Below, one piece after another: positions 1-64,000 of a stretch of DNA of 64,000 bases. The notes beneath the pieces are model-generated. The model was given only the letters and a program-made list of their open reading frames with translations, was not told the origin of the DNA and did not search any database. The position numbers were made by a program, and so were the translations under genes. Position 1 is the stretch's first letter; every line of letters starts with the position of its first letter. The DNA comes from Pirellulales bacterium (lineage in GTDB: Bacteria; Planctomycetota; Planctomycetia; Pirellulales; PALSA-1355): assembly GCA_963733035.1 (NCBI GenBank), contig CAVTBU010000005.1, forward strand, positions 288,001 to 352,000, given 5' to 3'.

Positions 1-564
1 GTCACCATCGGCATTTTTATCAATCCGGGCACGATACCGTCGGAAGTCGAGGGGGGTAAACCGCGCGAGAACCGCAGTTTCGAGTACGATTCGCTCAGCC
101 CGCGGTATGCCGACTTCTTAAAGAAAGAGATTCTGCCCGCGGTCGCCAAGGACTACAAGCTTACCGACAAGCCCGAGGAGCGGGCCATTTGCGGTATCAG
201 TTCCGGCGGCATTTGCGCATGGACGGTCGCTTGGGAACAGCCGGAGATGTTTCAAAAAGTGTTAAGCCACGTGGGCAGCTTCACGAACATTCGCGGCGGG
301 CACGTTTACCCAGCCCTCATCCGCAAGACCGAGCGACAGCCGATTCGCGTCTTCCTACAAGACGGTGACGAAGACCTCGACAACGCGCACGGCAATTGGC
401 CGCTCGCAAATCAGCAAATGGCCGCAGCGCTGAAATTTGCCGGCTATGACTACGTGTTTGAGTACGGCCACGGCGGGCACAACGGCAAGCACGGCGGAGC
501 GATTCTACCTGATTCGCTCCGTTGGCTATGGAAAGACGTTGTCTCGGCACGTGCCGAGCAATAG
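1..564 (+). CDS. Esterase family alpha/beta hydrolase (enterochelin esterase-like), 5'-partial
   Basis: Open frame from the window edge. Contains NRSFEYD, the nucleophile motif GISSGG (ggtatcagttccggcggc) and C-terminal GHNGKHGG. Confidence 0.8.
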
Positions 565-568
565 CCAA

Positions 569-1318
569 CTATTTGCCGGTGTATCGTCGGCGCCAGACCA
601 GTGCCGCGGCAATGCCCGAGAGAGCCAGTACAAACACAGACGGCTCGGGAACAATGATGCTCGGCGTGCCGTTGAACTGGGGCTCGCTCAGGCTGGTGCC
701 GTAGAGAAACCGCGCGGCTGTGATCAGGGCGTCCGGCTCGCCACTAAAACCAGCCAATGTGAAGACCACAGAGTTCTTAATCAAATTCTGTCCGCTGACG
801 CCACCGTTGCCGGTTGAAAGATCGTCGCCGGCGCTGGTGATGCCATACTGAAGTCCGTCTGGACTGGCAGGGCCCTGCAGATTGTCTCCGGGGAACAGAT
901 TTCCGGAGCCAAAGTCGCTGAGTCCGGTTGACGAAATCCCTTCGTTGAATCCAGCCGGATTGCTGATGCCGTTGGCGTACGCCCATTCGCCACCGACGAC
1001 GCCGCCCGATGGTGTCACGTCGCTGCCGCTGCCGCCGACCAGAACGGAATTGCCGGCCGGTACAAGCGCCGAAACGCGGGTCAGCGCGGGATCGCCATCC
1101 ACCTGGAAAAAAACAGCCGTGAGAACGTCCGTGGGTACCAAAACATCAGCTAGCGAAGTGTTGGTGAGTTCAACCAGCAGGTCGCTACCAGACCGTGTGA
1201 ACTCCACGGAAGCGGAACGACTACCGCTCGTGAATGCGAAAGAAATCGAGCCTGCCAAAGCGGGTTGGGCAAACAGCAGAGTGCCCCACAGCAGGGCGCA
1301 TGCAGTTTTCAGGAGCAT
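569..1318 (-). CDS. PEP-CTERM exosortase-sorted surface protein (S/T/G-rich)
   Basis: N-terminal signal peptide. C-terminus VPEP + hydrophobic helix + WRRR. Confidence 0.9.
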   Translation of the reverse strand: MLLKTACALLWGTLLFAQPALAGSISFAFTSGSRSASVEFTRSGSDLLVELTNTSLADVLVPTDVLTAVFFQVDGDPALTRVSALVPAGNSVLVGGSGSDVTPSGGVVGGEWAYANGISNPAGFNEGISSTGLSDFGSGNLFPGDNLQGPASPDGLQYGITSAGDDLSTGNGGVSGQNLIKNSVVFTLAGFSGEPDALITAARFLYGTSLSEPQFNGTPSIIVPEPSVFVLALSGIAAALVWRRRYTGK

Positions 1319-1690
1319 CTGGTCTTCAGGGGTGCAAAATCAGTGGGGGGTGGCGACGCTCAGGTTGGTCCGCCCTCGCCAAAATCTGTGCGTTTCGGCC
1401 CATATTAATTGGCCATGCCCATCTGTCAACGCGTACGCAGGAAAATCTGCATACTGCGGTTGTGCGCAATTCTCGCCGCCGTTGGCAGTATCGCAGTTCG
1501 ACGTAGAGTTTGGGCGATTTAGCGAATGGGGGACATGAGCTACTGGCGCCAGATTACACAATCGTAACGGCACGCGATGGCATCACGCGCACGCAGCTAG
1601 GTGCACAGTTCCAAGTGGGCGTCGCCCCAAAGTGGTGTTCACGCTCCAAGCCCTTGCGAGAGTGTGAGTTTCGCATTACGCTTGCCGTCC

Positions 1691-3046
1691 ATGCAGCAAC
1701 GTAAGTCCCAGGCAATTCCCGATTCCGCCGTCCGACCAGCCCGCTCCTGGTACCCTTGGGCGGTGGTCGGGATGCTGTGGTTCATTTGCTTTTTCAACTA
1801 TGCTGATCGTCAGGCCATCGCGGCGGTTTTGCCGGTGCTGGGCGACGAATTCGACTTTTCGAAAACCGAGCAGGGACTGATTGCCTCGGCCTTCATGTGG
1901 GTTTATGCGCTCTCGGCACCCATGGCGGGCGGCGTCGGCGACCGCACCTCGCGCAAGCTGTTGATCCTCGGCGGTTTGTACGTCTGGAGCATTGTCACGG
2001 GTTTCACCGCTGCCTGTGGCAAACTCTGGCAATTCGTGTTCGTGCGTGGGGCCGAAGGACTGGGCGAGACATTCTATTTTCCCGCGTCCATGTCGTTGGT
2101 CAGCGACTACCACTCCAAACGTACGCGCAGCCGAGCCATGAGCTTGCACCAAACGAGCGTCTATGCTGGCACGGTCGGTGGTGCCTGGTTTGCCGGTTGG
2201 ATGACCATGGTGAGCGGCGACTGGCGATGGTCCTTTGTCGCCCTGGGTGGCGCGGGTGTGGTGCTGGGGCTGGTGCTGATGTTCTTCATTCGCGAACCCG
2301 AGCGAAACGAAGCCGAGCGCCGCGAAGCAGGTGAACTCGATACGGGGCATCCCACCGCCAGCGCGTCTTCGACGCAAAAAAGCGGTTTTCTGACCGGTGC
2401 GCTGGCCACATTTGGCGACGTGATGAAATTCGGATGGGAACTCTTACAGAATCCGGCCGCGCTGTTGCTCGTGGCTGCTTTCTGCGGGGCGAATTTCGTG
2501 GCGTTCGTTTTTATCACTTGGATGCCTACCTTTCTGCGTGAGGAATATCAATTGAATTTGGCCGCGGCGGGTTTTGCGGCCACTGTGTATATGCAGGTGG
2601 CTAGCATGGTAGGTTCGATCGTCGGCGGGTTCTTGGCCGACCGCTGGGGGCAGTATCGCGCCGGTGGCCGAAGTCTCGTGCAGGCTTTGGGAATCGCGAT
2701 CGGGGCGCCGTTCATCTATTGGGTCGGCGTCGCGCCGGAACTCAACACGGTGCTCGTGGCCATGACCTGCTTCGGCTTTGCCAAGGGGATTTACGACTCA
2801 AACATCTGGGCGTCGCTCTACGACGTCGTGCCCGCCGAAAGCCGCGGCAAGGCCGTGGGTTTTACGAACATGATCGGCTGGATCGGCGCTGGCGTCGGCG
2901 CCACGGCTTTCGGAGCCGTCGTCGACCGCGGCTACACGATGAGCCAAACTCTCGCTTCAACCGTGGTGATCTACATCGGCATCGCTGGCTTGTTGGTGCT
3001 TGCCTCACTGTTGGCGGCGCGTCGCGCAGCTCCTCTGGGGACGTAG
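1691..3046 (+). CDS. MFS transporter (sugar/organic acid, ACS/spinster-like)
   Basis: FNYADRQ motif, GGVGDRTSRK and GGFLADRWG motif-A repeats, ~12 hydrophobic segments. ATG 1691 chosen as start. Confidence 0.85.
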   Translation: MQQRKSQAIPDSAVRPARSWYPWAVVGMLWFICFFNYADRQAIAAVLPVLGDEFDFSKTEQGLIASAFMWVYALSAPMAGGVGDRTSRKLLILGGLYVWSIVTGFTAACGKLWQFVFVRGAEGLGETFYFPASMSLVSDYHSKRTRSRAMSLHQTSVYAGTVGGAWFAGWMTMVSGDWRWSFVALGGAGVVLGLVLMFFIREPERNEAERREAGELDTGHPTASASSTQKSGFLTGALATFGDVMKFGWELLQNPAALLLVAAFCGANFVAFVFITWMPTFLREEYQLNLAAAGFAATVYMQVASMVGSIVGGFLADRWGQYRAGGRSLVQALGIAIGAPFIYWVGVAPELNTVLVAMTCFGFAKGIYDSNIWASLYDVVPAESRGKAVGFTNMIGWIGAGVGATAFGAVVDRGYTMSQTLASTVVIYIGIAGLLVLASLLAARRAAPLGT

Positions 3047-3066
3047 TCGACTTTCCACGCGCGCAC

Positions 3067-6000
3067 TCACCGGAAATCGCGAGACTGCGAGCGCAGCCCT
3101 CGTAAACGCTCGGATAGATCTTCCAGCTTCGTCACCAGCACGTGGATTACCTGCCCTTGCCGCTGCAGTCGGCCGTGGGCCACGAAAGTCGAAGCCGTGC
3201 GTGCTACGCGATAGAACTTCTGCCACACGTCCTGGCGAATGATAAGGTTTGCCGTGCCGGTTTCGTCTTCGAGCGTAACGAACGTGATGCCCTTGGCCGT
3301 GCTGGGCCGCTGCCGCATCAGCACGATGCCCGCCACGCGGACGTGATGGTTTTCTGGATGCGTTGCCAACCGCTCCGACGGCAGGATGCCCCAAGCATCG
3401 AGTTCTTCGCGCACAAACTGCATTGGATGGGCCTTGAGCGAGAGACCGGCCGTGCGATAGTCGGCGAGTACTTCCTCCTCCATCTCCAATTCCGGCAGCT
3501 GCACGGCCGGCTCGTCTTCGTTCGCTAGCGCTCCAAACAACGGCATCTCGCGCGGCTTCTTTTCCTGCGACAATGCCTGCCAGAGTGCTCCGCGGCGATT
3601 CAGCTGCAGCGAGACAAACGCATCGGCCTCCGCCAGTCGGGATGCCACGGCCCGGCTCAACCGCGTGCGACGCGCGAAATCGTCCCAACCGAGAAAAGGC
3701 CCGATTGCCCGCGCTGCCTCAATCGCTCGGGCATGAGTCTCCGACAGCCCGTTGACAAACCGCAGCCCCAGCCGCAATGCCCCATCCTCGAGCGTCGAAT
3801 CCCAACCACTGGCATTCACATCCACGGGCCGCACTTCGACGCCGTGCTCCTGGGCGTTGCGCACGAGTTGGGACGGTGCGTAAAAACCCATCGGCTGGCT
3901 GTTCAAAACCGCGGCGCAGAAGGCAGCCGGGTAATAGTGTTTCAGCCACGCCGACACGTAGACCAATAGCGCAAAGCTGGCCGCGTGCGATTCGGGAAAG
4001 CCGTATTCGCCGAACCCGCTGATCTGGCGAAATACGGCCTCGGTAAACTTGAGGGTCAGGCCGCGACGTTGCATGCCGTCGAGCAACTTCTGGCGAAACT
4101 GCTCGATGATACCCGGTCTTCGCCAGGCTCCCATCGCGCGGCGCAGTTGATCGGCCTCGCCGGGCGTGAACCCGGCCGCAACCACGGCCAACGACATCGC
4201 CTGCTCCTGAAACAGGGGCACGCCAAGCGTTCGCTTGAGCACCTCGCGAATCGCCTCGTTGGGATAGGCAACTTCCTCCTCGCCCAACCGCCGGCGCAAA
4301 TAAGGGTGCACCATATCTCCCTGAATCGGACCGGGTCGCACGATCGCCACTTCGATGACCAGATCGTAAAACGTCCGGGGCCGCAAGCGCGGCAGCATGC
4401 TCATTTGGGCCCGGCTTTCGATTTGAAACACGCCCATCGTATCGGCCCGGCCGATCATGTCGTACACGGCCTCGTCCCCTTCGGGAATCGCTGCTAGCGA
4501 AAGCTCGCGGCCGGTGTGCTGCTCGACCAGTGCAAAGCACTTACGAATCGCCGTCAGCATGCCCAGCGACAGACAATCGACCTTCAGGATGCCGAGCTCA
4601 TCGAGATCGTCCTTGTCCCACTCGATTACCGTGCGGTCTTCCATGGCCGCGTTTTCGATCGGCACCAGTTCGCAGAGCGGTCCCTGAGTCATCACCATGC
4701 CGCCGACGTGCTGTCCCAAATGCCGCGGGAAACCAACCAGTTCGCCCACCAGGTTCACCAACCGCCGGCCCAGAAACGAATCGGGATCGATGCCCACGTC
4801 GCGGCAGCGCACGGGCAGCGCCTGGTCCAGATGGTGCCCTTCCAAACTCTTGGCCAATGCATCAACTCGATCAAGCGACAGGCCGAGTGCCTTGCCCACG
4901 TCGCGCACGGCCGAGCGCGGTCGGTAGGTAATCACTTCGGCGGTCATGCCGGCTCGCTCGCGGCCATACTTGTCGTACAAATATTGCAACACCTCTTCGC
5001 GCCGCTCGTGTTCGAAATCGATGTCGATGTCGGGAGCCTCGTTCCGCTCGCGGCTGAGAAACCGCTCGAACAGCACGTCCAGCCGCCCCGGATCGACAGC
5101 CGTGACTCCCAGACAAAAACAAACCGCCGAGTTGGCCGCACTGCCGCGGCCCTGGCATAAGATGCCACGCCCGCGGGCGAATCGCACCAGGTCGTACACG
5201 GTCAGAAAATACGCCTCGTAGCGAAGATCCGCAATCAAGGCCAGCTCGTGCTCCACGAGCGAGCACACCTTGTCGGGAACGCCCTGTGGATAGCGCTCGC
5301 GGCGCCGGCCCAGGTCAAGCGGGTTAAATATTGCAGCGGTGTTTCGCCCGGCGGTGCCAATTCCTCGGGATACTCGTAACGCAACTCGTCCAGCGAGAAC
5401 GTCGACCGCTCGGCAATTTCCAGCGTGCGGGCGATGGCCGCCGGTGCCGCGGCAAAACGTTCGGCCATTTCCGCGGGCGACTTCAAATAACGCTCGGCGT
5501 TGGCGAACAACCGATCTCCGGCTTCGGCCACGGTCATCCCCAGGCGAACCGCCGTGAGCGTGTCCTGCAAACCGAGCCGCCCGCGGGTGTGATAGTGGAC
5601 ATCACCTGCCGCCACCAGTGGCAATCGCGAGCGCCGTGAAAGATCGACCAACCGCGCAATCACCGTTCCGTCATCTGCTCCTCTCGTCAGTTCCGCCGTT
5701 AGATAACCACGATCGGCGAACAGTTCGCGATACCGGCCGAGCGTGCGAAGTACACCGCGCCCAGTCGCTGCGCCACGGACATCGCCGGGTAGCACGCCGC
5801 ACAACAAGCCTTCGGCATGTTGTGCAAGCTCGTCGAATGAAAGCCGGAATTCTCCTTTGGGGGCTTGCCGGCGACCGCGTGTGATCAACCGCGCCAACCG
5901 ACCGTACGAGGCTCGATCGGTCGTCCAAAGCAGCACCGGTGGAGCATCGAGCAAATGGATCTCGGCACCGATGATGAGCCGCAGTTGCAAATCCTTCGCC

Positions 6001-6164
6001 GCCCCGTGCGCCCGCACTACGCCGGCCAGCGAGTTGCGATCCGTCACCGCCAGCGCAACCAGCCCCAATTCCGCCGCCCGCAGCGCCAGTTCATCCGGAT
6101 GCGAAGCCCCTTCCAGAAATGAAAAGTTCGTTTTGCAATGCAACTCGGCATACCGCGGCCCCAA
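3067..6164 (-). CDS. dnaE2: Error-prone DNA polymerase DnaE2 (ImuC), split by a frameshift near 5300; true start may be ATG 6229 across a second shift
   Basis: PHP start YAELHCKTNFSFLEGASHP; GRGSAANS, PDIDIDFE, GFPESHA, NSQPMGFY; C-terminal SRDFR typical of DnaE2; directly follows imuB. Confidence 0.93.
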
Positions 6165-6281
6165 TCGCGAACATGCGCCAGTGGCTCGGCAAGACGCGGG
6201 CGCTTACTGGATAAGGGGGGATCAGGCATGGGAAGAATGGGACAAGGAATTACGAATGGCACGCCGACGAATCTGCAGCAA

Positions 6282-7973
6282 TTACAAAAATTGGCCATGC
6301 AAGAACCACTGGCCGGCGTTTAGTTCTCGGAACAGCCAATACCGCTGGCCGCTTTCTGTCTCCACCTGGTAGTAGTCGCGGCGAATGCATTGGCCGCGCC
6401 ACCAGCCAGTTTCGATTCGCTCGGGGCCCCAGTGATGTACGATGCGATGGTCCGCGCCGGCGTGACAAAATTTCACCGGCGGGCCGTCGGGTACAACGGA
6501 AATCACGTCCAGCGTTTCGGGCTCCGGCCGAAGGCTCAGCGGCCGATCGCCCGGCTGCAGCGATGAGCGAGAGCCATCGGGGCCTGAGGATGCCACGCGG
6601 CGTTTGGCATGGCGGGTCTTCAAACTTGCCACGGGCTTGTACTGGCAGGCGAACTCCGGCTGCGCGCCGGAAAGCAGCCATGGCCGCACCACGGCATGCG
6701 CTCCCAGGCGATTGCTTAACCGGTCGACCAGCGCCGCCAGCTCGCGCGGCGACTCGCGATTTTCGTTCCCCAACTCGGCGAAAAATTCCTGCTGCTGAAA
6801 CTCCAGGGCATCCAGCGCCAGCACTTCGAAGCGAATCGCCACCAGTGGCTCACGAAACCGCACCCCATCGAGCTTCAATCGCACCAGTTCGCCCACGTGT
6901 CGCTCGGACGCGCTCGGTCGATACAGGCCGATGACAAATTCCAGGGCACTGTCCTGCTCGGGGACGAAACGGCAAGCCAAGCGTAACACTCCCCGCCGCT
7001 CGCGGGCCAATGCCTGGCAAACCCGCGCGACGAGTTGCTCGACCACCCACTCGATCATCTCGCGGCGGCCGGTGGGATGCTCGAGCAACCACTCGAACGT
7101 CCACTCTGGCGGCACGTCTCGGGCCACGATCGCTTCGGCCGCTGCCCCCAGGACCTGATCGAGCCGCAGCAGCACCAGCGGACCGAACCGCGCCAGCAGC
7201 GTCTCACGCGGCAGTGCCGCCAATTGTTCGATGCGTTTGATTCCCAGCTCTCCGAACAAGAAGCACGTCTCGGCCGGCAATCGCAGCGCCGCCGGCGGCA
7301 GCGGCGCGAGTGCCGACGCGGTTTCTTCCGCCGGCACCAACAGCGGCTGGCCAAGCGCCCTCAAGATCGACGCCGCATCGAGCGCCGCCCTCGCATCTGC
7401 CAGCGGCGTAAAATGCGTCGCGGCCCAGGCGGCCCCAAGCGTATCGGCCAGTGCCACGCGAGCCACCAATCGGCGGCGGCGAAAATCCGTCACGATTCGC
7501 CGGGCAAGCGCCGGCTCACCCCCGCAAAGCGGCCCTAATCCCGTGACGTCCAGCAGCAAGCTATCCGCCGGTGCCGTGTCCTCAATGCCAGCCGCTTCGA
7601 TGCCGACCGTGGGAGCAAACCGCTGGCAATCGTCGGCCAGCGCCTCGAGCGCCAAACGATCAGCCACTGGATCAGCCATCTCCAGGTGGAGTTGTTCGCA
7701 ATGGCCGGCAGCCGTTGGCTGGTCCGTGGCGATTCGCAGCGCCAGGGCAGTCGCTTCGGCCAACGGCATCCCCGGTCGAATGCCGCCTGCACTCCGTGGA
7801 TCCCAATTGCTGGCAGCCGCCTGATCCAATCGCTGGCAATAAGCCGTGACTTTCGCCCCGCCAGACGCGTGCAACTCGTAGAGCACAACGGCCCGCCGAC
7901 TAAGCTCGGCGCGAGCGGCGGCGAGTCGTTGCAGCGGCCATTGAGGGAGCCAGATGCAGAGAGCCCGTTTCAT
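6282..7973 (-). CDS. imuB: ImuB, inactive Y-family polymerase-like protein
   Basis: MKRALCIWLPQWPLQRL start, GIRPGMPLAEA, C-terminal GPERIETGWW...RDYY...WFLHG. Confidence 0.92.
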   Translation of the reverse strand: MKRALCIWLPQWPLQRLAAARAELSRRAVVLYELHASGGAKVTAYCQRLDQAAASNWDPRSAGGIRPGMPLAEATALALRIATDQPTAAGHCEQLHLEMADPVADRLALEALADDCQRFAPTVGIEAAGIEDTAPADSLLLDVTGLGPLCGGEPALARRIVTDFRRRRLVARVALADTLGAAWAATHFTPLADARAALDAASILRALGQPLLVPAEETASALAPLPPAALRLPAETCFLFGELGIKRIEQLAALPRETLLARFGPLVLLRLDQVLGAAAEAIVARDVPPEWTFEWLLEHPTGRREMIEWVVEQLVARVCQALARERRGVLRLACRFVPEQDSALEFVIGLYRPSASERHVGELVRLKLDGVRFREPLVAIRFEVLALDALEFQQQEFFAELGNENRESPRELAALVDRLSNRLGAHAVVRPWLLSGAQPEFACQYKPVASLKTRHAKRRVASSGPDGSRSSLQPGDRPLSLRPEPETLDVISVVPDGPPVKFCHAGADHRIVHHWGPERIETGWWRGQCIRRDYYQVETESGQRYWLFRELNAGQWFLHGQFL

Positions 7974-8700
7974 GATGCTTACCTCGCCAGCTATGCAAAC
8001 CGTGCCACGCTCTCGGTTCGGGAAGCTCCAGTTCGATCGCGCGGCCAGTTTGCCCCATGCGCGAGCGCAGCAGCTCCACCCGTAGCCGCCGCGTGCGGAT
8101 CGACTGGGTCGCCGGGCGCCGAAGCGGCTCGACCCCCAGTCGCAACTCGGCCCAGGAAGGCTCAGCCCGGGCCTCCGGTCCGCGCAACAAAAAACCCAAC
8201 ACGCCGCTGCCTTCGGCGGCCAACTGCCAACGGCGGAACGCATGATCATCGGCCCGCTCGACCGCACACCAGACGACCGCCACGCCGCGCGAGCGAAGCA
8301 CCTGGTCGAGTGCCCAATCCTGATCGGCGTCGCTGCCGGGCCGCACCACGATCAGTTGTTCGAGCCGAATGCCCAGACCAATCGCGGCCGGAGGGTAAAA
8401 CCGCCGTGTTCGATCGATCACCACCAGCGATCCCCCGACACTCAGTGCTTCGCATGCCGCCAATAGTGCGAGGGTACCCGCCCCGCTGGCGTCGCCCCTT
8501 CCTAGCCATTCCACCAGGGTTCCCCGGCGAAAGCCTCCCTCGGACAGCAACGCATCGAGTTCCGCCTGCCCACTGGAAATCACTTCGCCCGAACCCACAC
8601 TCCAGCGTGTCCCTTCGATCTGGCGCATGCGCTCAGCCAGCGATTCGAGGACGGCGGCCCGCTGTGGGCTAGAAAGATCGCACTGGTGGAGTTGAGTCAT
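7900..8700 (-). CDS. imuA: ImuA, RecA/SulA-like mutagenesis protein
   Basis: ISSGQAELDALL..GGFRRGTLVEW, FYPPAA, RRWQLAAE; AAGGA SD upstream of ATG 8700; first gene of the cassette. Confidence 0.88.
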   Translation of the reverse strand: MTQLHQCDLSSPQRAAVLESLAERMRQIEGTRWSVGSGEVISSGQAELDALLSEGGFRRGTLVEWLGRGDASGAGTLALLAACEALSVGGSLVVIDRTRRFYPPAAIGLGIRLEQLIVVRPGSDADQDWALDQVLRSRGVAVVWCAVERADDHAFRRWQLAAEGSGVLGFLLRGPEARAEPSWAELRLGVEPLRRPATQSIRTRRLRVELLRSRMGQTGRAIELELPEPRAWHGLHSWRGKHHETGSLHLAPSMAAATTRRRSRRA

Positions 8701-8721
8701 CGCAGGTTCCTTGCTACCATA

Positions 8722-8751
8722 AGTGTACATATGTATCCTTATCGGCGGCAA
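8722..8751 (-). promoter_or_regulatory. Putative imuA promoter (TTGCCG-N18-TACACT) overlapped by a palindromic operator TGTAC-ATAT-GTATC
   Basis: Perfect 10-bp palindrome TACATATGTA at 8726-8735 overlapping the -10 box, ~25 nt upstream of imuA. Confidence 0.55.
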
Positions 8752-8888
8752 GGCGAACAAAAATAACTTTCCCACGTTAGAGCCATTAAAAATGGCCGCC
8801 GAGGGAAAAAGAGGCGCAATTTAGGAGCAGAAATGGGCAATCGCCGTGCTAGCAAAGCGACTTGCCGCCCGCCCCAGAGACAGGGGCC

Positions 8889-10753
8889 TCAACGCTTGTC
8901 GGACAACGCCTGGCGACGCTCATGAGCCCGGCGGATCAAGGGCGACTCGCGGGCCTTGCGGGCCGCCGTGTAGGCCGTATCGGCCAGTGTGCCGGCCAGT
9001 TCCATGCGACCGGCCTGCTCAGCCTGATCTGAAAGTGCCAGCGCTGCCGATGCGGCCTTTGCTGCCGAGTCCGTGCTCACCAGACCGGCAATCGAAGCCC
9101 CCAGTGCCTCGCTCTTGAGTTCCAACAGATCGACTGCAAACGTTTTATCTAGCGCGTCGATGGCGGCCAGCGCCGTCACAGGATCACCACCCGAAATGGC
9201 CCATTCGCGAGCTTCGTCGAGGGCCGCATACTGCTCGCTGAGTCCTTTGGCACTCCGAGCCGTCTTGAGTATTTGGGACGCCAAGCGCGCCTTCTGCCGC
9301 CCCGACTTGGCAGCCAGGATCGCATCGGCAAACTGTCCCTGAATCTTGTCGCGCGCAGCGTCGACCAGAGCGGCGGGGGGCACTTTTTGGCGGTGCTCGC
9401 TCAGCGGCGGACCGTCCAACAGCGGCAAGAGCGCGCCGACTTCCATGCCAGCCGCCTTGGCCTGTTGCCACAGCGCTCGCGCGCGTGCCCGATCACCGGC
9501 CGGATCGACGGCCTGAAAGGCTCCGTAAAACACCTGAGCCTGAGGGGCGCGCTCATCGGCGCTGGCGTGGGCGAAAAACAGTGCCAAGCCGGCCGGCAGC
9601 GTGGCCACCGTATAATCGCGCCGCTGCCCCTCGATGAACAGCCCCACGCGATCTGGCCCCACTTCGACGATGGCTGCCCGATTGCCGTCCCACTCAATCT
9701 CCTCGGTCGTCTCGTACTTCTGCCAACCGGAACGTACCGCCGCAAAAAACAACCCAAGCTGCTCACTGAGTGCGCAGCGTGGCGACTTCGCCATGTCGAG
9801 ACTCGGCGGGAAGATTCTTTTCCGCCGCGTCGAGTGCCCGGTTTGCCGCGGTCACGTTCCGCGATACCAGCGCGGTGCGTGCTTGTTGTAGCGCGCCCTC
9901 GAACGCAAACTCCCGTTCCATATCAACGGCTGAATCGTTCACCGCGGCAACGCGGGCCGCAGGGGGCTGGTTCGACGACTTGTCGCGAGGCGGAGCGGCA
10001 ACGTCGCTCGGCGGCTGCGCCGCCGGTTGTTTCACCTCGATTGACGTTGATAGTTCGGCCGTCGCGGATGGCTGCGTCGAAGACGCTCTCACAAGAGACC
10101 CTCCCTCGACAACCGCATCGGCCCGCGCGGCGTGGGTCGAACTCTCCGGCTCGACACCTGGCGCCGCGATCGAATTTGCAACCGCCGGTTCGTGCGTGGG
10201 AGCCACCACCGACTGCGCAATCGGGTTGCCTTCGACATTCCACCGCCAATACGCGATACCGGTGAGGATCAGCAACAGTCCGCCGGAAATCCCCAGCGCA
10301 ATCTTCGGGCCGCTGAGCGTCGAAGCCTGCCGCCGACGGGCGAAGTTCATCCGCTGCTCGGTCCGGGCAATTTCTTCCCACGGCTCTTCGCGCGGAATGC
10401 TCGGATGGCGCGTCGGCCGCCACGGGAATCGACTTGGCAACAGGCGATCTCAACTCGGTAGCACTCGCAATGTTGTATTTGAGTCGCAGTTTTTCGTCGT
10501 ACTGCGCCCGGGCTTGCGGATCGAGCAAGCATCGCCGGGCAGCTTCTAGCTGTGCGAGCAAGCGCTGCTGAAGTTCTTCGTGAGCACCCTGCGAAAGTGC
10601 GCTGACGCGGGCGATCGTGAGTTCCGCCGCGGCGGTTATTATCTGTGGGTCGGCGGTGAACACCGGCAGGCCGAACACACGATAGTAATCCGCCCCGGCA
10701 CGCCCACCGTCGATGCCGAGCCACTCGCGATACGGATCAAACGAATTGCCCAC
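8889..10753 (-). CDS. Planctomycete membrane protein with N-terminal J-like domain, broken into three ORFs by two frameshifts (~10410, ~9773)
   Basis: FDPYREWLGI..DYYRVFGL..LLDPQARAQYD N-terminus, one TM segment, Pro/Ala linker, helical C-terminus. Adding 2 nt at each junction gives one ~622-aa ORF. Confidence 0.7.
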
Positions 10754-10785
10754 GGCGGCATTCCCCAGGGCTCAACGGACTATGC

Positions 10786-11631
10786 TCACGGGGCAACTGA
10801 AATATCAAAGTAACGCACGCCCTGTGCGTTGATCTTGCGCTTGTAAACGCGGGTCGCGCTGGTGGCATACAAGGTATCAAGCTTGGCACCGGCAAAGGCG
10901 AGGTTGGCCAGCCAGCCGCCTTGTGGCCGATCAATGATGCCGACCAGCCGTCCCTGAGGATCGAACACTTGCACGCCTATTTGCGTGGCAACGTGCACGC
11001 GGCCAGCCGAGTCGACCGTCATGCCATCGGCCCCAGCATCCGGCCGGCCATCGGGGATTCGCAAGTCGCCAAACGGCTCCTTGAATGCTAAGTCGCCGTT
11101 GAACTCGATGCGATACGCCCACAGATGCGTCCCCTTCATATCGACGACGTAGAGCGTGCCCTGGTCGGGCGAAAGCACCAGGCCGTTGGGATATTCGAGT
11201 CCCTTGTCTACCACTCGCTTCTCACCGCCTGGCGGGATATACCAAATCTGGTGGTTCACCGGATCCGTGAAGTAGATTCCGCCCTCGCGGTTGACGACCA
11301 GATCGTTGCTCAGCACACCGTCGGCGATTGTCGTGGCCTCGCCCGACGAGTCATATGCAACAATCCGTTTCTTGCCGTTTTGGCAACCGTACAGTCGGCC
11401 GTCGGGGCCAAACATCAGACCGTTGGTGCCGTACGACTGGTCGACAAAGACTTCAACCTTTCCCTCCGGTGTCAGCCGATGGATCTTACTGCGGAAGACG
11501 TCAGTGAAATACAGGTTGCCGTCCGCATCGGCCGCTGGCCCTTCGGTAAAGGTGTGGCCGTCGGAAACGACCTCCCAGTTCTGACCGTCGATCAGGAGTC
11601 CGGCCAAGAGTATTACGGCGAGCGATTTCAT
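10786..11631 (-). CDS. SMP-30/gluconolactonase/LRE family beta-propeller
   Basis: FTEGP, NDLVV, YFTDP, PNGLVLSPD, DGMTVD motifs. Confidence 0.92.
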   Translation of the reverse strand: MKSLAVILLAGLLIDGQNWEVVSDGHTFTEGPAADADGNLYFTDVFRSKIHRLTPEGKVEVFVDQSYGTNGLMFGPDGRLYGCQNGKKRIVAYDSSGEATTIADGVLSNDLVVNREGGIYFTDPVNHQIWYIPPGGEKRVVDKGLEYPNGLVLSPDQGTLYVVDMKGTHLWAYRIEFNGDLAFKEPFGDLRIPDGRPDAGADGMTVDSAGRVHVATQIGVQVFDPQGRLVGIIDRPQGGWLANLAFAGAKLDTLYATSATRVYKRKINAQGVRYFDISVAP

Positions 11632-11685
11632 GTGGAGCGATCCTCATGCAGCATCTCGAAATCCGCCCTACTCCCGCGCCGCCAC

Positions 11686-12990
11686 CTATCCGGAGACGGC
11701 GTAGCAGTAGAGCGTGTCTTGTTCGCGCACGTAGAGTTTACCTCCGACGATCACCGGATGCGACCAACTCGGTTGCTCGACCCCAGGAATTTCGAAGGTA
11801 CTCTTCTCCTGGTACTCGGCCGGTGTGGCCCCGATCAAGGCCATCACGCCGTTCTGGAAGCGGAAATAAAGGTTTCCGTCGGCGTAAGACAGGGCGGACG
11901 AACCGGTCCCTGGCCCGCGATTGTGCCGCCAGACGGTCTTGCCGGTTTTCCACTCCAGGCAGGTTGGCGCTCCGCGGTTGTGACCGTGTCCGGCATAGAC
12001 GTAGTCGCCGAGCATGACCATGCCGCCGTGGTGGTTCTGAAAGTCCTTGCCGTCGAGAAAGTAAACTTCCTCGGCCTGCACGCCACCGGCATCGGGTACG
12101 AGCTTGAGAAGCGCGGCGCCTGTTTGATAGCCTGATGAACAAAAGACATAGTCGCCATCCACCAGGGGCGTGGGAATGTTGGCCGTGCGATTGGCGATGC
12201 GGCCGTAACCCCAGAGGTACGTACCGCTCCGGGCGTCGACGCCGACGAGGCCCTGTCCCATGAGTTGGATGTATTGCCGCACGCCGCCGCCGTCGCTGAT
12301 GACGATCGACGAATAGGCCGCACCGTCGCGTCCCGCGCCATCGAGCGGAGGAATGGCCGACCGCCAGATTTCCCGTCCCGTCTTCTTGTCGAGCGCCACA
12401 ATCCCGGCCTCCGAGCCGCCGGGCGTGCAGACCAGCTTGTCACCGTCGATGAGAGGGGACTCGCTGTATCCCCAGCCCGAATGCATATGCCCGCCGAAGT
12501 CTTTCTGCATGCTGCGGTGCCAGACTTCCTTGCCATCGCGGACGCGTAGACAGACTAGATCACCGTGCGGCCCCAGTGCGTAGACCAGCCCGCCGTCGAC
12601 GGTTGGCGTGCAGCGTGGGCCGGCATAGCCTTCCGGCTCCCACACGTCACCGATCCGCGTACTCCAGAGTTCCTTGCCGCTATCCAGATCCAGCGCGATC
12701 ACGAACTGACCATCGTCGCGATCTCCCATCGTGAAGATTCGGCCATCGGCGATTGAAAGGCTCGAGAAACCGCGTCCCAAATGGCCGGCCTTCCAGAGGA
12801 GTTTGGGGCCTCCCTCCGGCCAAGTATCGAGCAGGTTTGATTCGGTGGAACTACCGTCGCGTTGCGGTCCGCGCCATTGCGGCCAGAACGGTTCCACGTC
12901 GCCCGAAGTAGGCCGCTTGTCCGCGGCAGACGCCACTGCGCTGCAACTGACCAGCAACCATCCCACAAACAGCAGCCAGCGACGCGTCAT
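11686..12990 (-). CDS. PQQ-binding-like beta-propeller repeat protein
   Basis: Signal peptide, WPQWRGPQRDG, repeated ALDxxxGKEIW-type motifs, WSHPVI. Confidence 0.9.
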   Translation of the reverse strand: MTRRWLLFVGWLLVSCSAVASAADKRPTSGDVEPFWPQWRGPQRDGSSTESNLLDTWPEGGPKLLWKAGHLGRGFSSLSIADGRIFTMGDRDDGQFVIALDLDSGKELWSTRIGDVWEPEGYAGPRCTPTVDGGLVYALGPHGDLVCLRVRDGKEVWHRSMQKDFGGHMHSGWGYSESPLIDGDKLVCTPGGSEAGIVALDKKTGREIWRSAIPPLDGAGRDGAAYSSIVISDGGGVRQYIQLMGQGLVGVDARSGTYLWGYGRIANRTANIPTPLVDGDYVFCSSGYQTGAALLKLVPDAGGVQAEEVYFLDGKDFQNHHGGMVMLGDYVYAGHGHNRGAPTCLEWKTGKTVWRHNRGPGTGSSALSYADGNLYFRFQNGVMALIGATPAEYQEKSTFEIPGVEQPSWSHPVIVGGKLYVREQDTLYCYAVSG

Positions 12991-13203
12991 CTTTCAGACT
13001 CCTTTTGGCAGGACAAAATCAGGCGGGAAGCGGGAATCTCGCCAGCAACATCCGTCGCCAAGCGAACTCCCCGGCGGGCAAAACAGTCAAGCGAGTGCTC
13101 AGAAGTCTACTCGTCTAGCATGCAGCGAGCAACCTTCGAGCGGGGGCCCAAACTCCGGGCGTGCTCGTGTCGATAGCTCGCACGTCCACGCGCTCGAGCC
13201 GCA

Positions 13204-13995
13204 CTATTCCGCCTGCTCCGATTCAAGTGAGCCGGCGGTCAAAATCGGCCACTTGCTGAGGTCCGGTTTGGCGTTATCCGCGGGGACGGAAGTTCCGTTG
13301 ACGACCGTGAACTCGTCGGTCTGCGGACCCTCAATCGCCTTGGGCGCACGCCATCCGACAAGCACCAAGTGTTCGCCGGCATCGTACATCCACAGCTCGA
13401 AGATACCCGGCATTGTTTGCTTCTCGACCTTCCCGTTCACCTTCACGAAAAACGGCTGAGAGAGTTCCATGCGGATTTTGCGCCAGTGAATCGCCTTGCC
13501 AGACGGTGTGTCCGCATCGACCGGTTCCCAAGTTGGAACCGGTTCGGGTAGGACCTTCTTTAGGCCTGCTTCGACCTCGTTGGCCAACTTATCGGCGTCT
13601 CCGGGCTTGGCATCGCCAACCGCAAGGTAGCAGTAAAAGGGAAGCGTCTTGCCCTCCGGGTCTTTCGCCATCCCTTCGTACGTCAGTTTGATGGTATCGT
13701 CAGCGGGCATGAATGGCGGCTGTCGGCGATCTGGCTTGATGCGATCCCCGTCGTCCGGATGTCCGCTATCCTTAGTGTACGATTGCGTGAAGATCACCGG
13801 CACGCGCACCGAGAATTGGGTTCCGGGGATGACCGTCGGCAAATACATACCCTGAAACTTCGCTTGGCCCCGCAAACGCGCTGCCCCGCGATTGATCAGG
13901 GCATTGTATTCGGAGGTTCCACAGCCAGAAATCGCTGAGATCAGTAATAGCCACGCGGGCCAGGTCCTGCGTGTCATTTTCGTTCGTTGGTCCAT
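13204..13995 (-). CDS. Hypothetical lipoprotein
   Basis: Signal peptide with lipobox ISGC; no family recognised. Confidence 0.65.
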   Translation of the reverse strand: MDQRTKMTRRTWPAWLLLISAISGCGTSEYNALINRGAARLRGQAKFQGMYLPTVIPGTQFSVRVPVIFTQSYTKDSGHPDDGDRIKPDRRQPPFMPADDTIKLTYEGMAKDPEGKTLPFYCYLAVGDAKPGDADKLANEVEAGLKKVLPEPVPTWEPVDADTPSGKAIHWRKIRMELSQPFFVKVNGKVEKQTMPGIFELWMYDAGEHLVLVGWRAPKAIEGPQTDEFTVVNGTSVPADNAKPDLSKWPILTAGSLESEQAE

Positions 13996-14426
13996 GATCC
14001 ACTCCCAAAACACAATGCCACGCGAGATGCTGCCCCAATCTCAATTTTGATTGCCGACGGCGCACGGTGTCAAGCAAACGGGACGTAAGGAATCGTACCG
14101 TGCGCTGCCAGAAAAGAGAAAAGGGCGGACGAAAGTCAAATCCACAGGAAACACGAAATGAGTTCAATCAGGTCGGCAAACCAACCACGACTCCACCTCG
14201 AAGGCGGTTCTGGCTGCATCGCGATGAAATCTCTGGTCGGAAGTCGCTTGCTCCGTTCAAGCATAAATTGATTCTACCCTATGCGCAGAATCTGACCCCC
14301 ACGCCGTCCCGACGATGGCTATGGGCCGACGTCCGCGGTTGCGGGTCGAACGGAGGCGGTCCATAATCAGGACCTGCTGATCTCAATCAACCGAAAACTC
14401 CCCGTTTTCCCCCGATCTTTCGAACC

Positions 14427-17400
14427 ATGATCCAACTCGCTTATCGCAAAGTGGTCGCCTTGCTCCTATTGCTGCCTGCCGCCACGCTCTTGGCCGCCGC
14501 TCCGGAAGTGATTCCGCACCACCAAGACAAACCACCGGGGCCCGCGCTTACTCCACAAGAGGCGATCAAGAAGATGAACGTGCCGGCGGGGTTTTCTGTG
14601 GAAGTCGTGGCCGCTGAACCCGACATCGTGAATCCTGTCGCCATGACGTTCGACGAGCGCGGACGGGTATGGATCACCGAGAGCTTGGAGTATCCGCGGC
14701 GCGAAGCCGGCCCGGGGCGCGACCGCGTGAAAGTGCTTGAAGACACCGACGGCGACGGACAAGCCGACAAGTTCACAATTTTTGCCGAAGGATTCAACAT
14801 TCCCTCCGGCATTGCGGTGGGGTACGGCGGCGTGTGGCTGGCCAACGCCCCCGACATTCTCTTCTTGCAAGACACCGACGGCGACGGACGAGCCGACAAA
14901 CAGGAAGTTGTTGTCACGGGCTTTGGCCGCGACGACACTCACGAACTACCCAACTCGCTCACCTGGGGCCCAGACGGCTGGCTCTACGGCCTCAACGGCG
15001 TGTTCAACCCATCGCGCATCGAACAAAATGGAAAGGCATTGGAGTTTACTTGTGCACTGTTTCGCCTCCATCCCCGTACACGCGAGTTTCAACTCTTTGC
15101 CGAGGGAACGAGCAATCCCTGGGGAGTGGCCTGGGACATCGAAGGGAGCGCCTTCCTCAGTGCTTGCGTGATCGACCACCTATGGCATCTGACCGAAAGC
15201 GGCTACTACGTCCGCCAAGGCGGACCGTATCCGCCACATACCGTGCCACAGGGATCCATCGTCAAACACAAACATCAGAAGGCCGCCTATTGTGGCATTC
15301 ACTTCTTCGATAGCGACGCTTATCCGCCGGAGTTTCGCGAGCGGCTCTACATGGGCAACATCCACGGCAACTGCCTGAACGTCGACGTGCTCCAACGCGA
15401 TGGCTCAACCTATTTTGCCACTCCCGAAGCCGACTTCCTGAGTGCCAACGATGCCTGGTTCATGCCCGTGGTGCAAAAGACCGGCCCCGATGGCTGCCTC
15501 TATGTCCTCGACTGGTACGATCGGTATCACTGTTATCAAGATGCCAATCGCGATCCGCCGGGCATCGACCGGCTCAAAGGGCGCCTCTATCGCATCCGTT
15601 ATCAAGATACGCCGCGCGCTCCGCAGTTCGACCTGGCGAAGGAAACTAGCGCCCAACTCGTCGAGCGACTGCACAGCCCGAACGTCTATTTCCGCGACAT
15701 TGCACAGCGCTTGCTCACCGAGCGAAACGATTCGGCCGCAGTGCCCCAGCTTGAGCAACTCGTGCTCGATGACGGTGCTTCGCGAAAGGCGCGCCTGCAT
15801 GCTCTCTGGGCGCTCGTCGGCACCGGGGGGCTTTCTCCGGAATTCCACGCTGCCCTGCTCGCCAATGCCGACTCGGGCATTCGAGCGTGGGGCGTGCGGG
15901 CAGCCGGTAATTTTGGCAAGGTTGACGACCTGTTGCGAGGCAAGATCCTTTCGCTCGCCGCTGACCCGGCTGCCGAAGTCCGGTTGCAAGTGGTCATCGC
16001 CGCCACCAAGCTCGAGGGAGTCGACGCGATGCCAGTTTTGTTGCAGGTGTTAAGCACCAGCGGCGGTGACAAGCTGCTGCCGCACATCGTTTGGCAAAAC
16101 CTGCAGCCGATGCTCGAACAACACGGCGCGCGGTACCTCACACTTGCAACAGCGTCGCACTACCGCACGTCTCCCGCCGTTGCATCGTTGATGCCGCAGG
16201 TGATCGACCGCATCCTTGCGAGCCGGAACACCGACGCCATCGGGGTCCTGGTGCAAACCCTCTCCGACGAAGCGACGGCCGAACCGCAGACCCTGGAAAA
16301 ATGTTTGGCCACGCTCACCACGAGGCTAGCAAATCGCGAAATCACCGCCGCGCAGCTCAAACCGCTCAAAACCCAGCTGGATCCACTCGTACAGAGAATT
16401 CTCACGGGAGATGACAAGGCCGCGATCTATCCCAATGCCGCCCTGCTAGCCGCCACGTGGAAAGATCACCGCGCTATTGAAGTCGTGCGGACGTATTTCA
16501 ATTCGTCCGAGCAACCGGCATCGAGGCGAATTCAGGCACTCGAAGCCCTGATTGCGGCGGGCGACGACACCATATCGGGCGGCGTCACCGCGTTTTTCGC
16601 CGATCCGCGGAATCATCCCGTCGAACTCCGTACGGCCGCACTCGCGGCACTTGCGCGTCTCGATGCGCCCTGGATCGCCGAAGTCGTCCTGGAAAACTAT
16701 CCGCAACTCGAGCCCGAGCTTCGTCCGCGCGCGATCGAGCTTCTGACCGAGCGCCTCCAGTGGGCCGAACAACTTCTCGACGCGATTGGACGTGACGAAA
16801 TCCCCGCATCGGCTCTGAACGCCAATCAAGTGCGGCAACTGCTCGCCCGTAACGACGCATCGCTGACCGAAAAGGTCCATGCTCGCTGGGGATACGTCCG
16901 TGACGAGCGAGATCCACATCGCGAGGAATTGATTGGCCGCATGCGCACTTTTCTTCGCAAGACCGAGGGAAATCCGCTCGCCGGCGAGGAAGTCTTCAAA
17001 CGTGTGTGCGGACAATGCCACAAAATCTACGATCAGGGCCAAGAGGTCGGTCCTGACATCACGCTCAACGGACGCAACTCGTTCGAGCAGCTTCTTTCGA
17101 ATGTTTTTGATCCGAGCCTGGTGATCGGTGCCTCGTATCAGGCCCGCACGGTCGTCACGGCCGACGGCCGCGTGCTGACCGGTTTGGTTGCCGAGGACAG
17201 CAACGAGCGCGTCGTTCTGACGATGCAAGGGGGGAAGCAGGAGGTGATTCCGCGCGGCGAAATCGAGATCATGAAGACCAGCCCGCTATCGTTGATGCCG
17301 GAGGATTTGGAGAAGCAACTCAAACCGCAGGAGTTGGCGGACCTGTTCGCGTTTATCACGCTCGACAAACCGCCAAGCGACCCCTCGGCCAAAAAGCTTC

Positions 17401-17864
17401 CTGGCTCGCAACCGATCGTGCCCCGGCAAACGACCGACCGCGGAAAGTTCAGCGAACTTGTGCACGAGATCTCTCGGCAATTTGCGACAAATAGTGCCGG
17501 CAAGGAAGGTTTGGCAATTGTGGCCGAGCACGCCGGCCGGGAGGGCGTGCTCCGCACTACGCCCGTTCATCGTCAGCAACCTTGTGTGCTGCACGGCAAG
17601 CTCGACGTGCCCGCTGGCAAACATTCGCGACTGCTGCTCGTCGTCTCAAATGAGAAGAAAGGTGCCTGGAACCTTTTGGTACGCGTAGACGGTCAAACAC
17701 TGCATCGGTCACTTGTTGATGGAGCGGATGCCCACTGGCAGACTATTGCCGTCGACGTCTCGCAATACGCGGGCAAGCAGGTAAACGTCGAGCTACTTGA
17801 CGCCGCGGTCGACGATCGTCCCAGTGCCGCGTATTGGGCACAAATCGACCTGATCTCCGAATAA
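14427..17864 (+). CDS. PVC-type heme-binding CxxCH protein (membrane-bound dehydrogenase propeller + HEAT repeats + cytochrome c)
   Basis: Signal peptide; [20 protein letters not shown] propeller, [15 protein letters not shown]-like helices, CGQCH heme motif, SLMPEDL. Confidence 0.92.
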
Positions 17865-17991
17865 GATCGTTTTCACGGCGTCCGCGACATGCTGTGCGGC
17901 GGCCCAGGAATCGATTCACCGTCGACGACGACCAGATCGCAGGGATGATAGTGTAAGACCTTTCGACAACAACCGGGGAGCAAGGTTTCGC

Positions 17992-19656
17992 ATGGCAGAT
18001 TATCAGTTTCCCAAGCTCGCTAAACCCGAGAAAGTCAAAAAGAACCAGGTGCTGCTGGTGGCCAGTGGCGACCTGCGGCTGTCGGCCAACCAGAATTGCT
18101 GGCCCGCACAGCATGAAATGGAACAGGCGCTCACCAAAGCGGTCGCCGATGCCGGGTACGAACTCGTCCGGGCGCATCCCTACAAGGCCGATGAAAAACA
18201 CGGCTTCATCGGCTCGCAGCACGAAGGGCTCGAAGTATTCCGCTCGATCGACCCCGAGGCCAAGCTCATTGTGGCCGAGGCCGTGTGGCAATACTCGCAT
18301 CACGTACTTCCGGGCCTGCTCACGCATCGGGGCCCGCTGTTGACGCTCGCCAACTGGTCGGGCACTTGGCCAGGCTTGGTCGGAATGCTGAATTTAAATG
18401 GTTCGCTGACAAAAGCCGGGCGAAATTATTCCACGCTATGGAGCGAGGACTTCACCGACAAATTCTTCGTCCACCACCTGAAGAATTGGCTCGCGAAGGG
18501 CGTCATCCGGCATCGCGTCGACCATGTCCGCCCGTTCCGTTTCATCAAAGTGCCGGCGAAAGAACGCCGCCTTGGAGCGGCGTTGGCCGCCCAACTGAAG
18601 CGTGAAAAGGCAATTCTCGGCGTATTCGACGAAGGCTGCATGGGCATGTTCAACGCCATCATTCCCGATCACTTGCTACATCCGACCGGCTGTTTCAAGG
18701 AACGGCTCAGCCAGTCAGCGCTCTACAATGAGACCATGCACACACCAGACGACGAGGCGCACGCCGTTCTTAAGTGGATGCAGTCGCATGGTCTCAAGTT
18801 CGTCACCGGTCCCAAGCACGCGGAAGATCTGACCGACGACCAGATTCTTAAGCAGTGCAAGATGTACATCGCCGCGATGCGAATCGCCGACGACTTCGGC
18901 TGCGACGCCATTGGAATTCAGTACCAGCAGGGGCTGAAAGACCTGCTGCCGGCCAGCGACCTGGTGGAAGGAATGCTCAATAATAGCGATCGTCCGCCGG
19001 TGCGCAGTCGAGACGGAAAACGAGTGTTGCGAAAGGGAGAACCGCTGCCGCACTTCAACGAAGTGGATGAATGTGCTGGACTCGACGCGTTGATGACCTA
19101 TCGCGTGCACAGGGCGATGGGACAGCCGGTCGAGAACACTCTGCACGACGTCCGTTGGGGCGATTGGGACCAAAGCGGCACGGTAAAGGACTACGTCTGG
19201 GTGTTCTTGATCAGCGGCTCGGCCCCACCGGCACACTTTCAGGGTGGCTGGAAGGGAGCCTCCAGCGAGCGGCAACCGGCGATGTACTTTCCCAACGGTG
19301 GTGGCACGCTCAAGGGAATTTCGAAGCCCGGCGAGATTGTCTGGTCGCGGATTTACATCGAACGCGGCCGGCTCTGTATGGATTTGGGCCGTGCCGGCGT
19401 GGTTGATCTGCCCGCCAGGGAAACCGAGCGCCGCTGGCAGGCCACAACGCCCCAGTGGCCGATCATGCACGCGGTGACGTATGGAGTTTCGCGCGACAAG
19501 TTCATGGCCCGACACAAAGCCAACCACATTCACGTGGCCTATGCCCACAGCGCCGCCGAGGCCGATCGCGCCCTTGCCACCAAGGCGGCAATGGCCGAAT
19601 CGCTAGGCCTAGATGTCTTTATCTGTGGCACTCGGAAAAACGGCAAGGCGTGGTAG
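17992..19656 (+). CDS. L-fucose/L-arabinose isomerase-like protein
   Basis: [45 protein letters not shown] upstream. Confidence 0.75.
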
Positions 19657-19952
19657 CGGGCTGCAACGTCGGCAAGTTGATTTCTTCAGCTGGCGAGGTG
19701 GCGCATGCTGGCTCGGTGGCACGCGTGTATTTCTAGTCACGCTAGCCGAGTTCGGCAATCGCCGCACTAATCCTATCCCAAAGTGCCCGGCGCGCTTCGA
19801 GCGTGGCGAGTGCACCGTCCGCCGCCGCGTCCCATTTGGCCGGGTCGTTTCCGCACAGGCCGGCGATCAACTTTTGGGCCATGGGACCGTGTTCGTCTGT
19901 TCGTGACAACTCCCGCGGCTCGGCTCGTTTGTTGTCGAGGAGGGCAATCCGT

Positions 19953-20912
19953 TTACCGCGGCAGCGGCGGCAGCGGATCGCCGTAGGGTTGCTGCGGCGG
20001 CTGATAGACGGGAACTTGCGGCCGAACCTGCGGTGGCGCATATTGCACGGGTTGCCCTTGCTGTACGGACGGTCGTTGCGCGACATAGGCCGCATTGGCC
20101 GGCGGTAGGGCTCCGACTCCCGGTGTGGGTGCTCCACCCGCATGTGACGCGTAAGTGCCGGCATCGCCCGAAAGCCGCGCGACCCACTCTTGCGCGGCCA
20201 CCAGGTTCGGATCGGCCTGAGCGGCCAGGCGGAAGTGCTCCAGCGCGCCTTGATGGTCCTGCTTTTGTTCCAACAGGTACGCAAGATTGTAGTTGCCGAC
20301 GCCCTTGCCGTGCGCGGCAACGAGTTGGGCCAGTGCCTCTTTGTTCTTGCCTTCTTCGACGTAAGCCGCCGCGAGATTGTTGCGATAGAGCTTGCTATCG
20401 CCTTCCAATTCGACTGCCCGCTTAAGTTCGCGTGCCGCCTCGGGAAGCATGCCGCGGCGATGGTAGCAAAGTCCCAAGTCGTTATGCACCGAAGCATTTT
20501 TGGGATGTTTGCGGATCGCCCGCTGATAGTACTTCGTCGCGGCCTCGAAGTTACCCTGACGGTCTTCCAAGCGTGCGTAGCCCACAAGCGCTCCAACGTG
20601 ATTCGGATTCAAGTCGAGCGCTTTCCGAAAGCTTGCCTCGGCCTCGGCGAAGTTCCCAGCGCTTTCGTGCATTTCGGCGGCGGCCACGAACACGTTCGGT
20701 CCCGGTTTTCCGGATGGCGAACTTACGGGTGCTTGTCCGTAAGTCCGCTTAGGCTTTACGGCAGCGATCATTTTGTCCGTACCGCTCTTGACGCTCGCTG
20801 ACAGCTTGTCAGTAAACGATTGTTGCGAGGCAGGTTTTGCCGAGGATGTGCAACCGGAGAGTGCCGGCACGCTCATGACCAGGGCTAGTGTGCAAACAAA
20901 CCTTTTTGCCAC
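19953..20912 (-). CDS. TPR-repeat lipoprotein, candidate TadD/pilotin
   Basis: Lipobox LSGC; tandem TPRs (AEASFRKAL, HNDLGLCY, RNNLA); last gene of the Tad locus. Confidence 0.8.
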   Translation of the reverse strand: MAKRFVCTLALVMSVPALSGCTSSAKPASQQSFTDKLSASVKSGTDKMIAAVKPKRTYGQAPVSSPSGKPGPNVFVAAAEMHESAGNFAEAEASFRKALDLNPNHVGALVGYARLEDRQGNFEAATKYYQRAIRKHPKNASVHNDLGLCYHRRGMLPEAARELKRAVELEGDSKLYRNNLAAAYVEEGKNKEALAQLVAAHGKGVGNYNLAYLLEQKQDHQGALEHFRLAAQADPNLVAAQEWVARLSGDAGTYASHAGGAPTPGVGALPPANAAYVAQRPSVQQGQPVQYAPPQVRPQVPVYQPPQQPYGDPLPPLPR

Positions 20913-21060
20913 GGAACCGTCCTCGCATTCACTTCGTTAAAAACAAACGTCTCAACCGCTTCGATCGCCATCTGTAGCATCGTCCAATCGAGGCGCGCGT
21001 CTGCACTGCAAAAACACGCCGTTCGCGGCACTCCCCAGGCACTCCTGCGCGAGTGCTAGC

Positions 21061-21642
21061 TCACTTGATGCTGGAGTTGTCGTACCCGCCAGCACCGCTG
21101 CCGCCGCTGGAGATTCCACCGGCGGGCAACCGCGGATCGGGACGCGTGGCATTGAATTTCCGCGCCACTGCATCGATGTCCTCGGCCGGCCAGCCTTCGT
21201 TCGGCAGGTTTGACTCAACCACCTGGGCCACCATGCCGGGCGGCACGATACGCTCGGCGGCGCGCTCGACCGCCTGAATGCGACCCTGCGTCTCCTCGGA
21301 TGTCAGACCCTGCTGCACGAAGATCGTGCGGCGGTTGGGAGGCATTTGAGTGAGGATGTTGCGGACCTTCGACTCACCTGCCAGGGTAAGTTGGTTCGTT
21401 CCCTCCTGGAAGAGGTAGTCCGACATCAGATTCTGACGCCGCCAACCGTTGGCGATTTGAATGGCAAAGGGCGCCATTGTCGCTTGGCGATCGGGTTGCA
21501 GAAATGGCTCCGGCCACATCGTGTTGCGGCGATAGTCGCGCTTGAACGCCTCGCAACACTTGTCGAACCATTGAGCCTGGGCGGTGCTGGCAGTGCCCAG
21601 GAAGACAGATAGCACCAAAATGACCGAGCCCAAGCGTAACAT
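21061..21642 (-). CDS. Secreted hypothetical protein in the Tad locus
   Basis: GGGAG-type SD, signal peptide ending AQA, WPEPF and NGWRRQN motifs. Confidence 0.75.
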   Translation of the reverse strand: MLRLGSVILVLSVFLGTASTAQAQWFDKCCEAFKRDYRRNTMWPEPFLQPDRQATMAPFAIQIANGWRRQNLMSDYLFQEGTNQLTLAGESKVRNILTQMPPNRRTIFVQQGLTSEETQGRIQAVERAAERIVPPGMVAQVVESNLPNEGWPAEDIDAVARKFNATRPDPRLPAGGISSGGSGAGGYDNSSIK

Positions 21643-21795
21643 CAGTTCCCTCCGATCGATGGGCCTTCTCCCTGAGCGGCCAACCGGTGCACCACCGAAT
21701 TATCCGGCGGCGCGGCCGCGTCATTTTCTATCGACCCGCGAGCATCCCGATCTGTGCAGCAATGGGCGTAACCGTTCAAATTTGCCCGGTTTGCC

Positions 21796-22767
21796 CTATT
21801 TCTGGCCAGCCATCATCGGGAACATCTCATTGACGATCGTGATTGCGGCCGGGCCAACCAATACGACAAAGATCGCGGGAAAGATGAAAATTACGAGTGG
21901 AAAGATCAATTTCACGGCCGTCTTGGCGGCCTTCTCTTCCGCCAACTGGCGGCGGCGCGTGCGCATCGAATCACTCTGAACGCGGAGCGCCTGCGCAACG
22001 CTCGAGCCGAACTTATCAGCTTGAATCAGGATTGCGGCGAGGCTGCGTAGATCGTCGACGCCGGTGCGTCCCCCGAGGTCCTGCAATACTTCATTGCGCG
22101 CCCGGCCCATTTGCAGATGGAAGTTGCACATTGTGAACTCATCACACAGCACGCGGCAAGTCTTCTTCATTTCCTCGCTTACTTTTCGCATCGCCTGGTC
22201 CAAGCCCAAACCTGCCTCGACGCAGACCACTAACAGGTCTAACACGTCGGGCAGACCCAAGAAAATCTGCTCCTTGCGGTGCCGCGCGAGCAGCCACAGA
22301 ATGATATCCGGTAGGTAGAACATGCCGCCCGTGACGCCGACGCTATAGATCAAAGCCTTCTGGGTCATGCTGCCGGTCAGGATCGCCGTGCCGCCGCTGG
22401 CGGTCACGCCGATGACCATGCCGATAAACTTTAGAGCCAGAAAAACGCTAACTGCGTTTTCGCTACGAAATCCCGCCTCACTCAATCTTTGGCGAATCTT
22501 GCCTACGTCCTCGGCCTTCGTCGGTTGCAGCGGGCGAGCCATGGGCGTGGCCTTGGCCAACATCCTGCTCATGGTAGCGCCCTTTTTGACCGGCGCGTTT
22601 TCACCGTTCCGCCGCCGTCCCGGGTTGCGAAGTTCCTCTAGCCGCTCCTCGGCACGAGGCTTGCGAGCACCCAACGTTTCAAGGATCAACCAGGCGCCAA
22701 CGGCGAACAGGCCGAAGACGGCAAACGGCACCAACTTGGCCATCGGCAATGCAGCCAATAAGGTCAT
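21796..22767 (-). CDS. tadC: TadC, type II secretion F-family inner-membrane platform protein
   Basis: LPDVLDLLVVCVEAGLGLDQA, QADKFG, AEEKAAK..KLIFP. Confidence 0.93.
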   Translation of the reverse strand: MTLLAALPMAKLVPFAVFGLFAVGAWLILETLGARKPRAEERLEELRNPGRRRNGENAPVKKGATMSRMLAKATPMARPLQPTKAEDVGKIRQRLSEAGFRSENAVSVFLALKFIGMVIGVTASGGTAILTGSMTQKALIYSVGVTGGMFYLPDIILWLLARHRKEQIFLGLPDVLDLLVVCVEAGLGLDQAMRKVSEEMKKTCRVLCDEFTMCNFHLQMGRARNEVLQDLGGRTGVDDLRSLAAILIQADKFGSSVAQALRVQSDSMRTRRRQLAEEKAAKTAVKLIFPLVIFIFPAIFVVLVGPAAITIVNEMFPMMAGQK

Positions 22768-22771
22768 GGCA

Positions 22772-23740
22772 CTACACCTTGATGTTCACGATTTTCTTTA
22801 TCACGACCGCGCCGAGCAATTGCATGATGATGCCAACGGACAACATCTTCCGCCCCAATGGGTCGGTAAACAGCGGCCTCACGTACTCGGGATTCATACG
22901 GTAAATGGTGATGAACAACAGCGGCGGCAGGGCCAACAGCACGATGCCCGAAAGTCGGCCTTCGCCAGTAAGGGCCTGAACCTGCCCCCAGATTTTGAAG
23001 CGTTCGCGAACCAGATAGCCGATCTTGTCGAGAATCTCGGCCAAGTCGCCGCCCGTCTGCCGCTGTAAGATTACGGCCGTTGCAAAAAACCGCAGGTCGA
23101 TATTCGGCATGCGGTCTGTCAGGTTATCGAGTGCCTCGTCGAGCGGCACGCCAAGGTTCTGTTCCTCGAACACCCGCTGAAATTCCTTCGCGATTGGGTT
23201 CCGCATCTCTTCCGAGACGAGGCTGAAACCGGATGCCAAACTGTGTCCGGCCCGCAGGGCTCGAGATATAAGTTCCAGCGCGTCGGGCAGTTGCTTGGCG
23301 AACTGCTTTAAGCGTCGGCGGCGGCGGAATATCAGCCAGCCGAACGGGAGCGCCGCGAGCATCATTCCCATCGGCAACACGATGGTCGGATGCATGCCAG
23401 CAAGCACCGGAATGAACATTCCCACCACGGCCATCACTGCCGAGATGCTAAAAAACTGAGTCGGTGTGAGCGTCGTGTCGGCCTGTTCCAGCAGCAGGCT
23501 GACATTGCCGAGTTGCGATAGATAATTGACGAGCGCGCCTTGGGTGCCGTCGAGTGGATGAGCCAGGACGCTCCCTTTGAGCATTGCCTCCTTGGCGTGC
23601 TTGCCGCTGGTCGAGCCAGTTAACACGGCCAGACGGTCCTCGACGCCCGTTTCCGTTGACGCCGATAGCCACATGGCCACCGCCCCGACAACGGCCGCGA
23701 CGCAAAGAAATACCGCAATGGGAATGATCAGGGTCATCAT
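22772..23740 (-). CDS. tadB: TadB inner-membrane platform protein
   Basis: QLPDALELISRALRAGHS, QRQTGGDLAEIL, ALTGEGRLS. Confidence 0.93.
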   Translation of the reverse strand: MMTLIIPIAVFLCVAAVVGAVAMWLSASTETGVEDRLAVLTGSTSGKHAKEAMLKGSVLAHPLDGTQGALVNYLSQLGNVSLLLEQADTTLTPTQFFSISAVMAVVGMFIPVLAGMHPTIVLPMGMMLAALPFGWLIFRRRRRLKQFAKQLPDALELISRALRAGHSLASGFSLVSEEMRNPIAKEFQRVFEEQNLGVPLDEALDNLTDRMPNIDLRFFATAVILQRQTGGDLAEILDKIGYLVRERFKIWGQVQALTGEGRLSGIVLLALPPLLFITIYRMNPEYVRPLFTDPLGRKMLSVGIIMQLLGAVVIKKIVNIKV

Positions 23741-23794
23741 GGAAGCACTCGGTCCCTAGAACCTCGCCGGCCAGGTCCGGCATCGTTAGTTACG

Positions 23795-25111
23795 TTAGTC
23801 TTCGAGCATCGTCCGCTGGCGGAAAGCGCTCGACGGCAGGCGCACGCCGGCGGCTTCCAAACGATCCATGAAGTTGGGGCGCACCCCCGTGGCCTCGAAC
23901 CGGCCGAATGCCCGGCCGTTTTCGTCGACGCCTTCCTTGACGTAGTGGTAAATGTCCTGCATCACGATCGTGTCCTGTTCCATGCCGAGCACCTCGGTGA
24001 TGTGCGTGATCTTGCGCGGCCCGCCCTGCAAACGGTTTGCCTGCACAATTAAGTCGACCGCGCTGGCAATTTGCTGCCTCAGCGCTTTAAGCGGTAGTTC
24101 GAAACCGGCCATCGTAATCATCGTTTCCATACGAGCCACGCCGTCGCGGGGTGTGTTGGCATGGATTGTCGTGAGGGAGCCTTCGTGGCCAGTGTTCATG
24201 GCCTGCAACATGTCGAGCGTTTCTGGTCCGCGACATTCGCCAATGATAATTCGCTCCGGCCGCATACGCAGAGCGTTGCGCACCAGGTCCGTGGCGGTAA
24301 TTGCCCCCTTGCCTTCGATGTTCGGCGGGCGTGTTTCCAACCGCACGACGTGATCCTGTTGCAATTGAAGTTCCGCCGCGTCCTCGATCGTCACGATACG
24401 GTCGGAGTTCGAAATGAAGCTTGACAGCGTGTTGAGCAGCGTCGTCTTGCCGGAACCCGTACCGCCGGAAATCACAATATTGAGCCGGGCCTTGATGGCG
24501 CCTTCGAGCAGCATCACCATCTCCGGCGTAAACGCCTTGAAGTTCAGCAAGTCTTCCAGCTTGAGCGGGTTCGATCCAAAACGCCGAATCGAAACACAGG
24601 CTCCATCCAGCGCGAGCGGCGGAATGATCGCGTTCACGCGCGAACCGTCTTGCAGACGTGCGTCCACCATCGGGCACACTTCATCCACGCGGCGACCGAC
24701 CTTCGATACAATGCGGTCGATGATTTGCATCAGATGGTTGTTGTCGCGAAAAACAACCGACGTCTTTTCCATCTTGCCGCGGCGCTCGACGTAAATGCTC
24801 CTCGGCCCGTTGATCAAGATATCGCTGATCGTTGGATCCTTGAGCAGCAATTCGAGCGGCCCCAAGCCGAAAGTCTCGTCGAGCACTTCCTCGACAAGTC
24901 GTTCACGTTCGTTGCGATTGAGCAACGTGTCTTCCGTGTCGCAAAGATGTTCGACAACGAGCCGAATTTCGCGGCGGAGGACGTCGCCTTCCAATTCGCC
25001 GACGCGGGTTAAATCCAGCTTGTCAACAAGCTTGCCGTGAATGCGCCGCTTGAGATTGTCGAACTCGGCCGACTTCGAATCTTCGCTGGTTCGTAACGTT
25101 GTCGTCTTCAT
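23795..25111 (-). CDS. cpaF: CpaF/TadA pilus assembly ATPase
   Basis: Walker [39 protein letters not shown]; start position approximate. Confidence 0.95.
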
Positions 25112-25365
25112 GCGGCCAGGGTCCTGTGCTTTTTGGTCGGGCAATCCGACGTTCCAACGTCGTGGCGTGATGTGAAAGCGCAACATCGGCTGGCCAAGGC
25201 CAGCCCGCGGTGCATGACGCAGCCTCTTCCCGAACGAAATATAGCTCGCGGATTACCCAACCGGACGAAGACGGTGCACGCTGGTTGTGCGTCCACGTGC
25301 TGGCAGCAACGCATGCGACGGTCATGCCGATTGAACAACCGCCGAAAAAACTCGCGCCTGAGCCG

Positions 25366-26595
25366 TTACTTTTCGGCGTTGGCCTTCGCGCGACCCGGCC
25401 AGAGATTGAGCAGCTTTTCCACCGCTCGGGCGCAGGTAGAGAGGTCCTTCGGATCCTGTTGAACGTCCTTGTCGCCGCACAGAGCGCCGGCCAGTTGTAC
25501 GACAGCCTGCGTGATCGCCGCCTTCGGGGCGTGCTCCAACAGCGGAACACCGTTATTGCGCACCTCGACCATCGTGCGGTAATCGTTTGGTAGCTGCCAG
25601 AAAATTTCGCGGCCGATTGTCTCCTGAGCCTTCTTAAGGCCGATATGGCTATCCAACCCCACCCGGTTAACCACGACCTTGACCTTATCCTTGATCGATT
25701 CCATCTGGCCGAACGACATCATCAGCCGCACGATGTTTCGCAGGCAAGGCAGGTCCAATTGCGTGACCAGCAGCACATGGTTGGCCATCTCCATCGCCAC
25801 CATGTCGATCGGACTGTAGCTCTTCGATAGGTCGATGATCAGATGCGTAAACGTGGCCTTCAGCAGACCGATCACACGCCGCATGTCGTCGGGAGTAATC
25901 AGCGCCGCGTCTTCCAACTGCACGGGCCGCGGCAATAGGTATAATCCGGACGAGTGTTTCGTCAACGAGCGTTTCAGCAGCGTGAAATCGAGCCGCGTTA
26001 CGTTTTGCGCCACGTCGACCAGTGTGTAATCGGGAATCGTGTCGAGAAACACGTCGGCGTCTCCCAGGCACAGATCCACGTCCAGAAGTGCCGCCGTGTT
26101 GCGCGGGTCGGAGGCAAACACGCAACCGAGATTCACCGCCAGACTCGTCGCCCCCACGCCGCCGGTGGCACCAGCCACGGCAATCACCGTGCTGCCGCGT
26201 GCGCGATCGCCGCGTCCAAATCGCTGTGCGCCGATGCGTTCGAGCGCCGCTACCAGGTCTTCCAGCCGCACGGGCTGAGGCAGAAATTCTTTCACGCCGC
26301 TGCGCATTGCGCGGAGGATCAAGTTTCCATCCGTCGACGAACTGATCACCACAATGCTGCACTCGGGCGACGTCTCGTGCAATTGACTTACGAGTTGCAG
26401 CGCCTTTTCGGGGTTGTGATTGAGCGACACGATGCCCACATCGGGATGCGTCTGGGCGACGACGTCGGAAAAGAACTCATAGCGTGAACACTCGGCCTCA
26501 AGCCACACCGTGTCCATGCCCAGCAGTGTCGATTTGAGTGCTTCACGCGATGCATCGACCGGGTCCACGATGGCCAATCGCAGGACGTTGCTCAT
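25366..26595 (-). CDS. cpaE: CpaE/TadZ (receiver-like + MinD-like domain)
   Basis: N-terminal receiver-like domain, degenerate Walker A GATGGVGATS, LPNDY. Confidence 0.9.
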   Translation of the reverse strand: MSNVLRLAIVDPVDASREALKSTLLGMDTVWLEAECSRYEFFSDVVAQTHPDVGIVSLNHNPEKALQLVSQLHETSPECSIVVISSSTDGNLILRAMRSGVKEFLPQPVRLEDLVAALERIGAQRFGRGDRARGSTVIAVAGATGGVGATSLAVNLGCVFASDPRNTAALLDVDLCLGDADVFLDTIPDYTLVDVAQNVTRLDFTLLKRSLTKHSSGLYLLPRPVQLEDAALITPDDMRRVIGLLKATFTHLIIDLSKSYSPIDMVAMEMANHVLLVTQLDLPCLRNIVRLMMSFGQMESIKDKVKVVVNRVGLDSHIGLKKAQETIGREIFWQLPNDYRTMVEVRNNGVPLLEHAPKAAITQAVVQLAGALCGDKDVQQDPKDLSTCARAVEKLLNLWPGRAKANAEK

Positions 26596-26686
26596 GATGT
26601 TTCCGTTCGCTTCCGCCTGTTTGCAGGCCTGCCAATACCGCTCGGCAAACCCTACTCCGAGTCTATGAGCCGCTCATCGGTAACTC

Positions 26687-28459
26687 TTAATTCTTTACGT
26701 CATATCCGATGGGGCCGATGAAGCCCGGCGGAGCGGAATTCGCATTTGCGGCGCGCTCGCCGGCGCGTCGCTGGGGGTTAGTCGGATTGTAGGAGCCGGA
26801 ACGGGCCCCCGCCCCACTCGGGGGTTGAGCATAGCTGGGCCGTCGCGAGCTCGGGGCGGCGGCCGGCCCGTCGACCACGCGATCGCTCACAATCACGGCC
26901 CCCTTCGGCAAGGCCGCGCCCTGCGAGTCGGGAACCATTTCCGTGGGACCGGCCGGCGTCGGCACTACCTGTTCTGGCACCACCTGTTCCGGACCTGCAC
27001 CCGGCCCGCTTGGGCCAAAGGGGCTCGGGCCGCCTGCTGGGCCGTGTCCCATCGGCCCGTACGGCTGGACTGGTGTTTCGATGTAGCCCTTCCAGTAGAG
27101 TCCGCAGTCGTCTGGGATTTGGGTGCTCATTCCGGGAGCACAATTCGGAACCTGGTCGGGATCCATCGCCTCAACCAGTTCTGGGCGCACCATCACCAAC
27201 AACTCGACTTCGTTGATTCTACTTCGATTGCGGCGAAACGCCGCCCCGATATAGGGCATGTCCATCAGGTAAGGGATGCCGCGCTTTTGAGATTCCACAC
27301 GTTGCTGCAACAAACCAGCGATCGCCAGCGTTTGTCCGAACTTCATCTCCACGCCGGTATCCACGAAACGCTCGCGAAAGCCTGGCACCGACGTACCAGC
27401 AACGGTGATCGAAAGGGTTGGATCAAGTTCGCTCACCTGCGGGCGAACTTCGAGGCGAACTCCGCCGTTGCCCAGCACGATCGGCACAAAGTCGATTTGC
27501 GTACCAAAGGGTTTGAAATTGATCGAAATGTTGCCGAACCCGGTGGGCTGCGGGTACGGCATTTCACCGCCAACCAGATAGCTGGCCGGGCGACCGCTCA
27601 CGGTAACCAAGTTCGGTTCGGCCAGTACTTTCAGCAAGTCCTCTTGCTTGAGCGCGTCGAGAAACGCCACGAAGCCGCTCGGGTCGCTGACGATGCCCCA
27701 TTGAAATGTCTCGGCGTTACTGGTGGTGAAGGACGCGGCCGTTCGAAACAAGTTGGCCACGGGATTTGCCTTGGAAATTAGGCCGCTGGCCGTTGAACCG
27801 GCAAAATTAGCACCGGAAAAGTTGGCAAAATCGAAGCCCAGTTCCTTGAGGTTCGTTCGAGACACTTCCATCACCTTGACGTGCAGCAGCACTTGCTGCG
27901 TGCCGCCGACAATCATGTTGTTGATTACCTTAGGATAATAGTCCTCGGAGATGCGCATGATCGTGTTCACATGGTCGGCCCGATCGACGTAGCCCGACAG
28001 TACGAGCGTCGAGGCCTGCGTTGGGTACAGCTTGAGAGACGCGGCGGGAAACTGCGACTTAAGCAGGCCTTCCAACTCCCGAACGTCACCGACGATTACC
28101 ACGTCGACCGTATGCACCTCTTCCTTGTCGTCCCACAGGTTGACAGTCGTTATGCCCGGCTTCTTGGCGTGGATTTGCACCTCGTTTTCCGAAAGCACAG
28201 TGAACGCCAGCAACTCAGGGTTGCTCACCTGGGCACGGGGAATTGGCGACTCCATGCGCAGTATGCGGCTGCCGTTGACCGTCAGCTCAACCTTCGTGTT
28301 GGCCGCCGTGATGGTCTGCGTGACTAGCGGCGGTGTCGCAGGGGCTCGTGTCGAATCTTGAGGGGGCCCCTCTTGGGCACGAGCAGGCAGAGCTGCGAGA
28401 ATTGCAAGGGTTGCCGCGACCGCCAAACGGCGGCCGTGCCGGAATCGATGCAGTACCAT
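26687..28459 (-). CDS. cpaC: CpaC/RcpA secretin with Pro-rich C-terminal extension
   Basis: Signal peptide, GITTVNLWD, QVLLHVKVMEVSR, LAEPNL..SG..ASYLVGGE, GIPYLMDMPYIG. Confidence 0.92.
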   Translation of the reverse strand: MVLHRFRHGRRLAVAATLAILAALPARAQEGPPQDSTRAPATPPLVTQTITAANTKVELTVNGSRILRMESPIPRAQVSNPELLAFTVLSENEVQIHAKKPGITTVNLWDDKEEVHTVDVVIVGDVRELEGLLKSQFPAASLKLYPTQASTLVLSGYVDRADHVNTIMRISEDYYPKVINNMIVGGTQQVLLHVKVMEVSRTNLKELGFDFANFSGANFAGSTASGLISKANPVANLFRTAASFTTSNAETFQWGIVSDPSGFVAFLDALKQEDLLKVLAEPNLVTVSGRPASYLVGGEMPYPQPTGFGNISINFKPFGTQIDFVPIVLGNGGVRLEVRPQVSELDPTLSITVAGTSVPGFRERFVDTGVEMKFGQTLAIAGLLQQRVESQKRGIPYLMDMPYIGAAFRRNRSRINEVELLVMVRPELVEAMDPDQVPNCAPGMSTQIPDDCGLYWKGYIETPVQPYGPMGHGPAGGPSPFGPSGPGAGPEQVVPEQVVPTPAGPTEMVPDSQGAALPKGAVIVSDRVVDGPAAAPSSRRPSYAQPPSGAGARSGSYNPTNPQRRAGERAANANSAPPGFIGPIGYDVKN

Positions 28460-28578
28460 CCTTGGTATCCTTGTAGTGTCGCCCGTCGCGCTGTCACGCG
28501 AGGACGTTTAATAACGGCGCTCCCACGCCGCGTCGCATGCCATCCCTGTTCAAACTGGACTCCGGAAGTCCTGGAGCA

Positions 28579-29703
28579 CTAACTAGTGGCCTGACTCTCG
28601 CCGTCCGTTCCTTCGTCCGCGCCGCCCTCCGGCCCCTGGGGTCCCTCCCCGTCAACTGGCGGCGGCACCGGGCTAAAACCACCCGGCATGTCGTTCATCG
28701 TCGGGTCCGGTCCGCTGCCACCCAAGTCACCGGGCCCTTGTTCGGTTTGCACAATGGGCAGCTCGCCGTCGCCGGGAATTTCAATGTTGACCAGTTCGGC
28801 CCCCATCATGACGAGCATGCGCCTTCGCTCTTGCGGCAACGGTGGAGCCGATGGCACCGGCGTCGACGGCCCAACGACTGATCCTCGGCCATTCTGCTGC
28901 GCGAGCCAGTCCGAGACATCGCTCGTTTCTTTTTCTGGCGTTGCTCTCTCGGCCACGCGATCAGACTTTTTTAACTCGTCGCCAAAGATATCACTGATCG
29001 TCGCCCCCTGGTCGACAATGTGTGCTTCGTCCTCGGGATTCCGCAACACCAAGCGCACGGCACCGCCAATTTCCGTTGCGGCATGCAAAATCACGGCCTG
29101 CTGCGGCGTTACCAAGAGCGAAATCGTCTTGGCGCTCATCGGTTCGGTCTGCTCATCCTTGGTCGCGGTGAATTCCGTCTCGGTCTGCGTGTCAACGGCA
29201 AACACTTTGATGTCTTGCAAGACAATCTTGGCGGCTGTCGCGTGAGAATCGCTGTTCGGATGGCGGAAGACCAGCACGTCGACTCGGTCGCCGGGCATAA
29301 TCAAATTGCTCGAACCGCCCACCGGATCAACTTTCACGTACGCCACACGGTAGCCAGGCGGAATGTCTTTGGCTGCGCCGACCATGTCCTCGGCGCCCAA
29401 CAGTTTCGAGGCCAGAATCGGTTCGCCGGCATACAGCTTCAGCCGCGTCCGTTTTCCTTCGACTTCCTCCAATTTCGTCAGCGCACCCTGCGGAACGATC
29501 TTCTTGGGCCATTCCTCGAGCTTCACGTTCTGCGCGGTTAGTTCCTCGTTCGGGCGAATGTCGGTCATTGCCACGAACACCGGCTGGCGTTCACTATCGT
29601 CGCCGACCTTGGAGCGCGCATCGAGAACCTGGCTAATGCCCATCGCGGCTACGGCACCGCAGCCCAACGCCAAAGCAACTAGCATGATCGATCTGGTGCG
29701 CAT
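28579..29703 (-). CDS. cpaB: CpaB/RcpC (SAF domain)
   Basis: N-terminal TM, VFVAMTDI, IPPGYRVA, PGDRVDVL, ISLLVTPQQA. Confidence 0.92.
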   Translation of the reverse strand: MRTRSIMLVALALGCGAVAAMGISQVLDARSKVGDDSERQPVFVAMTDIRPNEELTAQNVKLEEWPKKIVPQGALTKLEEVEGKRTRLKLYAGEPILASKLLGAEDMVGAAKDIPPGYRVAYVKVDPVGGSSNLIMPGDRVDVLVFRHPNSDSHATAAKIVLQDIKVFAVDTQTETEFTATKDEQTEPMSAKTISLLVTPQQAVILHAATEIGGAVRLVLRNPEDEAHIVDQGATISDIFGDELKKSDRVAERATPEKETSDVSDWLAQQNGRGSVVGPSTPVPSAPPLPQERRRMLVMMGAELVNIEIPGDGELPIVQTEQGPGDLGGSGPDPTMNDMPGGFSPVPPPVDGEGPQGPEGGADEGTDGESQATS

Positions 29704-30093
29704 GAATATCTCCCGGATCTCCGGCTGGCGACGCCTGCGACTGTTCGCTAGCACGCCTGCAAACTGGCGTGCAAACGAAGGGCCGCTTCGTCGTTTCACC
29801 TAGAACATTGGCGTCCACAGGCCATAAACTTGACAAAAAGCCCCCGAAAAGAATTGCCTTACTCGCGGTCCAGTTGTGGCGAGGCGGGAACAACCATAAG
29901 TGGCTGCGGGACTTGCAGCTGGGCGAGTCCCCACTCTCGTTTCGCCCACTCCCTCGCGTCGATCCCCTACGGATCGGTGGGGTGTGCCTGCTCGTCGGCC
30001 GGGAATACATTCCATCGGTCGCGGGCCAGGATTCATCGCTGCGAGCCAGCGTCGCATCAACGTCACCCTATACATGCCCCCTCGGGCGGCCGA

Positions 30094-30657
30094 TTACAGC
30101 AGCATCCCTTGGAAGGCGAAGTAGGCGATCGTGCCGATGGCGATCGGAATGCCGTACGGAAGCAAGAGCATTGTGCTCTTGCGCTCGGCGGCAATCGTCG
30201 CCAACTGCTCGGGATCGCGAATCGTAACCATCTCGTACCAGATTGTCAGAAACTGGAAGTAATGTTTCGTCCATGCACGGCGGTAAAGGACCATGAGTAG
30301 GGCGATCACGCCACCTACGATGGCCGAGACGCAAAACGCATAAAGCGTATCCCCCATGCCGATCCAGGCACCGACGCCGGCCAGCAATTTGACGTCGCCA
30401 GCCCCCATTCCGCCGATGGCGTAAGCCGGCAGCAAGAGCGCCAGCCCCACGACCATGCCCAACAGGGCCGCACCGAAACCCGCCCATCCGCCGGTGATGG
30501 CGCCCACTACCAGTCCGGTCAGCACGAACGGGAAGGTGAGCCAATTGGGAACCTTGAGCTTATAACCGTCGATGAGGGCGGCCACAATCAAGGTGATGGT
30601 GACGATCCAAACTCGCCAGTGTTCAATGAGGTGTTCGTTGAAGTTGGTTTCAAACAT
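30094..30657 (-). CDS. cpaA: CpaA/TadV prepilin peptidase (A24)
   Basis: ID..KVPNWL, GGMGAGDVKLLA, LPYGIPI; AAGGA SD. Confidence 0.93.
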   Translation of the reverse strand: MFETNFNEHLIEHWRVWIVTITLIVAALIDGYKLKVPNWLTFPFVLTGLVVGAITGGWAGFGAALLGMVVGLALLLPAYAIGGMGAGDVKLLAGVGAWIGMGDTLYAFCVSAIVGGVIALLMVLYRRAWTKHYFQFLTIWYEMVTIRDPEQLATIAAERKSTMLLLPYGIPIAIGTIAYFAFQGMLL

Positions 30658-30735
30658 TGCCCAAATCCTTTCGCACTAGCGAGGGGGTAAGTGTCGAGGA
30701 GCTTAGAAACAGCCCGCCGCAATCGTGACCTTTGC

Positions 30736-30846
30736 CTACCGACGCGTCAGCAAAAATGCTGCTCCAGCGCCCAACAGCGTCAAAAAGTAAGACGCGAGTT
30801 GCACGGCTCCAGCCATCGATTCGACCGGCAGGAAATAGTAGTACAT
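30736..30846 (-). CDS. Putative 36-aa single-TM small protein
   Basis: MYYYFLPVESMAGAVQLASYFLTLLGAGAAFLLTRR; weak GAGAG SD; same strand as the Tad genes. Confidence 0.5.
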   Translation of the reverse strand: MYYYFLPVESMAGAVQLASYFLTLLGAGAAFLLTRR

Positions 30847-30966
30847 GAGGTTGCTCTCGCGGCGAGGCCCTGCGATGGAAACTGCCAGTCGCCGGAATGG
30901 CTCGCCAAGAAAACGTAGCTTTTGCTTTACCGGAATGCGGTCGCGGCGGGAAAAAAGGTCTCCACG

Positions 30967-31006
30967 AAAAAACCCCCGGCGTGCAACGGGGAGCACGCCG
31001 AGGGTT
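30967..31006 (-). terminator. Intrinsic terminator after flp
   Basis: Minus strand CCCTCGGCGTGC-loop-GCACGCCGGGGG followed by T6. Confidence 0.85.
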
Positions 31007-31056
31007 GCGAACAATCCTGCAATCCGTTCGGCCGAGTTGTATCGGCCCGCGAATTA

Positions 31057-31242
31057 CTAGCTGGCCGTGGTGCCCATCGAGCCGGCCACGTTGCTGAACG
31101 TGGTTTTGGCCTTCGAGCCCAACGAGGTAATTGCCGTCAAGCAGACGACGATGATCAATGCGAGCATCACCGCGTATTCGACTGCTGTGGGACCATCTTC
31201 CGAAACGAGGAAACGTTGCATCTTCTTGGCAAGGCTCTTCAT
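31057..31242 (-). CDS. flp: Flp family type IVb (Tad) pilin
   Basis: EDG|PTAVEYAVMLALI Flp motif; GGAGGA SD before ATG 31242; 61 aa. Confidence 0.96.
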   Translation of the reverse strand: MKSLAKKMQRFLVSEDGPTAVEYAVMLALIIVVCLTAITSLGSKAKTTFSNVAGSMGTTAS

Positions 31243-31527
31243 GGAATCCTCCGCTGCGGCCACTCGCACCCCGCGGGGTAAATATGCGAGCTATTGGCCG
31301 AAAATTGTCAGTGGGGCTGTTGCAACCGCGGTCCCGGCCTTGCGGCCGACACTCGCCTGCGTTGCGGTTACCCTGGCCCCAAATTCGAAACGATCGCCTC
31401 CCCAGACGAGACTTTCATCCGGGTCCACCGCACGAGCGGCTTCACCGGGGTGATTGTTTTGTCACGCACGCCGCGTACAAACGCGAGTGAACGCCACTCA
31501 CATTGACTGACGCGCGCGACAGACAGT

Positions 31528-31627
31528 CATCCCTTCGGTAGCCAGGCTGCCACGCCGCTTAATGAGGCGGACGTGGTCCACGGCTTTGCGTCCCGGCCTC
31601 GCGACCGGTTTGCCCTTCTCGAGGATG
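31528..31627 (-). ncRNA. c-di-GMP-I (GEMM-I) riboswitch aptamer
   Basis: Minus strand AAGGGCAAACCGGTC-GCGA-GGCCGGGACGCAAAGCCGTGGACC...GGCAGCCTGGCTACCGAA matches the class I consensus (GGCAAAC, GNRA loop, GGGACGCAAAGC, ACCGA). P1 is CATCCTCG/CGA(A)GGGATG. Confidence 0.92.
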
Positions 31628-31789
31628 AAGAGGCTGCAGGCCTCCCACGCAAGTGCCTTCGAAATGGCCCGATGTGACGGCGAAATTGGTTTGCCGGGAA
31701 TCCGGCCGCTTCGAAAGGTGCTTACGCTTTTCGATGTCCACCAGGGACATCTCGACGGTCGATGCTTTCGTACCGCCCGTCTACATTGA

Positions 31790-31817
31790 AAACTAGGTCG
31801 CATCCGCCGCTTGTCAA
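31790..31817 (-). promoter_or_regulatory. Putative sigma70 promoter for the riboswitch-flp transcript
   Basis: TTGACA-N16-TAGTTT on the minus strand; same boxes as the tRNA promoter at 55296. Confidence 0.55.
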
Positions 31818-31831
31818 ACTGCGAGTGAAAA

Positions 31832-33472
31832 CTATTCCGGGAATTTTTTTTGCCGCGTTTCAAAGACCGAAATCAGCGGTCGGCCAGCGTAGTCGAACAG
31901 CACTCGACGCTCCAACACCCCGTCGTGGCCATTCCGTCGTAGCTCGCGTTCAGTGGGGCTACCGACAAATTCCACGTACCAGGTGGTTCTAGAACGGCTA
32001 ACCGGCTCGGGTGCCAGCGGATCGATGGCTGATGCTGGCTCCCGTACGTCGACACTATGCTCGCCTTGCGCCAAATAGGCGAGCGGCCAGTAGAGCCACC
32101 ACTCACTGGCCACGATGCGGATCGCGTCCTCGGGTCCACGTTCGGCCAGGATTTTGCCTAAAGCAGCCAACTTCGGCTCGACCTTGGCTGTCCGAAATGC
32201 GCGATGCGAGAGTCCCCCACTCCGCTCGATGAACTCGAAGTATCCAAGGTAAAACATGAGCGGGAACAGCCCTCCGACGAGCAACAATCCCCAGGCCGAC
32301 GCTCGTGCCCAGGGCCGGGCAGGCTCGATCCACCACTCCAGTCCTCGCGAGAGAACGAGGGCCCCCGGCGCAACCAGGCAAATGCCGTAACGTTCGAGGT
32401 GCGGAACGATCGCGCCTGGCCCGGCCACCAGCGCGAATCCCAACAGCATGATCGACCAACCTAGGAGCAAACTAACATCGACAGCGTCTGCGCCGTGCAA
32501 GAGCCGTTGCACCAGTCCCCAGGCCCCAATCACCATGGCAAAGCCCAGAATCCAATTGCTCGCCAGCGGCAGCCAGACAAACGGCGCGAGTGCCTCCTTA
32601 GCGACCTCCACGCCTGAAATATATTCGTATACCGTCGCACCGCTCAGCAAACGCAAATAGTTCTGGCAAAACTCGCCAAATTCGCTGGGGCCATGTAGTC
32701 GAGTCACCAGGGTGGCCAATAACACCCAGGCGATATATACGACAATCGCGCTAATCGTCACGAGCCCGGCCAACGATCCAGGACGCGCGGGCAGGGCCGC
32801 TGTTCGCAGGCGCCAAATCAGTTGGTTCCGGCGGGCGTAAATAATCGGCACGACCAGCAGCGGTGTGGCAAAAATGTTCGTGGGGTGAACGATCAGTGCG
32901 GCCGCGAGTGCAACCATGGCCCCCAGCGGAAGCGGGCCGGCCGACGAGCGATGGCGCAGCCAGATGAGCGGCAGGTAGAGCACCACCACCGTGGCCAACA
33001 GGCTTTGGCTCGCATCCCAGCCCAGCCGACTGTAGGCGATGTTGATGGGCAGCGCCGCCAACAGCACAGTCGAAACCAAGGCGGTCCGGCAATCGAACGC
33101 CCGCCAACAAAGCCAGTAATTAACGACGAGTGACAGGATGCCACTTACGACTGCAACCGAACGTAGTACGACGAAAGACGGAGAAAAAACCGTGTGCAGA
33201 GCCGCCAACGGCAACAGAAAGAATACATTCACCGGGTTGCCGGTTGGCGTTCTCCAGGCAATGGGTTGCCCGTGTAACAGCCGCATTGCCTGCACGCCGG
33301 ACCAGGCTTCATCGCCGTTGATGCCCGGTAGATTGCCGAGTCTCCATATCCGTAGGAAACAGCACACCGTCAAAAGCAATACCGTTGCCGTCGCCAGCCA
33401 GAGCGATCCGCTGCCGCGCAATGACGTGTCCGGATCAGCAATGGCTCGAGGCGCTTCGCTAGTAGACGGCAT
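31832..33472 (-). CDS. GT-C fold membrane glycosyltransferase (GT39/ArnT-like)
   Basis: TM1 followed by PGINGDEAW acidic motif, YSRLGW, many TM segments. Confidence 0.75.
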   Translation of the reverse strand: MPSTSEAPRAIADPDTSLRGSGSLWLATATVLLLTVCCFLRIWRLGNLPGINGDEAWSGVQAMRLLHGQPIAWRTPTGNPVNVFFLLPLAALHTVFSPSFVVLRSVAVVSGILSLVVNYWLCWRAFDCRTALVSTVLLAALPINIAYSRLGWDASQSLLATVVVLYLPLIWLRHRSSAGPLPLGAMVALAAALIVHPTNIFATPLLVVPIIYARRNQLIWRLRTAALPARPGSLAGLVTISAIVVYIAWVLLATLVTRLHGPSEFGEFCQNYLRLLSGATVYEYISGVEVAKEALAPFVWLPLASNWILGFAMVIGAWGLVQRLLHGADAVDVSLLLGWSIMLLGFALVAGPGAIVPHLERYGICLVAPGALVLSRGLEWWIEPARPWARASAWGLLLVGGLFPLMFYLGYFEFIERSGGLSHRAFRTAKVEPKLAALGKILAERGPEDAIRIVASEWWLYWPLAYLAQGEHSVDVREPASAIDPLAPEPVSRSRTTWYVEFVGSPTERELRRNGHDGVLERRVLFDYAGRPLISVFETRQKKFPE

Positions 33473-33759
33473 GGAATACGGAAGGTCGTGTTCGTAGAGA
33501 AATCGGGGCCATCAAAGATAGCCTCGTCCTGCAATGTTCGCCGACGACGCCTTCCGTCGATCCCGGACCGCTGCGCCGCTACATTCGGTACAAGTTGCAT
33601 GGACTAGGAATTTCCCGCGATGAATGCGTTTGGCGGGCCTGCCCAACGTGCAGCATCGAGCTAAGTTTTCTCTGACCGGCACGACCGCTCGCTTTCAAAG
33701 TGCTCTGCCCACCGGCCGGCTTCCCCACCCGTAACAATTGCCACACCTGGAACGTTTGC

Positions 33760-34677
33760 ATGGATTTCCTTGCCACGATCCTCGAACGCCTGTCGGCCAG
33801 CGACCTGTGCGGCTATCAGCCCAAGGCCCCCGCAACGACCGAACCCACCGCGCTCGCCGCACTCGCCTTGTTCGCGCATGGTCGAGACCAAGCCGCCGAG
33901 CCTTTAGTGCAGCGTTTGCTCGAAATGCAGAACAATGACGGCAGCCTCGGAATTGATCGCCTTCAAGCGGAACCGGGCTGGCCCACCGGCTGGGCACTAC
34001 TTGCCTGGCGTGCCGCACAAAAGAGTTCGATCTTTGTCCCCGACTACCTGCGCGCGATCTTGCGCGGCAGAAACTGGATTCTCAACAACGCGGGAGACGT
34101 CGCGGACCCGGCCGGCTGGGGCGGACACGACACGAGCATGCACGGTTGGGCGTGGGTCGTGGGCACGCATTCGTGGGTCGAGCCCACCGCGATCAACTTG
34201 CTGGCACTTAAGCATAACGGCCAAGCGCACCACCGACGCGCTCGGGAAGCCGTCGCGTTGCTTGTCGACCGCTTGCTGCCGGATGGCGGCTGCAACTACG
34301 GCAACACGGTGGTCTTTGGCCAAACGCTCCGCCCCCATCTAGAACCGACAGGGATTGCCCTGCTGGCACTCCGGGAAGAGGAAGATCCCAGTGGCCGCCT
34401 CGACCGTTCCGTCAAATATTTGCAGCGCGAACTGAATGAACGCACCACAACCGCGTCGCTCTGCTACGGCCTGTTGGGCCTCGCGGCTCACGAGGCCTAT
34501 CCACCCGACGCGCCGCGATGGCTGGCGGCCGCCACTGACCGATCACTCAGACGTGACCCGTCGAGCTACAAGCTCGCGCTGATCGCGCTGGCCGCCCTGG
34601 GGTCCGCATGCCCATTGGTCTCCGATGTCTGGTCGCAGAATGAGACCCAATTGAACGAGGGATTGACCACGTCATGA
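33760..34677 (+). CDS. Prenyltransferase/squalene-oxidase repeat (alpha/alpha barrel) protein
   Basis: MQNNDGS, GWAWVVGTHSWVEPTA, DGGCNYGN, repeated EPTAxALLAL units; no signal peptide. Confidence 0.75.
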   Translation: MDFLATILERLSASDLCGYQPKAPATTEPTALAALALFAHGRDQAAEPLVQRLLEMQNNDGSLGIDRLQAEPGWPTGWALLAWRAAQKSSIFVPDYLRAILRGRNWILNNAGDVADPAGWGGHDTSMHGWAWVVGTHSWVEPTAINLLALKHNGQAHHRRAREAVALLVDRLLPDGGCNYGNTVVFGQTLRPHLEPTGIALLALREEEDPSGRLDRSVKYLQRELNERTTTASLCYGLLGLAAHEAYPPDAPRWLAAATDRSLRRDPSSYKLALIALAALGSACPLVSDVWSQNETQLNEGLTTS

Positions 34678-35711
34678 CGACCGCCACCGTTCCACCAATC
34701 GAAACCGGCCCCGAAATACAGGTCGACCGCCGCGCGCTTCTCATCGGCGCCGGCTTGGCCGCGGCCGGAGTCATGGCGCTACCGTTCCTGCGGCGGGCCT
34801 GGTACGATTCGGCCTCGGTGTTTGTGGCCCGCAACCAGCGCTATGACGGCCCGCTGGAACAAACCATCCGCGACGGTCTGTTGGCAACTGGCTTCAGCCC
34901 GGCTGCGATTCACGGCCGCAAGGTGCTGCTTAAGCCCAACCTCGTCGAACCAATTCGTAGTTGCCCACAAATGACCACCGATCCGGCGGTCGTCGTGGCC
35001 GCGGCTAATGTATTTCGCAATTGGGGCGCGAGCGTCGTCGTTGGCGAAGGTCCCGGTCACATGCGCGACACGGAAATGGCCCTGGTCGAATCGGGCCTGC
35101 AGGAAGCGCTGGACGACGCACGTTTACCGTTTGTCGACCTGAACTACAGCCAGGTGGGCTGGATGAAGAACGAGGGTCGCGCCACCGAGCTGCCCGGCTT
35201 TTTCTTTCCTCAGCACGTGATTGAAGCCGACTTGATCGTTTCGCTGCCCAAGATGAAAACCCACCACTGGGTTGGCTATACCGGGGCATTGAAGAACCTC
35301 TACGGCGTCATCCCAGGCGTCAAATACGGCTGGCCAAAAAACGTATTGCATTATGCCGGCATCCCCGAGTCGATTTACGACATCAATGCCACGCTTACGA
35401 AAACTGTCTCAATTGTCGACGGCATCCTGGCCATGGAAGGCGATGGTCCCATTATGGGCAGCCCCAAACCGATGGGACTGTTGTTGGTCGGCACGAACAA
35501 CACCGCCGTCGACGCGACGTTGGGCCGCATCATGGGTTTCGAACCAGCGAAAATCTCCTATCTGAAGCTCGCCGCTAACAAGCTTGGCCCCATCGACGAC
35601 TCGCTGATCGAACAGCAGGGTGAACGCTGGCACGACGTGGCCCACCCGTTCCAAATCATCGATGCCCCGCAACTGCAAGGGCTACGCCGCCGTGGCGTCC
35701 AGGTGACATGA
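34674..35711 (+). CDS. DUF362 domain protein with twin-arginine-like N-terminus
   Basis: LLKPNLVE, VGEGPGH, SLPKMKTHH..TGALKNLYG, DGILAMEGDGP; DRRALL + hydrophobic stretch; ATGA overlap with the upstream gene. Confidence 0.85.
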   Translation: MTTATVPPIETGPEIQVDRRALLIGAGLAAAGVMALPFLRRAWYDSASVFVARNQRYDGPLEQTIRDGLLATGFSPAAIHGRKVLLKPNLVEPIRSCPQMTTDPAVVVAAANVFRNWGASVVVGEGPGHMRDTEMALVESGLQEALDDARLPFVDLNYSQVGWMKNEGRATELPGFFFPQHVIEADLIVSLPKMKTHHWVGYTGALKNLYGVIPGVKYGWPKNVLHYAGIPESIYDINATLTKTVSIVDGILAMEGDGPIMGSPKPMGLLLVGTNNTAVDATLGRIMGFEPAKISYLKLAANKLGPIDDSLIEQQGERWHDVAHPFQIIDAPQLQGLRRRGVQVT

Positions 35712-37858
35712 GTTCGACGGCCAAGTTCAGCCCCGAGCGGCGATTGTCGGCCTGGATTTTGCTGGCCGCCGTCGGATGTTTCGTGGCCTTGGCGACCCCA
35801 TTTTTCGTTGGGCGAGTGTACGTGGCGGACGATCTGGGCGAGTTTCATCTGCCGGTACGTAACTTTTACGCCCAGCAACTCGCTCACGGAGAGCCGTTCG
35901 ACTGGATGCCTAGCCTCTACGGTGGCTTCTACGTCGCAGCCGAAGGCCAGCTCGGAAGCTATCACCCCTGGCACTGGCTACTATATCGCTTTCTACCGCT
36001 CGGTGCGGCATTTAACGTCGAGGTACTCGCCAGCTATCCCCTGCTCTTCGCGGGCACGTTTCTGTTCTTTCGGCGCCTCGTCGGCCGTCGCGATGCTGCA
36101 TTGTTTGGCGCGCTCACCTTCACGTTCAGTGGGTTCTGCTTGCTCCATTTCGTGCATCCGAATGCGATCGCTGTAGTCGCGCATTTGCCATGGATTCTGT
36201 GGGCGATCGACGTGGCTCTCTCGACGTCGAGCAACAAAGCCCGGGCCTGTGCTGAGTTGGCCGTGGGACTGCTCATCGCGTCGCAATTGCTGTTGGGCTA
36301 CCCGCAATTCGTGTGGCTGTCTCTACTGGCCGAGTTCGCCTTAGTGACTTGGCGTCTCTGGCGACATGAAGCGCGTGCGACCGGCATCGCTTGGCTTGCG
36401 GTGGCAGTTGTTGGCGGCGTGCTCGTCGGAGGTCTGCAATGGATCCCCACCTGGCACCTGCTTCGAGAATCAGTGCGACATGCCCCCGACGTGGCATTCG
36501 CCAACACTGGCTCCATGCACTTGCTAAACCTCGTGCAACTTGTCGGACCCTACCTGTTTAAAACCCGTGTCGTCGGCCAAAATACCCACGAACTAGGGCT
36601 CTATGTCGGCGCTGTGCCGCTTGTGTTGTGTGTTTGGCTACTGGCGCATCGCCAGCGGTGGGGAAGTTATCGCCCGCTGATTCGGGGATTGCTTATTTGC
36701 ACGGTCCTCGCGACGCTGCTGGCCGCTGGCGAATTCGGCGGGCTCTATCGACTGCAATCGCTAGTGCCGCTGGCCAATCGGTTTCGCTTCCCATGCCGGG
36801 CGATCGTGCTGGTGCAGCTTTGTGTGGCGGCGCTAGCGGCTGTCGGTGCGGCCTTGCTGTTCGCCCGCACGCAGGCCAGTTCCGTCGTCAGCGATTCCAA
36901 AAGCCGTTGGATCATCTATGTCGTGCTAGCGGCCGTCGCACTTGCGGTCACGGGACCGCTCTTTTGGCCAACCCATGTGGCCGCGCCATTGCTGATTTGG
37001 AGCGGCCCCCTGCTTGTGGGCACTGCCGCGGCATTGGTCGCCCTGACCGAACGTGGCATCCGTGCCGCCGCGGTTTGTCTCGCCCTGTTCACGGCTTTGG
37101 ATCTTAGCATCTACGGGCTGAGCTATTCGGTCTACGGGCGCACAGCCGACCTACATAGCTACGTCGGCCAGATCGCGCTTCCACCACCAGCCAACTCGCT
37201 CCGTGTCGCGGCGCCAGATCCTGGCGGAAATCTGCGCACGGGTGACCGGATGTTGCTGGCCGGCCTGAGTCGCGTCGACGGATATGCCGGATTGGAGCCC
37301 GCAAAACGTCTGGACTACCAGCAGCCGGAGGTACTCGCCCTGGCAGGAGTCGGTTGGATTCTAGAACCGGCACGGGATCGCTGGTGTACGAACCGCAATT
37401 GGCGAGCGATCTCTCCAACGGCGCCGCGCGTGAGGCTCGTCACGCAAACCATTTTGCAACAACCGGACCCTCGCGCCATGGTGCGCGACTGGAACACGGC
37501 AACTGCCGATCCGGCGATTGCGCTCGACGCAACCAACCCCGGCTCGGCCAAAGTCGTTGAAGACCGCCCAGGACGCATTGTCGTTGAAACGACCTGCGAC
37601 GAGGAACAACTGCTGGTCACCACCGAAAGCTTCGATTCCGGCTGGAACGCATCCATCGACGAACGGCCCGTGACGATCATTCGGGTTAATGAAGATTTTC
37701 TGGGTTGTCCGGTGCCGCGAGGGAACCATCGAGTAACGCTGGAATTTCGCCCGTTCGCGCGACGTTTGGGAGCCGCGATTTCCTGCTTTGGGCTAGGTTT
37801 ATTGATGCTGGCCGCGTGTGTTCGCGTGGCCGTTTCGCGACCGACTAGCGCGAACTGA
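35708..37858 (+). CDS. YfhO-family membrane protein (GT-C)
   Basis: DDL..FHLP, W.PSLYGG, FRFPCR, C-terminal ESFDSGWNASID..VPRGNHRVTLEF; ATGA overlap. Confidence 0.8.
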   Translation: MSSTAKFSPERRLSAWILLAAVGCFVALATPFFVGRVYVADDLGEFHLPVRNFYAQQLAHGEPFDWMPSLYGGFYVAAEGQLGSYHPWHWLLYRFLPLGAAFNVEVLASYPLLFAGTFLFFRRLVGRRDAALFGALTFTFSGFCLLHFVHPNAIAVVAHLPWILWAIDVALSTSSNKARACAELAVGLLIASQLLLGYPQFVWLSLLAEFALVTWRLWRHEARATGIAWLAVAVVGGVLVGGLQWIPTWHLLRESVRHAPDVAFANTGSMHLLNLVQLVGPYLFKTRVVGQNTHELGLYVGAVPLVLCVWLLAHRQRWGSYRPLIRGLLICTVLATLLAAGEFGGLYRLQSLVPLANRFRFPCRAIVLVQLCVAALAAVGAALLFARTQASSVVSDSKSRWIIYVVLAAVALAVTGPLFWPTHVAAPLLIWSGPLLVGTAAALVALTERGIRAAAVCLALFTALDLSIYGLSYSVYGRTADLHSYVGQIALPPPANSLRVAAPDPGGNLRTGDRMLLAGLSRVDGYAGLEPAKRLDYQQPEVLALAGVGWILEPARDRWCTNRNWRAISPTAPRVRLVTQTILQQPDPRAMVRDWNTATADPAIALDATNPGSAKVVEDRPGRIVVETTCDEEQLLVTTESFDSGWNASIDERPVTIIRVNEDFLGCPVPRGNHRVTLEFRPFARRLGAAISCFGLGLLMLAACVRVAVSRPTSAN

Positions 37859-37869
37859 GGACCTTTTTC

Positions 37870-38973
37870 ATGTTGCGACGCTCCCTCCGGGACACGCTGA
37901 TCACAGCCGTCCTGCCAGTCTACAACGAAGCCGCCGTGCTGGCCGAACTGTTTCGCCGCGTGCGCGATGCCATCGAAAAGTCCGGATCGCGACAGGAGAT
38001 TATCTTCGTCGACGACGGCTCCGACGACGGCAGCGAAGAGCTGCTCGATAACCTGGCGGCCGACCATCCGCAAGTACGCGTGATTCACCTGTCGCGCAAC
38101 TTTGGACATCAAGCCGCCGTTCAGGCGGGTCTCGCACACGCGCACGGTGACGTCGTGCTGCTGATGGACAGCGATATGCAGGATGCACCGGAAGCACTCG
38201 AGCGGTTTCTGCTGCAGTGGCAAGCAGGCTACGACGTTGTGTACGCCGTCCGCCGCGATCGGCCCGAGCAGCTTTGGAAGCGGATCCTGTTCGCGGGGTT
38301 CCACCGTACGCTTGCCGCGATTGCCGACACCGCTGTGCCGGTTGGGGCGGGCAACTTCAGCCTTATCGATGCCCGCGTGGTCGAAGCGATCGTCCGCATG
38401 GGAGAACGCGACCGCTACCTGCCGGGCCTGCGGTCCTGGGTCGGTTTTAAGCAGATCGGCATCGACGTGCGCCGATTGCCACGCTACGATAACCGTCCGC
38501 GTGTCTCGCTGCGCGGGCTGTGGAAGCTGGCTAAGACAGCCATCTTTTCGTTTTCGACATTCCCGCTTTTCGTGTTTACGTTGATCGGCTATTCGGCGTT
38601 GGCCGTGTTTCTGGGGCTGAGCGCGTTCTCGCTGTTCTGCAAGCTGTTTACGAACCTGGCAATTCCAGGCTGGACGTCGAACGTGCTGGTGGCCAGCTTC
38701 TTCGGCGCGGTCAATGCCCTGGGCATTAGCATGCTCGGGGAATATGTGGCTCGCATCTACGACCAGGTTCGTGGCCGACCGATGTACCTTGTCGATCGCG
38801 CTGTGAATCTCACGACTGAGCGTGAAACCTCGGGTAGTCTGACTTGCGCCGAAAAGGACCTGGCATATGAGCAGCTTTTGCGGGAAGCAAAGGAACTCGT
38901 GCAAATGGTCGAAGACCACGACGAAAAATACGACTCGCAGCGGTCCTTGCCGACCGGTGCTGTCGAAGGCTGA
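37870..38973 (+). CDS. GT2 polyprenol-phosphate glycosyltransferase (GtrB/CsbB-like)
   Basis: VLPVYNE, VDDGSDDGS, LSRNFGHQAA, MDSDMQDAPE, two C-terminal TMs, GEYVARIY..RPMY. Confidence 0.92.
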   Translation: MLRRSLRDTLITAVLPVYNEAAVLAELFRRVRDAIEKSGSRQEIIFVDDGSDDGSEELLDNLAADHPQVRVIHLSRNFGHQAAVQAGLAHAHGDVVLLMDSDMQDAPEALERFLLQWQAGYDVVYAVRRDRPEQLWKRILFAGFHRTLAAIADTAVPVGAGNFSLIDARVVEAIVRMGERDRYLPGLRSWVGFKQIGIDVRRLPRYDNRPRVSLRGLWKLAKTAIFSFSTFPLFVFTLIGYSALAVFLGLSAFSLFCKLFTNLAIPGWTSNVLVASFFGAVNALGISMLGEYVARIYDQVRGRPMYLVDRAVNLTTERETSGSLTCAEKDLAYEQLLREAKELVQMVEDHDEKYDSQRSLPTGAVEG

Positions 38974-38994
38974 TCGCCCAGGCGCCCGCGACAG

Positions 38995-40080
38995 CTATGC
39001 CAAGAGCGCGCTTCGTTTCCACGAGGCAGTCCAAGCAGCACGCAGAACCGCAGGTGTCCGCGACGCCGTCAAACATAGCAGCGGTGCGATCTGCGATCCC
39101 CAGTATTGATTGAACTCGTTGCCCACGATGGCAAACGCCAGCGTGTAAGCAGCCACAGTCAAGCCAATCAACCGGCCAGCGGAGCTGTTCCAGGTGGCGG
39201 CTCCCAGCAGCGCACAAGCAAAATAGATGCCCGTCACCCATTGCGGCAATAGCAGCAGGTAGGCGTTCAACTGGGCGGTGGCGACAAGGAAGCCCGCGCC
39301 GCCAAAGCGAATCCAGCCGGCCTCGTGGGCCGTGGCATCGCCACCGATTCGTGGCAACACTTGCTGCGCATGAAGCCAGTAGAACACGCCGTAGGCGACC
39401 AAACCCACCGCCCAGACGCCGATTTCTCGGTAGCGATGCTGGCCAATCGCCAACAACAGGCAGACCACCACGTACGGCGCCGCCAATTCTCGAAAGAAGA
39501 GTGCGGCCAGCCCCACGGCAATCGCGGCCTTGCGACGCTCGAGCCCATAGCAAACGGCCGAGGTGGCGACCAGTACTCCCGACCACAATTCCGAAAGCAG
39601 CACCGGTTCGCCAAGGAAGCATGGCAGCAGCGCCCCACTAAGAAGCACCACGCAAGCCATACCCTGCAACGGCCCCCCTTCATCCGCCAGCAATGTAAAG
39701 GCAAGCAGGACGAGCGTCAGGCCGAGCACGACCAACATGGCGTTGGCCACTAGCATCTCGGGCAATTGCGCCACAAGCCACACCGGCAGGGGCGTGCGCC
39801 AGTTGAAGATGCTTCGCGTGGGATAGCCCCGGACCACAAGTTCCGCCGCGGCGGCGTCGTAATACGACTCTCCGGCATGCATTCTCGCGACTTCCGCCGC
39901 ATAGAGTCCCAAATCCCCCGGTCCACGATCCGGCGCGTCCGCGTACCCTTGAGCGAGAGGCGAAACGGCGATGCCCACGAAAAACGCGGCAGTCAGTAGG
40001 AATAGCGCCAACAGCACACGTGCGTGTGCGCGCTCGCCCACCATTTCAGACGCGTGCCGTACGACCGAAGCCATGCCCAT
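38995..40080 (-). CDS. Multi-pass membrane protein, possibly GT-C-like
   Basis: TM1 then GDLGLY..GESYY..FNWRTP loop, RE motif, ~10 TMs; start uncertain. Confidence 0.6.
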   Translation of the reverse strand: MGMASVVRHASEMVGERAHARVLLALFLLTAAFFVGIAVSPLAQGYADAPDRGPGDLGLYAAEVARMHAGESYYDAAAAELVVRGYPTRSIFNWRTPLPVWLVAQLPEMLVANAMLVVLGLTLVLLAFTLLADEGGPLQGMACVVLLSGALLPCFLGEPVLLSELWSGVLVATSAVCYGLERRKAAIAVGLAALFFRELAAPYVVVCLLLAIGQHRYREIGVWAVGLVAYGVFYWLHAQQVLPRIGGDATAHEAGWIRFGGAGFLVATAQLNAYLLLLPQWVTGIYFACALLGAATWNSSAGRLIGLTVAAYTLAFAIVGNEFNQYWGSQIAPLLCLTASRTPAVLRAAWTASWKRSALLA

Positions 40081-40218
40081 CCAATGCCGAGAAAAGTGCC
40101 TATCAACCAGCACTCAACCCTAGCACCGTGCCTGGGCCCTCCGAAAGGAAGCACGTCCCACAAAGGCGTTCCGAGCGGTTCCCTTGCTGCACTTGCAATC
40201 CCTACAATCGCGCGGACC

Positions 40219-41562
40219 TCACGCCGATTCTTCATCCACGCGATCGAAGAAGGTCACGGCGAACAGGACCATCACCACCGCGGCAGCCGCCGCCGGAACA
40301 AGCCAGAACTGCCGCCAATCGACGTTGCCGTCGGTCGCGGTAAAGTAGTCCTTCGTAAGGCCAGCCAGCCAAGTCCCGACAAACCCGCCAACACCCAGAG
40401 TTATGAGGGTTATGAAACCTTGGGCCGACGCTCGGATCGCTGTCGGCGCCTTCTTATCGACGTAGATGTAACCAGTTACGAAAAAGAAGTCGTAACAAAT
40501 GCCATGAAGTGCAATGCCGATGTAGATCATCCACATGCCATCCTGGGCGTCCCCGTAGGCAAAAAGCACGTAGCGAACGGCCCAGCAAAGCATGCCGACC
40601 AACAACATCCACTTGACGCCCAATCGCGCGAAAAAGAACGGCATGACCAGCATGAAGAAAATCTCGGACATCTGCCCGTACGTCATTTTGGCGACCGCGT
40701 TGGTAACGCCAATCTCGTTGAGAAAAGGATTCGTGAAGGTGTAATAGAACTGGAGTGGAATACAGATCAGGAACGACCCAATGACAAAGACTAAAAATGA
40801 CCATTTCTTGAGCAAACTCAATGCGTCAAGACCTAGCACATCGCTCACGCTCATTCGCCGGCCGGCTTTTGGCGGCGGCGTATGCGGCAGTGCGAGACAG
40901 AATAGTCCAAGTGCCGCGGATGCGACAGCAGCGATCAAAAGGGGCACTCTCGTGGGTTCGATGGAGCTTTGCCCTGCTGCCAGCTCCCACCATGGCAACC
41001 GGAACACAAACTTTAAAACTTCGCCTTCGTAAACCAGGCACCCAATCAACAGCCCGGCGACAATCCACCCAATTGTCCCCAGCACGCGAACTCCCGGGAA
41101 TTGTTTCTCCGGACTCGACATAGCGCTGAACGACAACGAATTGGTCAGCGCAAGCGTCGGCATGTAACAAATAAAATATAGTAACAACAACGGGTAGAAC
41201 GAGGAAAACTCCGATACCTGCGATATGGCATACAGCAGGCCGGCACCAACAATATGCAGCACGGTCAAGATGTGCTGTGTCGCAAAAAAACGGTCGGCGA
41301 TCATACCTACGATAAAAGGCGCGATGATTGCACCCAGCGCTGATGTGCCATATGCCAATCCCACCTGCTGTCCCGTGAAACCGATCTTTCCCAAATAGGT
41401 ACCCAGCGTGACGAAAAACGCGCCCCAGGTGAAGTACTGCAGGAACATCATGATGGACAGCCTGGTCCGAACGCTCATTTCCAGCGGTATGACGCCAACT
41501 TCACCGGTTCGGGCCATCATCTCGCTCGCGGGATGCTCGGACTCGTGAGACGGGGTCGACAT
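40219..41562 (-). CDS. Nucleoside:H+ symporter family MFS (NupG/XapB-like)
   Basis: RLSIMMFLQYFTWG, GMIADRFF, RVLGTIGWI, GQMSE, LHGICYDFFF; GAGGAG SD. Confidence 0.9.
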   Translation of the reverse strand: MSTPSHESEHPASEMMARTGEVGVIPLEMSVRTRLSIMMFLQYFTWGAFFVTLGTYLGKIGFTGQQVGLAYGTSALGAIIAPFIVGMIADRFFATQHILTVLHIVGAGLLYAISQVSEFSSFYPLLLLYFICYMPTLALTNSLSFSAMSSPEKQFPGVRVLGTIGWIVAGLLIGCLVYEGEVLKFVFRLPWWELAAGQSSIEPTRVPLLIAAVASAALGLFCLALPHTPPPKAGRRMSVSDVLGLDALSLLKKWSFLVFVIGSFLICIPLQFYYTFTNPFLNEIGVTNAVAKMTYGQMSEIFFMLVMPFFFARLGVKWMLLVGMLCWAVRYVLFAYGDAQDGMWMIYIGIALHGICYDFFFVTGYIYVDKKAPTAIRASAQGFITLITLGVGGFVGTWLAGLTKDYFTATDGNVDWRQFWLVPAAAAAVVMVLFAVTFFDRVDEESA

Positions 41563-41797
41563 CGGCAAGGGCTCCTCGCGTCGGGCTTTGGGCAGACTGG
41601 AAAGCGGTCATTCTAGTAGCTCGCGAGTGCCGACGAAAGCACCCCGCGCTGATCGGCACAACCGTTGCCGCCGCACGTGCGAGCCACTCGGTGGAACCAG
41701 GTTTTGCCTCGTTTGCGATGCCGAACTAGGCTTTCGTGGCGGGCGACGGTCAACCCGGCGTCCACCGTTGCTTCAGCTTAATCCGAGGCCCCATCTG

Positions 41798-42410
41798 ATG
41801 GTACCTTCAGCCCTACTTGAACCTGCCGACAATCCCTACCGCTCGAAAATGAACTGGGACTCGCCGACCACGCGCGGTGGGTATACCGATGCCGACCTGA
41901 TCGAACTGCGGGCATTCGTCGGCTCCAACGTCGAGCACTTCCTCCGCAAATGGCTGCCGCGGCTCGAGGACCCACAGCATGGCGACGTCGGCTTCAGTTG
42001 GATCTGCCTGTTTTTCCCTTATTTGTGGTTCGGCTATCGCAGGATGTACAAGGTGGGATTGCTGCTGACGGGCACTAGTTGCCTGGTTCTCGTTCTACAG
42101 CAAATCGTATTTCTCAATAATTCTCGAACTTGAAGCCGCTCCGCAGGGGGCGAGTTTCATTTTCTCCCTGATGATCAACTTTGTGTGCGGGCTATACGGA
42201 AACGCCTGGTATTTGAGCCACGCCGAAGGAGCCATCGCCCGAGCCCGGCAAGAAGGGCTCGTCGGCGACCAACTTCTCATGACACTCATGCGGCGAGGCG
42301 GCACAAGTTGGCTGGGACTATTTGGAATGTGGCTGCTTACCGGTCTGGTGGGTGCCTTTACCGCGATATTCCTCCTCGTGCTGCAGCTTTCGCCCGTCGT
42401 CGCGTTTTGA
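41798..42410 (+). CDS. DUF2628-like membrane protein, frameshifted near 42116
   Basis: FSWICLFFPYLWFGYRRMYK ... GLYGNAWY ... RRGGTS. Removing one A at 42116-42117 gives one ~203-aa ORF. Confidence 0.7.
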
Positions 42411-43505
42411 GTTGCCGCATCGCTCGCTCGGCCCGGCCGGCGCTGAATCAAGGGCGCGGGCGATCACCTCTTCGCGCTTTCCCTCGGTCCATGCCTGGAT
42501 GGTCTCCGAGTCGCTCAGGCCAACCAGGCGGCCCACGAGCAGGAAAGCCATCACGGCGTGCTGTTCGGTGTTCCAGCGGGCCATTTCCACCAGGGGCGCA
42601 AGAGACTGTTCGCGAAGCTTTCGGAGGACTTGCTTGTTGCCGCCGCTGGTGAGCCCCAGTAGCACGAACATTGCCTTATTGCGATCCGTCCATGTGACAG
42701 ACTCGAGCAGATCGAGATACGTCTCGATGGGAGCGGTGGCACGCAGTTCCGGTTGTTCGTCGGCACCCTCAAGGATCACGCCGAGGGCGCGCACGGCGGC
42801 GTTGCGGACCCGTGCGTCGGCGTCCCTGGCGGCGAAGTTCAGTTCGCTGGCGGCTTGCGCTTTGTTGTCGGCATGCCCCAGCACGGTTGCGGCGATGCGT
42901 CGCTGTTCGGCACTCGCGGACGTTCGCAACACCTCGACCAGGCGGCTGTCGTGTCGGTTGGCAAGATCCGCGAATGACTCCTCCGCCTTTTGCAGATCGC
43001 GCTCTCGTTCGACGTCGCTTTGGCCGGCACCTTCGTGGTTCGGATTGCCAACGCGAAAAAGTGTTCGATATGCCCGCTCCCAAGTGCGATGCGCGTCGAC
43101 AATCTCCGCGGGCAGCGTGGTGTTCGAACTCGGAGCTTCGCGGAACATGACCGTGCCGCTGCCGGTCTCTTGGATGCCAAGATACACCGTCGGCACTATC
43201 GGGCTTTCGGTAGCCACGTCGGGCCGGCGTAACCGAATTACCGTCACCTTGGCCTTCTCGACGCCTGCGATCGCCTCCAACGCCCTCACCATTTTCTTGA
43301 TCTCGGCGGCGTCCGGCACGGGATCACCGGTGCGGACCCCAGCAGCCTCGAGCACGGCGGTCCGGCTCACCTTCTGGAGGCCGTAGGTGTCAATCGTGGC
43401 AATCGTCGGCTCACCACCACGGGCGGGCGGCGAGCCCGCCAGATAAATGACGAGCCAAACAAAGGCGGGCAAGTGCCCCGCACACCAGTGGACTTGGCAA
43501 GTCAT
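42318..43505 (-). CDS. HEAT-repeat protein with POTRA-like N-terminal domain
   Basis: Hydrophobic leader, IDTYGLQKVSRTAVL..GVRTGD, then DADARVRNAAVRAL HEAT repeats. Start uncertain; 3' end overlaps the opposite gene. Confidence 0.65.
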   Translation of the reverse strand: MTCQVHWCAGHLPAFVWLVIYLAGSPPARGGEPTIATIDTYGLQKVSRTAVLEAAGVRTGDPVPDAAEIKKMVRALEAIAGVEKAKVTVIRLRRPDVATESPIVPTVYLGIQETGSGTVMFREAPSSNTTLPAEIVDAHRTWERAYRTLFRVGNPNHEGAGQSDVERERDLQKAEESFADLANRHDSRLVEVLRTSASAEQRRIAATVLGHADNKAQAASELNFAARDADARVRNAAVRALGVILEGADEQPELRATAPIETYLDLLESVTWTDRNKAMFVLLGLTSGGNKQVLRKLREQSLAPLVEMARWNTEQHAVMAFLLVGRLVGLSDSETIQAWTEGKREEVIARALDSAPAGPSERCGNSKRDDGRKLQHEEEYRGKGTHQTGKQPHSK

Positions 43506-43678
43506 AACAATTGGCCCTCCATCTGGCACGCCACGGCTCACATCCGGCGAGTACTGGGGATAGCCTACGCTCGTTGGATTGACCGTCAACCCAGGCGAGC
43601 TGCGATATGCAGGGAGCGTGATGGCGAGTCTTACCTTCGGCGTCCGACGTAGACAAAAGCAATCACACAACGCGATCG

Positions 43679-43724
43679 AAAAAAGATGGCCCGCTGGCTA
43701 TTTTTGGAAAAAGCCAGCGGGCCA
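43679..43724 (-). terminator. Intrinsic terminator after the redoxin/monooxygenase gene
   Basis: TGGCCCGCTGGCT / AGCCAGCGGGCCA stem followed by TCTTTTTT on the minus strand. Confidence 0.8.
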
Positions 43725-43751
43725 GGAAGAATTTGTTTCGCGTCCGATTTG

Positions 43752-46169
43752 CTAACGGGCCGCCTGGGCGTTGTCTTTGCCGTCTTTCGGCGCGGTCATC
43801 ACCTGGGCCAGGCCGGTCAGCAGGGCTTGGGCCGGCGGCGTGAAGGCAGCCGGGTCCTTGCTCCAGAAGTTGACTGTCACGCGTTGACCATTAACTGTGG
43901 CCGGCACGTGCAGGCTCGATTTCACTCCCCGGGCAAGCATCGCCTCGACCAGCTTGCCGTGGGCTTTCGACAGATCGTTGTTCACGACCACTTTGTCGCC
44001 CGCGGCATATTCGGCCAGGCTTTCGCCTTCGGCATTGACGGCTGGCAACGGTGCATTGATGCTTGCGGGCAACGACTTGCCGCCGGCGGCCTTCTGTTTG
44101 GCCTCGGTAATCAGTCGCTCGACCTCCTTTTCACCTTCATCATCGTCTTCCTCATCGTGGTGGCCCGGCGGTCCGCTCCGAGGTCCAAGCATTTCGACAA
44201 CCTTGCCGTCTTTGACCGTGGTGATGCAAACCCGATCGACCTGCGGAACCATACTTCGCAGAATGAAGCCAAACTGCCGGAAGATCCCCGGATCGACCAG
44301 CGCCATGTAGGCCCCGACCTTGATGTTGTCGTCCGGCTCACCCTTGGTGGCCGCTAGAATCACGTTGAATTGTTCGACCCGTGAAAGCGGCTTCGGCTGC
44401 GTCTCGGGATGCTGAAGATCTTCGTGAGCCGGCGTGGCCTCAAAGAAGCCGATCATCATTTCGTCGAACGTTTGATCGCCGAAACCGATCGTCTTCGTCG
44501 GATCGGGGTTGTTCAAATTGTCCTCCGAGTTGTCGAACACGGCATAGCAATCCATCCGCGTGCCGCGCGGCATCAGCTTGGGCTCGGCCAACCGATAGTT
44601 CGTCTGCCAGCCGAAATCGTAATGCGGCACGTCGAGCAGCACTTCCTTTTTGCCATCCGGATACGTCGCTTCGTAGCGGAACGCCTTGCCACGCAGGTGC
44701 ATGTGCGGCATCAGCGTCAACAGGAGCGAATCGTCGCGGAAAATGTAGCGAGCCTTGACCGGAAAATCCGGGTTGCCGGGCGGAATCTGAAATACCGCAT
44801 TGACGGCGCTGTTGACTTGGACTTCCCTCTTGACCGTCTTAGGATCGGCAAAGACAAACCCGCAGTAGCTGCGATCATCCTGCGCGGTGCCGTTTGGCGT
44901 GTAGTGCATCTGGAAGATCAACTTTGAACCGGCTGGCACAAAGCGGGCGAGCCCCTGTGTAAGGGGTTCAGGACGAAGCCCCGGCGCGTAGGCCCCTAGG
45001 AAATCGTTGCCGCTACCAAGGCCGTTGTTAATATTGCCGTCGGGCGGCAGCACAAAAATCAGAATGTGATGCACGACCGCCGGGTTGCCGGGCCGTGGTT
45101 CGATCGCGGCAATCCACTTATCTTCCTTCCAGCCCGGATCAGCGACGAACATCTGATAGTCGACGATGCCCGTGGCCGGCACGTGAAACGGCTTGTCTCC
45201 CATGTACAAAACTTGGTCGGGCTGTGGAATCATCCAACCCTCGGCAAATTTCGGCGGCTCAGGCAGGTCCTTCGGATCGCCCTCGGGCGCGCCGTTGGCA
45301 ACCCACTTGGCAATCGTCGCTTTGTCGGCGACGCTCATACGAGCATCGTTTTCGAAATGGCCGAACTGCTCGTTGGCGTGCCAGGGGGGCATCCGTTCGA
45401 GCCGCACAACCTCGTCAATCATCGAAGCCCAACCCGCGACGTCGTCGTAGCTGGTAAGCGTAAAGGGAGCGATCTGTCCTTCGCGGTGGCAGAACACGCA
45501 ATTGGCGTTCATGATCCGCGCGATCTGATTGGAATAGGTGACATCGCTATCGACGATTGGTTCGAGGTCTCGGCCAATCAAACAGCCCGCGGCAGGCGTT
45601 TCGCCCTTGAGGATTGGTTTGTCTGCCAGCAGGGCATCGATCGCGTCGGCCAGATTGTTCTCGGTCGCCTCGGACCGTTGATAGTTCTGGTTTTGCTGGA
45701 ACCCATACTGGTCGTCGATGCGGCCCCGATAGCGAATCGCACCGTCCTGGTCGAGTACGACGACCTCCGGAGTGCGTGTGGCGCCGACGGCGTTCGCTAC
45801 CTGCTGCTTGAGATCCTTGAGAATCGGGAACTCGACTCTATGCGACCGGGCAAAGGCGGCGATTTCAGTCACGGCGTCTTGCCGATTGGGGTCCAAACCC
45901 AGGAAGACCACGCCCTTCGGTTCGTACTTTTCGGCCAATGCAACCAGCCGCGTCGCATAGATCTTGGCTAGCGGGCACTCCGTTCCCAGGAACGCGAGGA
46001 CCACGATCTTGCCGCGGCCGGCGTCCTTCAGCGAGTGCGGTTGACCGAGATAGTCGCGAAGCGTGAAATCCGACACTTTTGTGCCGAGCGGAGCTGGTTC
46101 CAAGGCCGCCAGTGCCGTGGAGCCGCAGACAGCGGCTAGAACCGCGAGCGAAAGGGCGGTGGTTCGCAT
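43752..46169 (-). CDS. Redoxin + CxxCH + copper type II monooxygenase-like + C-terminal GAF-like fusion
   Basis: Signal peptide; FLGTECPL..GATRTPE..YRGRIDD; CVFCH; VHH, HY, PHMHLRG, EM Cu-ligand motifs; GAF-like tail; GAGGTG SD. Confidence 0.85.
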   Translation of the reverse strand: MRTTALSLAVLAAVCGSTALAALEPAPLGTKVSDFTLRDYLGQPHSLKDAGRGKIVVLAFLGTECPLAKIYATRLVALAEKYEPKGVVFLGLDPNRQDAVTEIAAFARSHRVEFPILKDLKQQVANAVGATRTPEVVVLDQDGAIRYRGRIDDQYGFQQNQNYQRSEATENNLADAIDALLADKPILKGETPAAGCLIGRDLEPIVDSDVTYSNQIARIMNANCVFCHREGQIAPFTLTSYDDVAGWASMIDEVVRLERMPPWHANEQFGHFENDARMSVADKATIAKWVANGAPEGDPKDLPEPPKFAEGWMIPQPDQVLYMGDKPFHVPATGIVDYQMFVADPGWKEDKWIAAIEPRPGNPAVVHHILIFVLPPDGNINNGLGSGNDFLGAYAPGLRPEPLTQGLARFVPAGSKLIFQMHYTPNGTAQDDRSYCGFVFADPKTVKREVQVNSAVNAVFQIPPGNPDFPVKARYIFRDDSLLLTLMPHMHLRGKAFRYEATYPDGKKEVLLDVPHYDFGWQTNYRLAEPKLMPRGTRMDCYAVFDNSEDNLNNPDPTKTIGFGDQTFDEMMIGFFEATPAHEDLQHPETQPKPLSRVEQFNVILAATKGEPDDNIKVGAYMALVDPGIFRQFGFILRSMVPQVDRVCITTVKDGKVVEMLGPRSGPPGHHDEEDDDEGEKEVERLITEAKQKAAGGKSLPASINAPLPAVNAEGESLAEYAAGDKVVVNNDLSKAHGKLVEAMLARGVKSSLHVPATVNGQRVTVNFWSKDPAAFTPPAQALLTGLAQVMTAPKDGKDNAQAAR

Positions 46170-46418
46170 GGGACACCTCAACGTTGTATGGGAGAGTGTT
46201 TTGACTGAGATTGGTGCGGCCGATCGCCTTCCTGTTCCAACCACACGCGGGGGGAGGTGCTTGGCGGACATTCTAATCGAATGGCAAGCTCGCCTCCATG
46301 CCGATTGCCCAGCCACTTTACGCCCGACAGCGTGCTACGAGAAGATTCGCCCCGTTTCGCCCGATCTTGGCAAACGTGGCACGAAAAAACCTCGACCCGG
46401 ATGGTGAGGACGAAAAGA

Positions 46419-47798
46419 CTATTTGCCGATGCAAAACCGGCTGAATACTCGATCCAGGATGTCATCGGTATAGACGGCGCCGACCACCTTGCCAAGTTCG
46501 GTCAGGGCAATGCGGAGTTCCGCGGCAATTAATTCCTCGCCGGTTTTGTTGGCGTTCAGTTTCCGAGCTTGCTCGAGGGCGTCGCACGCGGCGCGCAGAC
46601 TGCCAGCACACCGCTCAGCCGTCAAGAAGGTCGCGAGATGACGATGCACCAAATCGCCGAGACGCGAACCTAACTCTCGGCGGAGTTGGCCGACACCCGC
46701 CCCCGTGGCGGCACTGACCTCAAGGGCCGTGTATTGGCGGTTCTCAACGGCTTCTGACACGCCAGACTCCAGGTCGCACTTAGTGAAGACAATCAGGCGA
46801 GTCCCCACCGGCGGCGTGGCCATACGCGATTCTTCCCATGCGTTCGGCGGACGACTGCAGTCCAGGCACAACAGTTCAATGTCGCAGTTCTCAGCAGCCA
46901 CGGCGGAAAGCTGTTGTGCCGAAAACTGAACTGAATCCTCCATCGCCGTGGCATCGTGTCCGGCAGTATCGATAAGTTGGCAGCCCAGGCCATCGACGTT
47001 GAGAGCCGTCGTCACGTAGTCGCGCGTTGTCCCCGCCTCATTGGAAACGAGTGCGGCCGTATTAGCCGCCAAGGCATTAAACAGCGTGCTTTTGCCAACA
47101 TTCGGCCAACCAACAAGTGCAACACGGGGCAAAGCATCCGTTCGTCGCCGCGTCTGAAGCTGACGAAAAGTGCTGTGGAGCGACTCCAAAGCAACCTCAA
47201 GCTGTTCCGAAATTGTCTGGCGGCTGACGAACTCGATGTCTTCCTCGACGAAGTCCAGCCCCGCCTCGAGGTGAGCCAGCAGTTCAAGCAGCGACTCCCT
47301 TAGGCGGTGCAGCGGGTTGGCCAATCCCCCGGCAAGTTGGTCGAGCGCGACCCGAAGCTCGTCATCGCCGCGAGCGTCGATCACCCCCAGCACGGCTTCG
47401 GCCTGGGTCAAATCGAGTCTGCCTGCCAGAAACGCACGTAACGTAAATTCCCCGGGTTCGGCGAGCCGTGCTCCTGCCAAACAGACAGCGTCGATCACGG
47501 ATGAGACGAAGGGAGCCGAGCCGATCGTATGAATCTCCGCCGCCGGCTGCCGCGTGTAGCTTCGGCTGTCAGGCCAGTAGTAGACAGTGACCGGCAACTC
47601 CACCTTGGCATTAGGCAATTCGACCGTACCATCGGTGGTCGTGGGCTCCCGAGCGGACTGAAGTTGGCGATCGAGCGGGACATGAATGCAACCGGAGAGA
47701 ATCGTTCCGGTCGCCGGACCCGAGATTCGCACGATGCCTCGTGCGGCACCGCCAGATGCGGAGGCAATCGCCGCAATAGTATCCTCAGGATGATACAC
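46419..47798 (-). CDS. mnmE: tRNA modification GTPase MnmE
   Basis: DTIAAIAS, AEPGEFTLRAF, GWPNVGKS, GTTRD, DTAG, FCIGK C-terminus. Confidence 0.96.
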   Translation of the reverse strand: MYHPEDTIAAIASASGGAARGIVRISGPATGTILSGCIHVPLDRQLQSAREPTTTDGTVELPNAKVELPVTVYYWPDSRSYTRQPAAEIHTIGSAPFVSSVIDAVCLAGARLAEPGEFTLRAFLAGRLDLTQAEAVLGVIDARGDDELRVALDQLAGGLANPLHRLRESLLELLAHLEAGLDFVEEDIEFVSRQTISEQLEVALESLHSTFRQLQTRRRTDALPRVALVGWPNVGKSTLFNALAANTAALVSNEAGTTRDYVTTALNVDGLGCQLIDTAGHDATAMEDSVQFSAQQLSAVAAENCDIELLCLDCSRPPNAWEESRMATPPVGTRLIVFTKCDLESGVSEAVENRQYTALEVSAATGAGVGQLRRELGSRLGDLVHRHLATFLTAERCAGSLRAACDALEQARKLNANKTGEELIAAELRIALTELGKVVGAVYTDDILDRVFSRFCIGK

Positions 47799-47812
47799 GA
47801 CGGGGGCCCGAG

Positions 47813-50168
47813 TTACTTGCGGCCACGTTGACGCTTCTTGACGCCCGCGGCCCCGTTGCCGCTGGCACTCGCCGCGACGGTGGCGGCCTCACCCTCAGTT
47901 TTTTTTTGTGCCTTGGGAAGCAATTTTCGCTCGCAAACGCCCCACAAGCTCGATGCAATAAAGTAAACACACAGCCCACTGGCAACCTTGAAGAACAGGA
48001 TGCCCATGAAAATCATCATGTATTGCATCATCTTCTGTTGCATCGCAGCCTGCTCGTCGGCGGCCGGGGGCATAAACATCTTCTGCTGCCAAATAAACAG
48101 GGCAATCGTTACCAGGGGCAAGACATTCAAGTACGGGCCTAGCCCAAAGATGCCCGTACCGCTGGTAATGAATGGAGGCATGATGTGCGACCAATTCCAG
48201 AGCATATCCGGCGCGGCCAGATTTGAGGCCCAGCGAATGCTTTCGCTAAACAAGGGTGCCTGCCGCAGCTCGACGTCGACCATCAGGGAACGGTACAAAC
48301 CCACGAAGATTGGCAATTGGGCAAATGCCAACAGACATCCGCCGACCGGATTGTAGTTATGCTGGCGGAACAAATCCTGGGTCGTGCGCGTTCGCTTTTC
48401 GGCATCATTCTTGTACTTCTCGTTGATTCGCTTCATCTCAGGCTGCAATTCTTGCATCTTCTGCGCCGAGAGCCTGTTTGCGGCTGAGCGGGAACATGCA
48501 TCCGCGAACCAATACCGTAAGTACGATGATCGCGATGCCGTAATTGCCCACGATGGAATAGAAGAAGTGCAACACGCCGTTGAGCACGCGGGCAATGGGA
48601 CTAAACCAGCCGTAGTAGACCAACGGTCTGAGCGAGCCACCGGCCTGGCCATACTGGTCGAGTAATGCCGGGCGTTTCGGACCGGCGAACACCTGGAAGT
48701 GGTGTTCGAGCGGTGGACCGTCAGGTGCTATTTCAACCGCGAAGCTGTCCACTCGAAACGAGACGTTGATCAGTCGCTTGTCGGATGATTCTTCAGGAAC
48801 ATCGCCGAAACGGCGCGGCACGATGGATTGAAAGAGAATCTCGTCCGGAGTCTTCTTTTGTGGTATCAACGCGGCGGAGAAGTATTGGGCGTCTACGGCG
48901 ATGAAATCCAGGGACGCGTTCGCCCCCCAATCCTTTTGAAAGTCCTCCTCGGCGAGTTGGCCAGGCGTGGTTTGTTCGAGTCCGCCCCCCTCAAATTTTG
49001 TGATCACATCACGCAGGCCGCCGCTACCCCAACTATGACTCACTTTGCTCGCATACCAGGCACCTTCAATGGGCAGGCCATTTGGGCCATCGAGTCGGTA
49101 GGCGACTTTGTGGGCCTTGTCGCCGACGTTGGCCACCGAGACATCGAGCATCAGACCATAGGCCGGATAAACCTCGTTGTCTTGCTGATCGTCGGGCACC
49201 GTCTCCAGTCGATAAGTCTTGGTGATCTCCAGGTCGAGGTTGGTGACTCGCTTGCGAAAGCGAACCATCTTGTCGCTGGCCTCGACGACTTCCCAGGCTC
49301 CGGTGCGGAGGTTCACACCACCCAGCTCCTTGTCATCGTTCGAAAGCGTCCGATCGTCAAACTGTTGAATCGTCGCCAAAAAAGAGAGCGGGTCGTGATT
49401 TCCCGGTTCGACGATCTCAACCGGCTTCCGCTCGAACTCGGGTCGAATCAGGTCGAGCGGCTGTCGCGTGAGTGTCGCGGACAGCTGCTTGGTTTCGTTG
49501 CCACGTTGGACGGTCAGTTCGATTTTTTGCCCCGGTTCCGTCGTTTCGATGGCCGCCACAAACTCCGCCGCCGTTCGAATCTTTGTCTGGTCGAGCGTCG
49601 TGATCACATCGTCCACGGCAATGCCGGCCGCAGCCGCCGGCGTCCCCTTGCCGACGACACGAACCAACGCACCACTTTTCTGTCGAGCGTCGCTCGGAGC
49701 GAGGTAGCCCAGATAGCCATAGGGCTTCTCATTCTCCAGGGCGCGGTAATGATTGAGCTCAATCTTTTCGATCGCAGCGCCGCGATTGTTCCAGGTGACG
49801 AGCATGCGGTAGGGGCTATTGCCTTGCCCCGACCCCAATGTACCACGCTGGGGTGCCGTTTCGGGTTCGCTTGGTGCCTCCTCGTTCGCGTCTGGCTGCG
49901 CGGCAGGTTTTTGCGCCGCCTCTCCTTCCGCCGGGGCGGATTGCTCGGCCGACGCATCTTGCTGGGATTCCTTTGCCGCACCCACTTCGGGCGCACGTTC
50001 GTCCGCGTCTCGCTTGTCTTCCTTTGCCGGCTCGGCCTTGGCCACTTGCTTTGCGTTAGCGCCCGGTTTCCTGGGTGGCTCCTGCCGAAAGAAAGTCGAA
50101 AACACGATCTGGTTGACCACAAAGATCAAGGCAACCAGAACTGCAAACATAGCAAAGCGTCGGTCCAC
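47813..50168 (-). CDS. yidC: Membrane protein insertase YidC with inserted PDZ domain, frameshifted near 48465
   Basis: FAGPK, YYGWF, NYGIAIIVLTVLVR, KMQELQPE, GCL..Q.PIF, W..NLAAPD, SGLCVY. Restored ORF ~785 aa; upstream of mnmE. Confidence 0.93.
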
Positions 50169-50462
50169 GGGAGGTTTCGTCCTTTAGCGGAGAAAAAAAG
50201 CAGGGGAGTCACGCTCAAGGGAGTCCGCCGGCCACGGTGCGAAACCCGGCGAGAGTTCAAGGTGACTAACCGCTAATTGTTCGACTTCGGGCGGAAGTTG
50301 CAATGGCAACAGGGTGCAACCGAGCAATTCGGAGAAATATTGGCACATCAGCCCGTGCTCTGTTAGGGCTATAACATGGCCAAAACCCTCGCTGGGGCAG
50401 GTTCGCTTCGACGCACGTATGCGGACGTTCGTGTGAGGCGGACGCCTGAGAATGGTCCCCGA

Positions 50463-51210
50463 CTAGCGCCCTTCACGGAGGCGGTCACCCAGGAAATTGT
50501 CCAATTCCGGGGTATCGTAGATCTTCTTGATCGTCTGCTCGAAGTCGTAGGACACCCGTCGGAACGTCAAGGACTTGTCTTCGAGAATCAAATAGCAGCT
50601 GCGCGGATCGCCATCACGAGGTTGTCCGACGGAGCCGACGTTGACCATCGTCTTTTCATCGCCCAGGCGGTAAGTGTAGTTCACTTCCTCGGGGCTGATG
50701 AAGTTCATGCTCTGCGTGAAAATGCCGGGTACGTGAGTATGCCCCTGAAAGCAATGGTGTTCGATCAGGCTGAAAATCTTCTCCATCTTCCGCTGGTTGT
50801 AAATGTCCTCCGGAAAGACGTACTCGTTGAGCGGATTGCGCGGATCCGTGCACATACAGGAAGCCATTCTCACGACGATTACGAGGCAACTCGCCAAGGA
50901 AATCCCAGCGCTTGGCATTATCTGCTGGGCTCCCCTGGGGGCTCTCCAATTGGTCACGGGTCCAGAAGATCGCTCGTTCCGCACCAGTGTTGAAGCCCTC
51001 GGGATCAAACAGTGCACCTTGATCGTGGTTTCCCAACAAGCACACGTCGCACCGCATCACCAAATCAATGCATTCGCGCGGATTGGGACCATAACCAATA
51101 ATGTCACCCAGACAGTAGATCTCGGTGATCGACTGCTCGCGAATGTCCTGCAACACTGCCTCGAGTGCTTCGAGGTTGCTATGAATGTCACTGATTAGTG
51201 TGCGCTTCAC
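50463..51210 (-). CDS. Calcineurin-like metallophosphoesterase, frameshifted near 50840
   Basis: [38 protein letters not shown]. Restored ORF ~249 aa. Confidence 0.9.
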
Positions 51211-51443
51211 CAAGCGGCTCACTTCACCCAATGGGGCAGTAGAGCGACCGGGGAGACCGGTCGGGTTTCAGGTAGAGGATAGGGCTCAAACACGAACCAA
51301 CCATTGAGTTTACGGAGCGGGATTTGGATGGTCAAGCGGGGAGCGTTGTGACAAAAGCGTAGGTCCGGTAAGCCTGGGCGGCAAATCGCCTCAGCCATCG
51401 GGGACGACTTCGCAACCGCGACGCAAGACGCGGCACGGTCCCC

Positions 51444-51734
51444 CTATCCGCCCGGCTTTTTCATTGCCAGGCTGTGCAGGACCAATACGGCGCCGACCGA
51501 AAGGAACGCATAACCCAACCAAGTGGGCGGCCGCAAGGTTCGGCGTGGCGTCGGTCCAGCGGCCGCCATCAAACCGTCCGAACCGTCACTGTTGCTGGCC
51601 ACAAGCTTGAATCGTTCAGCAAGGAAGTGGCTCGTTTTCTCATTGAGCACGTAGCTCTCGACCATGCGAACTTGTAGCCCCAAAAACAGGACTACCAGGC
51701 CGATCAGAAAGTACTGGTTGCGATTGATTTCCAC
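51444..51734 (-). CDS. Small two-TM hypothetical protein
   Basis: MEINRNQYFLIGLVVLFLG...WLGYAFLSVGAVLVLHS. Confidence 0.7.
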   Translation of the reverse strand: MEINRNQYFLIGLVVLFLGLQVRMVESYVLNEKTSHFLAERFKLVASNSDGSDGLMAAAGPTPRRTLRPPTWLGYAFLSVGAVLVLHSLAMKKPGG

Positions 51735-52045
51735 GACAATTGCACCTGGGGGAGTCCGCGGCTCATGGCCCTGAGGTCGTGCGAATCCCACCATCGATTC
51801 CCGGAGGAGATTCGCGTAACTCCACAATCGTATCGGGCTCCCATGAACGGCGACTTCACGCGATCGGCGCATATACGGGTTGTGTGGCGCGGCACGAAGA
51901 GGAGGGTGAATGCCACCTCCAACAGAACGTCATTTGGCCTGCGGCGTGGACGCTTGTAGCATCTACGTCGATTCGTAGGATTGAAAGGAACCTGTCGAGC
52001 CGTGCGACCACGCGGTTTTCGGGTGCAAAACGCCGGAGTGCCAGG

Positions 52046-52989
52046 ATGACGATCATCAAAAAAGTCTGGACGATCCTCGAAAAGACGATCACCCGTTGGT
52101 CACGGAATGATGGCAACCTGCTGGCTGCTTCGATGGCCTACTATGCCGCGTTCTCGTTTTACCCGTTGCTGTGGGTGCTGATATCCGTCATGGGCTACGC
52201 GCTGCGCGTCTCTTCAAGCGCGCAGAACGCACGCCAGCAACTGCTTGATTTCCTCGCCCGCAGCATGTCCCCGACCTTGGCCGACGAGGTCTCGCGACTC
52301 TTAAACGGCGTGCAAGAGCGGGCTTTTAGCGGACTAATCGTATCGTTCATTCTGCTGATCGGTGCGATCGGAATCTTCTCGCAGCTCGAAGCCGCCTTCG
52401 ATCGCTTGTGGCACGCGGTGACCCCTCATGAACGTGGCGTTCGCGCCGCGATTCTAAACGCCCTCTGGAACCGCTTGAAAGCATTCTTGACGCTCGTCGG
52501 ATTAGGTTTTGTGGTCATTTTGGCCTTTGTTGCTCAATTGCTGCTCAGCGGCATGCAAAACTGGGCGATGCAGGAAAACCTTTCTTGGACGTTTTTTCTC
52601 TGGCCGAAATTGCAATTCGTGCTCAGCATGACCCTGAACACGTTCGCGCTCGCGTTGGTCTTCAAAATGGTCCCACGGGTCACCGTGCGTTGGGGCGATG
52701 CAACAATCGGAGCCTTGGCGGTCGCGGTTAGTTGGCAAATCGGCGCGCAAATCGTGTCTCGCTACATCGTGGGAGGACACTACACGGCTTACGGTGTCGT
52801 CGGGTCATTCATCGCGATGATGCTTTGGGTCTATTGCGCGAGCATCTTGCTATTCCTCGGGCGCAGCTGGTCCAGGTGCTCGGACATCCCGAAGAGAACA
52901 ATCTCGTCACGGCAGGCAGCATTTCCGATCGCGATCGTCGCCGGGAGGAGCGGAAGAGCAGAACGCGGCGTGGCAACAACAAACGTTAA
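52046..52989 (+). CDS. YihY/virulence factor BrkB family membrane protein, frameshifted near 52860
   Basis: LAASMAYYAAFSFYP, YGVVGSFIAMMLWVY..ILLFLG|AQL. Restored ORF ~314 aa. Confidence 0.88.
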
Positions 52990-53078
52990 ACGGCGTCTAT
53001 GGCTTGAATCGTTTTCTACGGTAAACTTGAAGATCATGTTCCCAGGTGCAACTTCCTCGGCATTCGACTGGCGTTCTT

Positions 53079-53570
53079 ATGGCGGAAGTACAGTGGTATT
53101 ACGCACGAAATGACCAGCAGTTTGGCCCTGTGTCTGCCGCCGAACTGAAGCAGTTGGCCGATGCCGGGCGGCTTTCGCCCGACGATCTGTTGTGGCGCGA
53201 AGGCATGGAGTCTTGGGCAACCGCGATCAATCTGCGCGGTCTATTCAATAATGAAGCTACGGCCAACACTCCGACAACGCCACAGCCACTCGTCAACGAA
53301 TCCGTGTCGACGAGTAAACCAATCCCGTCTCAACCGGCACGCGCGCCCGGAACACGCGGCCCCCTGCCTCTTGTGTTACGAACGACGCAAATTATTTTGT
53401 GGTCGACGTGCGTGCTCGTCGTGCTCATCGGCATGGTGTTATTCACGCGGGCTTTTCTCAAGGCCGAAACAGCCAGCGACGAGGCCGCGGCCGCCGCGGT
53501 ATTTGCCACGTTCTTCATCGGAGCTTACGTGCTCGCACGCTGCGGTGAAAAGCTCTCGCGATTGTTGTAG
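53079..53570 (+). CDS. GYF_2/DUF4339 domain membrane protein
   Basis: WYYARNDQQFGPVS..LLWREGMESW followed by two TMs. Confidence 0.88.
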   Translation: MAEVQWYYARNDQQFGPVSAAELKQLADAGRLSPDDLLWREGMESWATAINLRGLFNNEATANTPTTPQPLVNESVSTSKPIPSQPARAPGTRGPLPLVLRTTQIILWSTCVLVVLIGMVLFTRAFLKAETASDEAAAAAVFATFFIGAYVLARCGEKLSRLL

Positions 53571-53605
53571 TCAATCGAGTCGGATGTGTCGTGCTCGGCA
53601 CTCCG

Positions 53606-54145
53606 TCAGTTGACGATCTCCTCGAGCGCCGCCGCGAACGCACCCAGTATGCCTTCGCTGAATAACACAAACCGTGCGTCTTCGATGGTTGGATCGCGCT
53701 CGAGAAACTCCTTGGTCGTCGCCAGTGCCACTCGACTGGCCTGGTCGACCGGGTAGCCGTAGATGCCACAAGAAATTGCCGGTAGGGCAATCGAGCGGCA
53801 GTCATGTTGGGCCGCCAGCTCGAGAGCCGCGCGATACGCACTGGCCAACAGCTCCGCTTCGCCCGCCCGGCCGCCATTCCAGCGCGGGCCGACAGCATGG
53901 ATGACGTAGCGGGCCGGCAGATCGCCTGCCGTGCTGATCACGGCCGAACCAGTTGGACACCCCGCGGGATAGCGGCGGTTGGTCTCCTCCATGATGGCAC
54001 GCCCGCCACGGCGATGGACCGCGCCGTCTACTCCGCCTCCTCCGACGAGACGGCTATTTGCCGCATTGACGATTGCATCGACATGCTGCTGCGTAATATC
54101 GCCGAGCGTGAGTTGGAGTGTGCGCCCCTGGATGTTGACCTGCAT
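53606..54145 (-). CDS. Macro domain O-acetyl-ADP-ribose deacetylase (YmdB-like)
   Basis: GDIT, VNAAN, GGGGVDGA, IHAVGP, PAISCGIYGYP. Confidence 0.93.
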   Translation of the reverse strand: MQVNIQGRTLQLTLGDITQQHVDAIVNAANSRLVGGGGVDGAVHRRGGRAIMEETNRRYPAGCPTGSAVISTAGDLPARYVIHAVGPRWNGGRAGEAELLASAYRAALELAAQHDCRSIALPAISCGIYGYPVDQASRVALATTKEFLERDPTIEDARFVLFSEGILGAFAAALEEIVN

Positions 54146-54286
54146 GGAGAAATCTCCTGCTTCAATTCCGGTCTATTTGCCCGGCCGGCAAGCGTCCCTG
54201 CGTGTTGGTACACTGGAAGTCGCGGGCGCGCTGCGACGCGCTGCGATGTCATGCGGCATTATAAACCCCTGCATCGATTGATCATC

Positions 54287-55198
54287 ATGCGAAGTTGGCT
54301 GACAATTGTAGTTATAAGTGGCGTCCTGGTCGGCACTGCAGTCGGGCGCGATATCTATGTGAGCAATTTGGGTGGCAACGACCGCCAGGACGGTAGCGCC
54401 ATGCAGTCGGTGCTCCCCGGGAGTGGACCCGTGCGAACCATCGGCGAAGCGCTGCGGCTGGCTCGCGCCGGTGATCGCATCGAGATTGCGAACACGGGCC
54501 GTCCCTACCGCGAAAGCCTGAGCCTCATCGGCCGTCGCCACGGCGGCAACGAGTTGGGGCCGCTTGTCATCGAAGGCCATGGCGCCGTACTTGATGGCAC
54601 CGTACGCATTCCCGACGATCAGTGGGAACACTACTCCCGCAGCGTCTTTGCCTACCGCCCAGCTCGGCTGGGGCATCAACAATTGTTTCTTGCCGGCCGC
54701 CCGGCCCGCCGACATCCGACGCCGAAAGAGTCGATCAAGCCGCCACCGCTGGCACCGCTCGAATGGTGCTTTTGGCGGGGGAAGATCTTGTTGCGCGTCG
54801 AGGAAGGCCGGCTGCCAGAAATGTACGACGCGTCGTGCTGCGGACTGCAAACGGGAATCACATTGTACTACGTCGACGACGTTTTAATTCGCAACTTGCT
54901 CGTGCAAGGCTTCGCGCAGGATGGCATTGCCGCGCACGACGTCGTCCGCAACACGAGGCTGGAAGCGATCACCTGCTGCGACAACGGCATGAGCGGCGTC
55001 TCGGTCCGTGGGGCCTCGCGGATCGAATTGGATGGCTGCCGCCTGTTTGGCAACGGTAAGTCGCAATTGCGTATCGAGGACTATGCTCACTGCTGGCTGT
55101 ACCGCTGCCAGCTGCCGTCCGATACGGCTCCGGCAATGCAGCGATTGGGCGGTGAAGTCAACGAGTCGGCAGAACCCTTCGCTCGAATTACGCCCTAA
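54287..55198 (+). CDS. Secreted right-handed parallel beta-helix protein
   Basis: Signal peptide, IYVSN..GND.DG, GPVRTI..AL..ARAGD, GI/NG beta-helix repeats. Confidence 0.8.
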   Translation: MRSWLTIVVISGVLVGTAVGRDIYVSNLGGNDRQDGSAMQSVLPGSGPVRTIGEALRLARAGDRIEIANTGRPYRESLSLIGRRHGGNELGPLVIEGHGAVLDGTVRIPDDQWEHYSRSVFAYRPARLGHQQLFLAGRPARRHPTPKESIKPPPLAPLEWCFWRGKILLRVEEGRLPEMYDASCCGLQTGITLYYVDDVLIRNLLVQGFAQDGIAAHDVVRNTRLEAITCCDNGMSGVSVRGASRIELDGCRLFGNGKSQLRIEDYAHCWLYRCQLPSDTAPAMQRLGGEVNESAEPFARITP

Positions 55199-55295
55199 CG
55201 CGTCAGCGGTTGGTGTCCCTTGGGAGATCGGCCGCGATTCGTTAGAATGCAAGCAATCGATCGCGCCGGGCCGAACATGTCTCAGCACGGTTGCC

Positions 55296-55324
55296 TTGAC
55301 AGTCCAGAGCGTGAATGATAGTTT
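55296..55324 (+). promoter_or_regulatory. sigma70 promoter of tRNA-Ala
   Basis: TTGACA-N17-TAGTTT with TGn extension, ~30 nt before the tRNA. Confidence 0.75.
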
Positions 55325-55355
55325 TCGGTGCTTTGGCAAACCGCCCAAAACCCAC

Positions 55356-55431
<76 letters not shown>

Positions 55432-55436
55432 GGAGC

Positions 55437-55483
55437 AAAAGCGGCTCATCGCGAAGACTCGCGGCGGGCCGCTTTTGATTTTT
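55437..55483 (+). terminator. Intrinsic terminator after tRNA-Ala (possibly bidirectional)
   Basis: AAAAGCGGCTC...GGGCCGCTTTT followed by GATTTTT. Confidence 0.8.
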
Positions 55484-55667
55484 CCCTCACGATTTGCTGG
55501 TGGCCTTTGAGCCCGCACCGGCCACTCGATCAGCTATGTCGGATTTGACGTGACGTTGCCGACGGCTGATGGCAACCGGTCATTGATGATTGCCCGGTTG
55601 CTCAGAGTTCATGTCGTGCCGGACGACGGCAAGCCGTGTTACGCGCGGATGTGGGTGAAACGAGTTC

Positions 55668-55966
55668 TCAAGCCACTTCGCTGATGAAGTCCTCGAATTT
55701 TCCTGTGCGGCTGCGGGAGATTTCGTCAACTCTCCGCACGGTCACTGAGAATCGATAACCCAGCGTCTGCTGCATGTAGGTTTGTACGCGTTGAACTTCG
55801 TCGGATGTGAAATCGTGATCACGGACCGCATGCACGTCTATCTGTTGGGGCGTGCGTTGGATGACTTGGAACTGATAAAACGGCGGGAGCTCCTCGGGGC
55901 GGTCTCCCGCGGTGAAAACGGGCCAACGACTAGATCCGTCGGGCATGATCAACAGATTACGCCGCC
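55668..55966 (-). pseudogene. 3' fragment of a phenylacetate-CoA ligase/CapK-like gene
   Basis: RRNLLIMPDG..WP, QFQVIQ, VDEISRSRTGKFEDF are the C-terminal subdomain only; the N-terminal domain is absent. Confidence 0.75.
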
Positions 55967-56418
55967 AGCATTGGGGCGACACGGCGTTGATGAAGCTGGG
56001 TGGCGAACTTGCCCTCTCCATGGCTGACCGAAGTCCGACGGAGCACTGGTACTGGTTCTTGATTTCGCAGGGTTACAAAACGTATCGATTCTTACCCATT
56101 TTTTTCCACGAGTTCTATCCGCGCTATGATGCGACGACGCCCGCCGCGATGCAGGACACGATCGACACGCTCGCGAGTTCGAAATATGGGAGCCAATACA
56201 GTCCGATCGACGGCGTCGTTCGCCCGACAGCTTCTCAATACCGCCTACGCGAAGGTGTCGCCGATGCCACCGAGGAACGTCGCCGCGACCCGCACGTCAA
56301 CTTCTTCGTCGAGAAGAATCCTGGCCACACGAGAGGAGAGGAACTGTGTTGCATCGCACCGCTTTCACGCAAAAACATGACGAAGGCAGCCCACCGAATT
56401 CTCAATTCAGGCGCATAG
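55960..56418 (+). pseudogene. 3' fragment of a GNAT-like hypothetical gene
   Basis: HWG..L, YWFLISQGYKTYRFLP.FF.EFYPR, DPHV.FF..NPGH..GEELCC. No credible start; the frame begins inside the opposite fragment. Confidence 0.6.
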
Positions 56419-56561
56419 CACCACGTTCTTGTCGTTGCGCGGGGTGGAACTAATGCTGTCTGGATGCCAAGTGGCCACGGCAAGGGCAACGTGAGCCAGC
56501 TTGACTAGCGCGCGTTCGACTGCTTGTCAAGCAGCCAGATCGGGCCAAGGGGTTGTTTTTT

Positions 56562-56608
56562 AAAAAAAACCAAACGCCAGCGCGCAAGGGTGCGCGCGGC
56601 GTTTGGTT
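56562..56608 (-). terminator. Terminator-like hairpin with T8 on the minus strand, overlapping the 5' end of the 6S candidate
   Basis: AACCAAACGCC-GCGCGCA / TGCGCGC-T-GGCGTTTGG followed by TTTTTTTT. Confidence 0.6.
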
Positions 56609-56771
56609 GGACGCTTTTCAAAAATAGAAGCGTGTCGTGCTCGGTTGAGCCGGGATTGGACTTTGAAAGTGGTTAATGGTTGGTCACTCCTCGGCCATCG
56701 ACCGAGCGGCGCGACACGCGGCATGCAGCACGAAGCACTCGTTTTACCAGTACGTCAAGTGACGGCAGCTT
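56586..56771 (+). ncRNA. ssrS: 6S RNA candidate
   Basis: ~186-nt rod folded by hand: closing stem, 13+13-nt central bubble with A-rich 5' side, terminal stem 56630-56719. G-U pairs favour the + strand. AGAA-GCGTGTCG / CGACAC resemble E. coli 6S elements. Confidence 0.72.
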
Positions 56772-57201
56772 CCGCCACCGCCAAGCCAGGCTAAAAAACC
56801 TTCGTGCGGCAAAGACAGCCAGACCTGCCGCGCAAGTTGCAGCGCCGTGGTACCCCGGCGCCGTCGTATTGCGGCAAGCGGCGAACATGTGGACGCAAGC
56901 GAACCCCGTAATCCTCGTGCCGCCGAAACGTGTCGGCGGGGATGGGCAGGTTCCAAAGACAAGACAACCAAGGTCCCAGGCTTGTTGCTCGTCCACACGT
57001 CGCAGGCCATCCGACCGCGGGTGAGTATGCCGCAGGTGCTGGCCCGATTTCAAGCGCGAGAATTCTTGGATTGTCGGAAGGCGATTATTTGCTGAGGGAT
57101 CGGCGTTGCGCTTGACGGGCTAACCAAAGCATGGAGGCACGGCCAAGCATATGCGACGCCGACGTACTCCTACCGGATCGTGGAAAAAATCCGCGTTGCA
57201 A

Positions 57202-57918
57202 CTACTTGCGCCGCCCGTCGGCGCCTCTTGCGGAAACGGCCGGAGCCGGTTCCATGGCCTTGCCGACCGACTCTACTTGCTTGCCGAGGTTTTCAAACCC
57301 CTTGCCGACTTCATCCACCCCGTAGCTCATGCCCTTAACCAGCCTGGCGGAAATCGAGCGGACGTCTTTGGCCACGGTCTGCGTTGCGGCCTGAACTTCC
57401 TGTCCGCTCAGCTGAGCCGCATGCTCCAGGTTGTCAACCGCCGCCCGCAATTGCTCGCCGGTTCGCTCGGCTCGCTTTTGCAACCATGACCGTTCGGCCA
57501 TCAGGTAGTGATGACGCGACAAGCGATGCAGGGCGCGAGCCATCGGTCGATCGAGTTCTTGCACCGAGTCCACCTTTCCATTCTCGACACGGTGCGCCAG
57601 CGACTCCAACTCGTCGGCCGAGTGATTGAGCGGGGGCCCGGTCACGTCGCCGGACTGATTTGACTCGGAACGCAGTATCGTGGCAGCCTTCCGCAACCGC
57701 TTGGCGGTCGCTCCCAAGTCGACGGTCAGGAACGACTCTCGGGCCATGCCAAGTTGCAGGCCAGGTTCGTCGGACAGAGTGTCCGGCGAGTCCTCGTGAA
57801 CGAGGATTGGTTTCTGGGAAGCCTTTGCGTCGGCCGATGCGGTTGGTTCGGTGGCCAGGGAGGCAGCGGCAACGATATGCAAGGCACCAACGGCAAGAAT
57901 AAAAATGGAGCGTGTCAT
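57202..57918 (-). CDS. Secreted alpha-helical hypothetical protein
   Basis: AAGGAGG SD, signal peptide, repeated AxxxLxxAAxxL helices. Confidence 0.7.
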   Translation of the reverse strand: MTRSIFILAVGALHIVAAASLATEPTASADAKASQKPILVHEDSPDTLSDEPGLQLGMARESFLTVDLGATAKRLRKAATILRSESNQSGDVTGPPLNHSADELESLAHRVENGKVDSVQELDRPMARALHRLSRHHYLMAERSWLQKRAERTGEQLRAAVDNLEHAAQLSGQEVQAATQTVAKDVRSISARLVKGMSYGVDEVGKGFENLGKQVESVGKAMEPAPAVSARGADGRRK

Positions 57919-58302
57919 GGCGCCTCCTTGAGCGTGCAGAATTGAGGGGTGCGAGTCCGTGCCCGAATCGTGGGAACGGTAGGGTAGCACTAAGATCGTG
58001 TCAATCGAGAACCTGTTCCGCCAGGGTCGTCGCTTCGGTGGCGTCTGGGCCCTTTTGTCGACCGGTGGCGGACACGCCCTGCCGCACACTTGTGTGCGGA
58101 TGTGCAGCATGGCGGTCAATTCAAATGGCGAATTGGGGGCCACATTGTCGCGGTTTCGCGTCCAGCGTGAATGGCACGCCGCTTGCTAGAATTTGCACGC
58201 ATTGGGGTAACTTGATGAAACACGGTCAAGTAGGCGGTCGCTCAACGACCAAGGTAAGGAACGGTCATGCCCCCCCTGCCATGCGAATATGGAATCAAGG
58301 CA

Positions 58303-58482
58303 ATGAGCGAACACGAAGAGCGCTGTGAGATATCCGGAGTTTACTTCGGTAGCGGCGGATGCGGCCATGCGACCGAGGTCAAGATTGCTCGGGACCAGCA
58401 ATTCCCGGACTGCAAGATTTGCGGCAAAGAACTAAATTGGACTCTCCTGCGGCCGATGGAAGTTCGACAGGACGATTTTTAG
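58303..58482 (+). CDS. Small Cys-rich zinc-ribbon/YjzC-like protein
   Basis: CEISGVY..CGH..FPDCKICG..W in 59 aa; AAGG upstream. Confidence 0.6.
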   Translation: MSEHEERCEISGVYFGSGGCGHATEVKIARDQQFPDCKICGKELNWTLLRPMEVRQDDF

Positions 58483-58584
58483 TCTGGCACGTGAGACAAC
58501 CCTCAAGGGTTCTGCCCGAAGGTTGAAAAACCTTTGTCGATCGCTTGCGCAGGCAACCGCTCTGTGGTTCGCGGCTGGACAAAT

Positions 58585-59460
58585 TTAGTCGCGGCGCCGC
58601 GGCTTCTTATCCGGCGGAGCCTGACTATAGTCGCCGAAGGGGGCGTCTCGCTCGGTCACGGCTGCTCGTACGCCTTGCTGTTCGGCCGTTCGCACGAACG
58701 CGCGTCCTTCGGGTGTATTGCGCATGATGCCGTCGAGGATTGTGCCCAGGTATTGCGTGCCCTGCAGGCCCATGTTGTCATAGGCCTGGTTGACCACCAA
58801 CTTCATGGCGGCCAGCTGCGTGGCGGGAATGCGCGCCAAGCGGTCGGCCCAATAGCGAGCCTTCTCGTCGAGTTCTTCGAGAGGGTAGGCGAAGTTGATC
58901 AATCCAACGTCGGCCGCCTCCGTGCCTGACAGGGACTCGCCAGTAAGGGCATAGAATTTTGCGCGCGTGAGTCCCAAGCGGTAAATCCACATGCCGGTTA
59001 GGTGGCAACCCCAGACCCGGGCGTAGGGAGTTCCGAAGCGGGCGTCTCTCGAGGCGATGACCAGGTCGGCGAGCAGCGCCATTTCCGAACCGCCGCCGAC
59101 GCACCAGCCGTGCACCTTGGCAATGACCGGTTTCGAGCTTCGCCAAAGGTGCATGAACGTAGGAATCGGCGCAGTGTAGGGATTCGTCACTTGGATGACG
59201 TCCATGCCCGGGTCGTATCCCTGCTCGGCCAGCCCTTCGTATTGCTTGAGACCGTCGGAGAAATCGAAACCAGCACAGAACGAATCTCCCGCCCCTTCGA
59301 GCACGATCACGCGCACGGCGGCATCGTGCTGCGCGTCGGCCAGGGCGGCGTCCATTTCCTGCCACATCACAGGGTGCAGGGCGTTGTACTTGTCGGGTCG
59401 ATTGAGGGTGATCGTGGCAACGCGGTCTTGCTTGGCGAATCGGATCATTTCAAACGACAT
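58585..59460 (-). CDS. Crotonase/enoyl-CoA hydratase family protein
   Basis: ITLNRPDKYNAL, FCAGFD, KPVIAKVHGWCVGGG. Confidence 0.93.
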   Translation of the reverse strand: MSFEMIRFAKQDRVATITLNRPDKYNALHPVMWQEMDAALADAQHDAAVRVIVLEGAGDSFCAGFDFSDGLKQYEGLAEQGYDPGMDVIQVTNPYTAPIPTFMHLWRSSKPVIAKVHGWCVGGGSEMALLADLVIASRDARFGTPYARVWGCHLTGMWIYRLGLTRAKFYALTGESLSGTEAADVGLINFAYPLEELDEKARYWADRLARIPATQLAAMKLVVNQAYDNMGLQGTQYLGTILDGIMRNTPEGRAFVRTAEQQGVRAAVTERDAPFGDYSQAPPDKKPRRRD

Positions 59461-59599
59461 CGAAGTGCTCCAGCGGATGAGCTCTGGGCCGAGCGGTGAG
59501 ACGCAAGACGTGGGGCGCCGTATTGTAGGCGGTTTGCGGCGGAAGCTTCAAGCGCGCCGGAGCGATCGCCGACTTGAATCGATGAACCTGAGCGCTGCA

Positions 59600-60340
59600 T
59601 TAGGTCTTTACGCAATCGATCAGAATGGCGCTCGGCTTGTCGAGAAACTCTCGCCAGTACGCACCCCCGTCTTTGGCCTCGACGTTTGGGTCGAGCGACG
59701 GCCGATGGACCTGAAACTGGCAAAAACCCGCGTCCTCGAACGCCGCCTGGTACGCTTCGATGGGAAGGTAGTAGTTCTGAATCTCCAGCGTCGAGTCGTC
59801 TAGGTGAATCAACCAATCGATGGGAGCGCCCTCATAAGCCTGGTCGGCCAGACGTATGTCAAACCCATACTTTCGATAGTCGGGTTGTTTGAAATCATAC
59901 ACATTGGGATTCGTGGTGTACGTTACAAATCGTCCTCCCGGCTTCAGTAGTCGTGCGAGCCCCCGACACATTTGGCCGAGCTCTTGCCGGTCATGGGCAT
60001 ACACCAATAGCCACGCCGCCACCACCAGGTCGTAGTCACGCCGCGGCTCCTCGGCGCGAGCATCCTCGACGAGGTACTCGATGCCCACCGGGTCGGTCAT
60101 CTCCTGAGCGCGCGCCAACTCGATCATCATTTCTGAGATATCGAGTCCCAAGACTCTTGCTGCCCCTGCCTGCCGGAGCTTCCGCGTGAAGTATCCCTCT
60201 CCACAAGCCACGTCGACGACGGCTTTACCGTTTAGGTCTCCAATGAGCTCCATGAACGAATATGCTTCCACCGCCGAACGCCAAGGTTGCTGTTTGGCCT
60301 TCTTATACTGCTGGCTGATGAAGTTGTAGTCAGTCGTCAT
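59600..60340 (-). CDS. Class I SAM-dependent methyltransferase
   Basis: VVDVACGEG, GLDIS..MI, LKPGGRF. Confidence 0.9.
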   Translation of the reverse strand: MTTDYNFISQQYKKAKQQPWRSAVEAYSFMELIGDLNGKAVVDVACGEGYFTRKLRQAGAARVLGLDISEMMIELARAQEMTDPVGIEYLVEDARAEEPRRDYDLVVAAWLLVYAHDRQELGQMCRGLARLLKPGGRFVTYTTNPNVYDFKQPDYRKYGFDIRLADQAYEGAPIDWLIHLDDSTLEIQNYYLPIEAYQAAFEDAGFCQFQVHRPSLDPNVEAKDGGAYWREFLDKPSAILIDCVKT

Positions 60341-60673
60341 GGTCGTTCCGTTTGGTCTGGCGGTCAACTGGCGCGTCCACGCGGCAAGGCCAACCTAGTG
60401 CCGTCGTGGTGGGGCTCGTCGCGGCCCAGGGACTGAAATTGTAGCGTGTGGCCGTGAGTTGTGTCGCGACGAATCACCGTAGCCTGTCAATTGGATGCGA
60501 TTGACAGCATGTGAACCGAAATCGCCGGCAACGTGGCCGGTAAATGTCGTTTCACGCGGCTTGTTCGACCGCCGCGGCTTGCCGTTCGAGCGGATTGTTG
60601 CAATTGCGCTTCAGGAGTTGCACACTACAAGCGGGTTGTAGCTTGTACGCGGGATCTACAAGGGAGCTTGGCA

Positions 60674-62074
60674 ATGAAACGTGGTGCGCTGGGTGTGTTG
60701 GGCTTTGCATGTGTTTTCGTTTTGCTCCTGGTGCCAGCCGTAGCCGCGGACTTGCGGCTGGCCGCGGGCGTGGCGACGGTTGACATTACCCCCGAGCCTG
60801 GGCTGCGGATGTGGGGATATAGCAATCGCACCAGCGGCGCGACCGGAACGCTCGATCCGCTGATGGCGAAATGCGTCGTGCTCAAGGTTGGCGATGCGTC
60901 GGCGGCAATCGTCACGCTTGATTTGGGCCGCGTCCCGGAGCCAGCGGTGCTGGAAAAGGTTCGCCAGCGGACGATTACCGAATGTGGAATTAAGAATCTG
61001 TTCATCACGGCCAGCCACACGCATGCGGCGCCCAGCGTCGAGAGTATGCCCGACAGTCCGAACCGGTTTGGAGAACAGGTTGGAGCGCAGATTGGCGACA
61101 TCATCGTCAAAGCATCCGCGTCCACCGAGCCGGTGCGAATTGGCGTGGGTCGCGGGGCGGCGGATCTGGCGCACAACCGTCGGAAGTTTCTGCCCGACGG
61201 ACGCGTGGCGATGCAGTGGCGGAACGTCGAGCGCGAGCCGACCGCGCCGGTGGATAAAGAGTTCGCAGTGATTCGGCTCGATCGCGCCGACGGGAAACCC
61301 CTGGCGGTGCTCTTTCACTACGCCTGCCATCCGGTCGTACTGGGCTCCGACAATTTGCAATATAGCGCCGATTTTGTCGGCGAGGCGTGCAAGACAGTGA
61401 CCAGCGAATTGGCGGCACCGTGCCTGTTTCTGCAGGGTGCGTGCGGCAACATCAACCCGTATGTGGACAAGACGCCGCTCGCCGAAGGTGGGATCGCCGA
61501 GATGCGGAAGATGGGGCACGAGCTCGGTGGACTGCTGCTGGCGACCGCGCGCGACGTAAAGACCGCGCCACCCGAGGCGCCGTCACTGCAGTTCGACGCT
61601 CAGGTCATTCCGATCCGCACGCGGTGGGATATCGAGGCGCCCGAGGTCCGGGCTGTCCTGAGCAAGGCCTACGGCGCCCGGTTCGACAACTACATTGCCC
61701 ACACGATCGAGAACAACATCGTCCCTTGCACGCTGACATCGCTTTTGATCGACGGAAACTTGGCGCTAGTCGGCATGCCGGGCGAGCTGTTCGTGCAGTT
61801 CCAGACCGACCTGAAACAGCGATCGCCGGTGCGCGATACGTTTTTAGTCGGCTACACGGCCGGCTACCAGGCCTACTTCCCGACGATTCGCGACGCCGCC
61901 GCCGGCGGTTACGGCGGCAAGACAGCCACTTACGTCGAGCCTGGCGCCGGCGAACGGCTCACCGATGCGGCGTTGGTCGAGCTGTATCAGATGAAAGATC
62001 AATTGCACGATGTGCCGCGTGCGGAGGATTTTCGTTTGCTGGAGTATGACGCGGTGCGCGCGACGGGTCGGTAA
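60674..62074 (+). CDS. Neutral/alkaline ceramidase N-terminal domain protein
   Basis: VDITP, MWGY..R, ASHTHAAP, YACHP, SADF, QGACGNINP, PGELF; GGGAG SD; signal peptide. Confidence 0.88.
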   Translation: MKRGALGVLGFACVFVLLLVPAVAADLRLAAGVATVDITPEPGLRMWGYSNRTSGATGTLDPLMAKCVVLKVGDASAAIVTLDLGRVPEPAVLEKVRQRTITECGIKNLFITASHTHAAPSVESMPDSPNRFGEQVGAQIGDIIVKASASTEPVRIGVGRGAADLAHNRRKFLPDGRVAMQWRNVEREPTAPVDKEFAVIRLDRADGKPLAVLFHYACHPVVLGSDNLQYSADFVGEACKTVTSELAAPCLFLQGACGNINPYVDKTPLAEGGIAEMRKMGHELGGLLLATARDVKTAPPEAPSLQFDAQVIPIRTRWDIEAPEVRAVLSKAYGARFDNYIAHTIENNIVPCTLTSLLIDGNLALVGMPGELFVQFQTDLKQRSPVRDTFLVGYTAGYQAYFPTIRDAAAGGYGGKTATYVEPGAGERLTDAALVELYQMKDQLHDVPRAEDFRLLEYDAVRATGR

Positions 62075-62266
62075 CGGCGAGGATGTGCCCTCCTTTGATT
62101 GGCCGCCACACGGGTTGCTCTCCCGGCATTATCGCCTTCCATTAGACGCCGCCACCGCGTCCGTCTATAAAGGACCGTGCCGCGGGATGACGCGCTTCGC
62201 ACTTGTAGACACGTCGCGCAACCGCGGGTCGTGCCCCCCTGCCCTTACGGACTTGGACTTCACCTC

Positions 62267-63352
62267 ATGGAACCTCCTTCCACGCCGGCTTTGATCGTCG
62301 ATGGTGAAACGACGCTACGGAATCTCACGCGCATGGCGGAATATGGCGTGGAGCATGAAGTTGATATTCGGCCGCATACCAAGACGCACAAGTCGCGACA
62401 ATTGGCCGATCTGCAGATGGGGCTGGGAGCCGTGGGGCTCACGGCGGCAAAAGTGGGCGAGGCGGAACTCATGGCCGAGGTGGCCGACGACATCCTGCTG
62501 GCATATCCGGCCATCGACCCGACTCGAACCGCGCGCCTCGGACATCTGGCCGGACACGTGACGCTACGGGTGGCGGCCGATTCGCTGGAAGGCATCAAGC
62601 GGCTGGGCGCGGCGGCCAATCGAGCCAAAACGACCATCGGCATTCTCGTGGATCTCGATGTCGGCATGGGACGCACCGGCGTGCAAACCGCCAACGAAGC
62701 CCTCAAGCTCGCGCAATGCGTCGATGCCACGCCGGGCGTACGACTTGACGGACTGTTTTGCTATCCGGGCCACATCCAGCAGCCGCCCGACCAACAAGCC
62801 GACGCGTTAGACGCCGTTTCGCGAAAGCTCGGCAAAACTCTCGAACTCTGGGCGGCGCACGGCCTGGAAGCGCGGATTGTTTCGGGTGGATCGAGTCCGA
62901 CGGCATACCAATCGCACCTGGTGCCCGAATACACCGAGATCCGACCAGGCACGTATATCTACAACGATATGAACGGCGTGCGCGGTGGATTTTGCCGTCT
63001 GGAGGATTGTGCCGCCCGCATCTTATGCACCGTGGTTAGCACCGCCGTGCCCGGACAGGTGGTCATCGATGCAGGCACAAAGACGCTCACCAGCGACAAG
63101 TGCGGACCACTGCCCGACAGCGGTCACGGCTACATCGTCGAGTATCCCGAGGCTGTGATCAACAAGCTGACCGAGGAGCACGGGCAGGTTGACATTCGTA
63201 CGTGTGCCAGCGTGCCGAAGATCGGCGAGCGGTTGACGGTGATCCCAAACCACATCTGCCCTTGCGTCAACTTGCAGGACAGCGTCTGGTGGCGCGATGA
63301 AAACGGCGAGCTGGTGGAACTGGCGATCGACGCTCGCGGGTTGCTGGTCTAA
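62267..63352 (+). CDS. Fold-type III PLP enzyme (D-threonine aldolase/D-serine dehydratase family)
   Basis: TPAL, RPHTKTHK, RTGV, EIRPGTY, DAGTK, EEHG, PNHIC. Confidence 0.92.
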   Translation: MEPPSTPALIVDGETTLRNLTRMAEYGVEHEVDIRPHTKTHKSRQLADLQMGLGAVGLTAAKVGEAELMAEVADDILLAYPAIDPTRTARLGHLAGHVTLRVAADSLEGIKRLGAAANRAKTTIGILVDLDVGMGRTGVQTANEALKLAQCVDATPGVRLDGLFCYPGHIQQPPDQQADALDAVSRKLGKTLELWAAHGLEARIVSGGSSPTAYQSHLVPEYTEIRPGTYIYNDMNGVRGGFCRLEDCAARILCTVVSTAVPGQVVIDAGTKTLTSDKCGPLPDSGHGYIVEYPEAVINKLTEEHGQVDIRTCASVPKIGERLTVIPNHICPCVNLQDSVWWRDENGELVELAIDARGLLV

Positions 63353-63401
63353 ACAGGATAGGACATCGGTTAGACGATTCGGCACGGTTCGCCACAGAAT
63401 G

Positions 63402-64000
63402 TCAATCGTTGGCCGCTTCTTCGGAGAGTGGTTCCGGCAGAAAGAAACACGCGACGCTTCCGACGAAGAACACGAAGAAGGCCACTGCAGCCGCCGCGTT
63501 GGCGATTTGCATGGGGGGCGATCCGCCTGGCATATATTTGCTAAGCAAGAGCGTGATGGCGGCGAAAGAGGTTCCAATCATTCGACCACCGATGTTCGCG
63601 GCAAATCCCTCGCCCGTGCCACGCAAGTGGACGGGATAGGCGCGCGGCAAGTAGTTACCCAGGAAGCTAAACTGCCCGACGACGAACAAGCCGGCGAGGA
63701 ACGCCCCGACGGTCAGAGCGTTGAGACTGTGCTTGGGAGCCAGCACGAAGATCAACGGCACAATGATCAATCCCGGCACCTGGAATACCCGCAACAGCGA
63801 CCGCCGGCTAACGATTCGCACGGCAAGGATGGCGAGCAGAACACGGCCAACGAGGCCTCCGACCTCCTGCACTTCGCCGATAAAGGCAGACGTTTCCTGT
63901 TCGTGCTGTTTTTGCGCGGGGACCGGCATCTCGGAGATCTTGGCCTTGAGGTCGGGCACGCCAGGCACGATCTGCCGAATCTGCTGGATGGCACCGAACG
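63402..64000 (-). CDS. MFS transporter, 5'-partial
   Basis: YLPRAYPVHLRGTGEGF, C-terminal LPEP; runs off the window edge. Confidence 0.8.
   Translation of the reverse strand, partial: FGAIQQIRQIVPGVPDLKAKISEMPVPAQKQHEQETSAFIGEVQEVGGLVGRVLLAILAVRIVSRRSLLRVFQVPGLIIVPLIFVLAPKHSLNALTVGAFLAGLFVVGQFSFLGNYLPRAYPVHLRGTGEGFAANIGGRMIGTSFAAITLLLSKYMPGGSPPMQIANAAAAVAFFVFFVGSVACFFLPEPLSEEAAND

Follow-up and report, generated by a model that had tools for sequence, protein, structure and literature searches.

In a Pirellulales bacterium, a signal-less (α/α)6 barrel protein and a DUF362 protein with a twin-arginine N-terminus are encoded as an independent, strictly paired unit next to the Tad/Flp pilus genes, and this pair co-varies with a C-terminal serine on the Flp pilin. 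Across related species the pair occurs almost only together with a Ser-ending pilin. Therefore, the pair probably modifies that pilin end. In our best reading, to which we assign a probability of about 0.55, the two proteins are a Tat-exported, cofactor-bearing enzyme pair acting on the C-terminal Ser/Thr of the Flp pilin. The first-pass annotation had proposed a single envelope-modification system here. Its gene set is real, but rather than forming one system the genes fall into separable modules, clustered as a mosaic around the Tad/Flp pilus locus.

The whole stretch of DNA analysed (the window) is 64 kb long, and all six ORFs described in the first-pass annotation are present in it (the last six features below).

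25366..26595, minus strand: TadZ/CpaE-like ATPase with receiver domain, Tad locus (Pfam Response_reg, CbiA and, weakly, TadZ_N)
26687..28459, minus strand: Tad secretin, RcpA/CpaC type (Pfam Secretin 1.7e-36, T2SS-T3SS_pil_N 1.9e-15)
28579..29799, minus strand: CpaB/RcpC (Pfam RcpC 2.2e-22, SAF 8.3e-14)
30094..30657, minus strand: prepilin peptidase, A24, TadV/CpaA type (Pfam Peptidase_A24 1.3e-18)
31057..31269, likely start 31242, minus strand: Flp pilin (PF04964 Flp_Fap 37.4 bits, cut-off 32.2)
31832..33472, minus strand: PMT_2-like GT-C membrane glycosyltransferase, 546 aa (PMT_2 19.8 bits, E 1e-3)
33760..34677 (ORF 33700-34677), plus strand: signal-less (α/α)6 barrel, first gene of the pair (model and fold matches)
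34674..35711, plus strand: DUF362 protein with twin-arginine N-terminus and LarA-like fold, 345 aa, second gene of the pair (PF04015 1.1e-44)
35708..37858, plus strand: YfhO-like GT-C membrane glycosyltransferase, 716 aa (PF09586 61.3 bits, cut-off 28.5)
37870..38973, plus strand: GT2 polyprenyl-phosphate glycosyltransferase, PgfS/ArnC/GtrB type, 367 aa (PF00535 2.7e-34)
38995..40113, minus strand: conserved polytopic membrane protein of no known family, 372 aa (62% mean column identity, 14 orthologues)

Direct reading of the DNA confirms the tight coupling described earlier, with ATGA overlaps between the barrel and DUF362 genes (34674-34677) and between the DUF362 and YfhO genes (35708-35711), and an 11-nt gap between the YfhO gene and the GT2 start ATG at 37870. 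In the window's Flp pilin the G/xxxxEY processing motif is present, the tail is rich in Ser/Thr, and the last residue is Ser. The PMT_2-like gene lies upstream of flp on the same strand.

The sugar-transferase set

Judged from sequence, the GT2, YfhO-like, PMT_2-like and 372-aa proteins appear to form a familiar type of polyprenyl-phosphate-sugar glycosylation set, in line with the earlier reasoning from GT2 and GT-C enzymes. The GT2 protein, which has two C-terminal membrane helices, matches PgfS (2.3e-54 over 3-304 of 308) and the ArnC type (4.6e-43 over 8-313 of 316) end to end, each below the equivalog cut-off. In the YfhO-like protein the PF09586 match is limited to residues 613-692, the C-terminal 80 aa; the protein also gives weak PgfM1/PgfM2 matches and carries D-D in its first loop. 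The flanking gene previously called GT39-like itself scores low against PMT_2, but 15 of 18 orthologues have PMT_2 matches with E<=0.01 (the best being 3.2e-7), and an invariant N-G-D-E-A-W is present in the first loop. The 372-aa protein has no Pfam or NCBIfam match (relevant Pfam families, 0/14 orthologues), and hhalign against the PMT_2-like profile gives a probability of 0.6%; the sole GT-C lead is an ESM Atlas match of 0.94-0.95 to PMT_2/GT87/PIG-V clusters.

Three known systems, GtrB/GtrA/Gtr, CsbB/GtcA/YfhO (lipoteichoic acid) and PgfS/PgfM1/PgfE/PgfM2 (Streptococcus mutans adhesins), share a polyprenyl-phosphate-type GT2 and YfhO-type or PMT_2-type GT-C enzymes with this set, and Pgf is described as glycosylating Ser/Thr-rich surface proteins in the portions cited of PMC5856776, 10.1101/2022.10.10.511621, PMC5836110 and PMC7389260. 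Unlike the three-component systems, the present locus has an extra 372-aa membrane protein and lacks a GtrA/GtcA flippase; as noted before, no GtrA-type gene is found in the window, and the genome has a single PF04138 match, located on a different contig. The locus scores far below the Pgf equivalog cut-offs (184.7 vs 500 and 27.3 vs 1400), and it belongs to a Gram-negative planctomycete, in which the set adjoins a Tad/Flp locus. By analogy, GT2 would charge polyprenyl phosphate with a sugar in the cytoplasm, flipping would come next, and the GT-C enzymes would then hand the sugar on to an extracytoplasmic acceptor. The Flp pilin, proposed earlier as one candidate acceptor, is a sensible choice, with flp, prepilin peptidase and CpaB genes adjoining here and in 44-46 of 80 loci; to judge by gene position, the acceptor is most likely its Ser/Thr-rich periplasmic tail.

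The barrel-DUF362 pair

The barrel gene most likely starts at 33760, giving 305 aa; homologues are 295-305 aa long. Its best family match, squalene-hopene cyclase C-domain at 20.9 bits, is below threshold (cut-off 26.1), and 2223 cluster representatives match the barrel at E<=1e-3. The model (pLDDT 93.5, pTM 0.91) confirms the (α/α)6 fold, as does VIA, with a Z of 24.6 for squalene cyclase 1gsz and of 20-23 for terpene cyclases, GH76 and epimerases. The barrel thus shares its fold with terpene cyclases and protein prenyltransferase β-subunits (Z 23.8 for drimenyl diphosphate synthase and 18.4 for farnesyltransferase β) and has weak QW-repeat-type matches below the Pfam/NCBIfam cut-offs. However, it is a single 305-aa barrel without DxDD, and it matches same-fold glycoside hydrolases and sugar epimerases equally well (Z 20-22). 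The sequence shows neither a signal peptide nor any recognised catalytic motif. The Trp, His, Arg, Asn and Glu residues of the cavity are invariant; W130, W132, W139, E141, R160, R171, N179 and N182 are invariant in the alignment.

The DUF362 protein keeps, across aligned orthologues, the twin-arginine motif [D/S/N]-R-R-x-L-L followed by a Gly/Ala-rich hydrophobic stretch, and the source genome encodes TatC. Conservation is high (63% mean column identity, many invariant His, Lys, Asp and Glu). With its model (pLDDT 85.6), the top 14 Foldseek matches all belong to the LarA/malate racemase family (E 8.5e-6 to 1.5e-4; next 2.3e-3), and hhalign against the genome's own LarA homologues aligns 39 columns around the His/Lys motif (probability 49.5%, E 1.7e-4), placing invariant His197 and Lys207 on LarA1 His174 and Lys184. 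In the part of PMC11770544 cited here, His174 of LarA is catalytic, Lys184 tethers the nickel-pincer cofactor, and LarA and DUF362 belong to the same Pfam clan, CL0471. The protein thus shares fold and His...Lys motif with LarA, the nickel-pincer nucleotide lactate racemase of the 2-hydroxy-acid racemase/epimerase superfamily. It differs in being DUF362 rather than Lar_N and ~80 residues shorter, with no sequence-level match to any solved LarA; unlike LarA, it bears a twin-arginine motif at the N-terminus, which makes an extracytoplasmic location probable, and it always occurs with the barrel partner. LarC is present in 96/96 barrel-positive genomes and in 136/151 Pirellulales genomes overall, so its presence hardly discriminates.

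The two genes are strictly paired. In 79 of 80 species loci (in the 80th the contig ends there) the DUF362 gene directly follows the barrel gene in the same orientation, as it does in all three barrel-positive genomes of other Planctomycetota classes, and presence and absence of the two are identical in 41 relatives (35 both, 6 neither). The transferases are a different matter. A YfhO, PMT_2-like, 372-aa or close GT2 gene lies <=10 kb from the pair in only 28/80 loci, so the earlier expectation that the pair would keep company with GT2 and GT-C genes largely fails; the other 52/80 have none, or 43/80 if 9 distant, divergently placed GT2 genes count. No YfhO of the window's type was found in five pair-bearing genomes (G025, G028, G029, G035, G039; 94-99% completeness). 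Genome G033 lacks the pair but keeps the window's layout of Flp, YfhO and GT2 together with the 372-aa gene, which travels with YfhO-GT2, and in G037 the three modules are on three separate contigs.

The pair and the last residue of the Flp pilin

The pair is often close to pilus genes: flp was found in 46/80 related species loci, A24 or CpaB lies <=10 kb from the pair in 45/80, and ~34/80 have neither flp nor a Tad gene within that distance. In at least 16 loci without a PMT_2-like gene, flp is ~0.85-1 kb upstream of the barrel gene and divergent from it. Among 151 Pirellulales genomes, 96 have the barrel and 133 have Flp, which is present in all 96 barrel-positive vs 37/55 barrel-negative genomes.

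Flp ends were read from fetched DNA of 34 barrel-positive and 38 barrel-negative genomes. At least one Ser-ending Flp occurs in 32/34 of the former vs 3/38 of the latter, the barrel-positives being drawn from the top of the hit table, not at random, and related genomes not being independent. Counted by pilin, Flp ends in Ser in 38/40 and in Thr in 2/40 cases in barrel-positive genomes, and in Ser in 4/49 cases in barrel-negative genomes. In six mixed families (f4, f12, f18, f117, f118, f122) every sampled barrel-positive has a Ser-ending Flp (one Thr-ending), and the one sampled barrel-negative with a Ser-ending Flp is G393 (f118). The link also holds where flp is far from the pair (G341, G342, G344, G037, G358, G364, G400). 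Genome G184, which belongs to another class, has two Flp-like genes ending Gly-Ser ~1 kb upstream of the barrel gene, and its remaining Flp paralogues end in Arg. The exceptions are the barrel-negative G352, G363 (possibly incomplete) and G393 with a Ser-ending Flp, and G061 and G144, which carry the pair and whose only Flp candidates are weak and end in Lys or Arg.

Proposed role of the pair

The same covariation and synteny would be expected if the pair were a pilus-assembly or regulatory accessory, for example a periplasmic or cytoplasmic sorting, stability or quality-control factor for Ser-ending pilins, and the barrel's want of a signal peptide and of a recognised catalytic motif would suit such a role. 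We consider this unlikely, since the conserved DUF362 residues, the retained LarA His/Lys motif and the invariant barrel cavity look like active sites. It is rather improbable that the pair belongs to the glycosylation pathway, tailoring the polyprenyl-linked sugar or its carrier, e.g. by periplasmic epimerisation before GT-C transfer. The first-pass annotation favoured such tailoring, and several observations agree with it: the DUF362/YfhO overlap, four genes head to tail in the window's family, the full set conserved in 24-26/80 loci, fold matches of the barrel to terpene cyclases and prenyl-binding enzymes, and epimerases both among LarA relatives (PMC11770544, in part) and in Pgf (bioRxiv 10.1101/2022.10.10.511621, in part). 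However, the transferase-free majority of loci, the five genomes without the YfhO gene and the reverse case of G033 beside flp tell against the proposal, and presence of the pair tracks the last residue of the pilin, not the transferases.

Least probable is a role unrelated to pili, in which the DUF362 protein is a Tat-exported enzyme of other periplasmic metabolism, the barrel is its partner or chaperone, and flp adjacency is inherited order. The loci without nearby Tad or flp genes fit this, as do gut-metagenome fusions of DUF362 with CBM9 and dockerin (PMC5742341, in the part cited); but Flp accompanies every barrel-positive genome, the Ser-ending rule holds in the mixed families and in unlinked genomes, and the flp-barrel-DUF362 layout recurs in another class. 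From the covariation we infer that the pair acts directly on the pilin, its Tat export, cofactor and chemistry being putative. Against modification of the pilin counts the Caulobacter Tad pilus structure, for which the cited part of PMC10710030 gives no density for a pilin modification.

The closest precedents for a pilin-end enzyme are TfpO (PilO) and TfpM of Pseudomonas aeruginosa 1244 and Moraxellaceae, described in the cited part of PMC9829042 as periplasmic, encoded beside the pilin gene and acting on the C-terminal Ser/Thr of type IV pilin. The residue rule is the same as for Flp here. In contrast, TfpO and TfpM are polytopic membrane enzymes of ~420-470 aa that transfer lipid-carrier glycans to type IVa pilins, whereas here a soluble barrel is combined with a LarA-fold protein and the proposed target is a 45-50 aa Flp pilin; no Wzy_C-type match was found among the six locus proteins in Pfam scans.

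If the pair does act on the pilin end, DUF362 would be loaded with its cofactor in the cytoplasm and then carried folded across the membrane by Tat. The barrel could be co-exported bound to DUF362 or be active on the cytoplasmic side; in locus L064 the barrel and DUF362 are fused in frame, leaving the RR motif internal, and this fusion, if real, argues against co-export and for a cytoplasmic barrel, with the RR segment of DUF362 serving as a signal-anchor. In protein prenyltransferases the barrel subunits bind C-terminal CaaX peptides, and our guess is that the present barrel may hold the C-terminal peptide of the pilin in a similar manner. DUF362 may stay anchored via its uncleaved signal helix, beside the membrane-embedded pilin with its short Ser-ending tail.

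Gene layout and neighbourhood of the barrel–DUF362 pair

ORF calls on the window DNA, which is from a Pirellulales planctomycete, recover the six genes of the first-pass annotation, and its ATGA overlaps at 34674 and 35708 and its 11-nt gap preceding 37870 are seen directly in the DNA. The genes discussed here are located as follows.

31057–31269 (−): Flp pilin gene, flp (Flp_Fap, 37.4 bits)
31498–31863 (−): ORF of 121 aa
31832–33472 (−): PMT_2-like GT-C protein, 546 aa
33760–34677 (+): barrel protein
34674–35711 (+): DUF362 protein
35708–37858 (+): YfhO protein
37870–38973 (+): GT2 protein
38995–40113 (−): 372-aa protein
43752–46316 (−): 854-aa protein

Immediately upstream of the six genes, the minus strand carries genes assigned by Pfam to Flp, A24 (prepilin peptidase), CpaB, secretin, and TadZ. 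The PMT_2-like gene lies upstream of flp and shares its strand. The 121-aa ORF between the two has no Pfam match. A short stretch of it recurs with 40–85% identity in the corresponding position of 14 of 80 related loci, and it may represent a small gene or else conserved regulatory DNA preceding flp. In the 854-aa protein, an AhpC/TSA-redoxin domain is unusually combined with a weak match to cytochrome c (cbb3-type) and a GAF-like region at the C-terminus.

A search of species-representative genomes with a barrel alignment returned 294 relatives, and the 80 top-scoring loci were analysed together with flanks of 10 kb. These best 80 are all from Planctomycetota, two record titles naming other taxa being probably mislabelled bins; likewise, the best 150 of 2223 matches among barrel cluster representatives are all close relatives. 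The two loci with such titles (L096 and L110) are typical Pirellulales flp–barrel–DUF362 loci on contigs titled Conexibacteraceae and Granulosicoccus, and these contigs are probably mis-binned or mislabelled. L083 is a further related locus, from an Anatilimnocola genome that is complete.

Genes near the barrel gene in the best 80 of 294 loci. Counts are from tblastn with the window proteins; all-against-all ORF clustering gave similar counts.
A24: 44
CpaB: 43
YfhO: 26
PMT_2-like: 25
Close GT2: 24
372-aa gene: 19
Distant GT2 (31–34% identity, mostly upstream and divergent): 9

The two genes of the pair are strictly linked. By tblastn, DUF362 is directly downstream of the barrel gene in 79 of the 80 loci, and the remaining one is a contig end. 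In addition, barrel and DUF362 presence is identical across 41 relatives, 35 of which have both. The first-pass annotation had proposed a single glycosylation system, a reading that is only partly right. What stands of it is a transferase module of a known kind; by tblastn, any gene of the transferase set is near the barrel in just 28 of the 80 loci, and the pair is a separable module, tied to the pilin and not to the transferases. YfhO is detected in 31 of the 41 relatives and was not found in five of the pair-bearing genomes, which are 94–99% complete. The reverse case is the relative G033, in which YfhO is detected and the pair is absent. There, the order is TadZ–secretin–CpaB–A24–Flp, then YfhO–GT2, then the 372-aa gene, which is the window layout without the PMT_2-like gene, barrel, and DUF362. 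In another genome (G037), the pair with the PMT_2-like gene, YfhO–GT2, and Tad/Flp are on three different contigs. In other families the neighbours of the pair are unrelated genes (penicillin amidase, MFS, AcrB, amidase, and others). From the neighbourhood counts, G033, and G037, the apparent operon is therefore a lineage-specific juxtaposition of separable modules, in which the pair is independent of the transferases.

The G033 stretch (L240, G033:C2:8000-27000) has Flp, YfhO, GT2, the 372-aa gene, and a nucleoside symporter in window order, again with the pair absent.

Association of the pair with the C-terminal residue of Flp

The window pilin matches PF04964 at 37.4 bits (cut-off 32.2), contains the G/xxxxEY processing motif, and has the A24 gene 400 bp away. 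By motif scan, flp is present in 46 of the 80 loci, and the pilin ends in Ser in 44 of the 46 and in Thr in the other two. Among loci without the PMT_2-like gene, flp is divergent and about 0.85–1 kb upstream of the barrel in at least 16.

Of 151 genomes sampled across the order Pirellulales, each at least 85% complete, the barrel is found in 96 and Flp in 133. Flp accompanies the barrel in all 96 of these; among the remaining genomes, 37 have Flp only and 18 lack both. The best Flp genes were read in all 37 barrel-negative genomes with Flp plus G030, and in 34 of the 96 barrel-positive genomes, these 34 having ranked high among the hits and belonging to families other than that of the window.

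C-terminal residues of Flp in genomes with and without the barrel.
Barrel-positive (34 genomes): 40 Flp; 38 end in Ser and 2 in Thr; Ser-ending Flp in 32 of 34 genomes
Barrel-negative (38 genomes): 49 Flp; 4 end in Ser; Ser-ending Flp in 3 of 38 genomes

The presence of the pair covaries with a β-hydroxy residue at the C-terminus of Flp. The other barrel-negative Flp proteins end in Pro, Gly, Asn, Lys, Thr, Val, Ala, and others. One barrel-negative genome with a Ser-ending Flp (G363) is a 790-contig assembly, and the two other sampled members of its genus carry the barrel. Barrel-positive and barrel-negative genomes occur together in six families (f4, f12, f18, f117, f118, and f122); in each of these the Flp end tracks the pair, G393 being the only exception. 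The Ser rule is kept where the pair and flp are unlinked, as in G341, G342, and G344 and, by coordinates, in G037, G358, G364, and G400. The Flp of G033 ends in Ala, not Ser.

Outside the order, the barrel is found in 3 of 300 sampled Planctomycetota, with DUF362 adjacent each time, along with weak partial matches to long proteins. The window Flp as query has no match in the genomes G061, G144, and G184, and the Pfam Flp model was used in its place. G184 has two Flp-like genes with Gly-Ser ends about 1 kb upstream of the barrel, beside TadE/G, A24, and CpaB, and its other Flp paralogues end in Arg. G061 and G144 have only weak Flp candidates, ending in Lys or Arg; either these genomes break the Ser rule or the true partner pilin was missed. 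In a GC-rich planctomycete of another class (L143:5763-7202, minus strand, and L253) Flp falls into two or more subfamilies. One, found at the pair locus and at a second locus, has long tails that are rich in Gly/Ala and end in Gly-Ser, and the other Flp proteins end in Arg.

The barrel–DUF362 pair is an undescribed pilin-linked module. No paper linking DUF362 or a squalene-oxidase-repeat protein to Flp was found in the literature covered, which lies outside subscription journals; judged by title or abstract, none of the papers matching DUF362 there deals with pili, and some of these matches are to other DUF numbers.

The transferase set

The GT2 protein matches PF00535 (2.7e-34) and aligns over its full length with the NCBIfam profiles for PgfS (positions 3–304 of 308; 2.3e-54) and ArnC-type proteins (positions 8–313 of 316; 4.6e-43). 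Two hydrophobic stretches can be read in its C-terminus. The protein has the catalytic domain and C-terminal membrane helices of a polyprenyl-phosphate GT2 of the GtrB/CsbB/ArnC/PgfS type. It belongs to no named orthologue group, because the equivalog cut-offs (500 and 529 bits) are not reached. YfhO matches PF09586 at 61.3 bits (cut-off 28.5), with only residues 613–692 aligned to profile positions 755–835; its N-terminal membrane part is unmatched by PF09586, and its first loop holds D-D. The 546-aa window protein scores 19.8 bits against PF13231, below the cut-off of 26.1. It can be assigned to PMT_2/GT-C through its orthologues, of which 15 of 18 have a PMT_2 match at E ≤ 0.01 (best 3.2e-7) and one reaches 28.0 bits, and through an acidic first-loop motif, G-D-E, which is invariant after the first helix. 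The 372-aa protein and 14 orthologues have no Pfam or NCBIfam match, and hhalign against the PMT_2-like profile gives a probability of 0.6%, which does not support kinship. Its nearest named clusters in the ESM Atlas are PMT_2, GT87, and PIG-V (0.94–0.95; 141–159 shared features), which serve as a lead only.

These transferase genes are of a known kind, and the set resembles the GtrB/CsbB/PgfS plus GT-C systems in working, as described in four reports (PMC5836110, PMC7389260, PMC5856776, and 10.1101/2022.10.10.511621). A GtrA-type flippase is part of three-component systems, whereas the window locus has none, in agreement with the first-pass annotation: no GtrA/GtcA gene (PF04138) is in the window, which covers positions 288001-352000 of contig C5, and the genome has its sole match on contig C2. 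Carrier flipping would fall to another protein, perhaps the 372-aa one, or to the distant GtrA-type gene. Since YfhO–GT2 adjoins flp even without the pair, the most likely acceptor, judged solely by position, is the Ser/Thr-rich tail of Flp. The position of the transferase genes suggests glycosylation of the Flp pilin in the window's own family.

The two proteins of the pair and a possible pilin maturation step

The predicted structure of the barrel protein (pLDDT 93.5, pTM 0.91) is composed of about 12 helices arranged as a true (α/α)6 barrel. By VIA it matches squalene cyclase (1gsz) at Z 24.6, drimenyl diphosphate synthase at Z 23.8, the hydrolase MmpH at Z 22.6, and both GH76 and cellobiose 2-epimerase at Z of about 21; by Foldseek, thioester domains of α-2-macroglobulin and complement also match. 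The fold search rows at Z 20–24 are mixed, with terpene-cyclase-like proteins not separable from glycosidase- or epimerase-like ones, and the modelled fold does not distinguish a lipid-type from a sugar-type ligand. Assignment as a class II terpene cyclase or prenyltransferase was rejected, the scores being below cut-off (SQHop_cyclase_C, 20.9 against 26.1 bits; TIGR01787, 22.4 against 322.7 bits), the DxDD motif being absent from the sequence, and the fold alone being in common. No orthologue has a signal peptide. Prenyltransferase β subunits provide an analogy for C-terminal peptide binding, and the barrel may, by this analogy, bind the C-terminal peptide of the pilin.

In a single case from one assembly (L064:9920-11929, plus strand), barrel and DUF362 are encoded in frame by one ORF of 669 aa, in which the twin-arginine motif is internal. 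This is either a genuine fusion or a stop codon lost in long-read assembly; a real fusion would place the barrel in the cytoplasm. An apparently longer barrel homologue of 736 aa was discarded as a fusion, its middle part reading as out-of-frame junk and hence as an artefact.

The only Pfam assignment of the DUF362 protein is PF04015 (1.1e-44). Its model (pLDDT 85.6) has an N-terminal helix (residues 19–43) and a two-lobed α/β body with a predicted LarA-like fold: chains of LarA, malate racemase, or LarA-like proteins fill Foldseek ranks 1–14 (E 8.5e-6 to 1.5e-4, TM 0.37–0.47), and the next family follows at 2.3e-3. By sequence, the protein has no match to Lar_N (PF09861), and neither phmmer nor a profile search finds anything among PDB sequences. 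DUF362 and Lar_N are placed in a common Pfam clan, CL0471, in PMC11770544, where LarA1 His174 is catalytic, Lys184 tethers the cofactor, and His200 is a Ni ligand. Aligned by hhalign with the four LarA homologues of the window's genome (probability only 49.5%, E 1.7e-4, 39 columns), 41 DUF362 orthologues place the invariant His197 and Lys207 on residues equivalent to LarA1 His174 and Lys184. His226 would take the place of the Ni ligand His200 by count of spacing alone, outside the tool alignment. LarC (PF01969) is present in the window's genome. Of the 151 Pirellulales genomes, 136 have it, among them every one of the 96 with the barrel, and its presence separates genomes little.

The window's genome has four LarA-like Lar_N paralogues (C5:850626, C5:1019258, C6:406505, and C6:490574), and LarC at C6:893512; the organism therefore both produces the nickel-pincer cofactor and puts it to use. 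Of the four, the top paralogue matches the solved broad-spectrum lactate racemase of Isosphaera pallida at 1.6e-130. A second DUF362 paralogue (427 aa, PF04015 1.2e-33) is at C5:633601-634359 of this genome (L127:1156-2439), about 310 kb from the first.

DUF362 is a predicted Tat substrate. In all orthologues inspected, [D/S/N]-R-R-x-L-L precedes a hydrophobic stretch rich in Gly/Ala and then a basic residue. R19 and R20 never vary among the 41 aligned sequences, and the window's genome encodes TatC (169.9 bits). The Pfam TAT_signal model does not match DUF362. By eye, no convincing signal-peptidase site is conserved among the orthologues, and the helix may therefore be retained as an anchor.

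DUF362 probably takes up a cofactor in the cytoplasm, is exported folded by Tat, and then meets the short periplasmic tail of the pilin at the membrane. A speculative reading that goes further, to which we give roughly one chance in seven, is that DUF362 is the first extracytoplasmic nickel-pincer-type (LarA-like) enzyme and rewrites the C-terminal Ser of Flp, with the barrel co-carried as a peptide-binding subunit. Transient oxidation of the β-hydroxyl of the C-terminal Ser/Thr could give L-to-D epimerisation, an ethanolamide end through redox-neutral decarboxylation, or a cross-linking aldehyde. LarA chemistry, as set out in PMC11770544, is proton-coupled hydride transfer at the hydroxyl-bearing carbon beside the carboxylate; in the pilin the hydroxyl would be one carbon further from the free carboxylate. 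No paper joining the nickel-pincer nucleotide cofactor and Tat was found in the same non-subscription literature. If true, this reading would mean a new class of pilin maturation, and the large DUF362 family would gain its first function.

For the residue rule, the closest known parallel is TfpO/TfpM, enzymes that, according to PMC9829042, attach glycans to type IVa pilins at a C-terminal Ser or Thr. The common ground is limited to the C-terminal Ser/Thr pilin target: TfpO/TfpM are polytopic O-oligosaccharyltransferases, whereas the pair has nothing alike, and no Wzy_C-type O-OTase is among the Pfam matches of the six locus proteins.

In many bacteria, Tad/Flp pili drive adhesion and the formation of biofilms. 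The prevailing view is that their tiny pilins carry few modifications; the Caulobacter Tad filament has no extra density in PMC10710030, which places the pilin C-terminus at the filament surface. A conserved pair that predicts the last residue of the pilin points to an unrecognised maturation step at this surface-exposed end. Modification of the pilin by the pair would offer a first way into the function of DUF362 (PF04015), an old domain of wide distribution, and the pair raises the possibility of LarA-type cofactor chemistry outside the cytoplasm.
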